Source: an uncultured Acidobacteriota bacterium
GTDB lineage: Bacteria > Acidobacteriota > Thermoanaerobaculia > Multivoradales > Multivoraceae
NCBI GenBank assembly: GCA_963851415.1
Contig: CAWKPF010000002.1
Coordinates: forward strand, 2,374,526 to 2,438,525
Direction of reading: 5' to 3'
Length of the DNA: 64,000 nt
Shown piece after piece: positions 1-64,000 of the stretch. A program made the translations under genes and the position numbers. Numbering within the stretch: the stretch's first letter is position 1; every line of letters starts with the position of its first letter. The notes beneath the pieces are model-generated. The model worked only from the letters and a program-made list of their open reading frames with translations, did not search any database and was not told the DNA's origin.

Positions 1-463
1 CACCCGGTGCCAGCGTACCCAGGAGCAGATCGACCGTCTCGGGATCGAAGAGACGCCGCTTGTGATGGCGGGCCTTGGGCCAGGGGTCGGGGAAGTAGAC
101 ATGCATCGCGCGGGCGAAGCCACGGGGCAGGCAAACGCTCAGCAGATAGAGCGCCTCGCCTCGGAGCAGCAGGAGGTTGTGAAGATCCCTGTGGGCCGCC
201 CGACTGGCAGCCAGTCGGAAGTACTTGCTGACGATCTCGATCCCCAGGAATCCCGTATTCGGCTCTCGCGCAGCGCGATCGAGCAGGAAGCGACCCTTGC
301 CGAAACCGATCTCGATCTCCCAGGCACGAGCCTCCTCTCCACCGCCCGAGAAAGCCAGCGGGCCGAGGTCGAGCGGAAGAGCGTAGGACTCGACCAGCCT
401 CTCGTCACCCGGCGGTAACACTCCGCCGGTCAGCCGCGCCGGCTGACCCGGATGTCGTCTCAC
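1..463 (-). CDS. trmB: tRNA (guanine46-N7)-methyltransferase TrmB, partial (C-terminal end lies beyond window start)
   Basis: Minus-strand frame reads ...WEIEIGFGKGRFLLDRAAREPNTGFLGIEI...HVYFPDPWPKARHHKRRLFDPE...; FPDPWPKxRHHKRR and EIGFGxG are TrmB signatures. Candidate GTG starts at 463/469. Absent from the ORF track because it runs off the window edge. Confidence 0.6.
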   Translation of the reverse strand, partial: MRRHPGQPARLTGGVLPPGDERLVESYALPLDLGPLAFSGGGEEARAWEIEIGFGKGRFLLDRAAREPNTGFLGIEIVSKYFRLAASRAAHRDLHNLLLLRGEALYLLSVCLPRGFARAMHVYFPDPWPKARHHKRRLFDPETVDLLLGTLAPG

Positions 464-545
464 AGCCACGAGTGTAGCGGCGAGATCGGGCGCCCGCTGG
501 CACAGCACTGAGAGGAGCAAGACACGGCCTCCGACCCTCGATCGC

Positions 546-1610
546 TCACAGCAGCCGATCGATTCCGCGCCGCTTCAGCTCTGCCACGACGTGGCGAACG
601 TCCTGCGCGCGCTCTCGGGGCATGACCAGTGTGGCGTCTCCCGTGCGAATCACTGCCAGTCCCTCGACCCCGATGACCGCGGTCAAGCCCTCGTCACTGA
701 TGACCAGGTTGTCTCTGGCATCGACCAGGATCGTCTCGCCCCGACACCGATTGCCGGCTTCATCTGCGTGAATCAGCTCCGACATCGCCTCCCAGGAGCC
801 CAGGTCGCTCCACTCGCAGTCGAGCGGCACGGTGGCGATGTCCTCCACGTGCTCCATGACGCCGTGGTCGATCGAGATCGCTGCCAGATTCTCGTAGAGC
901 GCGCTTCGCTGCTCCGGCTCTGCGGCGATCACCGAGTCGATACCTGCCGCAATCTCTGGCTGGTGACGCACCAGCTCTCGCCACAAGACCTTCGCCGGAC
1001 ACACGAAGATGCCTCCGTTCCAGAGATGGCGTCCACCCTCGACGAAACGCGCCGCGGCCTCGGCACTCGGCTTCTCGACGAAGCGGCGGACCGCGGTAGC
1101 GACCGGCTCCTCAGGCGCCGGTGCTTCGAGCTCGAGATAACCGAAGCCGCTCTCTGCCCATCGGGGCCTCACACCGAGAGTGAGAATCCGGTCCCGATCG
1201 AGGGCGTCGCGAGCGGCGACTTCGAGCGCTCGACGAAATGCGGCGGGATTGCCGACCCAATGATCCGAGGGCAGCACCGCAACGACGCCGTCGACCCCGG
1301 CCTGCATCATCGTTCGCACGGCCCAGCCGATCGCCGGCGCCGTGTTACGACCCATCGGCTCCGCCAGGATCTGCTCGGACGGCACCGACTCCAGCTCGTC
1401 GTCCACCGCGGCAGCAAGACGCTCGGTAGTACAGACCCAGATCTGCTCGGGCGGAACCAGAGGCGCCAGACGGGTGACGGTTTCGGCGAGCAGACTCTTG
1501 CCATCGGCAAACGGAAGCAGCTGCTTCGGACGGTCTCGACGAGAGGCGGGCCAGAAGCGCGTGCCACTGCCACCGGCGAGAATGAGCGCGTGGATGGGGG
1601 GAGTGGTCAT
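546..1610 (-). CDS. manC: mannose-1-phosphate guanylyltransferase (GDP-mannose pyrophosphorylase), nucleotidyltransferase-only form
   Basis: N-terminus MTTPPIHALILAGGSGTRFWPASRRDRPKQLL is the classic ManC/CpsB NTP-transferase motif; 354 aa. Confidence 0.85.
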   Translation of the reverse strand: MTTPPIHALILAGGSGTRFWPASRRDRPKQLLPFADGKSLLAETVTRLAPLVPPEQIWVCTTERLAAAVDDELESVPSEQILAEPMGRNTAPAIGWAVRTMMQAGVDGVVAVLPSDHWVGNPAAFRRALEVAARDALDRDRILTLGVRPRWAESGFGYLELEAPAPEEPVATAVRRFVEKPSAEAAARFVEGGRHLWNGGIFVCPAKVLWRELVRHQPEIAAGIDSVIAAEPEQRSALYENLAAISIDHGVMEHVEDIATVPLDCEWSDLGSWEAMSELIHADEAGNRCRGETILVDARDNLVISDEGLTAVIGVEGLAVIRTGDATLVMPRERAQDVRHVVAELKRRGIDRLL

Positions 1611-1649
1611 GACTAGGCTCTTTCGATGGCGAGGCGATCCGGCAGCCGC

Positions 1650-2324
1650 TCAGCCGAGCTCCGGGTTCCAGAGACTGATCTCTTCGAGCGACTTGCGCTC
1701 CAGATCGGGAACCTCGACTCCGGGCGCAGGATAGCCCACCGGAAACAAGATGTAGGCCTTCTCGTTGCGCGGTCGCCCGAGGATCTCACCGAGGAATCGC
1801 ATCGGGCTCGGCGTATGCGTGAGTGTGGCCAACCCCATCTGATGCAAAGCTGCAATGAAGATCCCGCAGGCGATACCGACACTCTCTTTGACGTAGTAGT
1901 TCTTCCGCTTGTTGCCGTCGGGGAGATAGCCGAACAGCTCCTCGAAGACGACCACGAGCCAGGGCGCGGTCTCGAGGTAGGGCTTGTGGGAGGTCGTGCC
2001 GAGCGGCTCGAGGGCCTCGCGCCAGGCCGGAGGCATCCGGCCTCCTTCGTAGTTCTCGCGCTCCTCTCGTTCGGCGGCGAGTCGAATCTGCTTCTTGATC
2101 GCTGGATCATCCACTGCCACGAACAGCCAGGGCTGGCGGTGAGCCCCCGAGGGAGCCGTCGAAGCCGTCTGGATCGCCAGCTCGATCAGCTCCCGGTCCA
2201 CCGGCTGGTCGGAGAACTCACGCACGCTCCGGCGGCGATCCATCTGTCGATAGAACGTCCGCGCTCGGCGACGCATCTCTTCCGGATCGAGACGTTCGAA
2301 GTCATAGGGCTTGGTCGGCAGCAT
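1650..2324 (-). CDS. nitroreductase-family flavoprotein
   Basis: RRSVREFSDQPVDRELIELAIQTASTAPSGAHRQPW matches the nitroreductase fold N-terminal consensus. Start trimmed to the ATG at 2324 (GAGG ~11 nt upstream); the ORF-track start 2360 is a GTG. Confidence 0.7.
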   Translation of the reverse strand: MLPTKPYDFERLDPEEMRRRARTFYRQMDRRRSVREFSDQPVDRELIELAIQTASTAPSGAHRQPWLFVAVDDPAIKKQIRLAAEREERENYEGGRMPPAWREALEPLGTTSHKPYLETAPWLVVVFEELFGYLPDGNKRKNYYVKESVGIACGIFIAALHQMGLATLTHTPSPMRFLGEILGRPRNEKAYILFPVGYPAPGVEVPDLERKSLEEISLWNPELG

Positions 2325-2388
2325 GACGGTCTCAACCTCACTGAGGGTGTTCAGACCCACGGCCGGGTCGACGGCTACCGACTCCCCG

Positions 2389-3459
2389 TTACTCGGTGCG
2401 CTCGACCCCGAGGCGCTCGAGCTCGCTCTCGATCACTTCGGACATCTGCTCGAAGGGAACCGCACCCGACATCGGTCGACCGTTGACGAAGATCGCTGGG
2501 GTTCCCGTTACGCCAGCCAGGGTTCCGGCCCGCACGTCCTCTTCCACCGCCGCGGCCTTGCGCCCGCTGGTCAGACAGATCGAGAACTCGGCCTCATCGA
2601 GCCCCAGGCGAGTGGCCTTCTCCTGCAGCGATGCCACCGACAGCTGCTTCTGCTCGGCGAACATCAGGTCGTGCATCTCCCAGAACTTGCCCTGGTCGTC
2701 GGCACACAGCGAAGCCTCGGCAGCCTTGCGAGCGTTGGCGTGGATGCTGTCGAGAGGAAACTGGCGAAACACGATCTGCACGACGTCGCCGTACTCCTCG
2801 ATCACGCGCTCCATCGTGGGGTTCACCCGCTGACAGAACGGGCACTCGAAGTCCGAGAACTCGACGATGGTGACTGGCGCACTCTCCGCGCCCTTGGTCG
2901 GCCCCCCGGCAGCCTCGACACTCACTCGATAGGGCTCGAGCATCACCTCGACCGCGGTCGACTCTCGTAGCGAGGCGTTGAGCTTCTCGGTGGCGAGAAA
3001 CTGCTTGATCTGGTCCGCCACCTGCTCCTGGGTCGCGCCCCGCAGCCGACTCTGATTCCTGTTGTACCAATCGGTCACCTCCTGCTCGGAGATGGACTCC
3101 AGGTTCTGTTCGATCTGAGCAGCCTCCCAGGCCGACACGTCGAGGCCCGAGTCGGCCGCCGCCGCAGTGAGAAGGCGATTCCGCACCAGCTCGTCGATCG
3201 CCAGCTCCATCGCGCGGTGACGATTCTGATTCGCCTGGGACTCGCATTGGAGTCGCTGCATCTCGACCGCTTTCAGGTTCTCGGCGGCAGCCTCCTCGAC
3301 CTCGGCACGGGTGACGATCTCTTCACCGATGGTGACCATGGGGTCGTCGGAGTCCGGGGTCTGAACGCTGGAGCCCGGCTCGCCACCGAGACAGGCGACG
3401 GCGCCGAGGAGGAAGCCGACGGCGGCAATCGAGGGGATGAGCTTGAGCTGAGGGATCAT
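2389..3459 (-). CDS. DsbA-family thiol:disulfide oxidoreductase with long N-terminal coiled-coil/signal region
   Basis: FSDFECPFCQRV (CPFC thioredoxin motif) in the C-terminal half. N-terminus MIPQLKLIPSIAAVGFLLGAVACLGG is signal/lipobox-like. GGAG 7 nt upstream of the ATG at 3459. Confidence 0.75.
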   Translation of the reverse strand: MIPQLKLIPSIAAVGFLLGAVACLGGEPGSSVQTPDSDDPMVTIGEEIVTRAEVEEAAAENLKAVEMQRLQCESQANQNRHRAMELAIDELVRNRLLTAAAADSGLDVSAWEAAQIEQNLESISEQEVTDWYNRNQSRLRGATQEQVADQIKQFLATEKLNASLRESTAVEVMLEPYRVSVEAAGGPTKGAESAPVTIVEFSDFECPFCQRVNPTMERVIEEYGDVVQIVFRQFPLDSIHANARKAAEASLCADDQGKFWEMHDLMFAEQKQLSVASLQEKATRLGLDEAEFSICLTSGRKAAAVEEDVRAGTLAGVTGTPAIFVNGRPMSGAVPFEQMSEVIESELERLGVERTE

Positions 3460-3723
3460 GGTCGTCTCCGGAGAGGAAGTCTCACAGGGCAAGGGTCGTG
3501 GCGCCGCGACCTGTCGCGGCCCCTTCCCGACCGGCCTGCGCGAAAAGGGGGGTTGGTTGGAGCGGTCTTCTGGAGGTGGGAGCGGACAGGAGCTCGGCGG
3601 CCACAGGTCGTCGAGCGCACGGAGGATACGAGTCTATCAGCGGGTGCGGTTCTACGAAACGCCGGAATGACCCATTTTCCGGCTCGAACCGGCCGCCGCA
3701 GCCTCGGACCGGCTCCCCACAGG

Positions 3724-4563
3724 TCACCCGTCGGCTCGGGGAACCCGCGAAAAGCTGCGCGCGACCCAGCCCTCGAGGATCCTCTGCGCAGTAATGCCTC
3801 GCGAGCGCAGATCGGGGCCCTCGAGCAGCTCCTCGGCCAGCCCGAGCAGGGAGCGTCGCATCTCGGAGTGCTCGCAGCGTCGAGCCGCAGCGAGCACCGT
3901 CGCGCTGGCCCGAGCCCAGGGCTCGCCCGAACGAGGGTCCTCCCAGCCGCCTAGGTCCAGGAGACTGGCGGCATAGGAAAGAACGAAGACCGACGAGCGC
4001 AGCCGAAGCCAGTCCTCGACTGCCGAGACCAGGCGGTCGACGACTTCCTCGTTCGCCTCACCCGTCACGCTCTGTCCCAGGAAAATGGACAGACAACGAC
4101 TGCGCAGCGTCGGCAGCAGATCGGTGGCAGAGGGGGCGAGCAGAAGGAAGTGGCGCGGCGCCGAGTCTGGCGGCTCCTCGAGACTCTTGAGCAGAGCGTT
4201 GGCGGCGCCCCCCGTGAGGGATTCCGCGCTGGTGATCATCAACACCTGGCCCCGGGCCTCGAAGGGACTCTGCTGAATGCTCCGCAGCAGACCACGGGTG
4301 GCATCGGCCGACGTGGAGGTCTTGAGGTCGCGCTCCAGCACCAGGAAGTCAGGATGAAAATGATCTCCGTCTCCGGGGCCTTCGATCCTGCGACAGTGCC
4401 GGCAGGTACCGCAGGGTCGCTCGTCGGGGGCCAGCTCGCAGAGCAGCGTTCGAGCCAGTTCGACACCCGCCGCAATCCGCCCCTCGCGGCTCCCACCGTG
4501 CAAGATCACGCCCGGATAGAGAGCCCCTTCGCGCGCCTTCTCCAATGCTGGATCGATTGCCAT
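3724..4563 (-). CDS. holB: DNA polymerase III subunit delta'
   Basis: ILHGGSREG... and the zinc module PCGTCRHCRRI are typical of HolB. Lies immediately downstream of tmk, the conserved tmk-holB order. Confidence 0.8.
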   Translation of the reverse strand: MAIDPALEKAREGALYPGVILHGGSREGRIAAGVELARTLLCELAPDERPCGTCRHCRRIEGPGDGDHFHPDFLVLERDLKTSTSADATRGLLRSIQQSPFEARGQVLMITSAESLTGGAANALLKSLEEPPDSAPRHFLLLAPSATDLLPTLRSRCLSIFLGQSVTGEANEEVVDRLVSAVEDWLRLRSSVFVLSYAASLLDLGGWEDPRSGEPWARASATVLAAARRCEHSEMRRSLLGLAEELLEGPDLRSRGITAQRILEGWVARSFSRVPRADG

Positions 4564-4571
4564 GTCTGCGC

Positions 4572-5210
4572 TCAGTGCTCCAACCAGCGCTGCATCCAGG
4601 CACGAACCTGTTCCCGGGTGCCATCGCGCGGGCCCTCGGAAGAGACGACCGCGATGCGCTCGGGCTCTTGCTCGGCCAGTGCCAGGAAGCCGGTTCTCAC
4701 CCGGCGGTAGAAGTCGAGCTGCTCGTCGTCGAGCCGGTCCACGCTGCCCTGTCGCCTGCGACCCCGCGAACGCCCTCGGCTTCTCGCCGCCTCGGCCGAG
4801 AGATCGAGCAGCAGGGTATGGTCCGGCCGCCGACCGCCCGTCGCCACGCTCTCGATCGTCTCGATGTCATCCAACGACACACCGCGACCGTATCCCTGGT
4901 AGGCCATGGTCGAATCGGTGAAGCGATCGCACAGTACCCATTGCCCTCGCGCCAACGCCGGCTCGATGACCTCCATCAGATGCTGACGTCGGCTCGCGAA
5001 GACCAACAGGAGCTCGACACGACCGTCGAGCTTCCCCCAACGCGAATCGAGAAAGAGGGAACGAATCTCCTGTCCGAGCGGTGTACCGCCCGGCTCATGG
5101 GTCACACAACAAGGCTGACCCTGCTCTTCGAGCCACTCGGCCGCCCAACGAAGTTGGGTCGACTTCCCGCTGCCGTCGAGCCCTTCGAAAGTCACGAAAC
5201 GCGCAGACAT
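4572..5210 (-). CDS. tmk: thymidylate kinase
   Basis: MSARFVTFEGLDGSGKSTQ P-loop and overall Tmk architecture. Start moved to MSARF; the ORF-track extension to 5282 has no support. Confidence 0.9.
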   Translation of the reverse strand: MSARFVTFEGLDGSGKSTQLRWAAEWLEEQGQPCCVTHEPGGTPLGQEIRSLFLDSRWGKLDGRVELLLVFASRRQHLMEVIEPALARGQWVLCDRFTDSTMAYQGYGRGVSLDDIETIESVATGGRRPDHTLLLDLSAEAARSRGRSRGRRRQGSVDRLDDEQLDFYRRVRTGFLALAEQEPERIAVVSSEGPRDGTREQVRAWMQRWLEH

Positions 5211-5310
5211 GCGTCGGTCAAGATAGCACGCGGGAGATAATGAAAGCAGACGCACTCCGTGCCGAGCGACTCCTCGAAACACGGGGACGCGAGATCGAGA
5301 CCCCTGGGAA

Positions 5311-5730
5311 ATGAGCGAAGTTCGCGAACACCCCGACCTACTGTTCTTCGACGGCGCATGCGGTCTCTGTCACGGCTCGGTGCGATTCGCTGTTCACCGT
5401 GATCGCGATGGGGCGATTCGCTATGCGCCGATCGGAGGGCCGACCTGGCAGCAACACCTGACACCGAAGCAGCGCGAGACCGCGCCGGACTCGGTGCTCG
5501 TCTTGACCGCCGAAGGCGAGCTCCTCGAGCGCAGCGATGCAGCACTTCGCGTCCTGCGAAGGCTCCCTTGGCCCTGGAGCTGGCTCGGTGGGGCTCTGGG
5601 GTGGATCCCGCGGCCGCTGCGCGACGCCACCTACGACTGGGTGGCACGCCGGCGCCGGCGCTGGTTTCGCACGCCCAGCGAGAGCTGTCCACTGGTTCCG
5701 GCCGAGCTGCGGCCACGCTTCGATCCCTAG
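5311..5730 (+). CDS. thiol-disulfide oxidoreductase DCC-family (DUF393) protein
   Basis: LLFFDGACGLCHGSVRF contains the DxxCxxC motif defining the DCC family; 139 aa. Confidence 0.7.
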   Translation: MSEVREHPDLLFFDGACGLCHGSVRFAVHRDRDGAIRYAPIGGPTWQQHLTPKQRETAPDSVLVLTAEGELLERSDAALRVLRRLPWPWSWLGGALGWIPRPLRDATYDWVARRRRRWFRTPSESCPLVPAELRPRFDP

Positions 5731-5873
5731 CTGCGATCGCTCAGTGCTCGACTGGTTTCGAGAAGCTCGAGCGGCGGGTCGGGGGCGACTGACGGCGAGT
5801 GGCGTCAGGCCCCGGTCCCCTTCTCTGTCCGCTCGTTCGCTGCACAGTCGGCTCGATCGCCAGACCGAAGAGG

Positions 5874-7628
5874 CTACAGGTCCACTTCCTCGATCCATGC
5901 CGAGACCGAGGCCGCAAGCATCGGGAGAGTGATCGAACCGCTGCCGAGCACCCGATCGTGAAAGGCGCGGAGCTCGAAGTCCCCCTGAAGCGAATTCTCG
6001 GCCAGGGATCGCAGTCGCCGAATCTCGAGCATGCCCAACATGTAGCTGGTGGCCTGCCCTGGCCAGGCGATGTAGCGGTTGATCTCCGACTCGATGTCAC
6101 CGGGCGGCCAGGCGGTGTTGGAGAGCATGAAGTCCACGGCTTGCTCGCGCGTCCAGCCTTTGGTGTGGAGGCCACTGTCGACCACCAGCCGCGCAGCCCG
6201 GGCCGCCTGGTCCGACAGCATGCCCATGCGATCGAGCGGCCCGCTGTAGAGACCCAGCTCATCGGCCAGCCTCTCGGAGTACAGTCCCCAGCCCTCGACA
6301 TAGCCGGAGTTCCAGGTGTAGCGAGCCAACGGATGGACACGATCCCCGAGCTCGAGCGCGATGGCACCCTGCAGGTGATGTCCCGGATAGGTCTCGTGGT
6401 AGAGCACCGACTGCTGAATGGCACGCGACCGATTCTCCGGCCGGACGACCGCAATGAAGTAGATGCCGGGCCTCGATCCGTCCTCCGAGGAATACACGTA
6501 CTCACCGGTACCGCTCGCTCGGTGCGGGGGATACGGCTCGATCAGGACCTCGGCTCGAGGCAACCGCCCGAAGGCCTCGGGCATCGTGTCGCGGGCGGCA
6601 TCCAGGGCCTCCACCGAGTACTCGAGAACCTCGGCTTCGGTTCGAAAGGTGAACCGAGGGTCGAGATTGAGACTCTGCAGAAAGGACTCGATCTCTCCTC
6701 CGCCGAAGTGTTCGTCGACGAGGGTCTGCATCTCGGCGCGGACGGTGGCGATTTGCTCCAGGCCGATGCGATGGATCTCATCGGCGGCCGGACTGATGGT
6801 GGCAAAGGAGCGCACGAGCAGCGGGTAACAAGCGTCGCCGTCGGGATGGGCGCTCAGTGCGATCTCCTCGCGAGCTGCCGGCAGGTATTCGTTCTCCATG
6901 AAGTCGGCGAAATGCTCGATCGCGGGTCTCGTGCTCTCGTTGAAGACCTTTGCTACGGCCTGGCCGAAGACCGGGTCGTCGCTCCTGGCAGCCATTCCGA
7001 GAAAGGGATTCTCGCTCTCGAGCAGGGAACGGACCTCACCGGGAACGTTGAGAGCCGTGACTCGGGGCGCGCTGTAGCCGAGCTCAAGGCCACGCCTGAG
7101 ATTCTCGACCTCCCTTTCGAGGTAGCCCGCGACCTTGCCGAGTCGAGCCACCGCCTGATCACGGAGCTCGGGTGTCTCGAGAGGCTGCAGTTCGAAGACC
7201 TGCGGCAGGCTGGTGTGCCACGCCGTGATGTCGGCGGCAGCCCACAGCTCGCTACGACATGAGCGAGTCGCGATCGAGCCGGCCAGTTGCTCGTGCAGGA
7301 TGCCGAAGGTCACCCAGTCGCGGCTCCCGATGTCGCCGGGCGCACCGATGTCCTCGAGCTCGCGAAGCCATGCATCCTCCCGGGCCTGCCAGGTAGCCCG
7401 TGCCTCTGGCGAGTTGTCGAAGAGCTCATCGTGACTCCTGCCTGGCAGCGAATAGGAGGTCGCCATTTCGGGGAAACGCTCGATCATGGCTTCCAGGTAT
7501 TCGTCCGCCACCTCTTCGATGCTGCGCCGTGCGGCCTCCGACTGATCCGCTGGCTGGCCGCAGCCCGTGATCAGGGCACAAGCTGGAATGAGCAGAGAGA
7601 GCAGTTTCAGTCCAGTCGGCCTTTTCAT
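5874..7628 (-). CDS. DUF885-family lipoprotein (putative metallopeptidase-like)
   Basis: Signal/lipobox LIPACALITGCGQP; internal HETYPGHHLQ motif characteristic of DUF885; 584 aa. Confidence 0.7.
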   Translation of the reverse strand: MKRPTGLKLLSLLIPACALITGCGQPADQSEAARRSIEEVADEYLEAMIERFPEMATSYSLPGRSHDELFDNSPEARATWQAREDAWLRELEDIGAPGDIGSRDWVTFGILHEQLAGSIATRSCRSELWAAADITAWHTSLPQVFELQPLETPELRDQAVARLGKVAGYLEREVENLRRGLELGYSAPRVTALNVPGEVRSLLESENPFLGMAARSDDPVFGQAVAKVFNESTRPAIEHFADFMENEYLPAAREEIALSAHPDGDACYPLLVRSFATISPAADEIHRIGLEQIATVRAEMQTLVDEHFGGGEIESFLQSLNLDPRFTFRTEAEVLEYSVEALDAARDTMPEAFGRLPRAEVLIEPYPPHRASGTGEYVYSSEDGSRPGIYFIAVVRPENRSRAIQQSVLYHETYPGHHLQGAIALELGDRVHPLARYTWNSGYVEGWGLYSERLADELGLYSGPLDRMGMLSDQAARAARLVVDSGLHTKGWTREQAVDFMLSNTAWPPGDIESEINRYIAWPGQATSYMLGMLEIRRLRSLAENSLQGDFELRAFHDRVLGSGSITLPMLAASVSAWIEEVDL

Positions 7629-7825
7629 GGAGATCCTTTCGTCGGCTCCTTCGGGAGTCAGATCGGGATCCTATAGAAGTCGTTGTCTGATCGACCTCGA
7701 CCGCCCTCTTCGATCCGATCGCGCCAGCCGAGGCCGTGCTCCGGAGCGAGGGCTAGCCGACGGTCCTCACGGGCCCCTGCGATTCCAGGCCGTCGTTGGA
7801 AGCGGGTGGTTGCCGCGCTCCGGCT

Positions 7826-8872
7826 CTATCCGGCAACCACTCGCCAGCTGTGCGTCTTGGCCACGAGCCAGACCGCCTTCCCGGGCATCAGGCCGAGCGC
7901 GCGCACGGCCGCGGGGGTGAGATGAACCCACCACTCGCCGACCCGCAGGAAGACATCGGCGCCCTCCACGACCCACTCGCCGATCGAGCCCGACAAGACA
8001 TTGCGGGCCGAGAGTCCACGCGGCGGCTCGGTCGAGAGCATCAGCTCCTCGGCATCGATGCCCAGCACCAGCTCGGTGCCGGGAGCGTGCAGGAAGGCCG
8101 GCGGGATCGAGATCTCTTCGCCGCTCGCCAGCTCGACCCGGGTCACGCCACCCTCTCGGTCGTGCGCTCGGACCCGAACCGAAACGAGATTCTCCCAGCG
8201 CTCGCCCCCGAAGCGAGAGGTGGCTTCGGCGCCGAGCAGCAGCCGGCGGGCTGGCCCTCGGGCCTCGAGTCGTCCTCGTTCGAGCAGGAGAACTTCATCG
8301 GCGAGTGCCAGCGCCTCTTCTCGCCGGTGGGTCACCACCAGGTATCGGTGCCGGGGACGGAGTCGGCGCAGAAGACCGAGGACCCGCCTCGCGCTTGCCG
8401 GGTCGAGTCCCTGGGTCGGCTCATCGAGCAGAAGCCAGCGCGGCTGCGCCAGGAGCGCCCGGCCGAGCGCCACCCTCCTGCGCTCTCCGCCAGAGAGATG
8501 ACGCGGAGACCGATCGAGAAGCTCACCGAGCTCCAGCTCACCGACCACCGATTCGAAGCCCGCTCGTTCGAGCGGCCGCGGCGTGGCGAAGCCCAGATTC
8601 TGGCGCACGCTCAGGTGGGGAAAGAGCAGTGCGTCTTGCGGCACCCATCCGAAACGTCGTCGGTGGGGAGGCAAGAAGGCGTGCTCGTCCTGAAGCGCCT
8701 CTCCATCGATCACCACCCGACCTTTCGCCCTCCGCAGTCCGAGAATCGACTCGAGCAGAGAGGACTTGCCCGCGCCGGAGGGCCCCAGCACCGCCGCGTG
8801 CGACGCCACGACCGCGCTCACCTCGAGACGAAATCGATCGAGAGGCAACTCGAGGGAGAGCTCCAGCGTCAT
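7826..8872 (-). CDS. modC: molybdate ABC transporter ATP-binding protein with C-terminal TOBE/Mop domain
   Basis: Walker A GPSGAGKSS, signature LSGGERRRVALGRAL, Walker B LLLDEP, C-terminal TOBE-like region. Start MTLELS at 8872 forms an ATGA overlap with the modB stop. Confidence 0.85.
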   Translation of the reverse strand: MTLELSLELPLDRFRLEVSAVVASHAAVLGPSGAGKSSLLESILGLRRAKGRVVIDGEALQDEHAFLPPHRRRFGWVPQDALLFPHLSVRQNLGFATPRPLERAGFESVVGELELGELLDRSPRHLSGGERRRVALGRALLAQPRWLLLDEPTQGLDPASARRVLGLLRRLRPRHRYLVVTHRREEALALADEVLLLERGRLEARGPARRLLLGAEATSRFGGERWENLVSVRVRAHDREGGVTRVELASGEEISIPPAFLHAPGTELVLGIDAEELMLSTEPPRGLSARNVLSGSIGEWVVEGADVFLRVGEWWVHLTPAAVRALGLMPGKAVWLVAKTHSWRVVAG

Positions 8873-9576
8873 CCGGACGACTCCCTTCGTCCATCGTCGA
8901 GGCGACGCTCGCGATAGCCGACCAACAACTCGGTCACCCAGAGTGCGAGAACCGCGAGAACCACCGCGACGCTCGCCAGACGCCACGCACCGACGTCGTC
9001 GCCCACCTGGGCCCGTTGGAAGAGGCCGAGCGCCAGGGTCTGCGTACGCCCGGGAATGTTCCCCGCGACCAGGATCGTGGCACCGAACTCGCCGAGCGCC
9101 CGACTGAACGCCATCAACGCACCCGCTGCGATCCCTCGCCAGGCCAGCGGGAGCTCGATGTCACGAAAACTCTGCCAGCCGTTGCGCCCCAGGGTGCGTG
9201 CCATCTGCACCAGCCTCGGATCCACCTCGTCGAGCGCGCCCCGCACCCCGCGCACCAGGAGCGGGAAGGAGACCACCCCAGCAGCGAGCGTAGCCGCCCA
9301 CCAGGTGAACACGACCCGCACCCCGAGCCATCGATCGAGCGGCCCGCCGAGCGGCCCGTCGGGCGAGAAGAGATAGAGCAGCAAGAGGCCAACCGCCGTG
9401 GGAGGAAGCACCAGGGGTAGAGTGACCAGGGTGTCGAGCACCGCTCTCCCCCGCCACCGTCGACGGCTGAGCAACCAGGCGGTGGCCACCCCCGGAATCA
9501 GGATCAACAGGGTCGACGCGGTCGCCACCCGCAGCGAGAGTGCGACCACCTCGAGCAGGTCGACGCCACCGCTCAT
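8869..9576 (-). CDS. modB: molybdate ABC transporter permease
   Basis: Five or six TM helices and the EAA-like loop MARTLGRNGWQSFRDIELPLAWRGI typical of ModB; 235 aa. Confidence 0.88.
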   Translation of the reverse strand: MSGGVDLLEVVALSLRVATASTLLILIPGVATAWLLSRRRWRGRAVLDTLVTLPLVLPPTAVGLLLLYLFSPDGPLGGPLDRWLGVRVVFTWWAATLAAGVVSFPLLVRGVRGALDEVDPRLVQMARTLGRNGWQSFRDIELPLAWRGIAAGALMAFSRALGEFGATILVAGNIPGRTQTLALGLFQRAQVGDDVGAWRLASVAVVLAVLALWVTELLVGYRERRLDDGRRESSG

Positions 9577-10319
9577 GGCGCGTCCCCACCGTGAAATCCA
9601 TGACGCTCGAAGATCTCACGAGCCGTTGCGCTGGTCAGAGCGTCCATGAACTCGCGGACCTCGGGAGCGATCGATCCATCGGCAGCCGGCAGCGGTGCCG
9701 CCACGTAGTGAACCGCTGGGCCCTCTGCTTCGCCCACCTGGTGGATCACCGTGACCCTGTCGGTGGTGCGCGCGTCGGTGGCATAGACGATCCCGATGTC
9801 GACCGCACCGCTCGCCACCGCATGCAGCGCCGAGCGCACATCGAGCGCGACCACGAGCCGGTCCTCCAGCAGGGGCCAGAGGCCTTCTCGATCGAGCCAT
9901 TGCCGAGCGTAGACCCCTGCGGGGACCCCCTCGGGATCGGCCACGGCTACTCGAGCCGCCTCGAGCAGAGCTTGACGCCAGGGGGGCCGACCACTCCGGG
10001 CAGCAGGCTCCGGAACGATCACCACGAGGCGGTTGGCCGCAACGGAAACCACCGAGGCCGGATCGACTCGTCCGGCATCGATCAGCCGATCCATCTGTTC
10101 GAGGTTCGCCGAGACGAAGAGCTGAGCCGGCGCCGCGGAGAGAATCTGACGGGCGAGCGTGTTGGAGCCGGCAAAGTGGAAGTCGACGTCCAGACCGGCT
10201 TCTCGCTCGACCTCCTCGAGCGCGTCGGCGAGCGAGGCCGCTGCGAAAACCAGGGGAGCCCGCTCCGAATGCGTGCAGGAGAGGAGCGTGATCTCGATGG
10301 CCGCTACGAGGACCACCAT
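9573..10319 (-). CDS. modA: molybdate ABC transporter substrate-binding protein
   Basis: ModA-like periplasmic binding protein (…FAAASLADALEEV…DFHFAGSNTLARQI…VVSVAANRLVVIVP…GIVYATDA). Start trimmed to MVVLVAAIE (10319); the ORF-track N-terminal 114 aa is R/G-rich low-complexity. Confidence 0.8.
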   Translation of the reverse strand: MVVLVAAIEITLLSCTHSERAPLVFAAASLADALEEVEREAGLDVDFHFAGSNTLARQILSAAPAQLFVSANLEQMDRLIDAGRVDPASVVSVAANRLVVIVPEPAARSGRPPWRQALLEAARVAVADPEGVPAGVYARQWLDREGLWPLLEDRLVVALDVRSALHAVASGAVDIGIVYATDARTTDRVTVIHQVGEAEGPAVHYVAAPLPAADGSIAPEVREFMDALTSATAREIFERHGFHGGDAP

Positions 10320-10345
10320 CGCACTTCGGGAGCCACAGATCGGCC

Positions 10346-11981
10346 TCACCCCGGCCTGCCCTCCGGAGCGAAGGACGCCGGACTGCGCAGCCTGGGTAGC
10401 CGTTCTTCGACTTCGGCAGGGGTGAGCCCGAGCCGATCGGCATGCTCGACCAGCGGAGCGAAATCCACCGGATACAGGTTCAGGCGCTCGGGATCGTCGA
10501 GGCCAGCCACATTGCGCGGCTCCAGCTCTCGACGCAGCGAATCCAGGAGATCGGATCGCTCCGCGCTCGGAGCCGTGCCGGCCAGCGTAGCGACTCGGGA
10601 GGCGAAGTACTCGACCGCCGGTGCGATGACCTCGTCCTCCGCACCGAGAAAGCCCTGCCATGCCCAGGCTCCGCGCGACGCCTCCTCGGGCTCGAACAGT
10701 CGCTGCACCGTCTCGGCATGACTCGCGGCGCGGAAGTACACGTGACTCCAGGCGACGAAGAGCTCGAAGTCGTCGAGGGTGGCCTGAGCCGTGTGAATCA
10801 AGCGCTCCGTGTGTTCCGCCTCGAGCCTCAGCAAGTCCCCGTACCGCTCGAGAGCTTCCCAGCCACTCGTCCCCCGATCGGAGGGCACCGACTCCGTCAG
10901 GATGTCAACGAGTCGCTCGACTCCGAGCAGGCTCCACGCGATCCCGGTCGAGAAGAGCGGATCGAAAAAGGCGTAGGCATGAGGTAACAGGGCCCATCGC
11001 CGACCAAAGGCGACCCGAGCCCTCCCGGCTGGCCGAGCGAGGGCGATCGGCCGCACCGGGCGGGCATCTTCGAACTGCCGTCCGAGAGACGGGTACCCCG
11101 AGATCCATCGGTGGAACGCACCCTCCGGATCGAGCAGGTCGATCTTCGGGTCGTCCACCAGGACGCCGACGCTGGTCAGACCGTCGTCGAAGCGCAGCTG
11201 ATACATCCAGCCCTGGGAGGTGAGATGGTGGACCGCGGACCATTCCTCCGGATAGGGATCTCGACTGCAATCGAGTCCGGCCGCGAGACGAAAGGGCGCC
11301 ACGCCCTCGAAATGCGCGTAGAGCAATGGCCGGACGCACTCGGACTCCTCGACCCCTTCTCCCAGGGCCTCGGCAAGGACACTTCCCCTGCCTCCCGCGT
11401 CGATCGCGAACTCGGCCCTGATCTCGAGCTCTGCGGTCTCGTCTTCACCGGCTGCGCGACCCGCGGCGTGCCCGGCGACGCAGCGAAGTGCGATGCCCCC
11501 CGGAGTCTCTCGGACCGCCACGACCTCATGGTGCGGAAGGTATCGAACGCCCGCTGCAACGGCCCGTCGGAGTAGATGGTGATCGACGTCACTACGCAGC
11601 CAATGGGTGTCCGCGATCGCGTCATCGGGAGAGGCGGCCACCATCAGCCGGCGACTGTTCACCGAATCCCCCCGAAACTCCTGATCCTTCTGATGATGGT
11701 AGAAGGTGAACCCTCGTTTGAGACCTCGGCCCAGGGACGGCAGGTCACGAAGCCAGCGGCCATGGGCCGCCAGGGAATAGAGGTCGCTCTGGCCATAGCG
11801 AGTCGCCAGGCGCTCCAGCACGAGGTTGCCGAGCGGCGTCGTAGACTCGCCCAGCGCGAACCGAGGATGGTCGCCGCGCTCGAGCAGCACCACGTCCCGG
11901 CCGGAGTGAGCGAGAAGACGGGCGAGCAGTGAGCCGGCGAAACCGGATCCGATGATCGCGATCTCGTGCTCCGTGCTCACG
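10346..11981 (-). CDS. FAD-dependent oxidoreductase, flavin-dependent (tryptophan-type) halogenase-like
   Basis: GTG start VSTEHEIAIIGSGFAGSLLARLL (GxGxxG dinucleotide fold); FALGESTTP resembles the halogenase GxGEATxP lysine-region motif; QGWMYQLRF is a degenerate WxWxIP. The 809-aa ORF-track call is an over-extension (upstream 260 aa is R/G/A-rich shadow of the radical-SAM gene). Confidence 0.65.
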
Positions 11982-13029
11982 GTCGCCCCCCCGGCTCGAG
12001 ACCCCGATCGCCGAGCTCGCAAAGGCGAGCCAATCGATCCTGGTCCTCGACCGACCGATACTGCTCCGGACCCGCGAGTCGTTCCAGGTCCCAGGGATCG
12101 AGCAGCAGCAACGGACCTCTGGTCCCCTCCGCTCGCACCTGCCCCAGCTCCTGCGCCGCCGCCTCGCAGAGCTCCTCGACGAGACTCAGGGTCGGCACTT
12201 GGAAGAGACCGTCTCGTTCCAGCTTCTCGAGGCTCCCGTTGCCGCCTCGCACCGGAATCAAGGTCACCACCGAGGCGCCCAACTCGACCGCCAGCCGGAT
12301 CGATCGTCGCAGCCATGGCTCCTGCTTTCCAGGGCTCAAGAAGGGAACCCCGAGCAGGAGGAACACCCGCAGGCCGACGCCCGCTGCTTCGAGGCGAGAC
12401 GAGGCCTGGCGGAAGTCGTCCACGGTCGCCTCCTTGCCGATGGCGTGCAGCACCTCGGGATTCGCCGTCTCGAGACCGAGTGCCACCTCGAGCCGGGCCG
12501 ATCCCAGCCAGGCCCGGCTCTCGGTCAACACGGAGTCGCGAATCAGACGTGGATGACACTCGACGGTCACTTGCCGTGCCTCTCTCAAACGGTGCAACAG
12601 CCGCTGCCGGTCCTCGGCCGGGACCGCACGGTCCTCGAAGAAATTGCTCGCGTTGTAGAGCTTGACCTGGGTCTCGTGAAGTGGGATTGCACGCGCCTCG
12701 AGCTCGCCCAGCGCCAGCTCGAGCTGGGCAGGCAGTGCTCCGAGTGGAGTCGGGAAGCTCGAGGTGTACTTCCACAAGTCACAGAAGACACAACTGAACG
12801 GACACTCGGCACCGGCCAGGAAGACCGTCATCGCCGGCCGCGCAGGGCCTGCGAGCGAGGGCTCCTCCTCGATACTGACCCCGATCGGCCTCCAGAGGTC
12901 CGGCTCTACGCGCCCGGGACGCATCGAGCGCACCGACGCCGGGTCGAAGGTCCGGCCGACCCGGGGCGAGCCCTCGCAAGCCCGTGGATCGCTGTTCGGC
13001 CCGCGAGGAACCGATCGAGGCGAGGTCAT
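11977..13029 (-). CDS. radical SAM protein
   Basis: AECPFSCVFCDLW = CxxxCxxC cluster-binding motif. Start MTSPRS at 13029 sits 2 nt after the upstream gene's TGA (TGAggATG). The end overlaps the start of the next gene by 5 nt. Confidence 0.65.
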   Translation of the reverse strand: MTSPRSVPRGPNSDPRACEGSPRVGRTFDPASVRSMRPGRVEPDLWRPIGVSIEEEPSLAGPARPAMTVFLAGAECPFSCVFCDLWKYTSSFPTPLGALPAQLELALGELEARAIPLHETQVKLYNASNFFEDRAVPAEDRQRLLHRLREARQVTVECHPRLIRDSVLTESRAWLGSARLEVALGLETANPEVLHAIGKEATVDDFRQASSRLEAAGVGLRVFLLLGVPFLSPGKQEPWLRRSIRLAVELGASVVTLIPVRGGNGSLEKLERDGLFQVPTLSLVEELCEAAAQELGQVRAEGTRGPLLLLDPWDLERLAGPEQYRSVEDQDRLARLCELGDRGLEPGGRP

Positions 13030-13031
13030 CC

Positions 13032-14384
13032 TCAGCGATTGACCCGCGAGAGGAAGTACTCCCGATAGCGCTCCGGGGGCACGTCGAACAATTGCTCGAA
13101 GACCGCCCGGTCCGAAGCGCCATGTTGGAACCTGCGCTTCGGAAACACGGGGAAGTCGACGCCCATGACTCGGGCCACGCCACGACGCACCACTTCTCCC
13201 TTGAGATCGTAGAGGCGCTCGTGCGATCCCTCGGTCAGCTGGGCAAAGGGGATCGCCTCGGCCACTGCGATCACAGAAGGCCGAGTCAGGGGACTGAAGC
13301 CCTCGAACCCGAGCAGGCTCGCCGGCGCGTAGGTACGCACGGTACCGCGGCTCAGACCACCGCTGTAGGTCAGTGAGTGCTTGATCGCCTCGACTCCCCA
13401 ACCCTCCTGATAGAGCATCTGATTCGATACCACGGAGCGAATCGTGAGCTCGTCGTTCTCCTCGATCGGGTAGTCCTTGAGATTCTCGTCTCCGCCGTCG
13501 CCATCGACCAGGAATCGCCACTCCGGATAGCGCTCACGAATCCCCTCGAGCAGTGAGATCGCCACCGTCGCGCACTCGACATCGAGCGGCTTGTAGTCCT
13601 CGATGACCTCGACCGCGCGCAGCGGATCGAGCCGCTCCGGAGCCACCTCGATCACCTCGCCCAGCATCTCCAACTCGGTGCGCCGCAAGAATTCGAGGGC
13701 CTGGTCGGCATCCGCACCGCCGTCACCCACACGCAAGGTAAAGGCCTTGAGCCGGGTCGGCGCCTGCCCGGACTGGAGCATCGCATGATGCAGCGCGAGC
13801 GTGACCAGGCCGCTGTCGATCCCACCCGAGAAGCAGACACCGATCGGCTCGGCGCGCTCCTTCTCGGACTGGCCTTCGAGCCAACGACGCACCTCGTCGA
13901 CGACGGCGGCCACATAGCGCTCACCGATCACGTCGAGGTCCGCGGGGAGAGACGCCAGCGGCGGATCGAAGAACCGCGTCTGGGTCGGATTCGGATCCGG
14001 GCAGCCGATCAGACGAAGGGTCGTGACATGGTGAGCGGGAACCATCCTCGTGTAGGTCGGATGGAACTGCGAGCCATACCCTTCCTCCTCGAGGCGCTGC
14101 GCGATCGTGTCGATCCGATCCGAGACGATCAGGAACGGCCCGGCCTCCTCCTTGGCAAGAAAGTAGCGCAGCGGTCGATCGAGGGAGCGGGCCAGAAAGA
14201 CCCGCTCTGCGTCCCGGGCCACCAGGGCATAGGAGCCCTCCACTTCGAGCATGCGCTCCGGATGGCGTCGCAGCAGCTCCCGAGCATCTTCGAGACTCAT
14301 GTTCTGAAGCCGTTGACACGAGGGCGGAGTCAAATCGACCAGCCGGTGGATGGGCAGCGGACCACGGGTAGCGGGCGTCGTCAT
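13032..14384 (-). CDS. asparagine-synthetase-B-like protein lacking the N-terminal Cys nucleophile (lasso-cyclase / beta-lactam-synthetase-like fold)
   Basis: PP-loop VCFSGGIDSGLV (SGGxDS ATP-pyrophosphatase motif). Degenerate GATase-like N-domain (GSYALVARD…RPLRYF…FLIVSDRI) with no Cys2. Start at MTTPATRG (14384). Confidence 0.65.
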   Translation of the reverse strand: MTTPATRGPLPIHRLVDLTPPSCQRLQNMSLEDARELLRRHPERMLEVEGSYALVARDAERVFLARSLDRPLRYFLAKEEAGPFLIVSDRIDTIAQRLEEEGYGSQFHPTYTRMVPAHHVTTLRLIGCPDPNPTQTRFFDPPLASLPADLDVIGERYVAAVVDEVRRWLEGQSEKERAEPIGVCFSGGIDSGLVTLALHHAMLQSGQAPTRLKAFTLRVGDGGADADQALEFLRRTELEMLGEVIEVAPERLDPLRAVEVIEDYKPLDVECATVAISLLEGIRERYPEWRFLVDGDGGDENLKDYPIEENDELTIRSVVSNQMLYQEGWGVEAIKHSLTYSGGLSRGTVRTYAPASLLGFEGFSPLTRPSVIAVAEAIPFAQLTEGSHERLYDLKGEVVRRGVARVMGVDFPVFPKRRFQHGASDRAVFEQLFDVPPERYREYFLSRVNR

Positions 14385-14527
14385 CGGGGAGTACTCCAGA
14401 GACGGCCAGGCAGGAGACCTGACCGGAGGGATCGACAGGGCGATGCGACGATTATAGTGAGGCTCTTCGCTGACCACCTATCGAACGAGGCCTCTGGCCC
14501 ACAGTCCCTGTGATCGAGGAGATTCGC

Positions 14528-15127
14528 ATGACCGCCATCCCACACCACCCGCGTACACTAAACGGCAGACCATCGGCGCTCTGCCTCTGGCTCGGCCTGA
14601 GCGTCACCCTTCTCGCCTGCGGCAGCGAGCCCGAACCGCAGACCCAACCGGTCGCCGAGTCCGTGACCAGCCCCGCCACCGGGGTGACCTTCTCGGTGCT
14701 GCCCGAGGGATTCGAAGTGGCGCGCAACGACGCCGATGGCTTCGAGCTCCGCTCCAGCTCCCCGGAACGCCCCGGTGTGATGTGGGTCGAGGCAGGCGAG
14801 GTGAGCGACTTCGGAATCGAGCTCGATTCCTTCGTCTGGCAGGACCGCGAGAGCTACGCCGAGCGGCCCGGAGGCGAGTATCTCGGCGGCAACAAGCTCG
14901 TTTCCCAGCTCGGCGACGCGTACTACTCCCGGGGGCGCTTCGACGGCGAGGGACGCGAGGAGGAGGTGGCCGTGTTCGCCCTGCACCCGAGCGTCAACCG
15001 GCTGCTCACGCTGCGCTATCGCTATCCGGCCGGAGAGGACAGCGCGCAGCGGCTGCCGGAGCTCCTCGAATTGCTGGGAGCGATCGAGGCCGCAGCGGTC
15101 GAGCCGGAAGCGCCCCCGGAGCAGTGA
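14528..15127 (+). CDS. hypothetical lipoprotein
   Basis: Signal plus lipobox LSVTLLACGSE; no recognisable domain. Confidence 0.45.
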   Translation: MTAIPHHPRTLNGRPSALCLWLGLSVTLLACGSEPEPQTQPVAESVTSPATGVTFSVLPEGFEVARNDADGFELRSSSPERPGVMWVEAGEVSDFGIELDSFVWQDRESYAERPGGEYLGGNKLVSQLGDAYYSRGRFDGEGREEEVAVFALHPSVNRLLTLRYRYPAGEDSAQRLPELLELLGAIEAAAVEPEAPPEQ

Positions 15128-15289
15128 CATTGGGGGTCAGTCTTGGGAAAAAGTGGTATCCGGGTGACGTTTTTGGTCCGCTCAGCGAGAGCGTCGACAC
15201 AGTTTCCTGAGCTTCTCCACTTTTCGTAGGCAGAATGTTCGTGTAAACTTCGCGATGCCCTGCAGGGGAGGCCCGCAAGGGGAGGGATC

Positions 15290-16399
15290 ATGCCGCCGAG
15301 TTTGAACGCACTCTTGAAGACCATGGTGGAGCAGGGAGGCTCCGATCTCCACCTGACGATCAATTCACCGCCCCAGGTCCGGGTGGACGGCAAGCTGCGG
15401 CCCCTGAATCTGCCGCCGCTCTCCCCCACCGAGACCAAGCAGATCGCCTACTCGATCCTGACCGACAACCAGAAACACCGGTTGGAAGAGGACCTCGAGA
15501 TCGATTTCTCCTTCGGGATCCGAGGACTGGCACGCTTCCGCGCCAACGTCTTCCATCAACGAGGCGCCATTGCAGCGGTCTTCCGACAGATCCCCTACGA
15601 GATCCTGAGCTTCTCTCAGCTCGGCCTCCCGGCGGTGATCGAGAAGATCAGCGACAAGCCCCGCGGGCTGGTCCTCGTGACCGGACCGACCGGCTCGGGA
15701 AAGTCCACGACGCTGGCCGCGATGATCGACAAGGTCAATCGCGAGCGCCACGAGCACATCCTCACCATCGAGGATCCGGTCGAGTACCTGCACGAGCACA
15801 AGGCCTGCCTGATCAACCAGCGCGAGCTCGGGGCCGATACCCACGGATTCAGCAATTCGCTGCGCTCGGCGCTGCGACAGGACCCCGATGTCGTGCTCAT
15901 CGGTGAGATGCGAGACCACGAAACGATCGAGGCCGCCCTGCGCATTGCCGAGACCGGACATCTCACCTTCGCCACGCTGCACACCAATTCGGCGGCCCAG
16001 TCGATCAACCGCATCATCGACGTCTTCCCGGCCCACCAGCAGTCTCAGATTCGCACCCAGCTCTCGTTCGTGCTGGAGGGCATCATCTGTCAGAGCCTGA
16101 TTCCCAAGGCAAGCGGCAAGGGGCGTGCGCTCGCCCTCGAAGTGCTGGTCCCCAGCTCGGCAATTCGTAACCTGATCCGGGAAGACAAGGTGCATCAGAT
16201 CTACGGAATGATGCAGTCCGGCCAGGCGAAGCACGGCATGCTGACCTTCAACCAGTCCCTCGCCAGCCTGTACTTCCGCCGCCTGATCACGCTTCAAACT
16301 GCAATGAACCGGTCGTCGATCCCGGACGAGCTCCAGGAGATCATCAGCCGGGGCCCCGCCGCCGTTGGCCTGACGGTTCCTAACGAAGGACGGAGATAG
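15290..16399 (+). CDS. pilT: type IV pilus retraction ATPase PilT
   Basis: GLVLVTGPTGSGKSTTLAAMID Walker A, Asp box, and GMxxxxQ region; full-length similarity to PilT/PilU. RBS GGGGAGGG upstream. Confidence 0.92.
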   Translation: MPPSLNALLKTMVEQGGSDLHLTINSPPQVRVDGKLRPLNLPPLSPTETKQIAYSILTDNQKHRLEEDLEIDFSFGIRGLARFRANVFHQRGAIAAVFRQIPYEILSFSQLGLPAVIEKISDKPRGLVLVTGPTGSGKSTTLAAMIDKVNRERHEHILTIEDPVEYLHEHKACLINQRELGADTHGFSNSLRSALRQDPDVVLIGEMRDHETIEAALRIAETGHLTFATLHTNSAAQSINRIIDVFPAHQQSQIRTQLSFVLEGIICQSLIPKASGKGRALALEVLVPSSAIRNLIREDKVHQIYGMMQSGQAKHGMLTFNQSLASLYFRRLITLQTAMNRSSIPDELQEIISRGPAAVGLTVPNEGRR

Positions 16400-16405
16400 A
16401 AAACG

Positions 16406-17611
16406 ATGCCCAATTTCACCTGGAAAGGGAAGACTCGCGCCGGCCAGGCGCAAGAAGGAACCCTGCTGGCCGACAGCAAAGACGCGGCCGTCGCGGCACT
16501 CCGACGCCAGCAGATTCAGGTCACGAGCATTCGCGAGAAGGGCAAGTCGATCCCTCTCATTCCCCGATTGCCGAGGCGGGTCACCCCCAAGCAGCTCGCG
16601 ATCTTCACCCGCCAGTTCTCCGTGATGCTCGACGCGGGCCTTCCTCTCGTCCAGTGTCTCGAGATCCTCGGCAACCAGGAAGAGAATCGCACCTTCAAGG
16701 AGATCCTGATCACGGTGCGCACCGACGTCGAGCAGGGCAACTCGCTCGCCGAGGCCATGCGCAAGCACCCCAAGGCCTTCGACGATCTCTACGTCAACAT
16801 GATCGCGGCCGGCGAGGCGGGCGGTATCCTCGACATCATTCTGCAGCGCCTGTCGACCTACATCGAAAAGGCCGTCAAGCTGCGCAATCAGGTCACCTCG
16901 GCGATGATGTATCCGACTTCGATCGTCGTGATTGCCTCGGGTGTCGTCTTCCTCATCTTGTGGAAGGTGATCCCGGTCTTCGCAGCGATGTTCGCCGGCC
17001 TCGGTGGCGAGCTGCCTTTCCTCACTCGAGTGGTGGTCGGAGCGAGCAACTTCCTGGGCCGCTATGCCATTTTCATCTTCATCGGCATCGGCCTCTCGAT
17101 CTGGGGAATTCGCCGATACCACAAGACGCACTCTGGCCGACGCGTTCTCGACGGACTCATCCTCAAGATTCCCGTCCTCGGCATGCTCATGATGAAGATC
17201 TCGGTGGCTCGCTTCTGCCGAACTCTCGCCACTCTGACCTCCTCCGGTGTGCCGATCCTCGACGGCCTCGAGATCACGGCCAAGACCTCTGGCAACGCCA
17301 TCATCGAAGACTCGATCATGAGTGTGCGTAAGTCGGTCGAGGAAGGTAAGACGATCAGTGAGCCGCTCTCGGAGACCGGCATCTTCCCCGCCATGGTCTG
17401 CCAGATGATCAACGTCGGCGAACAGACGGGTGCTCTCGATCAGATGCTCTCCAAGATCGCGGACTTCTACGAGGACGAAGTCGACACCGCCGTCGAGGGT
17501 CTCATGAAGCTCCTCGAACCGATCATGATCACCGTTCTGGGCGGCATCATCGGAACCATCGTCACCGCGATGTATCTGCCGATGTACTCGATCCTGAACA
17601 AGATCGGCTGA
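16406..17611 (+). CDS. pilC: type IV pilus inner-membrane platform protein PilC (GspF family)
   Basis: Two GspF repeats (…LSVMLDAGLPLVQCLEIL…, …LATLTSSGVPILDGLEI…); 401 aa; immediately downstream of pilT. Confidence 0.9.
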   Translation: MPNFTWKGKTRAGQAQEGTLLADSKDAAVAALRRQQIQVTSIREKGKSIPLIPRLPRRVTPKQLAIFTRQFSVMLDAGLPLVQCLEILGNQEENRTFKEILITVRTDVEQGNSLAEAMRKHPKAFDDLYVNMIAAGEAGGILDIILQRLSTYIEKAVKLRNQVTSAMMYPTSIVVIASGVVFLILWKVIPVFAAMFAGLGGELPFLTRVVVGASNFLGRYAIFIFIGIGLSIWGIRRYHKTHSGRRVLDGLILKIPVLGMLMMKISVARFCRTLATLTSSGVPILDGLEITAKTSGNAIIEDSIMSVRKSVEEGKTISEPLSETGIFPAMVCQMINVGEQTGALDQMLSKIADFYEDEVDTAVEGLMKLLEPIMITVLGGIIGTIVTAMYLPMYSILNKIG

Positions 17612-17715
17612 GGTGAATCCCGGGAGGGCGCTGGTATCCTGGCCGACGCTCCTCCGTCGTCCGGGAGCCCGTTCGCCCGGCTCCCTTCTCCACCAACGGA
17701 GCCTTCGAGGCAGCG

Positions 17716-19350
17716 ATGAAACCGCTCGCTAATCAGCTCAAGTGGATCATCGGCCTTCGGCTCGTCGTCGTGACGAGCGCAGTGCTCCTGCAGCTGCTGC
17801 TGCGGCTCTTCGCCGTCGACGTGGACCTGAGGGCGGGCTACCTCTACCTGGTGGCGGCAGGCGTCTACGTCGCCAGCTTCATCTACATGACGCTGCTCCG
17901 CCTGTTCCCCGAGCGACTGTTCGCGCAGGCGTACCTCCAGTTCATCGTCGATCTCCTGATCATCACGGGTCTGGTCAGCGTGACCGGTGGCATCTCGAGC
18001 CCCTTCTCGATGCTCTACCTGGTGATCATCTCCGTAGCCGCCGCACTGCTGCGACGGCGCGCCGGAATGGTCATCGCCCAGATCGCGTGGTTGCTCTACG
18101 CCGGACTCCTCGTCGTCCTCTACTCCCAGGACCCGAACTCCGAAACCGTTCCTCTGCTGATCTACAACCTCTTCTCCACCCTGCTCGGCTTTGCCGGGGT
18201 CGCCGTTCTCACCTCGTACCTGGCAAGAAACATCGCCCGGGCCGAAGAGGAGTTGGTGGCCGCGACGACCAGCCTCGAGGAGCTCGAGGTGATGCACCGC
18301 GACGTGATCGAGTCGATCGCGTCCGGGATCATCACCACCGACCTCGAAGGGCGAATCGTGAGCATCAATCGTGCGGGAAGGGAGATTCTCGATCGCTCGG
18401 AGGGGGACCTTCTCGGATCTGCCGTGTACAAGACCGGCCTCATGACGCAGGAGCAGTGGAGCCAGCTGTCCACAGCCAGCTCGATCCCGGAGCGCGTCCG
18501 GGACGAAGGCGAAGTCCGGCGAGGAGGTGAGGTCCTGTATGTCGGCTTCTCGGTCAATGACCTCAGTGACGCGGACGGAGAGCGGCGCGGCTACATCATC
18601 ATCTTCCAGGACCTCACCGACTGGAGAAAGCTCCAGGAGGAAGTCCAGCTCAAGGACCGAATGGCCGCCGTCGGCGAGCTGGCTGCAGGAATCGCCCACG
18701 AGATCGGGAACCCACTGGCAGCGATCTCGGGATCGGTACAGATGCTCTCCCACTCGGCGAGTCCCGAGGGGTCGACCGAGAAGCTTCTGGGCATCATTCT
18801 GCAGGAGAGTCGACGGCTCGACCGCACGATCAAGAGCTTCCTACGCTTCGCCCGTCCGCGCGAACGAACGGCGATCGAGTTCGACATCGCCCAGCTCCTG
18901 GCCGAGAACCTCACCCTCCTCCGAAACAGCGAAGAGGTGCTGACCGGACACCTGATCGAGCTCGACCTCGACCCGCCGTCGGCACTTCTCCAGGGCGACC
19001 CCGACCAGATCAGTCAGATCTTCTGGAATGTGACCCGCAATGCCTTGCGCGCCATGCCCGAAGGCGGCACGTTGCGCATCGGGGGGCGTATGGCTCAAGA
19101 CAGCTACCTCATTCGATTTGCCGACACCGGGCGGGGAATGTCCGAGCGCGAACGAGCCAACCTGTTTCACCCGTACCACACCTTCTTCGACGGCGGCGTC
19201 GGAATCGGAATGGCGATCGTCTATCGAATCGTCGAGGAGCACGGCGGCCGTATCTCCGTCCACAGCGCCCCCGACGCCGGAACCATCGTGGAAGTCCGCC
19301 TCCCGGTTTCTCGAGCCCAGGCCATTCCGTCCATCGAGGCCACCGCATGA
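17716..19350 (+). CDS. pilS: sensor histidine kinase, PilS-like
   Basis: N-terminal multi-TM region, PAS-like segment, H-box AAGIAHEIGNPLAAISG and HATPase_c (ADTGRGM…GGVGIGMAIV). Stop overlaps the pilR start (ATGA). Confidence 0.8.
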   Translation: MKPLANQLKWIIGLRLVVVTSAVLLQLLLRLFAVDVDLRAGYLYLVAAGVYVASFIYMTLLRLFPERLFAQAYLQFIVDLLIITGLVSVTGGISSPFSMLYLVIISVAAALLRRRAGMVIAQIAWLLYAGLLVVLYSQDPNSETVPLLIYNLFSTLLGFAGVAVLTSYLARNIARAEEELVAATTSLEELEVMHRDVIESIASGIITTDLEGRIVSINRAGREILDRSEGDLLGSAVYKTGLMTQEQWSQLSTASSIPERVRDEGEVRRGGEVLYVGFSVNDLSDADGERRGYIIIFQDLTDWRKLQEEVQLKDRMAAVGELAAGIAHEIGNPLAAISGSVQMLSHSASPEGSTEKLLGIILQESRRLDRTIKSFLRFARPRERTAIEFDIAQLLAENLTLLRNSEEVLTGHLIELDLDPPSALLQGDPDQISQIFWNVTRNALRAMPEGGTLRIGGRMAQDSYLIRFADTGRGMSERERANLFHPYHTFFDGGVGIGMAIVYRIVEEHGGRISVHSAPDAGTIVEVRLPVSRAQAIPSIEATA

Positions 19351-20831
19351 GTGCACACATTCTTGTCATTGACGACGAGGCCAGCCTTCTGGAGTTCATC
19401 CGTCTCCTGTTCGAGGAACAGGGCTACCGGGTGACGACAGCGAACTCGGTCACGGACGCTCGAGCGAAGCTGGCTGGCGAGAGTTATGACCTGGTTCTCT
19501 GCGACATCATGATGCCCGACGGCAGTGGACTCGATCTCCTCCGTGAGATCAAGGATGTGGCGCATCGCACATCGGTCATCATGATGACCGCGTACACCTC
19601 GACGAAGTCGGCCATCGAAGCGATGAAGCTCGGCGCCTACGACTACGTCTCCAAGCCCTTCGACGTCGACGAGATGAAGGTGCTGGTCGAGAAGGCGCTG
19701 GAGAAGACCGAGCTCGTCGACGAAAACGTCTACCTCCGCCGCGAGCTTCAGCAGAAGTACACCTTCTCCAACATCATCGGAAGAAGCCGCAAGATGCAGG
19801 CCATCTTCTCCCTGATCGAGAAGGTCGCTCGGACCAACTCCACCATCCTGATTCACGGAGAAAGCGGCACCGGCAAGGAGCTCATCGCTCGTGCCGTTCA
19901 CTTCAACAGCCCACGCGCCAAACGTCGCTTCCTGTCGATCAACTGCGGCGCGCTGCCGGAGAACCTGCTCGAGAGCGAGTTGTTCGGCCACGAGCGCGGT
20001 GCATTCACGGGTGCCGTTCGCGAGAAGAAGGGACTCTTCCAGGAGGCCGACGGTGGAACGCTGTTCCTCGACGAGATCGGGGAAATGAGTCCGACCATGC
20101 AGGTCAAGCTCCTGCGCGCTCTACAGGACAAGACCGTTCGCAAGGTCGGAGGGAATCGCGAAGAGCGCGTCGACGTGCGCATCATCGCTGCGACCAATCG
20201 CGATCTTCTCGAAGCGATTTCGCAGAACGAGTTCCGAGAGGACTTGTTCTATCGCATCAACGTGATCCCGATCCAGCTTCCGCCGCTTCGCGAACGGCGA
20301 GAGGACATTCCGCTCCTCATCGACCATTTCGCCGCCCAGTACAGCGCCGAGATGCACGGGTCCGATCCCCCGGGTGAGAACCGGGCGCCGGCACCCCGCT
20401 TTTCCCACGACGCCATGCGCTCCCTGGAGAACTACGATTGGCCCGGCAACGTGCGTGAGCTGGAGAATCTGGTGGAGCGCTCGATCGCCCTCTCTTCGTC
20501 CGAAGTGCTGGAGAACGCGGATCTACCGGGGCATCTGCAGGGAGTCGAGGCCGGAACTCCGGACGGCATCTCCCTGCCGACCGACGGACTCGACCTCGAG
20601 CAGTACCTCGAAGGCATCCGATCGCATCTCATGTCCGAGGCCCTCGAGCGCACGAACTGGGTCCAGACCCAAGCGGCTGAGTTGCTGGGAATGAGCTTTC
20701 GCTCGTTCCGCTACTACGCCAAGAAGGCCGGGCTCACCGGGCGCAAGGAGAAGGCCGACGGAAACGGCCAGGAGGGCGACACCGACCCGGCGAACAACGG
20801 CGAGAACGAAAGGGCCGTGAGCGGCGGCTAG
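19347..20831 (+). CDS. pilR: sigma-54-dependent response regulator, PilR/NtrC family
   Basis: REC domain (DDEASL…LVLCDIMMPDGSG), AAA+ sigma-54 activation domain (GESGTGKE, GAFTGA, ESELFGHE) and C-terminal Fis-type HTH. Confidence 0.85.
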   Translation: MSAHILVIDDEASLLEFIRLLFEEQGYRVTTANSVTDARAKLAGESYDLVLCDIMMPDGSGLDLLREIKDVAHRTSVIMMTAYTSTKSAIEAMKLGAYDYVSKPFDVDEMKVLVEKALEKTELVDENVYLRRELQQKYTFSNIIGRSRKMQAIFSLIEKVARTNSTILIHGESGTGKELIARAVHFNSPRAKRRFLSINCGALPENLLESELFGHERGAFTGAVREKKGLFQEADGGTLFLDEIGEMSPTMQVKLLRALQDKTVRKVGGNREERVDVRIIAATNRDLLEAISQNEFREDLFYRINVIPIQLPPLRERREDIPLLIDHFAAQYSAEMHGSDPPGENRAPAPRFSHDAMRSLENYDWPGNVRELENLVERSIALSSSEVLENADLPGHLQGVEAGTPDGISLPTDGLDLEQYLEGIRSHLMSEALERTNWVQTQAAELLGMSFRSFRYYAKKAGLTGRKEKADGNGQEGDTDPANNGENERAVSGG

Positions 20832-20857
20832 TGCCCCACGGTCCGCGATTCCGGTGG

Positions 20858-21226
20858 CTACTCGGACTTCTTGCTCTCTGAGGACTTCGACGGAGAGCTC
20901 GTGTCCTTGCTGCTCGAGTCTTTACTAGTCGAGTCCTTGCTGCTCGAGTCCTTACTGCTCGAGTCCTTGCTGTCGCTCTCCTTCTTGGAGCTCTTGCTGT
21001 CGCCGCTCGAGCTCTCCGCGCTCTTTCCCTTGTCTTTGTCCTTGCGTGCATAGTCGGTCACGTACCAGCCCGATCCCTTGAACTGAAACGCCGGTGCCGA
21101 GAGCTGCTTCTCCAGTCTCCGACGAGCGCCGCACTGCGGGCACTTGCGCGGCGGAGGGTCGTTCACACCGTGGATGACCTCCACGATGGATTCACAGGCG
21201 GGACAACGGTATTCGTACGTCGGCAT
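20858..21226 (-). CDS. FmdB-family zinc-ribbon protein with Ser/Lys/Asp-rich low-complexity tail
   Basis: MPTYEYRCPACESIVEVIHGVNDPPPRKCPQCG (CxxC…CxxC FmdB ribbon). Tail SKDSSSKDSSSKDSTSKDSSSKD is encoded by a 15-bp tandem repeat. Confidence 0.65.
   Translation of the reverse strand: MPTYEYRCPACESIVEVIHGVNDPPPRKCPQCGARRRLEKQLSAPAFQFKGSGWYVTDYARKDKDKGKSAESSSGDSKSSKKESDSKDSSSKDSSSKDSTSKDSSSKDTSSPSKSSESKKSE
20890..20990. repeat. about six tandem copies of a 15-bp unit (ctcgagtccttgctg and variants) within the FmdB-family gene
   Basis: Direct reading of + strand 20890-20990: …ctcgagtctttacta gtcgagtccttgctg ctcgagtccttactg ctcgagtccttgctg tcgctctccttcttg…. Confidence 0.7.
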
Positions 21227-21387
21227 GGCCGGTTTGCTCCTTGTGATCGTCGCCTCTGGAGCTCTCCTCGAGGAAAGGCTCCGGGCTGAAAAATGCATCT
21301 CTGCGAGTGAATGGGAGGGTCGGGATTCCGCGCGGCGAGGCGTCAAACGGCACGCAGGCCCCCTGAGCCCTGGATCGACGGAGGCAC

Positions 21388-22266
21388 TCAATCGGTGAAG
21401 CGGTCGCCGTCGGTCTTGATCTGGATTCGGAGTCCGGTCTGCCGTCCTGTCTCCCCGACCGAGGCACCCTGCTCACTCGCTGCGAGGCTGTCTAGATGCT
21501 CCTGCGTCGGCTCGATGTTGACCAGTTGCAAGACCGAGAATCCATACAGCAACCGAACCCCGTTCTCCAGGCCAAGGCTACTCGAACTACAGAGCTCTTC
21601 GAGTGAGGTCTCCTCGTCGATTTCCTTGAGCAGGGAGATCTCCTCTTCTCTCAGCGCCAGATCGATCAGATCGATCGGCTCGTACTGCTTCTCCACCTTC
21701 GAAGAAGACCCCAGCAGCTCGAGCAGCTCCTGTGGCAGCGGATAATACCGGGCTCCTTCCTTGATCGCATAGCGAATCGGGATCGCCAGTCCCTCCTCGG
21801 CCCGGTCGCCCACGTTTCTCTCTCCAGGCTCACCGATACTGAAGGTGACGGTGCCTCGACTCCACCCGAAGAGGCTCCAGACGATCCGCTCGATCTGGTC
21901 TCGCCGGGCCTCGGAGAACTCGGCCGCGGTCATCAATCCCTCCTCGATCAGGAGGGGACCGAGAGAGCCTTCCCCGCGTCGCGAGCGACGGACCCGGCGC
22001 AGCTGCTCGCCGCCAACCAATCCGCATCGCATCAGGTGAGCGCTCAGCGAGTCCTCGGGGCTCGATGAAGTGGCATGAACGATCTGACCGTCTCTCAGGT
22101 AGATTCGCTTGACCACATCGTCACAGATCGCCTCGAGCACCCCAGGCACTCCGAAGCGATCGATCGTGTTCAGCATTTCGGGCAGCGGCCGTTCCGCGAG
22201 CTCGCCCCGATAGTGGTATCGCTCCAAGAAACCCTCCGCCCAGGCTCGGGCCGTTGCTCCCTCCAT
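21388..22266 (-). CDS. hypothetical protein, DUF4388-like (by recollection; uncertain)
   Basis: Codon usage and length support a real gene; no catalytic motif recognised. Start placed at MEGATARAW. Confidence 0.4.
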   Translation of the reverse strand: MEGATARAWAEGFLERYHYRGELAERPLPEMLNTIDRFGVPGVLEAICDDVVKRIYLRDGQIVHATSSSPEDSLSAHLMRCGLVGGEQLRRVRRSRRGEGSLGPLLIEEGLMTAAEFSEARRDQIERIVWSLFGWSRGTVTFSIGEPGERNVGDRAEEGLAIPIRYAIKEGARYYPLPQELLELLGSSSKVEKQYEPIDLIDLALREEEISLLKEIDEETSLEELCSSSSLGLENGVRLLYGFSVLQLVNIEPTQEHLDSLAASEQGASVGETGRQTGLRIQIKTDGDRFTD

Positions 22267-22421
22267 CGGCCGGAGGGCGAGGGACCCGGAGAGAGCACGA
22301 TGAGAGAAAGGACACGACTCAGGAGGGCTTCCATCCACCGAAGGCCGGGAAGTCCTCCTTCGAATGCCCAGCGCGCAATTCTATCGCAACTGTACGGGCG
22401 CGACGGGGTAGCATCTGGCCA

Positions 22422-23648
22422 ATGATCAGCCCGGAAACAGCGTGGGAGGCTCTCGAGCCTCAGCTCGAGCCTCTCGAGAGCGAACAGGTGCGGCGCTCAG
22501 AGGCTGCAGGCCGCGTGCTGACGGCTCCCCTCCGGGCCACGTTGGATGTCCCGGCGGCAGACCTCTCGGCCATGGACGGCTACGCGGTCGGTCCTCGGAT
22601 CGAAGTCGGTTCGCGACTCGAGGTGGCCGGCATCGTCGCGGCAGGGGATCCTCCCGGAGCCCAGCTGGAGGCCGGCAAGGCGCTGCGCATCATGACCGGA
22701 GCCCCGACGCCCACGGGTACCGATCGAATCGTGCCGATCGAGCTCACCGACGGCGGGCGCGACCGCGTGACCCTGCGAGAGGTCCCGCCGAGCGAAGCAC
22801 ACATCCGACGACGCGGCGAGATCGTGCGTGTCGGCGAGACCCTTTTCGAGGCAGACACCCTGCTGACCCACGGAGCTCTCGGTGTGTTGGCCACGCACGG
22901 ACTCGACCGCGTTCCGGTCTACCGCCGTCCCACCGTGGCGATCCTCACCACCGGCGACGAGGTGGTGCCTCCCGAAACCGTCCCGGGCCCCGGTCAACTG
23001 CGCGATTCGCACGGAGATTTCCTCGCCAGTGCAGCAGCCGGACTGAGCCACGTCGAGCGCCTCGGCATCGCGCCTGACGAGCCTGGGGCGCTCACCCAAC
23101 TGGTCGAGCGTGGCCTGCGCTCGGACGTGCTCCTTCTGACCGGTGGAGTCTCGATGGGCGAGTTCGATCTGGTCGAGGACGTGCTGGAGGCGCTCGGCTG
23201 CGAGCTTCTCTTCGACGCAGTGGCCATCCAACCGGGAAAGCCACTGGTCGCCGCCAGGCACGACGGCGGCCTCGTCTTCGGCCTGCCGGGCAACCCGGCC
23301 TCGGCAATGGTCACCTACTGGCTCTTCGTCCGACCGACTCTGCATCGACTGCAGGGCATCCCCGATCGGTTCTGGGGCGATGCCCTCAACGGCGTGCTCG
23401 CCGCTGCCTGCGTCGGTGCGAAGGGACGGGACCGCTTCCTGCCCGCCCAGGTCGGCTTCACGAATGGCGAGATTCGGGTCCACCCGAGACCCCCTGCCGG
23501 GTCCCACGATCTCGGCGCCTACGGAGCCGGCACGGCATTGCTGCGAGTCCCCGCCGGCTCGGCGCCCGCCGAGGCCTCGGCGCCCTGCCAGATCCTTCCG
23601 CTCGGAGAGTGGCGTCCCACGGTTCACTCCACGGAGACTCAGCGATGA
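22422..23648 (+). CDS. moeA: molybdopterin molybdenumtransferase MoeA
   Basis: LSAMDGYAV…, GEIVRVGE…, ILTTGDEVV…, LLLTGGVSMGEFD…, GLPGNPASAMV are MoeA/gephyrin-E signatures. Start at MISPETAWE; upstream ORF-track extension removed. Confidence 0.85.
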   Translation: MISPETAWEALEPQLEPLESEQVRRSEAAGRVLTAPLRATLDVPAADLSAMDGYAVGPRIEVGSRLEVAGIVAAGDPPGAQLEAGKALRIMTGAPTPTGTDRIVPIELTDGGRDRVTLREVPPSEAHIRRRGEIVRVGETLFEADTLLTHGALGVLATHGLDRVPVYRRPTVAILTTGDEVVPPETVPGPGQLRDSHGDFLASAAAGLSHVERLGIAPDEPGALTQLVERGLRSDVLLLTGGVSMGEFDLVEDVLEALGCELLFDAVAIQPGKPLVAARHDGGLVFGLPGNPASAMVTYWLFVRPTLHRLQGIPDRFWGDALNGVLAAACVGAKGRDRFLPAQVGFTNGEIRVHPRPPAGSHDLGAYGAGTALLRVPAGSAPAEASAPCQILPLGEWRPTVHSTETQR

Positions 23649-24043
23649 CCTTCGACCCCGACCTCGACGTCGAGCGCTACATCAGTCTCGCGACCTATCG
23701 AAAGAGCGGCAAGGAGGTCGCCACGCCCGTCTGGTTCGCCCAGGACGGGAATCGCCTGTTGGTCGTCACCGGCGGGGACTCGGGCAAGGTGAAGCGACTG
23801 CGCAACTCGAGTCGCTCTCGCATTGCCGTGTGTGACCTGCGAGGCAAGATCCTGGGAAAGTGGATGCCGACCGATACCCGCATCGTCACAGACGAGAGGG
23901 AGATCGCCACCGCACTGCGTTTGCTGCGGGGCAAGTACGGCGTCCAGTTCAAGATCCTGGACCTCTCGGCCTGGTTCGGGAGACGGCTCGACCAGCGGGT
24001 CTTTCTCGAGATCCGCCCTGGCGCGGAGGGCGGTTCGGGGTAA
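23645..24043 (+). CDS. PNPOx-like / PPOX-class (F420-dependent-type) split-barrel flavin-binding protein
   Basis: YISLATYRKSGKEVATPVWFAQDGNRLLVVTGGDSGKVKRLRN matches the split-barrel PPOX/DUF385 pattern. The ATG overlaps the moeA stop (ATGA). Confidence 0.6.
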   Translation: MTFDPDLDVERYISLATYRKSGKEVATPVWFAQDGNRLLVVTGGDSGKVKRLRNSSRSRIAVCDLRGKILGKWMPTDTRIVTDEREIATALRLLRGKYGVQFKILDLSAWFGRRLDQRVFLEIRPGAEGGSG

Positions 24044-24057
24044 CATGCTTCGCCTGC

Positions 24058-24157
24058 GGAAGCGCTCGGGGGCTGGTGCCTCCTGCGGTCTTCAAAACCG
24101 TTTTGTCGTATGGGATGCCATGCGATGGGTGGGTTCGATTCCCATGCGCTTCCGCCA
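24058..24157 (+). tRNA. selC: tRNA-Sec (selenocysteine tRNA, anticodon UCA)
   Basis: 100 nt. 8-bp acceptor stem GGAAGCGC/GCGCTTCC, discriminator G, encoded CCA. 6-bp D-stem GGGGGC/GCCTCC with 4-nt loop TGGT. Anticodon loop cTTCAaa (U33 then TCA). Long 9-bp variable arm GTCGTATGG/CCATGCGAT. T-arm GTGGG-TTCGATT-CCCAT. Same GGAAG…CTTCCGCCA ends as E. coli selC. Confidence 0.8.
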
Positions 24158-24277
24158 CTTCCCCCGCCTTCGGCGGGGAAGGGCGAAGCGCTTGGGTCTC
24201 GGTGGTCGCACTGTCCTTCCCTGAAGGGAAGGGCAGTGCTCTGCAACGATTCCCATGCCGTGCCCTGGCGAACGTTG

Positions 24278-24426
24278 GAGCTCGCGCCTTGCGGCGCATC
24301 GCGCTAGTGAGGGGGCTCGCGCTTTTCGCGCATCGCGGAAGAGATGGATGTGCATGCACGAGCTCGCGCCTTGCGGCGCATCGCGCTAGTGAGGGGGCTC
24401 GCGCTTTTCGCGCATCGCGGAAGAGA
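24278..24426. repeat. two 67-bp perfect direct repeats separated by a 15-bp spacer containing the palindrome GTGCATGCAC
   Basis: gagctcgcgccttgcggcgcatcgcgctagtgagggggctcgcgcttttcgcgcatcgcggaagaga occurs at 24278-24344 and 24360-24426. Each copy contains two gcgcatcgcg sub-repeats. Lies between the 3' ends of selC and the convergent HTH regulator gene. Confidence 0.8.
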
Positions 24427-24441
24427 GCGTCGGGGAAGCGC

Positions 24442-24720
24442 TCAACCGGTCTGTATGAGCTTTAGGAGCTGGCCCACCTGGGCATGCTGCTCGAGAGGGT
24501 GCCGAAGGGGCACCCGGGGGTTGATCTCGTAGTGGTTCTTGCGTCCGACACGCGTCCGATCGAGCACGCCCTCTTCGACCAGCTCGGCGACGATTCGGTG
24601 CGCTGCGCGCTCGGTGATTCCTACTCGTTCCGCGACCTCACGAAGCGTCAGGTCGGGATCCTGCGCGAGACAGAGCAGGACGTGTGCATGGTTCGTCAGA
24701 AAGGTCCAGGTGCCTTGCAT
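24442..24720 (-). CDS. small winged-helix (ArsR/MarR-like) transcriptional regulator
   Basis: 92 aa; LTLREVAERVGITERAAHRIVAELVEEGVL is a helix-turn-helix recognition segment. Confidence 0.55.
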   Translation of the reverse strand: MQGTWTFLTNHAHVLLCLAQDPDLTLREVAERVGITERAAHRIVAELVEEGVLDRTRVGRKNHYEINPRVPLRHPLEQHAQVGQLLKLIQTG

Positions 24721-24850
24721 CTCCCTGATCGTAGCAGTTCAAGAAAACTAATACACGAAATGTAAAAGTGGACTGAGAATTCATGAATCGACTACCATTG
24801 TCGCTCCTGCCGTCGGGCTCGGATCAGCGAACCTTCCTTCGAGCCCCGCC

Positions 24851-26527
24851 GTGCATCGCTTCATGAGGAGGACCCTTTCCGTGCAACTCGATCTGCGCAA
24901 GCGCTTCTTCGGCAACATTCAAGGGGATCTCTTCGGCGGAGTGACGGCGGGCATCGTCGCCCTGCCACTGGCTCTCGGATTCGGCGTGGCCTCCGGACTG
25001 GAGAATGGCGCTGCCGCCGGCCTCTACGGTGCCATCGCCGTGGGACTCTTCGCTTCTTTGTTCGGAGGCACACCGACCCAGATCTCCGGGCCGACGGGGC
25101 CGATGACGGTCATCGTTGCCGGTCTGGTGGGCAGTATGACCGGTGACGCACGGTGGATCTTTGCCGCGGTCATCCTCGCCGGGCTCTTCCAGATCGTTCT
25201 CGGACTGCTGCGCTTCGGCCGATACATCAACTACATCCCGTATCCGGTGATCTCCGGATTCATGAGTGGCATCGGCGTGATCATCATCATTCTGCAGATG
25301 GCTCAGATCGTCGGCCATCGGCCAGCCGCCGGAACGGTCGAGGCGATCCGAAGGATTCCCGAGGACTTCACCAACGTCAATTTCGCTGCCTTGGCGCTCG
25401 GTCTCGCCACGATTGCCGTGATCTACCTCACCCCCCGGTTCACCAAGGCGGTGCCCGGAGCGCTGATGGCCCTCGGCCTGGTGACCGCGGCGTCGCTCCT
25501 GCTGCCGTTCGAGATCCCGAGGATCGGAGCGATCCCCCGCGGGCTGCCGGCGATGTCCCTGCCGCCTTTCGATGTAGAGATGCTGCGCGTGATCCTCCTC
25601 CCGGCATTCCTGCTCGGCGCAATCGCCAGCATCGACTCCCTCTTGACCTCCCTGGTCGCCGACGCCATGACGAAGACCCGACACGACAGCGAGCGGGAGC
25701 TCTTCGGCCAGGGCCTCGGTAACGTGGTGGCGGGTCTGTTCGGCGGGCTGCCCGGAGCCGGCGCCACGATGCGCACCGTGGTGAACATCAAATCCGGGGG
25801 CACCGGACACCTGTCGGGTGTGATCCACTCGCTGTTCCTGGTCCTGACACTGCTGGTGGTCGCGCCGATCGCCGAACGGATTCCGATGGCGGTGTTGGCC
25901 GGGATCCTGATCACCGTGGGGCTCGGCATCGTCGACATGAAGGGCCTGCGCCACGTGCTGAGAGCGCCCCGCGGCGATGCCGCAGTCATGCTCGTAGTGC
26001 TGGGTCTGACCGTGTTCGTCGACCTGATGTGGGCTGTGGCCGTAGGCATGGTGATGGCCGCCATGATCCTGCTCAAGCGCCTCAGCGACCTCGACCCGGC
26101 CACGCACTCTCCGTTGGTCGATATCGCGGCACACCGCCCCTGGATTCCACCGCTCGAGGTGCCCGACGAGGTCCTCGAAGGGGTCTTCGTGGTCGAAGTG
26201 CACGGCTCGCTGTTCTTCGGCAATGCCGGGCCGCTGCAGAGAAAACTCTCCGGCGCGAAGGACGCCGACGCCATCGTCCTGCACATGGGAGACGTGCCCT
26301 ATCTCGATCAGTCAGGGGTCTACGCGCTCGCCGACCTGGCCGACGATCTCACGGCACACGGCACCCGGGTCTACGTCGCGGAGCTCCAGAGCGAGCCGCG
26401 GGAGATTCTCGGTCTGCTGGGCGTGATTCCGGACAAGATCCCCGAGGAACGGGTCTTCGACTCCGTTCAGAAGGCGATCACGGAGGCCACCGACAAGGCC
26501 CACCGACTCAAGAGCGAGGCTTCGTAG
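24851..26527 (+). CDS. SulP-family anion transporter with C-terminal STAS domain
   Basis: N-terminal …FGGVTAGIVALPLALGFGVASG… SulP signature, about 10-12 TM helices, then the cytoplasmic STAS region (…VLHMGDVPYLDQSGVYALADLADDL…). Confidence 0.85.
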   Translation: MHRFMRRTLSVQLDLRKRFFGNIQGDLFGGVTAGIVALPLALGFGVASGLENGAAAGLYGAIAVGLFASLFGGTPTQISGPTGPMTVIVAGLVGSMTGDARWIFAAVILAGLFQIVLGLLRFGRYINYIPYPVISGFMSGIGVIIIILQMAQIVGHRPAAGTVEAIRRIPEDFTNVNFAALALGLATIAVIYLTPRFTKAVPGALMALGLVTAASLLLPFEIPRIGAIPRGLPAMSLPPFDVEMLRVILLPAFLLGAIASIDSLLTSLVADAMTKTRHDSERELFGQGLGNVVAGLFGGLPGAGATMRTVVNIKSGGTGHLSGVIHSLFLVLTLLVVAPIAERIPMAVLAGILITVGLGIVDMKGLRHVLRAPRGDAAVMLVVLGLTVFVDLMWAVAVGMVMAAMILLKRLSDLDPATHSPLVDIAAHRPWIPPLEVPDEVLEGVFVVEVHGSLFFGNAGPLQRKLSGAKDADAIVLHMGDVPYLDQSGVYALADLADDLTAHGTRVYVAELQSEPREILGLLGVIPDKIPEERVFDSVQKAITEATDKAHRLKSEAS

Positions 26528-26567
26528 ACGCAGCGCGCCATCGCCCAGGAGCACTCGCCGAGGACTT

Positions 26568-29500
26568 CTAGGCGGGTGCGCCCCGCTCCACCTCGGCGGC
26601 ACCTCCCGCCCATCCTCTCGACCGTCGAACTCGCTCCATCAGACCCGTGGTGCTGACGTACACCACCGGGATCAGCACGAGGGTGACCAGCGTCGAGGCG
26701 AACAGTCCGCCGATGACGACTCGCGCGAGCGCGGCCTGAATCTCGGCACCGGGGCCGAGCCCGACCGCCAGCGGCGCGAGACCGAGAATGGTCGTGGTGG
26801 TGGTCATGAGAATCGGGCGCAGTCGAAGTCGTCCCGCTTCCACCACGGCCTCGACCACCCCCAGGCCGCGGTCCCGACGCAAGAGATTGATCGTGTCGAC
26901 CAGCACGATGGCGTTGTTGACCACGATGCCGATCAGCATGACCAGCCCCATCACGCTCTGAAGATTGAGCGTCGTGCCGGTCAACAGCAGCGTGGGGACG
27001 ACCCCGATGAGCGCCATCGGCACCGAGACCATCACGATCAGCGGATCGAGAAAGCGCTCGAACTGCGCTGCCATGAGCATGTAGACCAGCGCCAGTGCCA
27101 TCAAGATGGCGACCAGGAAGTCGCGCTTGGCTTTCTGCTGCTCTTCGTACTCGCCCCCGAAGTAGATCGAGAAGCCCTCGGGGATCGGCATGTCGGCCAG
27201 CGCGATCCGCACCTCTTCGACGGCGTCTCCGAGGGCCACGCCGCTCTCCAGATCGGCGCTGATGTAGGTCACGCGCTGGCCGTCCGTGCGCGAGATCGAT
27301 GTCGGACCGCGACCCCGTCGCCGCTCGACCACCGTCGAGAGCGGAATCGCCGCGCCGGAGGGTGTGCGTAGAGACACGTTTCGAAGATCCTGCCCGGTGA
27401 GTCGGTCCTCGGCGCGTAGCCGGACCACGATCGGATACTCATCGCCACCGTCGCGAAGACGGCCTGCTTCACTGCCTCCGACGTTGGCCTGGATCGTCCG
27501 CGCCACATCGCGCACGGTCAGCCCCAGCTCGGCAATGCGCTCTCGGTCGAACACCAGGTCTTCCTGGGGCTGACCCTCACGCCGACGAACGCGGGCACTG
27601 ATCACTCCGGGGACCTGCTCCATCCGGCGCATGATCTCCTGGGCCATCCGATCCGCCTGTTCGAGATCCCAGCCGCGAAGCTCCAGCTGCACTGCCTCGT
27701 CGCCGTCTCCGGAACTGAACACGCGTCTCAGGATCCACATCCCCGGGTAGGCGCCGACTCGAAGCCGGGCACCGGGCAGCTGACCGTCGATCGCCTCGCG
27801 GAGCTCGTCCGCCATCTGACTGCTCGACATCGAGCGCTCGTCCTCCGGCACCAGCTTGAGCTCGATCTCGGCGTCTCCACCCCGCACTTCGGTCGAGACG
27901 AAGGCGACGTTCTCGGCGGGAAGAACCCGGCGCACCATCTCTTCGAGCTCCTGGATGTAGGCGCGCACCACGGTGATGTTCGTGCCCTGCGCCATCTCGA
28001 TGTCGATGCCGATCTCGTCGGCGTCGGTCTGGGGAGCCAGCTCGACCGGAATCCGCGGCCACAGCAACAACACACCGCCCAGCAGTGCGAAGGTGACGAG
28101 GATCACTCGGTACCGATGAGACAGTGACGACTCGAGGAGTCGGGAGTAGCGCGCTTCGAGACGCCCGAACAGCGTCTCCTTCCTCTCCTCCTCGGGGCGA
28201 GGCGGTGTGCGGGCCATTCGCGCCGCCAACATCGGCACCAGGGTCAAGGCCACCAGGAGCGAGCAGACCAGAGCGAACACGACCACCAGCGCCAACGCCT
28301 GGAAAAGCGCTCCACTCGTGGTGCGCGCGAAGACGACCGGCAGGAAGATCACGCAGGTGGTCAGGGTCGAGGCGACAATGGCACCGGCCACCTCGGTCGT
28401 TCCCACCAGCGCCGCCTCGTGCCGTCCCAGGCCCCCTTCCTCGCGCTTGCGCACGATGCTCTCGAGCACCACGATCGCGTTGTCCACGATCAGACCGACC
28501 CCCAGGGCCAGCCCACCGAAGGTCATCTGATTGAGGGTCAGTCCACCGAAATAGAGCAGGGCGAAGGTCGAAATGACCGAGATCGGAATCGAGAGAGCAA
28601 TGATGGCCGTACTCGAGCGATTGCGCAGAAACGCGTAGAGCACCAGCACCGCGAGCAGCGATCCCCAGATCGCGGAACTGCGCACGCTCGAGATCGACTG
28701 CCGGATGAAATCGCTCTGATCCGAGACCACGGTGAGATGAACATCCGAGCGGTCCATATTGATTCGCTCGACCTCTTCACGCACACGGTCGGCCACCGTC
28801 ACCGTGTTGGCGCCGCTCTGCTTCTGGATCCCGAGGCTCACCGACGGCATCCCGTTGACTTCGACCAGCCAGCGCACATCTTCGTAGTCGTCACGCACGT
28901 TGGCGACGTCGCGCACGCGAACGGGAAGTCCGCCGATGTTCGTGATCACCGTATTGGCGATCTCCTCGACGCTCTTGTACTCACCGAGTGCCCGCACGTA
29001 GAGGTCGGTATAGCCGCTCTTGACGTTGCCGCCGGGCACGGTCAGGTTCTCTTGCGCGAGGCTCTCTCGAACATCCAAAGCGGTCAAGCCCGCCGCGCGC
29101 AGGCGATCGCGCGCCAGCTCGACGCGGATCTGGCGATTGATGCCACCGCGAACTTCGATCGTGCCCACTCCCGGAATCTGCTCGAACCGACGCGACACGT
29201 CATCCTCGAGGATCCGTGTCAGCTCCTCGAGAGGACGGGTCGACGTCGCTGCCAGAGAGACGACCTCGGCGCGATCGAGATCGAGCTTCCAGATCTGCGG
29301 CTGCTCGGCCTCGAGAGGCAGGTCGTCACGCAGGCGATCGAGCGCTGCCCGAAGGTCGTTGGCCGCCTCGTCGATATTCGTCCCGCGGCCGAACTGCAAG
29401 CTCACCCGGCTCGAGCCCTCCTCGGATCTCGAGGTGATGCGTTCGAGATTGGGCAACCCCGAGACGGCGTTCTCCACCGGGTCCGTGATGATCTGCTCGA

Positions 29501-29678
29501 TCTCTTCCGGTCCGACGTTGGGGTAGGAGGTCCAGACCGTCAAACGAGTGAATTCGATCTTCGGCAACAAGTCGACCGGAAGGCTGCGCAGTGAAACGAT
29601 GCCCAGCACGACCAGAATGAGGAAGACCATCGCGGTCGCGACCGGGCGACCGACAGAGATCCGAGTCAGATTGGACAC
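26568..29678 (-). CDS. RND efflux transporter permease (AcrB/CzcA superfamily)
   Basis: 1036 aa, 12-TM RND architecture. N-terminus [39 protein letters not shown] and internal repeats are typical of HAE/HME RND pumps. Confidence 0.9.
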
Positions 29679-29693
29679 GTTCTCGCCTCCTCC

Positions 29694-31145
29694 TCAGAGG
29701 GTCGAAGCCGGCACCGGACCGCGCGGGACTGGTGTCTGGACACTCTTGCCGAGGAACTCTTCGTTGGTCGGGGGGGTCGCCCCACGCTCACGGGCGAGAC
29801 GCTGCTGCTTCTCGAGGAATCCGCGCAGCAGATCTTCTCGCTGAAGTCCCTGCAGCGCGACGACCTTCTCCCAGCTCGACTCTCGCACATGCGCCTCGAG
29901 TGTCTCCTCCTCGGAGGAAAAAAGGTGTTGGCCAAGCGTCACTACCCACTCGCCGGGCTCGACACCCGTGATACCCACGCTCTGGCGCCCCTCGGCGAGA
30001 ACCTCGACGGGGCGAAACTCGATCGGAAAGGCCTCCTCCGAGAGCTCGGCCGTTGCCACCGAGCCCAGATCCGCGGAGGTCACATCCGACGTCGGTGCCA
30101 AGCCAGAGACCGGACGACCCGACTCGGAGTAGCCCGCCGCCACGAAGACCCCGATCAATCCTGTCCTGGGGTCTTCCCAGAGAGCACTGGTCGGGACCAG
30201 GGTGGCTCGCTCGCTCTCGCCGTAGAGCACGTCGACCGTCACGAACATCCCGGGTCGGAGCGGACCATCGGTGTTCGCGACGTCGACCTCTCCGATGGTG
30301 CTGAAGCTGGTGGACTCGAGAAACGGCGAGATGCGTGACAACACTGCGCGCACACTGCCCTCGCCGAGAGACGAGGAGGAGATCTCGACTGGCAGCCCTT
30401 CGTCGATGTAGGCCAGCATTCCTTCGGTCAGGGGTACCTCGACGATGAGGGAGTTCAGATTGCCGATCTGGAAGAGCAGCGTGCCCGGGTCGACCAGCAT
30501 GCCGACCTCCACGTTGCGCTGCCCCACGCTGCCGGAGATCGGCGCGCGAACCAGGGTATCGGCGAGCTGAGAGCGCCGCTCCTGCACCGTTGCCTCGGCC
30601 TGCTGGACGCGAGCGCGGGCCGCCGCGGCAGACGCCTGGGTGGCCTGCAGCCGAGCTTCCTGGGTCTCGAGATCGACCTCACTGACCAGGTCCTGCTCCG
30701 CCAGAGCTCGGGTGCGCGTCACCTGGGCTTCGATTTCCGCCACTCGCGCCACGGCTTCCGCAGCGGAGGCTTCGGCCAATGCGACAGCCGCTTCGGCCTG
30801 ACGAAGCTGATCCTGGAGGGCATCGTCTTCGAGGCGCACCAGCGGCTGGCCAAACTCGACCAGCTGTCCGCTTCGAACCATGACCTCGAGCACGGGAGCA
30901 CTGATCTCCGGATAGATCGCCACCTGGTTCTCTGCCCGGACGACACCACTGAGGCGCTCCTGTAGCGGGAGTGCTCCGACCCTGGCCTGTACGATCTCGA
31001 CAGCGGGAATCGGACCCTGCTCGCGGTCTTCGAACGCTTCCTCAGACTCTCCGGAGCCGCAAGCCACCGTGCTCATGGCGATCGCTGCGACTGCGAGTGC
31101 CCAGCGCCTTTTCCAGAGCCGGCCCCCCGTCGTTTGACCCCGCAT
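29694..31145 (-). CDS. RND efflux periplasmic adaptor (membrane fusion protein)
   Basis: Signal/lipobox AIAMSTVACGSG, coiled-coil hairpin (LRQAEAAVALAE…ARLQATQASAAAARARVQQAEA) and biotinyl-lipoyl-like motif VRAPISGSV. Start trimmed to MRGQTTGG (31145). Confidence 0.8.
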   Translation of the reverse strand: MRGQTTGGRLWKRRWALAVAAIAMSTVACGSGESEEAFEDREQGPIPAVEIVQARVGALPLQERLSGVVRAENQVAIYPEISAPVLEVMVRSGQLVEFGQPLVRLEDDALQDQLRQAEAAVALAEASAAEAVARVAEIEAQVTRTRALAEQDLVSEVDLETQEARLQATQASAAAARARVQQAEATVQERRSQLADTLVRAPISGSVGQRNVEVGMLVDPGTLLFQIGNLNSLIVEVPLTEGMLAYIDEGLPVEISSSSLGEGSVRAVLSRISPFLESTSFSTIGEVDVANTDGPLRPGMFVTVDVLYGESERATLVPTSALWEDPRTGLIGVFVAAGYSESGRPVSGLAPTSDVTSADLGSVATAELSEEAFPIEFRPVEVLAEGRQSVGITGVEPGEWVVTLGQHLFSSEEETLEAHVRESSWEKVVALQGLQREDLLRGFLEKQQRLARERGATPPTNEEFLGKSVQTPVPRGPVPASTL

Positions 31146-31420
31146 CGAACTCACCTCCTCGAAATCAGACCGAGCGATCCTCCTCTGGGGGAAGGCCCGC
31201 TCCTGGGAACTTCTCCTATTTCTTCGATCCGGTACGCCGATCGGATGCCGGCGTACCCTTGAACCTACGCGATTTCCCAAAGGGCGGATGCAAGAAGCGT
31301 GTAAAACAGGTCCTGAGAGGGAGGCGCGAGCCGCCCGAGGCGGCCTCTAGCGGCAGCGACGGGCATGGGCCGCCGCGTGGCACGACGCACACTCTAGTAG
31401 TCTGCCCACCGGAGTTGCCC

Positions 31421-33835
31421 GTGGCCAGATTCAAGAAGAAGCGCGCCCAGAGCGCGTCTAGAAAGCGCAGCCCCTCCCCGAAGGCGCCCGAGCGCGCGAC
31501 CGAGCCCGAACGGCCCTCGGAGCCCTCGCCGAACCCGTGGCTCGCGGCCCTCGGTGTAGCGGCTCTCGTCGCCCTTCTCGTCCTGTCGACCGTCTGGCTC
31601 TCCCTCCGAGAAACCGGAGGCGCACAAGACCCATCGGAGCCGGCCGGCGCCGAGCCCCCGACCGAGGCGATCCGCGCCGAGGACCCGGCACGCGACTCCC
31701 ACGAGCGCATGCTGGCCGCGCTTCAGGAGATCCAACGCCGCACCGACACGGAGAACCCCTATCAGGGCACCTATCTCGCTCAACAAGCGCGCGCCGCCCT
31801 CGCGGCACTGCCCCCGGACGCCCCTGCCGGGTCTCGATTCAGGGCGCTGCGCGAGGCGGGGGACCACGAGCTTCGCCTGGGCAACGAGGCCGAAGCGATT
31901 GCTCGCTTCACCGAGGCCTACGAGCTGCTGCCCACCGCCGCTCCCGAGCTGTCGCGAGAGGAAGGACTCCGCCTCGTGTTCCGCCTGGGCCTCGCCCACC
32001 TGCGTTTCGGGGAAACCCGCAACTGCGCCCTCGATCACTCCGGCGAGAGCTGCATCCTGCCGCTCCGCGGCGGCGGCCTGCACCGCGAGCCCGAGGGCTC
32101 CCGCGAGGCGATGCGCTACTTCACCCAGGTCGCCGAGCTGGCGCCATCGGGCCATCCGATCTTCCTCAAGGCGATCTGGCTGCTCAACCTCGCCGCGATG
32201 ACCCTGGGCGAGCACCCCGATGGAGTGCCGCCCGAGCTGCTCATCCCACTGCCTCTGTATGGCTCCGACGCTGAACTGGTCCGCTTCGACAACGTGGCGC
32301 CGCATCTGGGGCTCGACACCTTCAACCTGTTCGGCGGCATGGTGGTAGATGACTTCACGGGCGACGACCTTCTCGACGTCGTCACCACGACCTTCGAGAC
32401 CTCCGGACAGATGCGCTTCTTTCGCAACGACGGGGACGGCACCTTCACCGACAGGACTCGCGAAGCCGGCCTCGAGGGGCTCTACGGCGGGCTCAACGTC
32501 CTGCAGGCCGACTACGACAACGACGGCGATCTCGACCTGTATGTGCTCCGTGGCGCCTGGCTCGAAGACGTCGGCCGACATCCCAATTCCCTGCTGCGCA
32601 ACGAGGGGGAGGGCCGTTTCGTCGATGTGACCTTCGCCGTGGGGCTGGGCCAGGAGCACTACCCGACCCAGACCGCCTCGTGGGCCGACATCGACAACGA
32701 CGGCGATGTCGATCTGTTCGTCGGCAACGAATCGAACGTCAAGCTGCCGGACGCACCCAGCCAGCTGTTTCGCAACGACGGCGAGAGCTCCGAAGATCGA
32801 CACTTCACCGAGATCTCGCTGTCCGCTGGGATCGACCACCGGAGTTTCGTCAAGGGAGTGGTCTGGGGAGACTACGACGGCGACCGCTTCCCTGACCTCT
32901 ACATCTCGACCCTGGGCGGCCCCAACCGACTGCTGCGCAACGACGCGAACGGACCGGGCGCCGATGCCACCTTCACCGACGTCACCGCCGAGCTCGGTGT
33001 CTCCGAGCCTCTCGATTCCTTCCCGGTCTGGTTCTGGGACTTCGACAACGACGGCTCCCTCGACCTCTACGTACCGAGCTACCGAGGCATCACCGATGCG
33101 GTCAGTGCGGTGGTGGCGAGCTACCTGGGACTCGAGCCGATTCTCGAGCTACCGCGCCTCTACCGTGGAAACGGCGAGGGCGGATTCGAGGAGGTCGCTG
33201 CTCGGAGCGGTCTCACGCGCATCCACATGCCGATGGGAGCCAACTTCGGCGACCTCGACAACGACGGCTTTCTCGACTTCTATCTCGGCACCGGCTACCC
33301 CGACTACGAGTCGCTCATGCCCAACGTCATGTACCGCAACGCCCAGGGACGACGCTTCGAGGACGTAACGCTCGCTGGGGGATTCGGCCACCTGCAGAAA
33401 GGCCACGCGGTGGCGTTCGCCGACTTCGATCAGGACGGCGACCAGGACGTCTTCGAGCAGATGGGAGGCGCCTTTCCCGGCGACCGATTTCACGACGCCC
33501 TGTTCGAGAACCCGGGATTCGGGAACCACTGGCTGAGCCTGCACCTCGTCGGAGAGCAGTCGAATCGCGCCGCGATCGGAGCCCGGATTCACGTCCGAAT
33601 CGAGGAAGCCGGCCGGGAGCGTTCCATCTACAAGCACGTCAACAGCGGTGGCAGCTTCGGCTCCAACCCCCTGCGCCAGACTCTCGGCCTCGGCCAGGCC
33701 TCTCGGATCCTCGAGCTCGAGATCTACTGGCCGACCAGCAATCTGACGCAGAGCTTCGAGGGAATCGAGCCAAATCGGCTCTATCGGGTCGTCGAAGGTC
33801 GAGACGGACTTCAGGAGCTGGCCTCGCTTCGATAG
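31421..33835 (+). CDS. CRTAC1-family protein (FG-GAP/VCBS beta-propeller repeats plus ASPIC/UnbV C-terminal domain) with N-terminal TM anchor and TPR-like region
   Basis: Repeated FRNDGDGTF / DYDNDGDLD / DIDNDGDVD / FDNDGSLD / DLDNDGFLDF calcium-binding FG-GAP motifs. C-terminal …WLSLHLVGEQSNRAAIGARIHV…NSGGSFGSNPLRQTLGLG… is UnbV/ASPIC. GTG start at 31421 with GGAG 6 nt upstream; the ORF-track 5' extension overlaps the adaptor gene on the other strand. Confidence 0.7.
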   Translation: MARFKKKRAQSASRKRSPSPKAPERATEPERPSEPSPNPWLAALGVAALVALLVLSTVWLSLRETGGAQDPSEPAGAEPPTEAIRAEDPARDSHERMLAALQEIQRRTDTENPYQGTYLAQQARAALAALPPDAPAGSRFRALREAGDHELRLGNEAEAIARFTEAYELLPTAAPELSREEGLRLVFRLGLAHLRFGETRNCALDHSGESCILPLRGGGLHREPEGSREAMRYFTQVAELAPSGHPIFLKAIWLLNLAAMTLGEHPDGVPPELLIPLPLYGSDAELVRFDNVAPHLGLDTFNLFGGMVVDDFTGDDLLDVVTTTFETSGQMRFFRNDGDGTFTDRTREAGLEGLYGGLNVLQADYDNDGDLDLYVLRGAWLEDVGRHPNSLLRNEGEGRFVDVTFAVGLGQEHYPTQTASWADIDNDGDVDLFVGNESNVKLPDAPSQLFRNDGESSEDRHFTEISLSAGIDHRSFVKGVVWGDYDGDRFPDLYISTLGGPNRLLRNDANGPGADATFTDVTAELGVSEPLDSFPVWFWDFDNDGSLDLYVPSYRGITDAVSAVVASYLGLEPILELPRLYRGNGEGGFEEVAARSGLTRIHMPMGANFGDLDNDGFLDFYLGTGYPDYESLMPNVMYRNAQGRRFEDVTLAGGFGHLQKGHAVAFADFDQDGDQDVFEQMGGAFPGDRFHDALFENPGFGNHWLSLHLVGEQSNRAAIGARIHVRIEEAGRERSIYKHVNSGGSFGSNPLRQTLGLGQASRILELEIYWPTSNLTQSFEGIEPNRLYRVVEGRDGLQELASLR

Positions 33836-33901
33836 CATCGGCTCTCTGAACCACGAATCTCGACGACCTCCACCGCACGGAGGATCAATCAGGAGTCACC
33901 G

Positions 33902-34510
33902 ATGCGAACTGCCTCATTCCCTCGCCTTCTCGCCGTCGTCGGCGCGAGCGCGCTCCTCCTACTCTCTTTCGCCTGTAGCGACATGGAGTCGGCAAACTCC
34001 GAGACCCCGGCACCAGCGCCCGAGCTTCCGGCCAATCACCCGGCGCCCGGCGCTTCGTCGGTCATCGCCGCCGGACTCGTCTTCGACCTCCCTGCGGGCT
34101 TTCGCTCCGTTCCCCCGGAGTCCCAGATGCGGGCGGCTCAGCTCGCTATCGACGGTAGTGGCGGCGAGGGCCAGGTGGCCGTCTTCCACTTCGGCGTGGG
34201 CGGTGGCGGCGAGATCGACGCCAACCTGCAGCGCTGGATCGGGCAGATGGGCGACGCCGGAACACCACAGCGCGACTCCTTCACCGTCGGAGACCTCGAG
34301 GTCGTATGGATCGACGTCAGCGGCACGCTGCTGCGCAGCACGATCGGCTCGTTCCCGCCCGAGGACATGCCCGACTATCGAATGTTCGGAGCCGTCGTCA
34401 CGGGAGGCTCCGGTCCCTGGTTCTTTCGCGCCGTCGGTCCGGAGCAGACCATGGAACAACAGCGCAGCGCCTTCATCGCCATGTTACGCACCGCTCGCGA
34501 AGCCGCCTGA
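33902..34510 (+). CDS. hypothetical lipoprotein
   Basis: Signal/lipobox LLLLSFACSD; no recognisable domain. Confidence 0.45.
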   Translation: MRTASFPRLLAVVGASALLLLSFACSDMESANSETPAPAPELPANHPAPGASSVIAAGLVFDLPAGFRSVPPESQMRAAQLAIDGSGGEGQVAVFHFGVGGGGEIDANLQRWIGQMGDAGTPQRDSFTVGDLEVVWIDVSGTLLRSTIGSFPPEDMPDYRMFGAVVTGGSGPWFFRAVGPEQTMEQQRSAFIAMLRTAREAA

Positions 34511-34615
34511 CGCGCAGGAGCCCGCTCGATGCACAACGCCCCGGCGATGCCGGGGCATGTGGGTCGCTCTTCGGACCCGACTTTCCGAACCCGACTTTCC
34601 GGGCCGGGGGTCGAC

Positions 34616-35098
34616 CTACGGCAGAGCCATGGCGAGCGCACGATCGCCGATGCGTGAAGCGGCTCGTGCGGGCATGCTCACGCGAACCTTGGCATCGGGC
34701 GTGTCGACGCGCACATAGAGCTTGCCGCGCCGCTTGCCCACCTTGACTTCTTCCGTAGCGCTGCGCACGTGCACGTAGTCACCTGCCGGCATCTCACGCA
34801 GGGCGTGCATGACGTCGTGCAGCGTCTCTGCCAGATCGTCGTCTTCGAATGCCCTCTCGAGCTCGCGGTGAAGCTCTTGCTGGAACCTGCGGCGCTCTTC
34901 GACCGGCAGGGCGAGCTCGGTGGCGTCGAGGCCCAGATCCACGAACCGAGTCGGAATCGGTACGAAGAAGTCGACCTCTTCGGTGTCGACCGACACCATC
35001 GCGATCCCGCCGCTGACCAGCCAGACCGTGCCGGCTGCGCCCCCGAAGAGAATCGTGGAGAGCCCAACGGCGGTAGTGGCGAGGAGCATCTTCAGCAT
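34616..35098 (-). CDS. hypothetical membrane-anchored protein (paralogue of the next gene)
   Basis: N-terminal TM segment. Shares VDLGLDATELAL / …YVHVRSATEEVKVGKRRGKLYVRV… pattern with 35120-35692. Confidence 0.4.
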   Translation of the reverse strand: MLKMLLATTAVGLSTILFGGAAGTVWLVSGGIAMVSVDTEEVDFFVPIPTRFVDLGLDATELALPVEERRRFQQELHRELERAFEDDDLAETLHDVMHALREMPAGDYVHVRSATEEVKVGKRRGKLYVRVDTPDAKVRVSMPARAASRIGDRALAMALP

Positions 35099-35119
35099 GG
35101 GCGTTTCCCCTCTGGCGAC

Positions 35120-35692
35120 TCAGTCGGAGGTGTTGGAGTCGTCGACCCAGACTCGAACCGTGGTTTCGTCATCGCGCACGGTGACCATATCGCCGTCGCC
35201 GTGCTCGGCCAGAGCCCGCACCGCAGCCGCCAGATCGAGCCTCCCGTTCTCACCCGAGAACAGCGCATCGATCACCGCGAGCGGGAACCGCACGTTGACC
35301 TCGGCTCCGTCGCCCCCGCGCTCGACGGTCTGGGCAACGAAGTAGTCACCCTCTTTGCGCACCTCGACGGTGTCATCGTGCTCACGCACGGTGACATAGG
35401 TCGCATCGGGACCGTTGCGCATCTCCTCCCAGAGCTGCCGAAGGTCCTCGACATCGATGTCGGAGTCGTTGAGCCCGAGTCGGACTTCCTCTTCGACTTC
35501 CGCTGGAATGAGGCGCAGAGCGGACTCGATCAGATCGAGCGGCAGATTGACCATCACCTCCGCACCGTCGATCTCGTCGACGCGGACGTGGAACCAGCGC
35601 TCGGCTGCGGGCGCCGCCGCCGCGACGAGCCCGAGCATCAAGGTGAAGGCCAGGGACAGGATCAGGGTTCGGCTCTTTCTTTGGGTCATCGC
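35120..35692 (-). CDS. hypothetical secreted protein (paralogue of the previous gene)
   Basis: Signal peptide. VNLPLDLIESAL … YVTVREHDDTVEVRKEGDYFVAQTVERGGDGAEVNVRFP parallels the upstream neighbour. Confidence 0.4.
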   Translation of the reverse strand, partial: AMTQRKSRTLILSLAFTLMLGLVAAAAPAAERWFHVRVDEIDGAEVMVNLPLDLIESALRLIPAEVEEEVRLGLNDSDIDVEDLRQLWEEMRNGPDATYVTVREHDDTVEVRKEGDYFVAQTVERGGDGAEVNVRFPLAVIDALFSGENGRLDLAAAVRALAEHGDGDMVTVRDDETTVRVWVDDSNTSD

Positions 35693-35993
35693 GTGGCTCC
35701 GGCTGTTTTTCACTCCCTCCAGGGATACGCAGCAACGGTGGAGGGAATTCGCAAAGGATGAGGGCCTGCTGGGGACCTCGTTGCTTCACACACAAAGACG
35801 AAGCAGCAGGGGAAAATGTTTCGTCCGGTTCTCCGTCATCTCACAGAAAGAGGCGATTCCGCTCCGAGGCGCCCCCGCCGGGGAGCGGCGAGCACGGCTC
35901 CTCTACCTCGAGGAGCCTCGAACCCGGGGGACGATATGACAGACTCCGGCTACACCCCGCCGCCCCTCTCCACTCGCCGATCGGAGACCAGCG

Positions 35994-36572
35994 ATGATCC
36001 CTCTCTCCCGACACACCACGGCCTTGCTCGGAGCCGCGCTCGCCACCTTCCTCAGCACCTCCGTGGCCCTGGCTCAGGACAGCCGCAAAGATCTCAAGCA
36101 GGAAACGAAACGCCTCGCCCTCGACGAGATGTCGAACGAGACCCTCGAGAAAGTGCTCTCGACCGACGAGCGGGCCAGACTCCTGTACGACAACTCCTAT
36201 GGCTGGGCCGCCTTCGACAATGTGAAGGTCCAGTTCGCGATCGCCGGCGGCGGCGGTCAGGGAGTCGCGGTGGTCAAGGAGACGGGAGAGCGAACCTACA
36301 TGAACATGGGCACCGCCGGCATCGGGCTCGGCATCGGCATGAAGCAGTACCAGGTGCTGTTCCTGTTCGAAACCGCTTCCGCCCTCGACAACTTCATCAA
36401 TGCCGGCTGGGAGGCCGAGGCCTCTGCCAGCGCTACCGCCGATGAGCGGGGGGTCGGCGCCGCGACCAGCTTCAACGATGGCGTGGCGTACTACATGCTC
36501 ACGGACAACGGCTTGATGGCCGGGGCCGATATTTCCGGCACCAAGTACTGGAAGGACGGCAAGCTCAACTGA
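35994..36572 (+). CDS. secreted SYLF/Ysc84-like (DUF500) domain protein
   Basis: Signal peptide then …YDNSYGWAAFDNVKVQFAIAGGGGQGVAVVKETGERTYMNMGTAGIGLGIGMKQYQVLFLFET… matches my recollection of the lipid-binding SYLF domain. Confidence 0.5.
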   Translation: MIPLSRHTTALLGAALATFLSTSVALAQDSRKDLKQETKRLALDEMSNETLEKVLSTDERARLLYDNSYGWAAFDNVKVQFAIAGGGGQGVAVVKETGERTYMNMGTAGIGLGIGMKQYQVLFLFETASALDNFINAGWEAEASASATADERGVGAATSFNDGVAYYMLTDNGLMAGADISGTKYWKDGKLN

Positions 36573-36613
36573 GTATCGGCACGGAGGAGGCCGCGCAGCG
36601 CCGGCGCTACTGG

Positions 36614-38125
36614 ATGGTAGTGCTCGCCTTGATGGCGGTGCACGCCGCGGTTGCGCTCGCCTTTCCGATCTCCGGGGACGAGGCGTACTACTGGGACTGT
36701 GCCCGACATCTCGACTGGAGCACCTTCGATCAGCCACCCCTGGCAATCTGGACGATCGCCGCAGCCCGCTGGGTGCTGGGCGACAGCCAGCTGGCGGTCC
36801 GGGCTCCGGCCTTGCTCGCGGGGTTGATCATCGCGGTGACCCTTCTTCCCCTGGTTCGAAGGCTCGGGGGTAGCGTCCGCGACACCACCCGCGTCTGGCT
36901 CTGGCTGCACGTGCTGCCCCTGTTCGCGCTCGGTCTCTCCTACGCCTCGACCGACGTCGCGATGGCGGCCGCGTACGTCGTCGCGATTCTGGCCATCGTG
37001 GCCATCGTGCAGGGTCGGCGCGCGGCCTGGTGGGGTCTCGGCATCGCGCTCGGTCTCGGGTTTCTCGCCAAGTATCCGATCATCACGGCCCTCCTGCCCG
37101 CCTCGGTCGCGCTGCTCTCCCCTCGGGTGCGAGCGGACCTGCGCACCCCCGTACCCTGGCTGGCGGCGCTGCTCTCGTTTCTCCTGACCCTGCCGGTGTG
37201 GATCTGGGGGGCGCGCAACCAGTGGGACAATCTGGCCTTCCAGTTGAGTTGGCGACACTCTCCCCGCGGGCTCACCTCGAAGTATCTGCTCGAGTTCATC
37301 GGCGCCAACATCGGGCTCGCGTCTCCGGTGCTGGCGGTGCTCCTGATCGGCGGCCTCTGGCGGGCACTCGGACACCGCGAGGTGGAGTGGCGCGTCCTGG
37401 TCGCCGCCGCTCTCGCCCCCTTCCTCTTCTTCGGCTTCGTCGCCCTGCGCACCCGGGTCGGGGCGCATTGGGGAGCCCCGGGCCTCGTCATCCTGGTCGT
37501 GCTCTTCGTTCTGACCGGCTTCGGGGGCCCGCGGGTCCGACGGATCGCCGCCGCGGTGGGCGTGGTGCTCTCCGCGAGTGTCCTCACGCTGCTCGCGGCA
37601 CCGGGACTGGCGGCCGGCTTCGACTGGGCCTACGAAGAGCGCTCCGACAAGATCCGCACGTCGAAACTGGTGCGCATCGTCGGCAACGAGGCAATCGCAG
37701 CCGCCGTCGAAGCCCGACGCGATGCATGGGCCGAGGAGCTCGGTGTGCCAAACCGTGAGATCTACATCGGCTCGGAGAGCTACTCCGCTGTGCACCTTCT
37801 CGCCTTCTACTCCGGTGGCCGCCTCGACACCCGCCTGGTCCGCCTCACTGCCGGACAGCACGGCCTCGCTTCGCTGTACTGGTACGAGGAGGACGAGTTC
37901 CGCGAACGGCGATTTCTGATGGTGAGCGAGAAGAGCGACTGGCGACTGCCGCTACTGGTGGACGAGATCCACGAGCACTTCGGCCAGGTCGAAGAGGCTC
38001 CTCCCATCGTGGTCGACACCGGGAAACTCGGCTCCCGCACCCTGAGGGTGTGGCACTGCTCGGAGCCCCTCGATCCGGCGCTGATGTTCACCCGCGAAGC
38101 GGTGCGCGCCGAGCAGGCCTTTTGA
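36614..38125 (+). CDS. GT-C glycosyltransferase family 39 (ArnT/PMT-like undecaprenyl/dolichyl-phosphate-sugar transferase)
   Basis: The DEAYYW motif (GDEAYYWDCARHLDWS) in the first periplasmic loop is the GT39/ArnT hallmark; about 11 TM helices. Confidence 0.75.
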   Translation: MVVLALMAVHAAVALAFPISGDEAYYWDCARHLDWSTFDQPPLAIWTIAAARWVLGDSQLAVRAPALLAGLIIAVTLLPLVRRLGGSVRDTTRVWLWLHVLPLFALGLSYASTDVAMAAAYVVAILAIVAIVQGRRAAWWGLGIALGLGFLAKYPIITALLPASVALLSPRVRADLRTPVPWLAALLSFLLTLPVWIWGARNQWDNLAFQLSWRHSPRGLTSKYLLEFIGANIGLASPVLAVLLIGGLWRALGHREVEWRVLVAAALAPFLFFGFVALRTRVGAHWGAPGLVILVVLFVLTGFGGPRVRRIAAAVGVVLSASVLTLLAAPGLAAGFDWAYEERSDKIRTSKLVRIVGNEAIAAAVEARRDAWAEELGVPNREIYIGSESYSAVHLLAFYSGGRLDTRLVRLTAGQHGLASLYWYEEDEFRERRFLMVSEKSDWRLPLLVDEIHEHFGQVEEAPPIVVDTGKLGSRTLRVWHCSEPLDPALMFTREAVRAEQAF

Positions 38126-38230
38126 TTCCGACGGATCCGAATCGCCGAGGCCACTGACCCCGAAGTCCGTGCTCGGGCGGAGCCCGGGCGGCGCAACGGC
38201 GCTACACTGAGCTCTGGGGAGGCCAATCCC

Positions 38231-39484
38231 ATGTCAGAGCTCGCCATCGACCCGTCCTACCAGTACTTCGCCCTGGCCCTCGGCCTCGGACTGCTGGTCG
38301 GACTGCAGCGCGAGCGCAGGGGCTCGAGACTGGCCGGTGTGCGCACCTTTCCGCTGGTTACCATCCTCGGCACCCTCACCGGAACCCTGGCCGAGGCGCT
38401 GGGAAACGGCATGGTCTACTGGGCGCTGGGGTCGCTCGCGGTACTGATCGCCATCGCCGATGTCACCGACCTCCGGGTCCGTGGCAAAGAAGCCGACCCG
38501 GGGATGACGACCGAGGTGGCCCTCCTGGTGATGTTCGGGGTCGGGGTGCTGACCTCTCAGGGCTCGCTGGCGCTCGCCGCCGTGATCGGCGGCACGACGG
38601 CGGTGTTGCTCTACGTCAAGGACCAGCTGCATGGCTTCGCCGCTCGCCTCGGACCGCGCGACGCCCGTGCCATCATGCAGTTCGTCGTCGTGACGCTGGT
38701 CGTGCTCCCGATCCTTCCCAACCGGACCTTTGGCCCGTACGACGTGCTCAATCCGCGCCAGATCTGGTGGATGGTGGTGTTGATCGTCAGTCTCAGCCTG
38801 GCCGGCTACGTCGCCACACGGCTGTCCGGTGAGCGCACGGGAAGTCTGCTGGGCGGCGCACTGGGAGGACTCATCTCGAGCACGGCCACCACGGTCAGCT
38901 TCGCTCGGCGAAGCGCTGGCTCGAGCGCAGCCGTGCCCCTGGCAGCGATCGCCATCCTGATCGCGAGCGCCGTCATGATGCTCCGGGTGCTGATCGAAGT
39001 GGCCGTCGTCGCCCCGCAGCAATTCCTGGAGATGGCCTGGCCGATCGCGATCTCGGGAGGGGTTCTGGCGCTACTCGGCATGATCACCTGGCGGAGGACT
39101 CGAGACGAGGCCATCGAAGTCGCCGAGCCGCGCAACCCGGCCGAGCTCGGCTCGGCGCTCATCTTCGGCGGTCTCTACGCTCTCGTGATCTTCCTGATTG
39201 CCGCGATGCAGGACCGCTTCGGCTCCTCCGGTCTGTACGCCGTGGCCGCCTTTTCGGGACTGACCGACATGGACGCCATCACCCTCTCCTCCGCTCAGAT
39301 GGTGCGGGCGGACCGGCTCGATCCCTCGACCGCCTGGCGTCTGGTACTGGTGGCTGCCTCGGCCAACATGCTCTTCAAGGGAGCCATCGTGGCCTTGCTC
39401 GGCAGCAGACAGCTGACCGCGAGGATCGCGGGGCTCTTCACCGTGTTCGTGATCGGAAACGCCCTGCTGCTGTGGCTGTGGTGA
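38231..39484 (+). CDS. MgtC/SapB-family membrane protein with DUF4010-like C-terminal extension
   Basis: N-terminal MgtC-like TM region (…ALALGLGLLVGLQRERRG…GVRTFPLVTILG…) followed by further TM segments; 417 aa. Confidence 0.6.
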   Translation: MSELAIDPSYQYFALALGLGLLVGLQRERRGSRLAGVRTFPLVTILGTLTGTLAEALGNGMVYWALGSLAVLIAIADVTDLRVRGKEADPGMTTEVALLVMFGVGVLTSQGSLALAAVIGGTTAVLLYVKDQLHGFAARLGPRDARAIMQFVVVTLVVLPILPNRTFGPYDVLNPRQIWWMVVLIVSLSLAGYVATRLSGERTGSLLGGALGGLISSTATTVSFARRSAGSSAAVPLAAIAILIASAVMMLRVLIEVAVVAPQQFLEMAWPIAISGGVLALLGMITWRRTRDEAIEVAEPRNPAELGSALIFGGLYALVIFLIAAMQDRFGSSGLYAVAAFSGLTDMDAITLSSAQMVRADRLDPSTAWRLVLVAASANMLFKGAIVALLGSRQLTARIAGLFTVFVIGNALLLWLW

Positions 39485-39490
39485 GGGCTC

Positions 39491-39978
39491 TCAGCCGATC
39501 CCGCCGCCCGGACCGCCGCCCTCGAGGACTGCGGCCGACACCACGTTCTGGAACAGATCGGAGTCGGTGGGAGCCCGCTCCGCTCGGCTCGCGACTCGAC
39601 TCCCGCTGCCCTCTTCCCCCAGCCAGACACCGAGCAGATCGACGGCTGGATCCACCCAGAAGAGGAACTTCTGCTCGCTCTGCGAGCAGCCGTCGAGGAA
39701 GCGCGCGAACTGACCCGAGTTGCCGCTGGGCAGCTCGAGAAATCGCATCGACTGACCCACGTGGAGCTTCGACCAGTCCTCCTCGCGAGTCGATGGCCCT
39801 CTTCGAGCAGGGCTTTGAGAATCCAGGTCGAACCGATCGAGAGGGGGGCCGCCTGCGCTGCTATCAGCCCCAGTCGCTCTTCGCTCAGCTCGGGCGACGG
39901 CTCGAGTCGCAACAAAAGAGCCTCGAGCACAGCCGTGTCCTTTCCGTCGAACTCTGACAGGCGGCCTCCGATCTGCAT
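39491..39978 (-). pseudogene. hypothetical gene interrupted by a single frameshift near 39760-39790
   Basis: Protein-like sequence switches frame: upstream frame MQIGGRLSEFDGKDTAVLEALLLRL…ILKALLEEGH, downstream frame …EEDWSKLHVGQSMRFLELPSGNSGQFARFLDGCSQSEQKFLFWVDP…. The continuing upstream frame degenerates into S/R-rich shadow. Confidence 0.35.
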
Positions 39979-40064
39979 CTTCTTCGCGGGCTTCGGCACC
40001 AGACGATAGTAACGGCCGACCGACGAGCTCCCGACGGCCACTGACGGTTGGCTACACTCGGTGT

Positions 40065-41882
40065 ATGTCCACCTGCAAGAAGCTCGTCATGTGGGCGACG
40101 GTCGCATCGCTCGCTCTCTCCCCACTCGCGGTTCTCGCCGCCGAGACCGAAAGCGAGACCTCCCCCTCGCCGAACCTGAGCCCGGAGGCCTGGCGAGCGG
40201 ACTACGACCGTTTCATGGAGGCACAGCTGGTCGAGCGCAGCAAGGCCGGCGTGGCCTCGGGGCGCAACGGCGCCGTGACCGTGGCCTATAACGGCCTCGC
40301 CGCGCGCGCCGGACTCGCGGCGCTCGAGCAGGGCGGCAACGCCATGGATGCGCTCCTCACCGCTGCGGTGGCTCAAGTCGCGCTCACCGCCGGCGCACCG
40401 ATCAGCTACTTCGGGATCCTGTCCCTCGTCTACTACGACGCAGAGACGAAGTCCGTGCACACCATGAACGCCGAGTGGAACACCGTGATCGGAGAGACGA
40501 GCCCGATGACGATCCCGGGCGGCATCGACATGGCGAGTGAGGAAGGGATCCTGGGAGCGAATCCGAGCGGCCGCACGGCTCTCGTGGGCGGATTCATGAA
40601 GGGGGTTGGCGCGGCGCACGAGCGCTTCGGCAAGCTCCCCTTCGTACAGATCTTCGCCCCAGCGATCTACGTCGCCGAGGAGGGAATGCCAATCTCGAAG
40701 AAGATGGCCGGCTACTGGGAGATGCGGACCCCAGACCTGGCGCGCCTGCCCGAGACCAGGGCCACCCTGCTCAAACCCGACGGTTCCCCCTACACCGCCG
40801 GCGACACATTCCGGCAACCCGCTCTGGCCAAGACTCTTCGCGCCGTGGCCGAAGAGGGGGTCGACTACATGTACACCGGCCCGTGGGCGAGGAAACTCGT
40901 CGACGCGGTGCAGGCGGACGGCGGCAAGATGACGCTCGAGGACCTCGCCTCTTACGAGGTAGCCTGGGACGACCCGTTGGTCGCCGACCTCGGTGACGGC
41001 TACCGCGTCTACACGAACCCCTCACCCAACAACGGCGGCGTCGCCCTGATCGAAGCACAGCGACTGGCGCGGGCCTCGGGCATGCTCAAGGACGGACACT
41101 GGACCGAGTCGGGGGAGGGTCTGCGCAAAGCCCTCGACATCACCCAGCTCTACGTCCTCGATTTCCTCCCCAACGCCACTCTCGCGCAGTTGTACCCAGA
41201 TGTGGAGTTCACCCCAGAAGCGCGCGTCACGGAGGAGAACGCCGCGAAGCTGTGGCAGCACGTCGAATCGGGAAAACGCCTCATGCAATGGAACATCACC
41301 CGGGACAGCCCCCCCAAACACTCCGACGACGTGGTCGCCATCGACCAGTGGGGCAACATCGCCGCGATCACGCAGAGCATCAATTGTGTGATCTGGGGCA
41401 AGACTGGGATCGTGGTCGACGGCATCACGATCGGCGACCCGGCCTCCTTCCAGCAGATGCAGATCCAACGCGCCGGCCCCGGTCAGCGTCTCGAGTCCCC
41501 CACCGAGACCGGCATCCTGTTCAGGGGCAACGACCCCGTGCTCGGGTTCGCCTCGATGGGATCGGGGCTCCACCAGCGGACCTTCCAGGGGCTGCTCAAC
41601 TTCATGCACTACGGCATGACCGTCGATGAGGCGATCGACACCGCCGACTTCTACATGCCGCTCTCCGATCCCGCGACCCTCAAGCTCACATTGCGCGTGC
41701 CGAAGGGTCGCTTCCCGAAGGAAGTGCTCGACGGCACGGGTCTCGCCTACGAGGAGCTCGATCCCACGAGCGCTCGCTTCGGGGGAGAGGGCATCTGGAT
41801 CGCGATCAGTCGAGACCCGGTCACGGGAGAGCTGCGCGCCGCCTCGCACAACCGTAACAACAGCGCTGCCGTCGCCTTCTGA
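40065..41882 (+). CDS. ggt: gamma-glutamyltransferase family protein
   Basis: Signal peptide; GGT-like large and small subunit regions (…GGNAMDALLTAAVAQVALTAGAPISYFGI… and …HSDDVVAIDQWGNIAAITQSIN…GDP…). 605 aa. Confidence 0.75.
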   Translation: MSTCKKLVMWATVASLALSPLAVLAAETESETSPSPNLSPEAWRADYDRFMEAQLVERSKAGVASGRNGAVTVAYNGLAARAGLAALEQGGNAMDALLTAAVAQVALTAGAPISYFGILSLVYYDAETKSVHTMNAEWNTVIGETSPMTIPGGIDMASEEGILGANPSGRTALVGGFMKGVGAAHERFGKLPFVQIFAPAIYVAEEGMPISKKMAGYWEMRTPDLARLPETRATLLKPDGSPYTAGDTFRQPALAKTLRAVAEEGVDYMYTGPWARKLVDAVQADGGKMTLEDLASYEVAWDDPLVADLGDGYRVYTNPSPNNGGVALIEAQRLARASGMLKDGHWTESGEGLRKALDITQLYVLDFLPNATLAQLYPDVEFTPEARVTEENAAKLWQHVESGKRLMQWNITRDSPPKHSDDVVAIDQWGNIAAITQSINCVIWGKTGIVVDGITIGDPASFQQMQIQRAGPGQRLESPTETGILFRGNDPVLGFASMGSGLHQRTFQGLLNFMHYGMTVDEAIDTADFYMPLSDPATLKLTLRVPKGRFPKEVLDGTGLAYEELDPTSARFGGEGIWIAISRDPVTGELRAASHNRNNSAAVAF

Positions 41883-41947
41883 CGGCTCGAGATCCACGCT
41901 CAAGACCCGTGTCGTGGAGCTGCCAGAGATTCAGCGCGTCCCCCCCG

Positions 41948-41969
41948 ACATCGACGTGGCGGCGTCGAT
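41948..41969. terminator. hairpin between convergent genes (possible bidirectional terminator)
   Basis: catcgacg-tggcgg-cgtcgatg, 8-bp perfect stem with 6-nt loop, 66 nt after the ggt stop. No U-tract, so weak. Confidence 0.3.
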
Positions 41970-42011
41970 GGAACAGGGAGCCTCGCCATCAGCAGGTGCG
42001 GGTTCACTCGT

Positions 42012-43802
42012 TCAGAAGTCGACCGTGCTCTGGCAGCAGCGGTAACCGCCGGTCGGCAGAATCGGATAGGAGATCGAGAACGGCAGGCCCGGTGGGATGG
42101 AGAGCAGGGGGCTCAGGTCGATGGAGATCGGAGGCCACGGGGTGTCGAAGACCTGCCGGGTCGGGCTATTGGCCGAGGCGATGACGCCGCCTCCCTGAAG
42201 CCAGTCTCCCTGCTGGCAGCCGAGGCTCGAGGGGGGCGCACCATTCGCCAACTGGAAGATCTCGGGGGCCGAGCAGACGTGCCCTCCGAGCCCGGCACAC
42301 ACCGTTTCCGCGACGGCGTAGTCGAAGGTCTGATCGATTCCTGCGAAGACGGGGGGCATCGTCTCGATCGTGTGCTCCACATACTCTTCTCTCAGCTCGG
42401 GCAGATTGCACATGATCGAGAGCGAGTCGGGATTCTCGACGATCACTTCCGCCAGGTCGACCACGTTGGCGAAGGGGGCGAAGTCGAGGTTGCTCCAGCT
42501 GTTCGGGAGGTTGAGATTCCCGATGTTGACCGGGTTGGTCGGCCAGCAGTCGCCCGGACAGGCCTCGCCGTCGATGGTGTTGAACATCGGGTTGACGCCA
42601 TCTTCGACGAAGTTGTCGAAGCTGTTGAACAGGCTGTCGATCGCGCCGAAGGCCGAGCCCAGCGTGTTCTCCATCAGTACCTCGACGTCCGTGAGGGCCT
42701 TCTTGATCGGTGCCGTGTTGACGTCGATCGGTCCGCGCTCGAAGTACGCGGGGGAGCTCTTCGGCATGTTGGCCCACATGTCGCAGAGGGCCTGGACCTG
42801 ATCGGCGACCATCTGCTGGAAGTAGACCGTCTTCACGGTCTGGATCTTGCGTCCCGTGGCGCAGATTCTCTGCGTCTTGCCGTTCTGCTCGGGGAAGACC
42901 CGCTCGACGACGTCGAAGGGGGCCTCGCACTGCTCGAGCCCTCCGACCTCGGTGGCGAGATCGGCGAGGTCCGAAGACAGGGCCGCGAGATCGACCTGTG
43001 AAGCGGCACCGAGCTTGGTGCGTGCCGCCGCCGCGTTGACGGCACCGGTGCCGCCCTTGCCCACGCCCAGAGTCGTGCTCAGCGTCGCGGCGGAGCCGGC
43101 GATGTCGATGCCAGCCGTGCCGCTTGCCAGCTTTCCGGGGTCGAGGTCGGTGAGCAGGGAACCGTCGCCGGCGTATCCCTGGGCACTGATCAGCCCCTCG
43201 ACGCTGAAGGTAGCGCCCGGCGCTCCTCGCACGCCCGATCTGGCACTCTTGCGGACGGTCCCGCGGTCGGGCGCCGTCTGGGAACGGGCCGTCCGGGTCC
43301 CTTCGCGTGGTTCTGCGTCTTTCGCTTCGAGGTATCGCTGGACGACTGCGACAGCCGTCTCCAGATCGGGCTCGCTCGTCGCAGAGGCGACCCGAAAGAG
43401 GCTGGGCTCGGACCAGTCGGAAGAATCCAGCGAGCCCCCGGCCTCGGGGCGCAGAGCACGAATCGACCAGGCGTAGTCGGCCTCGTCGAGACAGCGCTCG
43501 AGCGACGGCGTCCACGATCGGGCCTGACCGGGAAGCCGCTGCGCGAGCACGCGCTGCGCCCTGCCGTCCTCTTCGTCGCTGAAGCGGTAGACCACCAGCT
43601 CGTAGCTGTCGGCCTGCTCGACCGCACCCCAGCTGAAGGTCGGGCAGGCCGCGGCCGTAGCTGCTCCGCTGGCCCGCCCCGGAGAGACCGCCAGGGGGAC
43701 CTCGGAAGCCGCCACCAGGTTGCCGAAGGTGAACGACACGAAGACACAGAAGAGCAGGGTGTTGCGGAGCACGGTGGGCGTCCTTTCGTGGGGGGAGCTC
43801 AT
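42012..43802 (-). CDS. secreted Cys-rich protein with FN3-like N-terminal domain and phage-tail-fibre-like GKGGTGAxNAAAARxxLG motif
   Basis: Start MSSPHERTP… (signal-like LLFCVFVSFTFGNLVAASE) overlaps the upstream stop by ATGA. Contains LGVGKGGTGAVNAAAARTKLGAAS, which resembles the conserved motif of phage tail-fibre / tail-spike proteins. C-terminal third has many Cys. Confidence 0.5.
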   Translation of the reverse strand: MSSPHERTPTVLRNTLLFCVFVSFTFGNLVAASEVPLAVSPGRASGAATAAACPTFSWGAVEQADSYELVVYRFSDEEDGRAQRVLAQRLPGQARSWTPSLERCLDEADYAWSIRALRPEAGGSLDSSDWSEPSLFRVASATSEPDLETAVAVVQRYLEAKDAEPREGTRTARSQTAPDRGTVRKSARSGVRGAPGATFSVEGLISAQGYAGDGSLLTDLDPGKLASGTAGIDIAGSAATLSTTLGVGKGGTGAVNAAAARTKLGAASQVDLAALSSDLADLATEVGGLEQCEAPFDVVERVFPEQNGKTQRICATGRKIQTVKTVYFQQMVADQVQALCDMWANMPKSSPAYFERGPIDVNTAPIKKALTDVEVLMENTLGSAFGAIDSLFNSFDNFVEDGVNPMFNTIDGEACPGDCWPTNPVNIGNLNLPNSWSNLDFAPFANVVDLAEVIVENPDSLSIMCNLPELREEYVEHTIETMPPVFAGIDQTFDYAVAETVCAGLGGHVCSAPEIFQLANGAPPSSLGCQQGDWLQGGGVIASANSPTRQVFDTPWPPISIDLSPLLSIPPGLPFSISYPILPTGGYRCCQSTVDF

Positions 43803-44278
43803 TTCAGGGGGCCGGTGGGGCCGCGGCCGACGACGCTCGACCATGCGGACGTCGTTCCCGCATCGAAACCATCGGCGAAGATCTCGCTGCACACGAGTGT
43901 CGGGTCTTTCTCGAGATGCACGTTCGTCGCGCTCACCTGCGAGGCTCCGAGGACAGCCATCGCCTCCCCGACGCAGGCGGTCTTCATGTCAAAGTTCCTC
44001 AGCACCACCGGACCGCCTTCCGATTCGATCCGGAGCGAGCCGGCGATGATGGTCGTGTCCTCCGCAGGACCGGCCAGAGTGAGACCTCGACCGACGGTGA
44101 TCGCTTCGGTGTAGGTACCGGCCGAGAGCTGGACCGTGGTGCACGATCCGTCGAGCACGGCACTCTGAATGGTCGCGTGGGAGCCGGGCACACTGCAGAT
44201 CTCTGCAGCGTGTGCAGCTGGGGCCGTCGCAGCCAGAGCGACCATCGATAGCCGAGCAAGACGTGAGTTTCTGAGCAT
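43799..44278 (-). CDS. small secreted protein with right-handed beta-helix-like N-terminal repeat
   Basis: Signal MLRNSRLARLSMVALAATAPAAHAAE. …ATIQSAVLDGSCTTVQLSAGTYTEAITVGRGLTLAG resembles pectate-lyase/NosD-type beta-helix caps. Translationally coupled to the downstream gene. Confidence 0.4.
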   Translation of the reverse strand: MLRNSRLARLSMVALAATAPAAHAAEICSVPGSHATIQSAVLDGSCTTVQLSAGTYTEAITVGRGLTLAGPAEDTTIIAGSLRIESEGGPVVLRNFDMKTACVGEAMAVLGASQVSATNVHLEKDPTLVCSEIFADGFDAGTTSAWSSVVGRGPTGPLK

Positions 44279-44416
44279 CAGGCCTCCTGACAAAGCGGTA
44301 GAGAAGCTCGCTGGTCCAGAAAGCGTCGTTGTTCGGCGAAAAGGATCACCCGGCGCTATCTCGAGAAGACCAAGCGCTCGAGACGACCAACGTCATGGGC
44401 AACAAGGAGGCGCGAA

Positions 44417-44790
44417 GTGGAGCCCCGAATCGAGGTTCTGGTGGCCAAGAAGCTGGTCGGCATGCGAGCCGAGATGTCCCTCGCCGTGGACCGACCCCTC
44501 AGCTCCGGCGGGCGTTCATGCCTGTGGGCGTGGTCGCCGATGTGCGCCACGGCGCGCTCTCGGAGGACCCCGGATCCCCGATGTACTACCGCACGCGCAG
44601 TTTCGACATTGGGCCAGCGGCCGTGCGATGTCGACTCTGGAGCTGGTGGTGCGCTCCCCACTCGAGCCGAATCGCTACTCAGTCGTCCGACAGTCGGCTC
44701 ACCCGCGATCGCCGTTTGAACCTGTGGCGAAACACCGCAGCTCCCCTGGCGGTTTCTCCCCGCCAATCCGTATAGGAGGGCGAAGAGGAG
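44417..44790 (+). pseudogene. possible GyrI-like (effector-binding domain) gene broken by at least 2 frameshifts
   Basis: MEPRIEVLVAKKLVGMRAEMSL (GyrI-like start) in one frame, …FMPVGVVADVRHGALSEDPGSPMYYRTRSFDIGP… in a second, …ELVVRSPLEPNRYSVVRQSAHPRSPF… in a third. No frame is intact. Confidence 0.3.
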
Positions 44791-44797
44791 GTGTCTC

Positions 44798-45364
44798 ATG
44801 CAGAGGAAAACCACGACATTCGCCGCAATCACGCTCCTGGGCGCCCTCTGGGCCGCCACCGGCCAGGCCGAAGATCCGTCAGATCACCCGATGATCGGGT
44901 CTCCGGCGCCCCCCTTCGAGCTCGAGTCCGTCAACGGCCACCCGCCGCTCTCGCTCGGAGAGCTGCGCGGCGGCTACGTCGTGGTGCACTTCGCAGCCAG
45001 CTGGTGACCGTTCTGTAATGCGGAGGCTCCGCATTTAGAAGCAGTGTCCCAGAAGTACCGGAACCGGAATGTCCGGGTCCTGATCATCGACGTGATGGAG
45101 GACTCGAAGGTGGCCTCCGACTGGGCGAAGCACCACGGTTTCAGCTTCCCGGTACTGCACGATGCCGAGGGCGAGGTCAGCACCCGTTACGCCCCCGAGG
45201 AAGTGCTCCCCGATCTGCCTCGGGACCAGGTCCCCATCGCCTCGAATCTGATCATCGATTCAGAAGGCAAGATCCAGTTCTACACGCTCCTCGACAGCCG
45301 GAACTTCGACGCCAAGCTGATTGCGCTACAGGCTCGACTGGACGAGCTGCTGGCACAGGACTGA
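44798..45364 (+). CDS. selenocysteine-containing thioredoxin-fold thiol:disulfide oxidoreductase (TlpA/ResA/redoxin family), Sec encoded by in-frame TGA at 45005-45007
   Basis: ORFs 44798-45007 and 45044-45364 are in the same frame. Read-through gives signal peptide MQRKTTTFAAITLLGALWAATGQA…VVVHFAASW-U-PFCNAEAPHLEAV…, i.e. the redoxin motif WCxxCRxExPxL with U in place of the first Cys. selC is present at 24058. Confidence 0.75.
45018..45034 (+). promoter_or_regulatory. bacterial SECIS-like hairpin 10 nt downstream of the UGA-Sec codon
   Basis: atgcgg-aggct-ccgcat (6-bp stem, extendable to 9 bp with flanking a/t) begins 11 nt after the TGA. Apical loop contains G, as in bacterial SECIS elements. 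Confidence 0.5.
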
Positions 45365-45612
45365 GGTCGGCGCGGGGCGCCCTAGTGCCAGACACGGGTA
45401 GCCTGACTCGCGCGGTGGCGACCCCGGTCGCCTCGCCCACCTCGATCGGTGACTCGAAGCTCCTGCCTGCGTCGCGGGAGAGCGCCGCCCGGATCCGCGG
45501 CACCCCCTCGACTTTGCAGGCCCTTCGCGATCCTGTGGCGGTCTCTCGCGCCGGATCGCGTTCTTCATCAGATAGATGCACAATGAATCTTCCAACTGGA
45601 AGGAGGCGTCCA

Positions 45613-47292
45613 ATGAGCACCTCGCCGAAGAGCCCTCTACTCGCCCTTTCGATCCTCGCCGCTGCCTGCGCTCCGGCCGAAGACACGGCCATCGGCACCG
45701 ACACGGGTGAGACCACGACCGCGATCGAGGTGATCTCCGACCAGGGAGAAGCTCTGGGATTCGTTGCCTTCCCTACCTCCTGCACGGAGGCTGCGCAGGT
45801 GGAGATCGAGCGCGGACTCGCCCTCCTCCACCACATGAACTACGTCAACGCCGAGCCCGTATTCCTGCGGGCTGCCGAGCTCGATCCCGAGTGCGCAATC
45901 GCCTACTGGGGTGCCGCGATGACCTACGTCCACCCGCTCTGGCCCGACACCATCTCTCCCGAGAATCGCGAAGCGGGCGAAGCCCTGCTCGCGCGCGCCG
46001 AGACCGCGGCGAACAAGAGCTCCCGAGAGGCCAAGTACGTGGCCGCACTCCAGGGCTACTACGAGGGAGCCGAGCGCAGCGAGCGCGAGCGCCTGGCGAG
46101 CTACCTCGCCGGCTACATGGTGCTGCACGCCGAGTACCCCGACGATCCGGAAGCGGCAGCATTCCACGCGCTGGGGCTGCTGGCGAATGCGCCGGCCGAA
46201 GACAAGACGTACGCGCTGCAGTCGGAAGCGGGTGAGATCCTCGAAGGTCTGCTCGCCCAGGTGCCGAAACACCCGGGCGGCCACCACTACACGATTCACG
46301 CCTACGACTTTCCGCCGCTCGCCGAACGCGCCCTCGACATTGCCCGCCGCTACGATGATCTGGCTCCGGAGAACACGCACGCGCTCCACATGACGAGTCA
46401 CATCTTCACGCGCCTCGGGCTGTGGCCAGAGTCGATCGAGTTCAACCTCCGTGCCGCCGAGGCCTCGAAGAAGCGCACCGCCTCGGGTCAGGTCTCGCTG
46501 CATCACCTGCACGCCTACGACTACCTGGCATACGCCTACCTGCAGCAGGCGCGCGACAACGCGGCCAACGAAGTGCTCGCCAAGCTCGAGGCACTCGAGC
46601 CACCCTTCCAGAATCACTCCGCCACCGCCTACACGTTTGCCGCGGTTCCCGCTCGGCTGGCACTCGAACGTCACGACTGGGCGAAGGCCGCGCAGGTCGA
46701 GACTCGGTGGCCGAGCGAGCTCGAGTGGGACCAGTACCCCTATCTCGACGCGATCCCGTACTTCGCCCGCGCCATGGGCGCAGCCCGCACCGGCAAACCC
46801 GACGCAGCTCGCCTGGCGATCGCCGAGCTCGGCCGACTCGAAGAAGCCGCCGGCAGTCTCGATATCGCCTACGACTGGGCGATCCAGGTGGCGATCCAGA
46901 AGACCGCGGCGCAGGCGTGGCTGGCCTACGAGTCGGGCGACGTCGAAGGCGGACTCGAGTTGGCGCGCAAGGCGGCGGCGATGGAAGGCTCGACCGAGAA
47001 GAACCCGGTGACGCCGGGCGAGGTCCTGCCCGCCCGCGAGCTCTACGGAGACATGCTGCTCGAGGCCGGACGGTACGAGGAGGCGGTGGCCGCCTACGAG
47101 CGGTCCCTCGAGCGCTCGCCCAACCGATTCAACAGCCTCTACGGCGCCGGCCGGGCCGCCGAGCTGGACGGCAACGTTGAAGGGGCGGCGCAGTTCTACG
47201 CTCAGTTGATCGAGGTTGCCGCCACGTCGGACAGCGACCGCGAAGAGCTCGAGCACGCGCATCAGTTTGTCGAGACCGCGTCGGCGGCCTGA
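45613..47292 (+). CDS. TPR-repeat lipoprotein, unknown function
   Basis: Signal/lipobox LLALSILAAACAP; GGAGG 7 nt upstream of the ATG at 45613. Several TPR-like helical pairs (e.g. …YEEAVAAYERSLERSPNRFNSLYGAGRAAELDGNVEGAAQFY…). Confidence 0.55.
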   Translation: MSTSPKSPLLALSILAAACAPAEDTAIGTDTGETTTAIEVISDQGEALGFVAFPTSCTEAAQVEIERGLALLHHMNYVNAEPVFLRAAELDPECAIAYWGAAMTYVHPLWPDTISPENREAGEALLARAETAANKSSREAKYVAALQGYYEGAERSERERLASYLAGYMVLHAEYPDDPEAAAFHALGLLANAPAEDKTYALQSEAGEILEGLLAQVPKHPGGHHYTIHAYDFPPLAERALDIARRYDDLAPENTHALHMTSHIFTRLGLWPESIEFNLRAAEASKKRTASGQVSLHHLHAYDYLAYAYLQQARDNAANEVLAKLEALEPPFQNHSATAYTFAAVPARLALERHDWAKAAQVETRWPSELEWDQYPYLDAIPYFARAMGAARTGKPDAARLAIAELGRLEEAAGSLDIAYDWAIQVAIQKTAAQAWLAYESGDVEGGLELARKAAAMEGSTEKNPVTPGEVLPARELYGDMLLEAGRYEEAVAAYERSLERSPNRFNSLYGAGRAAELDGNVEGAAQFYAQLIEVAATSDSDREELEHAHQFVETASAA

Positions 47293-47444
47293 GCGAGCGG
47301 CCCGTCGGGCGAGGGGTGCCGGCATCGGTTTCAGATCCGAGCCGTCGAGTCTGCAAACTCTTCAGGTGGCGCATCGCCCAAGCAGCTGTGTGGGCGGACG
47401 TGGTTATCGTCGGCATGTAGCCCACTCGTCGAGTGGGTGCTACC

Positions 47445-48179
47445 TCATGGCATCTGCCCGAGCAGGCCATCGACATCCTCTCTGATCGCCTCCGCCCACA
47501 GCTCGTAGCCGCGCTCGTTGAGGTGGAGGTAGTCGGGCATGAGGTCGGGGGAGGTGGTGCCGCCCTCGGTCAAGAAGACCTCACCGATGTCGAGGTAGTG
47601 AACCATCGATCCGTCTGCGAGCTCGACGAGCAATCGATTCGCGGCCTCGTTGTTGTGACGGAAGGGATCATCGCGCTCGCGGCCTCGCGGAAAGATGCCC
47701 AGAAGCAGGATCTTCGTTCCCGGGAGTCGCTCGCGCAGCTCACGCACGATCGCTTCGACCCCGTCCGCGATCTCCTGTGGTCCGTCCTTGCCGTGCTCGG
47801 AGTCGTTGGTGCCGATCAGCAGGACGATCAGCTTCGGCTCCAGACCGTCGAGGTGGCCCTGCTGGAGGCGCCACAGGACGTTCTCCGTCTGTTCCCAACC
47901 GACGCCGAGATTGAGCGCGCGGAGATGCCCGTAGTGCCGCTGCCACACCCGCTGACCGGCGGTTTCCCATTGGGCTGTGATCGAGTCGCCGAGAAACACG
48001 AGATCGGCCTCGGCCCCGCGAGCCCTCTCGACGAGCGCTTCGACTCGCTCCGGCTCGTGGCGGTTCGGCGCCGGCACTCCCGCACCGGGATCGGACGGGC
48101 GCTGACAGCCTCCGGCCATCAGGAGGATCGTCACGACCGTCGGCACCAGAGTGAGGCGACACGGCAAGAGCTTCTTCAC
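47445..48179 (-). CDS. SGNH/GDSL-family hydrolase lipoprotein
   Basis: Block I LVFLGDSIT, block III LLIGTNDS, block V DYLHLNERGY (DxxH). GTG start VKKLLPCRL with lipobox-like LMAGGC. Confidence 0.7.
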   Translation of the reverse strand: MKKLLPCRLTLVPTVVTILLMAGGCQRPSDPGAGVPAPNRHEPERVEALVERARGAEADLVFLGDSITAQWETAGQRVWQRHYGHLRALNLGVGWEQTENVLWRLQQGHLDGLEPKLIVLLIGTNDSEHGKDGPQEIADGVEAIVRELRERLPGTKILLLGIFPRGRERDDPFRHNNEAANRLLVELADGSMVHYLDIGEVFLTEGGTTSPDLMPDYLHLNERGYELWAEAIREDVDGLLGQMP

Positions 48180-48424
48180 TCTCGCGAGACTATGGCACCG
48201 GTCGCCGTCAGGGCAGCAAGGCGAACACGCCGGTGCACGGGAGTCTTCCGCCGGAACGCTGATTCTCTTCAACAATGCCATGCTCCACTTCGGTGGGAGA
48301 GTCGAGCCGGGAAGAGACCGACTGGTCGCGCGGGTCAGCTACCTCGAGTGACCTCGCTCACCTTTCTTTGGCCCCGCGAGGACGACGAGGCGAGCGCAGG
48401 GGCGGGCGGGCGGGCTCGCTCGCT

Positions 48425-48647
48425 CTCGAGCTCGTTGCCGAGATCCTCGGTGATGACGCGGCCATCGGTGAAAAGGCCGATGTCTCCGAGCATCGCCCTG
48501 CGGCGATCACCGAAGCCGGGAGCCGTGACCGCGACGACCTGCAGGATGCCACGCAGCCTGTTTGACCACGAGGGTGGCGAGAGCCTCGCCCTCAACGTCC
48601 TCGGCGAGGATCGCGACGGGACAACCCTGCTTGGCGACCTGCTCGCC
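48425..48647 (-). pseudogene. groEL: orphan internal fragment of a groEL (Hsp60) gene (apical-domain region, about 75 codons) with one frameshift
   Basis: Frame a: …[29 protein letters not shown]. Frame b: [43 protein letters not shown]. Compare E. coli GroEL …[69 protein letters not shown]. No N- or C-terminal GroEL sequence flanks it. Confidence 0.6.
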
Positions 48648-48896
48648 TGATGCGCAACGAGCCGTGGTACGCGCAGCGAGCGGGGCAAGATCCGGCCAGG
48701 AGATGGGTGAGTCTCCGCTCGAGAGGATCCGACGCACGGGTCCCGCTAAAAGGTATACGAATCCGGTGGTCTGAGCTCCAATCCATGGATTCTCGTCTGC
48801 GATCTCGGGCGCGCGGGATGAAGATGGCCTGCTTCCTCATCCAGACCGCCGAGATCCGAATCCGGCTCGGGGCTAGGCCCGTCCGACACTCTTTGT

Positions 48897-51461
48897 TTGG
48901 TGCCCATGTCACTCGATCAGACAGCCGCCGGCGCGAGCGGCCGCGAACCCGCTACGAAAACGAGCTTTCCCCGATACCTGGCGCTGGGCTTCCAGCTCGG
49001 GTTGTTTCTGATCCTGGTCTATCGATTCAACATCGACAGCCGGGCATTTCTGCATGTCGGGATCCTCGCCTTCTTCGGCTTCGCGGTTCACTACTTGCTT
49101 CCCTTCCGATTTCGGCTCCCGTTCTTCCTCTTTCTCTCGCTGATCTCGATCGAGCTGGTGCTGGGGTTTCAAGGGGAGAGATGGTCGCTCCCTGGGCTCG
49201 TGCAGGGGGCTTGGATCATCGGGATCGGTCTCGCTCTGATCGGTCTGGCTCACCTGCCGATCGCGTTCTCCATCCGAGTCGGATTGGTAGCGGCAGTGGC
49301 GGTCGTCCTCGCTTTTCTGCGCGCCAGCGACCTGGCCCTGCCATGGTCGACATCGATCTGGCCGATTCTGGCCTCGATGTTCATGTTCCGGCTGATCGTC
49401 TACATGTACGACCTCCGCCACGAGAAGTCGCCGGCGTCGTGGTCGACGCGCCTGTCGTACTTCTTCATGCTGCCCAACGTCTGCTTCCCGCTCTACCCGG
49501 TGGTCGACTATCAGGCATTTCGGCGCACCTACTACGACAAAGCGGACCGACACCAGATCTACCAGGTCGGAGTGAAGTGGATGGTGCGCGGAGTCGTGCA
49601 CCTGTTGCTCTATCGGCTGGTCTACCAGAATCTGGTCCTCGATGCCGACGACGTGAAAACCGCGGGAGATCTCCTGCAGTATCTGTTCTGGCCCTTCCTG
49701 CTGTACCTCCGGGTCTCGGGCTACTTCCACATCATTGTCGGGATGCTGCACCTGTTCGGCTTCAATCTGGCCGAGACCCACCATCTCTACTATCTGGCTT
49801 CGAGCTTCACCGACTTCTGGCGCCGCATCAACATTCCGTGGAAGGACTTCATGATGAAGATCTTCTACTACCCGGTGTACTTGAGGATCAAGAGTTGGGG
49901 AAGCACGACCGCCCTCGTGGTCACCACTCTGTTCGTCTTTCTGATGACGTGGATCCTCCATGCCTATCAGTGGTTCTGGATCCGCGGCACGTTCCTGCTC
50001 ACCTGGAACGATGGGCTGTTCTGGGCTGCTCTGGGACTGTTGGTCGTAGGGGCATCTCTGTACGAGGTGAAGTACGGTCGCAAACGCCGACTCGCGGGAA
50101 GCTCGATGTCGTGGCGTGAGGCGATGCCGATCGCACTGGGCGCGATCGTGGTGTATTGCACCATCTCCTTGCTGTGGTCCTTCTGGAGCGCTCACTCGGT
50201 CGGAGAGTGGTTGTCGGCATGGCGAGCTCTAGGGCATTGGGAGCTGTCCGATCTTCCGGCCGTCGTCATCGGTCTGGCCGTTCTCACGGCGATCGGAGTC
50301 GGCTCCGCGATGGATGCGCGGGGGGTCATCGAGCGCCCTTTCAGCTTTTCGAGGTCCTTCGCCGGAGTGGTCGCGGGGGCCGCGATCCTGCTCGGGATGA
50401 CGCTGCCCGTGGTGACGGAGGGACTGTCTCCCCGCGGCCGAGAGATCGTTACCGATCTCAGGGCCTCAGAGCTCAACTCGCGAGATTTCGAGAAGCTCGA
50501 GCGCGGCTACTACGAGAACCTGATCGATGTCGGGAGCTTCAATCCGGAGCTCTGGGAGGTGTATCGGACGCGGCCCGCTGATTGGCGCAATCTCCGCGAC
50601 ACGGACGCCGTGTTCTACACGGACGGATTTCCGTGGTACGAACTGCGGCCCGATAGCGAGACCCGCCACAACGGCGCCCTGGTGCGGACCAATCGGTGGG
50701 GGATGCGCGATCGCGACTACGAGAAGGTGCCCGCGGAAGGGGTCACGCGAATCGCTATCGTCGGAAGCTCGTTCGTGTTCGGCTCGGGGGTCGAGAACGA
50801 AGAGATCTTCGAGAGTCTGCTCGAGACGCGTCTGAACTCCTCCCGCAGCTCGAGTGAGGTTGCCTACGAAGTGCTCAACTTCGGTGTTGCCGGCTACGCT
50901 CCCCTCGAGCATCTGGAGGTGATCAAGGAGCGAGCCCTCGAGTTCGAGCCGGAGGTCCTCCTGTACGTGGAGCATGCCGATAGCGGGAACAACGTCGTGA
51001 TCCAACTGGTCGCGACGATGCAACGGGGGATCCGGCCCGCCTACGACTATCTCGACGACATCATTGCCCGGGCCGGGATCGACGAAACGACGATCGATCA
51101 ATCGAGCGATCCGAACGTTCTCAAGGCGAAGTTGGGCCCCTACCAGGAGGAGTTGCTTGCCGGGCTCTATCAGCGGATGGTCGAGGCCTGTCGCGAAGAC
51201 GGTGTCACCCCCGTGTGGGTCTACCTCCCTCGACCGGAAGAGACCGAGCGGGGCGGACCGCCCGAGCCCGAGACGCGGCTCGCTCGCGAGGCTGGATTCG
51301 AGTTGCTCGACCTGACGGGTGTCTACGGGGAGGGAGATCTCGGGGAGCTCTGGATCGCCCGCTGGGATCACCATCCGAATGCCGAGGGTCACCGGCGGAT
51401 CGCCGAGGGTCTCTACCGAATGCTCGAGGAGAGGGAGCTGCTCGATTCGGTCGAGCAGTGA
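48897..51461 (+). CDS. MBOAT-family membrane O-acyltransferase (DltB/AlgI-like) fused to a C-terminal periplasmic SGNH-like (DltD/AlgJ/AlgX-like) domain
   Basis: About 11 TM helices. FTDFWRRINIPWKDFMMKIFYYPVYL aligns with the AlgI/DltB FWRRWHISLSxWxRDYxY motif (His not obviously conserved at that position). C-terminal 380 aa are soluble with IAIVGSSFVFGSGVENEE… (SGNH block-I-like) and …WDHHPNAEGHRRIAEGLY (DxxH-like). Confidence 0.7.
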   Translation: MVPMSLDQTAAGASGREPATKTSFPRYLALGFQLGLFLILVYRFNIDSRAFLHVGILAFFGFAVHYLLPFRFRLPFFLFLSLISIELVLGFQGERWSLPGLVQGAWIIGIGLALIGLAHLPIAFSIRVGLVAAVAVVLAFLRASDLALPWSTSIWPILASMFMFRLIVYMYDLRHEKSPASWSTRLSYFFMLPNVCFPLYPVVDYQAFRRTYYDKADRHQIYQVGVKWMVRGVVHLLLYRLVYQNLVLDADDVKTAGDLLQYLFWPFLLYLRVSGYFHIIVGMLHLFGFNLAETHHLYYLASSFTDFWRRINIPWKDFMMKIFYYPVYLRIKSWGSTTALVVTTLFVFLMTWILHAYQWFWIRGTFLLTWNDGLFWAALGLLVVGASLYEVKYGRKRRLAGSSMSWREAMPIALGAIVVYCTISLLWSFWSAHSVGEWLSAWRALGHWELSDLPAVVIGLAVLTAIGVGSAMDARGVIERPFSFSRSFAGVVAGAAILLGMTLPVVTEGLSPRGREIVTDLRASELNSRDFEKLERGYYENLIDVGSFNPELWEVYRTRPADWRNLRDTDAVFYTDGFPWYELRPDSETRHNGALVRTNRWGMRDRDYEKVPAEGVTRIAIVGSSFVFGSGVENEEIFESLLETRLNSSRSSSEVAYEVLNFGVAGYAPLEHLEVIKERALEFEPEVLLYVEHADSGNNVVIQLVATMQRGIRPAYDYLDDIIARAGIDETTIDQSSDPNVLKAKLGPYQEELLAGLYQRMVEACREDGVTPVWVYLPRPEETERGGPPEPETRLAREAGFELLDLTGVYGEGDLGELWIARWDHHPNAEGHRRIAEGLYRMLEERELLDSVEQ

Positions 51462-51524
51462 GGACTTGGTTCGTACCTGAGCGAAGCAGAACGTTCGAAT
51501 TCAAAACGCAGCGAAGGAGTCAGA

Positions 51525-51794
51525 ATGTCAAATGCGCAGACGACCGTTCACCAGAAGGTGAAAGACTTCATCCTCAAGGAGTTCCTCCCCGGTGAGAGCC
51601 CCGAGAACCTGACCGACGATACTCCGCTGGTTACCGGGGGGATTCTCGATTCTCTCGCGACCCTCAAACTGGTCGCGTTTCTCGAGGAGACCCAGGGGAT
51701 CAAGGTCGAAGCTCACGAGATGGGCGCCGACAACTTCGATTCCGTGAACACGATCGCCGCGTACGTGGGCTCCAAGTCCGAGGCCGCTGGGTAA
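51525..51794 (+). CDS. D-alanyl-carrier-protein (DltC)-like small carrier protein
   Basis: 89 aa; GGILDSLATLKLVAFLEE matches the DltC phosphopantetheine-attachment motif GLLDSFGTVELL. Confidence 0.75.
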   Translation: MSNAQTTVHQKVKDFILKEFLPGESPENLTDDTPLVTGGILDSLATLKLVAFLEETQGIKVEAHEMGADNFDSVNTIAAYVGSKSEAAG

Positions 51795-51803
51795 ACCTCC
51801 ATC

Positions 51804-53366
51804 GTGCCGAAGAACGGACTTCATCGCCCGCTTTCGCTGTCTGCGCAGCGTGTTCCCGACCGGCTGGCTGTCTCGGATCCGAGTCGGGGCCGGACGATCA
51901 GCTACAAGGAGTTGGACTCTCTCTCCGATCGTCTGCGCGACCGGCTGCGGGCGATCGGCGTCGTGCCTGGGGACCGGGTCGGAATCTGCCTGGGCAAATC
52001 GATCAGCAGCGTCGCCTCGGTGTTCGGAATCCTCAAGGCCGGCGGCGGCTATGTGCCGGTCGACTCCACGGCTCCGCCAGAGCGCAACGCGTTCGTCTTC
52101 AGCAACTGCGAGGTCGCGGCGGTGCTCGTGGAGGAGCGTTTCGAGGAGGCACTACGGCAGGAGCTTTCGACAGCGGGGAGCACGCCTCCGTTGTTGGTGC
52201 TTCAGACCGAGACGGAAGAGGACCCCCTGCGGGCAGCTCTCGACCGGGCGGACCAGGAGAGTGCGGCCGAGCCCGTGCCTACGTTCGAGGCCGAGCCCGG
52301 CGACCTGGCCTACATCCTCTATACCTCGGGTTCGACGGGAAAGCCGAAGGGCGTGACTCTGTCGCATGAGAACGCGACCTCTTTCGTCGAATGGTGCTCA
52401 GAGGTCTTCTCGCCTCGTGAAGACGATCGGTTTTCCTCGCATGCGCCTTTTCACTTCGACCTCTCGATCCTCGATCTCTACCTTCCGATTCGACACGGCG
52501 CCTCCATCCACCTGATCGGCGAGCAGCTCGGAAAGAACCCGGCGGGCATGGTGCAGCTCCTGTCAGAGGCCGACCTGACGGTCTGGTACTCGACCCCTTC
52601 CGTGCTCAGATTGATGCTCGAGCATGGAGGTCTGGCGGATCTCGAGAGCCACTCTCTTCGCTACGTGCTCTACGCTGGCGAGGTCTTTCCGGTCAAGCAC
52701 CTCAGAGAGCTGGCGAGAGTCGTCACGGGGCCTCGCTATTTCAACCTCTACGGCCCGACGGAGACCAACGTCTGTACCTATCACGAGACACCTGCGATCG
52801 TGCCTGATGAGCGTTCGAAGCCCTATCCGATCGGCAGGGTTTGCTCCCACCTGCGGGCGCGAGTGGCCGACGAGGACGGGAAGCCCGTTGCCGTTGGCGA
52901 AGAGGGAGAGCTCCAGATCTCGGGCCCAGCGGTCTTGCAGGGGTACTGGAACCAGCCGGAACGGACCGCCGCCGCTTTCATCGAGGACGACACGGGAAGG
53001 TGGTACCGGACGGGTGACCTCGTCATCGAAGACGAAGAGCGGGTCTACACCTTCGTGGGGCGACGGGATCGTATGGTGAAGCGGCGCGGGTACCGCATCG
53101 AATTGGGCGAGATCGAGGCCGCCTTCTACCGGCATCCCGAGATCTCCGAGGCCGCAGCGGTGGCGGTGTCGGATCAAGAGGGGGTCACCATCAAGACCTT
53201 CTACTCGACCCGCGAGGGCACACCGCTCTCGATGATCGAGCTCAAGCGTTTCTGCGCGGCGCGTCTGCCGATGTACATGATCCCGGACCGGTTTACGCAC
53301 CTGGAGGTTCTCCCAAAGACCTCGACCGACAAGATCGACTATCAGCTTTTGAAAGAGGTCGAATAA
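51804..53366 (+). CDS. DltA-like adenylation enzyme (AMP-dependent synthetase/ligase, carrier-protein ligase)
   Basis: AMP-binding motif LAYILYTSGSTGKPKGV; YRTGDLV…; 520 aa, same length class as DltA or stand-alone NRPS A-domains. Start is 10 nt after the carrier gene. Confidence 0.8.
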   Translation: MPKNGLHRPLSLSAQRVPDRLAVSDPSRGRTISYKELDSLSDRLRDRLRAIGVVPGDRVGICLGKSISSVASVFGILKAGGGYVPVDSTAPPERNAFVFSNCEVAAVLVEERFEEALRQELSTAGSTPPLLVLQTETEEDPLRAALDRADQESAAEPVPTFEAEPGDLAYILYTSGSTGKPKGVTLSHENATSFVEWCSEVFSPREDDRFSSHAPFHFDLSILDLYLPIRHGASIHLIGEQLGKNPAGMVQLLSEADLTVWYSTPSVLRLMLEHGGLADLESHSLRYVLYAGEVFPVKHLRELARVVTGPRYFNLYGPTETNVCTYHETPAIVPDERSKPYPIGRVCSHLRARVADEDGKPVAVGEEGELQISGPAVLQGYWNQPERTAAAFIEDDTGRWYRTGDLVIEDEERVYTFVGRRDRMVKRRGYRIELGEIEAAFYRHPEISEAAAVAVSDQEGVTIKTFYSTREGTPLSMIELKRFCAARLPMYMIPDRFTHLEVLPKTSTDKIDYQLLKEVE

Positions 53367-54515
53367 ATGAACCTGGACTTGACCAAAGAACAAGTCGCCC
53401 TTGCGGGCGAGATTCGTCGTTTTGCTCGCGAAAGGCTCAATGAGGGTGTCCTCGAGCGCGATCGAGAGCAGACTTTCTCCCGAGAGCTCTGGAAGGAGTG
53501 CGGTGAGATGGGTTTGACCGGCCTTCCCGTTCCGATCGAGTACGGGGGGACCGGGTTGGATCCGCTGTCGACTGCCGTTGCGCTGGAGGCCTTGGGTCAC
53601 GGTTGCGAGGACTCCGGACTGGTCTTCTCCATCTGCGCCCATTTGCTCGCCTGCGCGGTGCCAATCTGGAAGTACGGGACCGACGAGCAGAAGGGCAGAT
53701 ACCTTCCGGGGCTTTGCGACGGAACCCTCATCGCGGCCAACGCGATGACCGAGCCCGACTCGGGCTCCGACGCCTTTGCACTCCGAACTCGTGCCGAGCG
53801 AGACGGCGACGGCTACCGGCTCAACGGCACCAAGATCTTCGTGACCAATGGCCCGGTGGCCGATCTGGCTCTGGTGTTCGCGGTGACGGACCCCGAGAAG
53901 GGTTATCACGGAGGCATCACTGCCTTCGTGGTGGATGCCGACACCGAGGGTTATCGCAAGGGCCAGCAGTTCGAGAAGCTCGGTCTGCGAACTTCTCCCA
54001 ACGGAGAGCTGTTCTTCGAAGACATGTATCTTCCCCCGACGGCGGTGCTCGGTGGCGAGGGAGGAGGATCCCAGGTCTTCGTCAGCGCGATGGAGTGGGA
54101 GCGAGGTTGCCTGTTCGCCAGCCACGTGGGCACCATGGAGCGGCTGCTCGAGAAGGCCATCGAGTATGCACGCACTCGGAAGCAGCAGGGCCAGACCATC
54201 TCGAAGTTCCAGGCCGTCTCCCACAAGATCTCGGACATGAAGATCCAACTCGAAGCGGCGCGACTGCTCACCTACAAGTCCGCATGGAACCTCGAGCGGT
54301 CGAGGAGGGTGTCTTTGGACGCTGCCATCTCGAAGACCTTCGTCAGCGAATCGTTGGTACGGAGCGCGCTCGACACCATTCAAGTGTTCGGGGGCTACGG
54401 GTTTCTCGCCGAATACGAGATCGAGCGCACCCTGCGCGACTCGGTGGGAAGCACGCTGTACTCGGGCACTTCGGAGATCCAACGCAACATCATTGCCGGC
54501 TGGCTCGGGCTGTAG
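53367..54515 (+). CDS. acyl-CoA dehydrogenase family flavoenzyme
   Basis: 382 aa with ACAD N/M/C domains (…GLTGLPVPIEYGGTGLD…, …AANAMTEPDSGSDAFALRT…, …QVFGGYGFLAEYEIERTLRDS…). Start ATG directly abuts the ligase stop (TAAATG). Confidence 0.85.
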   Translation: MNLDLTKEQVALAGEIRRFARERLNEGVLERDREQTFSRELWKECGEMGLTGLPVPIEYGGTGLDPLSTAVALEALGHGCEDSGLVFSICAHLLACAVPIWKYGTDEQKGRYLPGLCDGTLIAANAMTEPDSGSDAFALRTRAERDGDGYRLNGTKIFVTNGPVADLALVFAVTDPEKGYHGGITAFVVDADTEGYRKGQQFEKLGLRTSPNGELFFEDMYLPPTAVLGGEGGGSQVFVSAMEWERGCLFASHVGTMERLLEKAIEYARTRKQQGQTISKFQAVSHKISDMKIQLEAARLLTYKSAWNLERSRRVSLDAAISKTFVSESLVRSALDTIQVFGGYGFLAEYEIERTLRDSVGSTLYSGTSEIQRNIIAGWLGL

Positions 54516-54708
54516 GGGGTGGCAGGCAGGTAACTGGCCCCTGGTGCGATGTTGCGACGGTTCCAGATCGCCGGCGAAACGCTCGTCATATCTCGGTGGC
54601 CGAAGTCCGCTGGATGTCCGTCGGCAGGCGCACCGAATGGTGGCCGAGCTCGGCTAGTTCGGGGACCGACGGCTCAGAGCCCGCCGGCCTCCAACATGCC
54701 GAGCTCCT

Positions 54709-55728
54709 TCACCTCGGCGCGCCCGAGGTCACCTGCCACTGGTTGAGTCTTCCGGACTCGAAGTTGTCGCCGAACACGGTCGCCCTCGATCTGAACCAGT
54801 CCCGTGACGTGGCGTCTGTCTTCAGGAAGTCCATCAACATTCCCGCGACCTTCGCTCGCCCGATCATCGACGGGTGCGTGCCATCGGCTCCGAGATCGCT
54901 GCAGGCGTACTCCAGGCCGTCCGAACGACCCGGTTGACCGCCCGGCTGTCCGTCCGGGCCGAGACCGTCCGCCCAGAGATACGGGCCCCACGCCAGCCAG
55001 GGAGCTCGAACCGTTCCGGCGGCGGGATTGAAGTTCAGACCCGGGTCGCCGGCCAGTTGATCCTCGATCAGCCACTTCACCGCGAACCCACCCTGATAGG
55101 CAAACGGTTCGGGGTTGAGCGGCAGATTGGCATAGCCGGCGTAGATGCGGCTGCTCAAGTAGGCGATCTCGAGGTTCGGAAAGCGCTCCTTGAGGGTCTG
55201 AACGGTGGTGCGCAGGAGGTCGCGCAGCCAGAGGCTCCGTTCCGGAAACGTCTGCGGTGAAAAGGGGCCGGCGGAGGCGGCGAGCTTGATCCAGGCGACC
55301 TGGACCTGCATCGGCGTGAGGCCGGCCGCGCTCAGCTTCGAATCGAGAAGGCTCCAGGCCAGACTCCCCGGGTCGGCCCACGAGACGGCGTCCATGCTTC
55401 CCTCCGCCCCGTTGACGGGAACGATGTGCGGCTTGATATCCGGGTCGTCGCTGGCCATCGAGATGAAGGTGTCGAACTCACCCTCTGTGTTCGACATCCC
55501 AACGGACAGCAGTCCGATCTTCCCCGAGGTGGGGGCCGCCTGTCCTTGCGGATCCAAGGGTCTGAGCGAGCGAGCGAAATACAGGCCGGCCGACTCGTGC
55601 GCTCCCGGCCGCGTGTTGGACCCGCCCGGATAGAGTCCGCCCTCTTCTCCCTGGTAGGTACCCCTGCCCAGGTCGGTGAGGGGGACCAGTCCAACGGAGG
55701 TGTTGCTGCACGCTCCCCCGGCTCCTCC
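54709..55728 (-). CDS. secreted SGNH hydrolase, copy B (N-terminally truncated, in-frame continuation of copy A)
   Basis: Block I IGLLSVGMSNT, block V DGTHPSMIGRAKVAG (DxxH). 95-100% identical at nucleotide level to 55729-56785 and 63168-64000. Confidence 0.6.
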   Translation of the reverse strand, partial: GGAGGACSNTSVGLVPLTDLGRGTYQGEEGGLYPGGSNTRPGAHESAGLYFARSLRPLDPQGQAAPTSGKIGLLSVGMSNTEGEFDTFISMASDDPDIKPHIVPVNGAEGSMDAVSWADPGSLAWSLLDSKLSAAGLTPMQVQVAWIKLAASAGPFSPQTFPERSLWLRDLLRTTVQTLKERFPNLEIAYLSSRIYAGYANLPLNPEPFAYQGGFAVKWLIEDQLAGDPGLNFNPAAGTVRAPWLAWGPYLWADGLGPDGQPGGQPGRSDGLEYACSDLGADGTHPSMIGRAKVAGMLMDFLKTDATSRDWFRSRATVFGDNFESGRLNQWQVTSGAPR

Positions 55729-56785
55729 GGTCGAGCTCGATCCGAACCAGTCCCGTGACGTGGTGTCCGTCTTCAGGAAGTCCATCAACATTCCCGCGAC
55801 CTTCGCTCGCCCGATCATCGACGGGTGCGTGCCATCGGCTCCGAGATCGCTGCAGGCGTACTCCAGGCCGTCCGAGCGGCCCGGTTGACCGCCCGGCTGT
55901 CCGTCCGGGCCGAGACCGTCCGCCCAGAGATACGGGCCCCACGCCAGCCAGGGAGCTCGAACCGTTCCGGCGGCGGGATTGAAGTTCAGACCCGGGTCGC
56001 CGGCCAGTTGATCCTCGATCAGCCACTTCACCGCGAACCCACCCTGATAGGCAAACGGTTCGGGGTTGAGCGGCAGATTGGCATAGCCGGCGTAGATGCG
56101 GCTGCTCAAGTAGGCGATCTCGAGGTTCGGAAAGCGCTCCTTGAGGGTCTGAACGGTGGTGCGCAGGAGGTCGCGCAGCCAGAGGCTCCGTTCTGGAAAC
56201 GTCTGGGGGGGAAGACGGGCCGCCCGAGGCGGCGAGCTTGATCCAGGCGACCTGGACCTGCATCGGCGTGAGGCCGGCCGCGCTCAGCTTCGAATCGAGA
56301 AGTCTCCAGGCCCGACTCCCCGGGTCGGCCCACGAAACGGCGTCCATGCTTCCCTCCGCACCGTTGACGGGAACGATGTGCGGCCCGATATCCGGGTCGT
56401 CGCTGGCCATCGAGATGAAGGTGTCGAACTCACCCTTCGTGTTCGACATCCCGACCGACAGCAGTCCGATCTTCCCCGAGGTGGGGGCCGCCTGTCCCTG
56501 CGGATCCAAGGGTCTGAGCGAGCGAGCGAGATCGAGGCCGGCCGACTCGTGCGCTCCCGGCCGGGTGTTGGACCCGCCCGGGTAGAGTCCGCCCTCCTCT
56601 CCCTGGTAGCTACCGCTGCCCAGGTCGGTGAGCGGGATCAATCCAACGGAGGTGCTGCTGCACACTCCCCCCCGGTGCACGAGGTGGGACTCGGCGCCCG
56701 CAGGGCCGGCGAGCACCATGAGTGCAACGAGGACCGTGGGCGCCAGCCCGAGCCCGAGCCTCTCCGGGCGTACTCTGAATCTCAT
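55729..56785 (-). pseudogene. secreted SGNH hydrolase, copy A (signal peptide intact; +1 frameshift in G7 tract 56205-56211; C-terminal 20 aa replaced by fusion to copy B)
   Basis: MRFRVRPERLGLGLAPTVLVALMVLAGPAGA signal with GGAGAG RBS. Copy C and copy B read …KLAAS(G/A)GP(S/F)SPQTFPERS… across cttcccccc (G6/none), whereas copy A has cttccccccc (G7), shifting the frame. Confidence 0.6.
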
Positions 56786-57022
56786 TATAGGACTCTCCAA
56801 AAATCGACAAATGCAAGATAGATCACAACCAGATCTCCCATTGTTGCCGATCTGGCGGCCCGATAGCCAGCCCCGGGGAGGGAGACCGCCGGGGGACCAC
56901 TGCGGGAACGGCCCGGTTCTCGAGGGCGTCGCGCTACGGAAGCGGCTCGTATGCAGGTACCTTCGAGGCTCGCGCCGAAGTGGATTCCGATCGATTCTGT
57001 CGGAGTTCTAGGAGCACAGTGC

Positions 57023-57260
57023 TCCGTGCGGCGTGACGAGCGGGAGCGTCCCGGCGAGCTGCTGCACCTGGGCACCAAGAAGCTCGCCCGGATCCCGAAG
57101 GGCCCGGGGCCCATCGGCATCCATGGGGATCGCTCTCGGCGGGTCAAGGGGGCTGGGAGCACGCCCACGCGGCCGTGGACGACCACACTCGCCTCGCTCT
57201 CATCGAGGTCCTACCGGACGAGTCGGTGACGCGCTTCCTGCGCCGTTGCGTGGCGGGTAC
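57023..57260 (+). mobile_element. IS481-family transposase remnant (rve integrase-core fragment, truncated at both ends, one frameshift)
   Basis: Frame 1: …VRRDERERPGELLHLGTKKLARIPKGPGPIGIHGDRSRRVKG. Frame 3: (GWEHAHAA)VDDHTRLALIEVLPDESVTRFL. Compare IS481 …PGELVHIDVKKLGRIPDGGGWRAHGR…GYDYVHSAVDDHSRLAYSEILPDEKGATAAAFL. Frameshift at aagggggctgg (~57146). Confidence 0.55.
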
Positions 57261-57354
57261 GCCGAGCTGGATCTGCTACTGCAAATCTCGAGAGGTCTCC
57301 CCCATGGCACAGACTCCGAGCCGCCGCCTGAACAACCTCATGAGACGTAACATC

Positions 57355-57399
<45 letters not shown>

Positions 57400-57526
57400 C
57401 CCTTCCATCGAGCCCCCATGTACTGGCAGCGAAGCCGCAGGCGGGCTCGACCATCCCGCTTGGAGTTGGAAACCCGACGCGACGAACGGGAGGTCACCCT
57501 TGGGTGCTCCCGCTCGTCGCGAGGGA

Positions 57527-58978
57527 TCAGGGCAGGGTGTAGGTCACCACCAGCTCGGGATAGTTCGCCGAACTGGGAGTCTCTCCGGAGTAGTAACCGA
57601 ACGCGTCGTTGGCTTCGTCGTCGTCGTCGTCGAGCTCGAAGTACACCCGCATCTGGGTGATGCCGGTGGGGTCGATGGCCGCCAGGCCAGCGCTGTCGAG
57701 CGTGCCTTCGGACCAGTCGCGAATGTTCGGGGCCCCTGACAGGGTCGCCGACTGCGTCACCGTCGCCGGGCTCTCGAAGTCGCTCGGCTGCAAGGCCGGA
57801 TTGCCGCTGAAGCCACCGGTCTGCACGTCGACGTGACAGGCTCCGAGTGCCAAGAACGGATTTCCCCCGAATTGAGGACCGCGCCGAATCCTGAGGGTCG
57901 CCATCTCGATCACCGCGCCCTCGGGTAGCAGCGACGTGTCGAAAGAGAAGATCGCCTTGATCTGCTTGTCCAACCCGTCGTCGCCGATCCGCACGGCCGG
58001 CCCCTGACTGATGACACCACCGACGTTGCTGTCCTCGCTCGACTCGAACACGGTACCGTCGTCGGCGCCGATGGAATAGAGGATCATCTCCTGCACTCCG
58101 CCAGCGGGACCGACGACCAGCGAGATCGAGTCGACGTTGACGTTGCCGTCGGCATCGGTCGCGGTAGCCGTGATCAGGTGCGAGCCCTCCGAAAGAGCGG
58201 CGGAGAACGAGCCTCCGGTGCCGATGGCGCCGTCGAGGCTCGACTCCCAGGCCAGACTTGCCGTGACGTCACCGTCCTTCGCGTCGTTCGCCGACCCGAG
58301 GAAGGCGATGAGCTCGCCCGCATCGAAGGGCTCGCCGTCCGTCGGTGCGCCGATGGTCACCACCGGTGCCGCCGTGCCCTCGAAATAGCTCAGCGCGTGA
58401 TCGAACGCTTCCGGACCGATGGCGTAGCCCATGAGGCGCCCGGGAATGTCGTCCGCCGGCGGATGGATGCCGCCCCAGATGCGCGAGAGGCTCGTCTGGT
58501 CCGACGCGTCGTGGTAGGTCGCCCACTGCAGCGTCGATCGTCCACGCTCGGGCCGTCCTCGAACACGAGGAACTCGTTCTGCGGCGCCGGGAACTCGCCG
58601 AGCCCGCCCGGGAAGTACGTCGAGCCCGTGAGCAGCGTCATGCACCTCGGCGGCCGCGCGGCTGTAGGTGCTGTGCCCGGAGACGTAGCCGGCGAAGGGC
58701 GGCGTCACGAAGGTCGGCCGCTGATAGGGCCACCAGTCCTCGGCGAGGATCCAGCCGACGCCGGCGACGTCGGTCGTCCGGGTCTGCGATGAAGTCGGGG
58801 CCGCGCCAGGCGCGGATCGCGATCTTGCCGACGTCGCGCGGCGAGGTGCTCGTGGCGCTCGCCCGGCGCGCTGCTCGTCGGCCGTGACGACCTCGATCGA
58901 AGCCCGGACGCAGCGCGATGCCGTCCGGGTCGTAGCGACGGGACCTGGCGGATCGGAGCACTGGCCGCGCTCGGCCAT
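57527..58978 (-). CDS. intact C-terminal portion of a secreted PAP2/vanadium-haloperoxidase-like protein (PAP2 motifs, Ig-like domain, conserved ~170-aa beta-sandwich domain)
   Basis: PAP2 signature pieces …YQRPTF…VSGHST…SRIWGGIHPPADD (KxxxxxxRP…PSGH…SRxxxxxHxxxD). Ig-like segment …AWESSLDGAIGTGGSFSAALSEGSHLITATATDADGNV…. Ends …MRVYFELDDDDDEANDAFGYYSGETPSSANYPELVVTYTLP. Confidence 0.55.
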   Translation of the reverse strand: MAERGQCSDPPGPVATTRTASRCVRASIEVVTADEQRAGRAPRAPRRATSARSRSAPGAAPTSSQTRTTDVAGVGWILAEDWWPYQRPTFVTPPFAGYVSGHSTYSRAAAEVHDAAHGLDVLPGRARRVPGAAERVPRVRGRPERGRSTLQWATYHDASDQTSLSRIWGGIHPPADDIPGRLMGYAIGPEAFDHALSYFEGTAAPVVTIGAPTDGEPFDAGELIAFLGSANDAKDGDVTASLAWESSLDGAIGTGGSFSAALSEGSHLITATATDADGNVNVDSISLVVGPAGGVQEMILYSIGADDGTVFESSEDSNVGGVISQGPAVRIGDDGLDKQIKAIFSFDTSLLPEGAVIEMATLRIRRGPQFGGNPFLALGACHVDVQTGGFSGNPALQPSDFESPATVTQSATLSGAPNIRDWSEGTLDSAGLAAIDPTGITQMRVYFELDDDDDEANDAFGYYSGETPSSANYPELVVTYTLP

Positions 58979-60190
58979 GGTAGCGGATCGCGGAGATCGG
59001 ACGGATGTAGTCGTACCAGCCCTTGATGCCCCAGGCGGCGATCGCCACGTCGTGCATCGCGCCGCCGAGCATGAGGTAGACCTTCACGTCCCACTCGAGG
59101 TCGTCGAGCGATCGGCCCCGTCCCGCCGATGCGCTTCTCGACGAGCGGATGATCGGTGACGTAGTTGGCGATCGTGAACCAGTGCCCGGGCGGCGTCTCG
59201 GAGTCCGGGCCGTCGGCCCAGAACTCGGCGAGCACGCGCGCGTAGTCGCCGCGCGGGCACGATCTGCGGCGTGTAGGGCTGGCCGGTCACCGGGTTCACG
59301 GGTAGCCCGTGCCCCAGTCGCCGCCGTCCTCGAAGTCGTAGTAGGCCGCCAGTCGCCCGGATCCGGCAGCGGGCGTTGCCGATCGAGGCGGGCGAGATGT
59401 CGATCATCACGCCGTCGGTCGGGTCGAGGTGGCCGACTCCAGACGACGCCGACCATGCTCGAAGCCGTCCAGGTAGTCGTCGCCGTCGGCGGCCGAGCAG
59501 CGGCGGCGGCCCCGGATCGTGGTAGACCCAGTAGTCGAAGCCGTCGCGCGTGGTAGATCGTCAGGTCGTCGGGCGTCGAGCGCGAACGGCGTCGACCTGG
59601 CCCCACTCCGGGACTCAGGAATGGCGGGAAGCCGCCGGGGATCGGGTTGCCGCACTGGTCGATGAAGAAGTCGAGCGCGAGCGGCTGCCAGCGGTTCGGA
59701 TCGACCAGGTCCGGGTTGCCGGGCAGCGCCGGCGAGCAGCGGCGGGTTGACCGGCTCGTAGTACAGGTTCGCGTAGCCGTTCGGCCTCGTTCGAGCCGTC
59801 GGCGAGGCCGAACGCGATGCACGGCCGCGGCGATGCGGTTGCCGAGCGCCGCGGGCGGTCGCGTCGCCCGCGGTCGTCGTGAATCGCGTGTCGTAGCCGA
59901 GCTCGGCCATCCGATCGTCGCACGAGACGGCAGTGATACGCGCGCCCGGCGAGCTCGCGAAGCGGCAGCTCAGGATGCGGTAGGCCGCGTAGCTGATCGC
60001 CTCTTCGCGGGCCGCCGGCACGTCCGCCGCCGTGGCGCTCTCGTCGTGGAGGATCGTGGTCGGCCGTGCCGTCGTAGGCCGCCCAGGCGTCCCACATCGC
60101 CACCGAGACGTGGAAGAGGTTGCGCGCGTGCACCGTCGGCCGCGCGAAGTCGCGGCGGATCGCCGTCGAGCAGCTCCTCGTTCCACTGCC
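57527..60190 (-). pseudogene. PAP2/vanadium-haloperoxidase-like gene whose 5' two-thirds (58500-60200) is scattered over at least 4 reading frames
   Basis: Real-looking haloperoxidase pieces in different frames: ARNLFHVSVAMWDAWAAYDG (59615-60445 frame), YANLYYEPVNPPL (59407-60186 frame), LDDLEWDVKVYLMLGGAMHDVAIAAWGIKGWYDYIRPISAIRYHG (58638-59822 frame), LAEFWADGPDSETPPGHWFTIANYVTDHPLVEKR (58705-59235 frame). Confidence 0.45.
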
Positions 60191-62974
60191 GGGCGACGGA
60201 ACCCTCGGTCTCGACGGCGAAGTACGACACGACCAGCTGAGGTCGGGACGCGGAATCGGCGGCCTCGCCAGGATAGTAGCTGACGAAGTCGGTGAGGTTG
60301 TCGTCATCGTCATCGATCTCGAAGTAGACCCGCATCTGGGTCGTGCCGGTGCGACTGATGGCGGACAGACCGAGAAGATCGAGCGTGGCTTCGGACCAAT
60401 CACCGTTGGCCGAGGCCGAGGAGAGAACCGCCGCTCGCGGCGCATCCGCAGCAGCCTGGAAGTCGGAGGCCTGAAGGGCCGGATTCCCGCTGAAGCCGCC
60501 CGTCTTCACGTCGACATAGGCAGTGCCATGCGTAGTGAACGGATCGGACCCCCCGGATCCGCCGCGCTGGATTCGCAGGACCGCAGACTCGATCACCGCT
60601 CCTGCGGGTAGCACGGACGTGTCGAACGAGAACACGGCGACGGTCTGACGGTCCTCGTTGTCGTCGCCGATCCGAATCGCGCCACCGCCCGACAGGCTCT
60701 GGTTGAAGACCCCTCCGACGCCGCTGTCCTCGCTCGACTCGAAGACCCTTCCGTCCTCGGTACCGATCGACAGCAACGTCTTCTCGATCGTCTCACCCGT
60801 CGGAACGGTCACGTCGATGATCACGGAGTCCTCGGCCAGATTGCCGTCGCCATCGACCACCGATGCGGTGATCTCGTGCGTGCCTTCGGTCAGCGACACG
60901 GAGAGGTTGCCCCCGATGCCGAGATCGCCGTCGCGATCGGAGGTCCAAAGAATGCTCCCCGCCAGATTACCGTCCTCTGTATCGCTGGCAGTGCCGGCGA
61001 AGTCGATGAGCGTGCCGGTCGTGGAGGTCGAACCATCCGCAGGGGAGGTGATCGTCACCGTGGGAGGAAAGCCCCCCGCCGGAGTGACCACGAGATTGAC
61101 CGCGGCCTGCCCGACATTGCCGTCGATGTCGGTGACGGAGGCGAGGATCACATGCGCGCCCTCCGACAGCACCGCCGAAAAGCTGCCTCCCGAACCGATG
61201 GCTCCGTCGAGGCTCGACGTCCACGTGAGATCGCTCGAAAGATCGCCCTCGTCGGGGTCGTCGGCACTGCCCTCGAAGTCGATCAGATCGCCCGCCATGA
61301 ACAGCGCACCCTGGCTCGGCTGGACGATGGTGACCACCGGCAGCTCGGCAACCTCCTGCACCGTGTAGACCTGGTTCACTGCGACGCCGACCAGCGAGGT
61401 GTCCACCAATCCGCTCGGCCAGAAGACCTCGACCAGATCGACCACTGCCGCATCGCCGAGGCCGAACGACAGCCGCAGGCTGTCCTGGGAGTGCGCGCTG
61501 CTGCCACCCAGCACCTGCCGCACGTATTGATTGCCACCGGCAGTGACGCGGACCAGAGCGCCAATGGCGCTCCTGTTCGAAGCGCCCGGAGTCCCAGCGC
61601 CCTGGAGATCGAACTGCACCCAGTTGTTGGTCGGCGCGGTGTCGTTGCGCAGAAGCTGAACCGTTCTTCCATGTTGCACGACGATGATGTCGACATCTCC
61701 GTCCCGGTCGTAGTCGGCAATCGCGCTTCCTCGACCCTGGCTCCCGCTTCGACTGGGAATCCCGACCTTGGTGAACGTACCGTCACCATTGTTCCGGAAC
61801 AGGTCGTTGGACCCTGAAGCGATCCGCGACACGAAGAGGTCCTCGTACCCGTCGCTGTCCACATCCACGAAGTTCGCCCCCCACGACTTGGCGGACGCGA
61901 TCCCACGATCACAGGCCGAGTCGTCCGCGAAAAGGATGCTGGCGCCACCGAGATTCTCGTACAAGGCGTTCGTGCCGCCGCAGGAGTTCAGCGGCTCCCA
62001 ATCCGTGACGTAGACATCGAAGTCGCCGTCGAGGTCGATGTCCCCGATGGTGAGCCCCATCGCGAAGCGGGAGTCGTTACCGACGCCTAGCGAGTCGCCG
62101 GCCACGTCCAGGAATCCTGTTCCGTTCTGGTTCTCGAAGATCTGGTCCTGATCCTGGGGCGTGATGTTGCCCACGTAGACATCGGGCCAAAGGTCGGAGT
62201 TCAGGTGGCCCGCGATCGTCACCAGAGCATCCCGGATGATCAAATCGAGACCGACCTGCGTCGAGACATCCTCGAACTGGCCGTTGCCGAGATTGCGAAA
62301 GAGTCGGTCCTGCACCCAGGGACTGTTGTTGCCCTCATTCCAGTGCCCGACGTAAAGGTCGACGTAGCCGTCGCGATCGTAGTCGAGCCAGTTGGCGCTG
62401 ACCGAGACGTACGACGGGCCATCCGGCAACGGGGACGGCAACAGATCATCGACCCCGGCCGCCGCGGCGACCTCCTCGAACAGGGGCTCCCCCGGGATCA
62501 CCTGATGTCCGTTTTCCACCCAGAGGTTGCGCAGCAGCTGATTCGGAGGCGAGCCGTTGCCCTTTTTGGTCCCTTGGACGGGCACCGCAACGTAGATGTA
62601 GATGTCCTGATCACCGTCGTTGTCGTAGTCGGCAAAGACAGAGCCCATCATCTCGATCGCGGGGTCCAGCGGCAGCAGCTCGTCCACATTGGTGAAGGTG
62701 CCGCCGTCGTTGCGGAACAGGTGATACGGCATATTCGTGGTGCGTCCATGCCGTTGACCGCGAACAGGTCGTCCCAGCCGTCGTTGTTGAAGTCGATCCA
62801 GTTCAATCCGAGGCCGTGGAAGGACTCGGCGACGAACACGTATCCATTCAGACCCTGTGCGGCGGTCTGATCCGTCAGGACGATCGCGGGGCTTTGCGCC
62901 GCGAGCGGGGCCACGAGCCCGACGGTAAGGATCAGAATCAGCAACGGCTCGATCATCTCTCTCTGCGATCTCAT
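60190..62974 (-). CDS. very large secreted CRTAC1-like multidomain protein (FG-GAP/VCBS propeller, ASPIC/UnbV, three Ig-like domains, ~170-aa beta-sandwich domain); frameshift near 62735; possibly continuous with the haloperoxidase-like gene downstream
   Basis: Signal MRSQREMIEPLLILILTVGLVAPLAAQS (ORF 62648-63133) ending …NNDGWDDLFAVNGMDAP, then frame switch to MPYHLFRNDGGTFTNV… (ORF 59970-62732). Repeated D(Y/F)DxDGxxD motifs; ASPIC/UnbV block …SNRSAIGALVRVTAGGNQYVRQVLGGSSAHSQDSLRLSFGLG…; Ig-like repeats …SSLDGAIGSGGSFSAVLSEGAHVILASVTDIDGNV…. The domain …LLSIGTEDGRVFESSEDSGVGGV…MRVYFEIDDDDDNLTDFVSYYPGE…PQLVVSY also occurs in 57527-58978. Confidence 0.55.
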
Positions 62975-63167
62975 GGGCGTCCTCTCACGAATCCGCGGCT
63001 GCGGACACTGAAGAAATGAACTGATTCGGAACAGCTCATATCGATACTGCAAGGAACATGCCCAACGAGCACGGCTGGCCGCCCCTCCAGAGATGGCCGG
63101 GGGCTCCTGAGAGGAGAGCCGGATCGAGCGCACCGAACCGTGGCGAGCTCGGCTACTGCGGGACGGC

Positions 63168-64000
63168 TCAGTGCCCGCGGACCTCGAGCATGCCGAGCTC
63201 CCTCACGGAGAGCGCGCCCGAGGTCACCTGCCACTGGTTGAGGTTTCCGGACTCGAAGTCGTCGCCGAACACGGTCGAGCTCGATCCGAACCAGTCCCGT
63301 GACGTGGCGTCTGTCTTCAGGAAGTCCATCAACATTCCCGCGACCTTCGCTCGCCCGATCATCGACGGGTGCGTGCCATCGGCTCCGAGATCGCTGCAGG
63401 CGTACTCCAGGCCGTCCGAACGACCCGGTTGACCGCCCGGCTGTCCGTCCGGGCCGAGACCGTCCGCCCAGAGATACGGGCCCCACGCCAGCCAGGGAGC
63501 TCGAACCGTTCCGGCGGCGGGATTGAAGTTCAGACCCGGGTCGCCGGCCAGTTGATCCTCGATCAGCCACTTCACCGCGAACCCACCCTGATAGGCAAAC
63601 GGTTCGGGGTTGAGCGGCAGATTGGCATAGCCGGCGTAGATGCGGCTGCTCAAGTAGGCGATCTCGAGGTTCGGAAAGCGCTCCTTGAGGGTCTGAACGG
63701 TGGTGCGCAGGAGGTCGCGCAGCCAGACGCTCCGTTCTGGAAACGTCTGGGGGGAAGACGGGCCGCCCGAGGCGGCGAGCTTGATCCAGGCGACCTGGAC
63801 CTGCATCGACGTGAGGCCGGCCGCGCTCAGCTTCGAATCGAGAAGGCTCCAGGCCCGACTTCCCGGGTCGGCCCACGAGACGGCGTCCATGCTTCCCTCC
63901 GCCCCGTTGACGGGAACGATGTGCGGCTCGATATCCGGGTCGTCGCTGGCCATCGAGATGAAGGTGTCGAACTCACCCTTCGTGTTCGACATCCCGACCG
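63168..64000 (-). CDS. secreted SGNH hydrolase, copy C (intact C-terminus; N-terminus beyond window end)
   Basis: …GMSNTKGEFDTFISMASDDPDIEPHIVPVNGAEGSMDAV…DGTHPSMIGRAKVAGMLMDFLKTDATSRDWFGSSSTVFGDDFESGNLNQWQVTSGA…. The only copy retaining the ancestral C-terminal tail. Confidence 0.7.
   Translation of the reverse strand, partial: VGMSNTKGEFDTFISMASDDPDIEPHIVPVNGAEGSMDAVSWADPGSRAWSLLDSKLSAAGLTSMQVQVAWIKLAASGGPSSPQTFPERSVWLRDLLRTTVQTLKERFPNLEIAYLSSRIYAGYANLPLNPEPFAYQGGFAVKWLIEDQLAGDPGLNFNPAAGTVRAPWLAWGPYLWADGLGPDGQPGGQPGRSDGLEYACSDLGADGTHPSMIGRAKVAGMLMDFLKTDATSRDWFGSSSTVFGDDFESGNLNQWQVTSGALSVRELGMLEVRGH

Follow-up and report, generated by a model that had tools for sequence, protein, structure and literature searches.

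Frame-corrected reading of a heavily frameshifted CRTAC1-like/VHPO-like fusion gene points to consensus errors of assembly in a probably intact gene

Is a gene that appears to be broken by some 27 frameshifts really a ruin, or does the damage lie in the assembled sequence and not in the organism? This question is raised by a minus-strand locus in the 64,000-nucleotide stretch of DNA analysed here (the window), which a preliminary description had depicted as either a pseudogenised giant secreted enzyme or an error-rich stretch. In our view, and judging by sequence comparison, the locus very probably holds one real, probably intact gene for a secreted fusion protein of ~1,810 aa, the ~27 frameshifts of which would be consensus errors of the assembly and not mutations in the organism. 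The features on which this reading is built are collected in Table 1.

Table 1. Features of the locus, with their positions in the window.
Feature	Position	Strand	Basis or remark
Whole gene	57527..62974	(-)	stop codon 57527-57529; frame-corrected product is a secreted fusion protein of ~1,810 aa
Putative Sec signal peptide, MRSQREMIEPLLILILTVGLVAPLAAQ	62894..62974	(-)	by inspection: charged n-region, hydrophobic core, AAQ-S cleavage-like site
CRTAC1-like part: FG-GAP/VCBS beta-propeller repeats, then UnbV/ASPIC (61362-61568)	61362..62807	(-)	Pfam
Isolated frameshift, lacking one G that L001 has: GGACGGCAC -> GGACGCAC	62744	(-)	1-nt deletion; L001 in frame
Two Ig-like (Big_7-type) domains	60804..61340 (61080-61340 and 60804-61064)	(-)	Big_7 E 4.2e-11; internal repeat seen in translation
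Module copy 1, a divergent DNRLRE/CBM96-type beta-sandwich inside the protein	60222..60779	(-)	NF033679; similarity to copy 2
VHPO/PAP2-like domain (DUF6851 + VCPO_2nd)	58376..60194	(-)	26-27 frame switches (60167-58538); frameshift-aware alignments
Noisy patch	58440..60222	(-)	L001 alignment in 250-nt bins and at base level; GC 71.6% vs 63.5% upstream
Third Ig-like domain	58106..58366	(-)	Big_13 and Glucodextran_B matches below cut-off; 60% identical to first Ig-like domain
Module copy 2, DNRLRE/CBM96-type beta-sandwich	57539..58087	(-)	ends 3 aa before stop

The domain reading of the preliminary description was largely borne out: all the elements that it had described were recovered in place on the minus strand by Pfam, BLASTP and translation, and a CRTAC1-like part is indeed fused to a PAP2/VHPO-like part and a recurring module. 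Frame correction yields a translation of 1,810 aa in which the terminal stop is the only stop, and the domain order is probably signal peptide, FG-GAP propeller plus UnbV/ASPIC, Ig, Ig, DNRLRE/CBM96-type module, VHPO/PAP2-like domain, Ig and module. In this corrected protein Pfam recognises FG-GAP_3, UnbV_ASPIC, Big_7 and DUF6851, with VCPO_2nd below the cut-off. The N-terminal 80 aa, read from the ATG at 62974 (MRSQREMIEPLLILILTVGLVAPLAAQS), resemble a Sec signal by inspection. The 920-aa ORF at 59970-62732 alone contains FG-GAP_3 in four stretches (E 6.6e-28), UnbV_ASPIC (1.4e-17) and Big_7; on the corrected protein, FG-GAP_3 again covers four stretches (E 9.7e-29, 100 bits) and UnbV_ASPIC spans residues 470-538 and profile positions 1-68 of 68 (E 3.6e-17, 62.5 bits). 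The best relatives of the CRTAC1-like part are only 45% identical and are found in Rhodothermales MAGs (GTDB species representatives). Two Ig-like domains, not the three that had been claimed, precede module copy 1, a third coming after the VHPO part. Elsewhere in the window, at 30971-33835, lies a second, stand-alone member of the CRTAC1/ASPIC-UnbV family.

When stitched together by hand, the VHPO-like sequence is 75% identical, at 100% coverage, to intact homologues named 'vanadium-dependent haloperoxidase', a name that is the automatic annotation of these homologues. DUF6851 matches the corrected protein at E 1.9e-11 (45 bits against a cut-off of 27, positions 2-140 of 140), and VCPO_2nd reaches 22.6 bits, under its cut-off of 27; the 75%-identical homologues carry both models. 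All the PAP2 motifs are present, namely KGWYDYIRP at 58998-59024, GYVSGHS from 58690 and SRIWGGIHPPADD from 58486, and a close homologue (P0004) matches the solved VHPO 9l8x at E 8e-13. With an apparently complete PAP2-superfamily active site, the domain is predicted, from domain content only, to serve as a vanadate-dependent haloperoxidase or phosphatase; on the same kind of reasoning, the whole protein might be an extracellular enzyme tethered to an anionic polysaccharide or matrix by its two CBM-like modules and the propeller. The literature search returned no mention of DUF6851 and no biochemical data on the subfamily.

The recurring module, earlier put at ~170 aa and regarded as unplaceable in a known family, actually measures ~186 aa and is, by its profile matches, probably a divergent DNRLRE/CBM96-type domain of predicted carbohydrate-binding type, an outcome that the preliminary description had itself named as counting against its view. 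The two copies are 60% identical (BLASTP E 1e-70). Profile NF033679 matches copy 1 at E 4.9e-07 (30.0 bits, profile 18-163 of 164) and copy 2 at E 4.2e-05 (23.7 bits), both below the 34-bit cut-off, and it matches all 18 module family members at E <= 0.01, the best of them at 1.2e-15. Pfam CBM96 (PF24517) gave no match to either copy in the window and partial matches in two relatives (P0132 and P0143). In its beta-sandwich fold the module matches the solved structures 7VBO and 8WAB; a search of the module profile against PDB sequences gave nothing significant, and the link to these two structures is drawn because of the fold and the NF033679 support, not because of a sequence match to the structures. 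In 130 of 149 relatives the module stands at the C-terminus, and the subfamily is found nearly always at the very C-terminal end, with a conserved ...RPQLVVTY ending. The module family is very large (at least 6,425 clusters), mostly C-terminal and without a Pfam model of its own, and it belongs to the DNRLRE/CBM96 fold.

As for the damage itself, each of four different intact homologues, used as guide, gave 26-27 frame switches within 60167-58538, 21-23 of them single extra bases, and at least one further compensated set (-2/+1/+1) lies near 59940-59960. What had been taken for peptide segments spread over at least four frames is really this number of switches among three frames. Once corrected, the gene has no in-frame stop and retains all 178 columns with a conservation of 97% or more across 120 homologues; the homologues themselves deviate at 0.9 of these columns on average. 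Of the two fates proposed earlier, an error-rich sequence is supported and pseudogenisation is not, given the lack of stops, the full set of conserved columns and the absence of the extra bases from a second assembly (L001) with identical flanks. GC and homopolymers as such do not explain the errors; what the noisy patch overlaps is the catalytic domain, conserved across phyla, and not a compositional feature. We rejected homopolymer errors as the main source, since no more than 11 of the 41 single extra bases lie in a homopolymer. Nor do we rely on the idea that both alleles had been retained, each extra base being the third-codon base of the other allele, which by eye holds for ~9-10 of 21, a suggestive figure but near chance. 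Sixteen of the 21 extra bases differ from the preceding base, which is near chance expectation.

Only one further public assembly, L001, covers the locus; it was reached via the cluster member P0125. It is 100% identical to the window over 54250-58400 and 60225-64000, intergenic DNA included, and the missing G at 62744 is one of only two differences in 60230-64000; inside 58440-60222, the one stretch of the gene where the two diverge, there are ~10% mismatches and many indels. Nearly all of the extra bases of the window are absent from L001, which has nine frameshifts of its own at different positions, and the extra base at 59587 is common to both, compatible with either a systematic error or a real feature. 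The reverse situation is seen in the AMP-ligase and acyl-CoA dehydrogenase genes, which in L001 carry 19 frameshifts and no stops and in the window are intact. The mismatches between the two assemblies favour third codon positions by no more than a factor of about 2; therefore, part of the ~10% difference may be noise and not allelic divergence. It should be kept in mind that the two assemblies may have samples or methods in common, and hence may not be independent. An exact junction 30-mer had no match in JGI metagenome contigs, so a third assembly was not obtained, and exact look-ups of the 920-aa ORF, a 483-aa ORF and P0121 returned no contig.

We regard genuine, recent pseudogenisation, with the organism itself carrying ~27 indels, as extremely unlikely. 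The frameshifts do stand in the public record, where the gene calls P0121 and P0153 agree with them, two other isolated ORF-breaking indels occur in the window (62744 and 56213), and one frameshift position is common to L001; yet 27 neutral indels should bring many substitutions, and neither an in-frame stop nor a single lost column (0/178) is seen. The flanks are identical to L001 and L001 is without the indels, and therefore the indels cannot have built up at the locus itself. Metabolic genes of L001 show frameshift damage of this kind, likewise free of stops, and the strong +1 insertion bias of the window gene is opposite to the deletion bias with which bacterial pseudogenes are usually described. 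The perfect conservation of the frame-corrected protein is the only point in favour of real indels bypassed by recoding, whether programmed frameshifting or transcript editing, which we find scarcely conceivable: the frameshift sites have no common motif, the extra bases are absent from L001, and we know of no system that handles ~27 mostly +1 sites of unrelated context in a bacterial gene.

Other readings concern how the parts came together. A relative ~60% identical (L082) has, in a single frame, a tandem array of no fewer than 3.9 copies of an Ig-module-VHPO unit ~2,919 nt long, the window protein resembles 1.5 such units, and a gene repeated three times flanks the locus, all of which would suit a collapsed tandem or paralogous repeat, that is, at least two Ig-module-VHPO units whose VHPO parts were blended by the assembler. 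We nevertheless judge this quite improbable, for the two sides of the VHPO part are only ~60% alike (module 1 vs 2, Ig2 vs Ig3), and a simple collapse would therefore lack identical anchors; L082, moreover, is a 1x-coverage contig that may itself be an artefact, and a collapsed repeat would be a variant of the artefact explanation, not a biological one. Very improbable, too, is that two separate genes, one CRTAC1-like and one VHPO-like, were united by a lost stop or a chimeric join at ~60222. In favour of such a join are the unusual internal position of an otherwise mostly C-terminal module and the start of the noisy patch exactly at the junction; furthermore, at 80 loci with CRTAC1-like genes in other genomes neither the module nor a VHPO-like gene lies nearby (no VHPO-like gene within 10 kb), so that there is no general CRTAC1-VHPO linkage. 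The junction itself (...PQLVVSYFAVETEGSVARQWNEELL) speaks for a single gene, being clean and in frame in the window and in L001 alike, with no stop between ...PQLVVSY and ARQWNEELL, with neither a start codon nor a signal peptide before ARQWNE, and with a single 1,184-aa ORF spanning it from module to VHPO in L001. An independent protein, ~60% identical (P0191), has the same module-then-VHPO order with a linker of ~8 aa, and in two more proteins (P0017 and P0033) UnbV_ASPIC is combined with a domain of this VHPO family. Finally, it is unlikely that the ~10% divergence of the catalytic domain is real and reflects allele replacement by recombination of an unusually conserved, horizontally exchanged VHPO-like cassette, in a family that may build iterated Ig-DNRLRE-VHPO polyproteins as in the L082 array; even then, the frameshifts would have arisen from the assembly of a cassette that is polymorphic or repeated.

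Returning to consensus errors in an intact gene, we envisage that a second, ~10% divergent version of the very conserved VHPO domain was mixed into the consensus, a version that might have come from a strain living alongside, from a paralogue or from other members of the community. The errors would then be limited to the one stretch where a divergent version was available, by a route of mixing that we infer. Flye, for its part, merges close strains into consensus contigs (PMC8302730). Every other gene of the window that was tested is a full-length Pfam match (AcrB 3-1018 of 1021, DUF885 1-532 of 532, the ABC transporter operon and others), and frame flips proposed by a GC3-phase HMM at 7.8-13 kb turned out to be gene boundaries, for Pfam identified an unbroken ABC transporter operon and further genes in that interval. 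The lesson is one of caution: a gene that by all appearances is heavily pseudogenised in a public contig of 4.7 Mb is, most likely, intact, and the fact that the damage falls exactly on a cross-phylum-conserved domain suggests that metagenome assembly tends to corrupt the consensus locally at domains of this kind. Beyond this, the locus documents a CRTAC1-like propeller fused to a VHPO/PAP2-like enzyme, and it leaves current understanding unchanged.

Compared with known systems, the damage is like that of strain-collapsed long-read metagenome assemblies, in that it consists of indels only, where co-assembled relatives diverge, and strikes different genes in both assemblies, although the insertion bias of the window and the route of mixing go unexplained by this likeness. 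The N-terminal part follows the CRTAC1/ASPIC-UnbV family in its usual order, FG-GAP_3 repeats and then UnbV_ASPIC, and departs from it in being extended at the C-terminus by a long stretch that includes a catalytic domain. With respect to DNRLRE (NF033679) and CBM96 (PF24517), the copies in the window remain under the cut-off of the former and unmatched by the latter; they share only 12-14% sequence identity with the solved CBM96 structures, the alginate-binding 7VBO and the chondroitin-sulfate-binding 8WAB, and their partner domains here are not lyases. There is also a likeness to the bacterial VHPO family (DUF6851 + VCPO_2nd): the corrected sequence is 68-75% identical, over the full length, to thousands of intact members and retains the KxxxxxxRP, SGH and SRxxxxxHxxxD motifs, and a close homologue matches the solved VHPOs 9l8x, 9ptr, NapH3 8cxl and 4cit. 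Typical members of that family, however, are stand-alone secreted proteins of ~630-770 aa with a signal peptide of their own, whereas in the window a CRTAC1-like part and a DNRLRE-like module precede the domain, and an Ig-like domain and a further module come after it.

A six-frame ORF listing and a three-frame translation of the minus strand were used to read the layout of the gene (57527-62974), and together with the domain matches they bore out the overall arrangement proposed in the preliminary description. From a start codon at 62974 (-), an N-terminus resembling a signal peptide, MRSQREMIEPLLILILTVGLVAPLAAQS, leads, after a single loss of frame near 62744, into a 920-aa ORF and the features listed in the table below. 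Ig-like domains are indeed present, but two rather than the three proposed precede the first module, and the module measures ~186 aa instead of ~170 aa; its two copies are 60% identical (E 1e-70). Eight codons past the end of copy 1, with no stop codon in between, starts ARQWNEELL, with which mature members of a large "vanadium-dependent haloperoxidase" (VHPO) family (Pfam DUF6851 + VCPO_2nd) usually begin. A second CRTAC1-like gene, intact, stand-alone and of 954 aa, lies at 30971-33835 (+), with matches to FG-GAP_3 (E 1.4e-40) and UnbV_ASPIC.

Features of the secreted fusion gene and of a group of biosynthetic-type genes in the window
Feature	Position	Strand	Basis or remark
920-aa ORF	62732-59970	-	Pfam: FG-GAP_3 (E 6.6e-28), UnbV_ASPIC (1.4e-17), Big_7
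Module copy 1, ~186 aa	ends at 60222	-	Translation; after two Ig-like repeats, ends ...RPQLVVSY
Third Ig-like repeat		-	Translation; downstream of VHPO-like part
Module copy 2	57539-58087	-	Ends three residues ahead of stop at 57527
Trp-halogenase-like FAD enzyme	10346-12775	-	Domain match
Radical-SAM protein	11977-13521	-	Domain match
Asparagine-synthase-like gene	13032-14477		Adjoins halogenase-like and radical-SAM genes

A frameshift-tolerant protein-to-DNA alignment, written for the purpose and guided by four intact homologues (P0001, P0004, P0005 and P0017), revealed 26-27 frame switches per guide in the VHPO-like part, running from 60167 to 58538 at positions that agree within a few bases across the four guides; 21-23 of them are single extra bases and the remainder single missing bases. 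Comparison with L001, a second public assembly of the locus, added at least one compensated set (-2, +1, +1) near 59940-59960; the protein alignment had missed this set by taking it up as mismatches. The density thus amounts to about one frameshift per 65 bases in the VHPO-like part versus essentially none elsewhere, the gene having one outside this part, at 62744.

Pseudogenisation of the enzyme and an error-rich stretch had been put forward as alternative explanations. After frame correction the gene contains no in-frame stops, the three PAP2 motifs (KGWYDYIRP, GYVSGHS and SRIWGGIHPPADD) are intact, and the conserved residue is kept in all 178 columns with at least 97% conservation in an alignment of 120 intact homologues, which themselves depart from it at a mean of 0.9 such columns. 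This absence of substitutional decay argues against a pseudogene, since 27 neutrally gained indels should bring many substitutions too. L001, an 18.2-kb contig (ENA assembly ERZ25039600) found through another member of the public gene call's cluster, matches the window at 100% identity across 54250-58400 and 60225-64000, barring a handful of single differences, whereas inside the patch at 58440-60222 about 10% of bases differ, with many indels. Because these flanks are identical over kilobases, intergenic DNA included, the indels cannot have built up in place. Base by base, hardly any of the extra bases in the window appear in L001, which has nine frameshifts of its own at other positions. Furthermore, two L001 genes whose window counterparts are intact, encoding an AMP-dependent ligase and an acyl-CoA dehydrogenase, together contain 19 frameshifts but no stops, from which we infer that stop-free, indel-only damage where relatives differ is a property of both assemblies; the divergence between the two climbs gradually, not abruptly, from 4% to 21% along L001 13900-16400 (window 51804-54515). 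All other tested window genes give full-length domain matches, and the two isolated indels outside the patch, one G too few at 62744 and one T too many at 56213, each disrupt an ORF that is kept open in L001, where neither occurs. On all these grounds error is favoured over decay: the dense frameshifts are very likely a consensus or assembly artefact, belonging to the record and not to the organism, and the gene is probably real and intact.

As to what made the patch so noisy, its edges coincide with those of a cross-phylum conserved domain (ARQWNE... to ...IHPPADDIPGR), and its GC content is 71.6% in the window, versus 63.5% upstream and 68.3% in the L001 version. Mismatches between window and L001 show a roughly two-fold enrichment at third codon positions (103, versus 53 and 45 at the other two), suggesting that real allelic divergence accounts for some of the difference. 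Ordinary homopolymer miscalling was rejected, as only 11 of the 41 single extra bases lie inside homopolymers. Reads of a second version of the VHPO-like domain may have been mixed into the consensus; they could stem from a strain living alongside, from a paralogous unit or from other organisms in the community with the same very conserved domain. Flye is reported to merge close strains into consensus contigs (PMC8302730). A comparison of the extra bases with the synonymous base of the other allele gave a pattern that was suggestive but not beyond chance. A further possibility is that genuine cassette exchange lies behind the divergence confined to this domain.

The reported continuation from the module into PAP2/haloperoxidase-like sequence holds in both assemblies, each of which reads clean and in frame across the junction; L001 has one ORF of 1,184 aa that begins with a start codon, spans the module and extends into the VHPO-like domain. 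ARQWNE is preceded by neither a start codon nor a signal peptide. The same order, with a linker of ~8 residues, occurs in P0191, an independent protein of ~60% identity, and UnbV_ASPIC is joined to the DUF6851/VCPO_2nd VHPO family in two metagenomic homologues. The pairing is not general, since no VHPO-like gene lies within 10 kb of any of 80 other CRTAC1-like loci. Since the module usually ends its protein, the domain order gives the impression that two former genes, CRTAC1-Ig-Ig-module and VHPO-Ig-module, were joined, the end of the first to the start of the second. In a ~55-60% identical relative, L082 (1-11375; ENA ERZ26222911 ctg974884_1x_c), we found at least 3.9 tandem Ig-DNRLRE-VHPO units of ~2,919 nt, 95-97% alike with many indels, the last two sharing one uninterrupted 1,791-aa frame. 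The array could be genuine, encoding an iterated multi-catalytic polyprotein, or else an artefact, the contig having 1x coverage; possibly the VHPO family forms iterated arrays of this kind.

Neither module copy has a Pfam match, and the preliminary description could not place the module in a known family. The NCBIfam DNRLRE model NF033679, however, matches both copies below cut-off (E 4.9e-07, 30 bits, positions 18-163 of 164 for one; E 4.2e-05 for the other) and all 18 family members tested (best E 1.2e-15). DNRLRE was originally reported from surface proteins of archaea and bacteria (PMC2447325), and the CBM96 paper itself links the CBM96 module to it (PMC9971899). Given these matches and this published tie, the module is very probably a divergent DNRLRE/CBM96-type subfamily of a known fold family, membership of a well-known domain being what the preliminary description had named as counting against its claim; TGF-beta-family prodomains are far lower-ranking matches. 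A profile search over 1.84 billion representatives recovered 6,425 clusters (50% identity) at E <= 0.001 and 2,173 at E <= 1e-30, a very large family without a Pfam model of its own. Among 149 top relatives, 52 have at least two copies and 130 have the last one within 5 residues of the C-terminus, usually ending ...RPQLVVTY. Partner domains include peptidase M14, BNR, fn3, cadherin-like and Big_7, the module sitting at the extreme C-terminus behind many unrelated catalytic or adhesion domains. That it sits there hints that it may do more than bind glycans, e.g., serve in sorting or anchoring.

Around the gene, a ~1.1-kb gene for a secreted protein, for which no Pfam match was found, occurs in three minus-strand copies of 95-98% identity, two in tandem downstream (54628-55719 and 55728-56906) and one upstream (63128-64000); the copy at 55478-56800 is broken by the single extra T at 56213, which L001 lacks. 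About 130-170 nt 3' of the gene's stop lies an (AG)22 microsatellite (57356-57399); the L001 version is 9 nt shorter. The halogenase-like and radical-SAM genes at 10346-13521 (-), with their asparagine-synthase-like neighbour, may constitute a small natural-product cluster, which would share the window with the haloperoxidase-like gene.

The hand-stitched VHPO-like part is 75% identical to intact homologues over 100% of its length, and at least 8,000 proteins match it at E <= 0.001. Its DUF6851 + VCPO_2nd family is unusually conserved (68-75% identity, full length, in homologues P0001-P0120) among MAGs labelled Planctomycetota, Phycisphaerae and Myxococcota and in Tara Oceans data; DUF6851 found no mention in the literature searched. 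Judging from its domains, the protein is probably a secreted enzyme, which would be anchored on an anionic polysaccharide or matrix by its two CBM-like modules, perhaps with help from the propeller. Its complete PAP2-type active site would make it a predicted vanadate-dependent haloperoxidase or phosphatase, and the solved structures that a near homologue matches best are VHPOs, namely 9l8x (E 8e-13) as well as 9ptr, NapH3 and 4cit.
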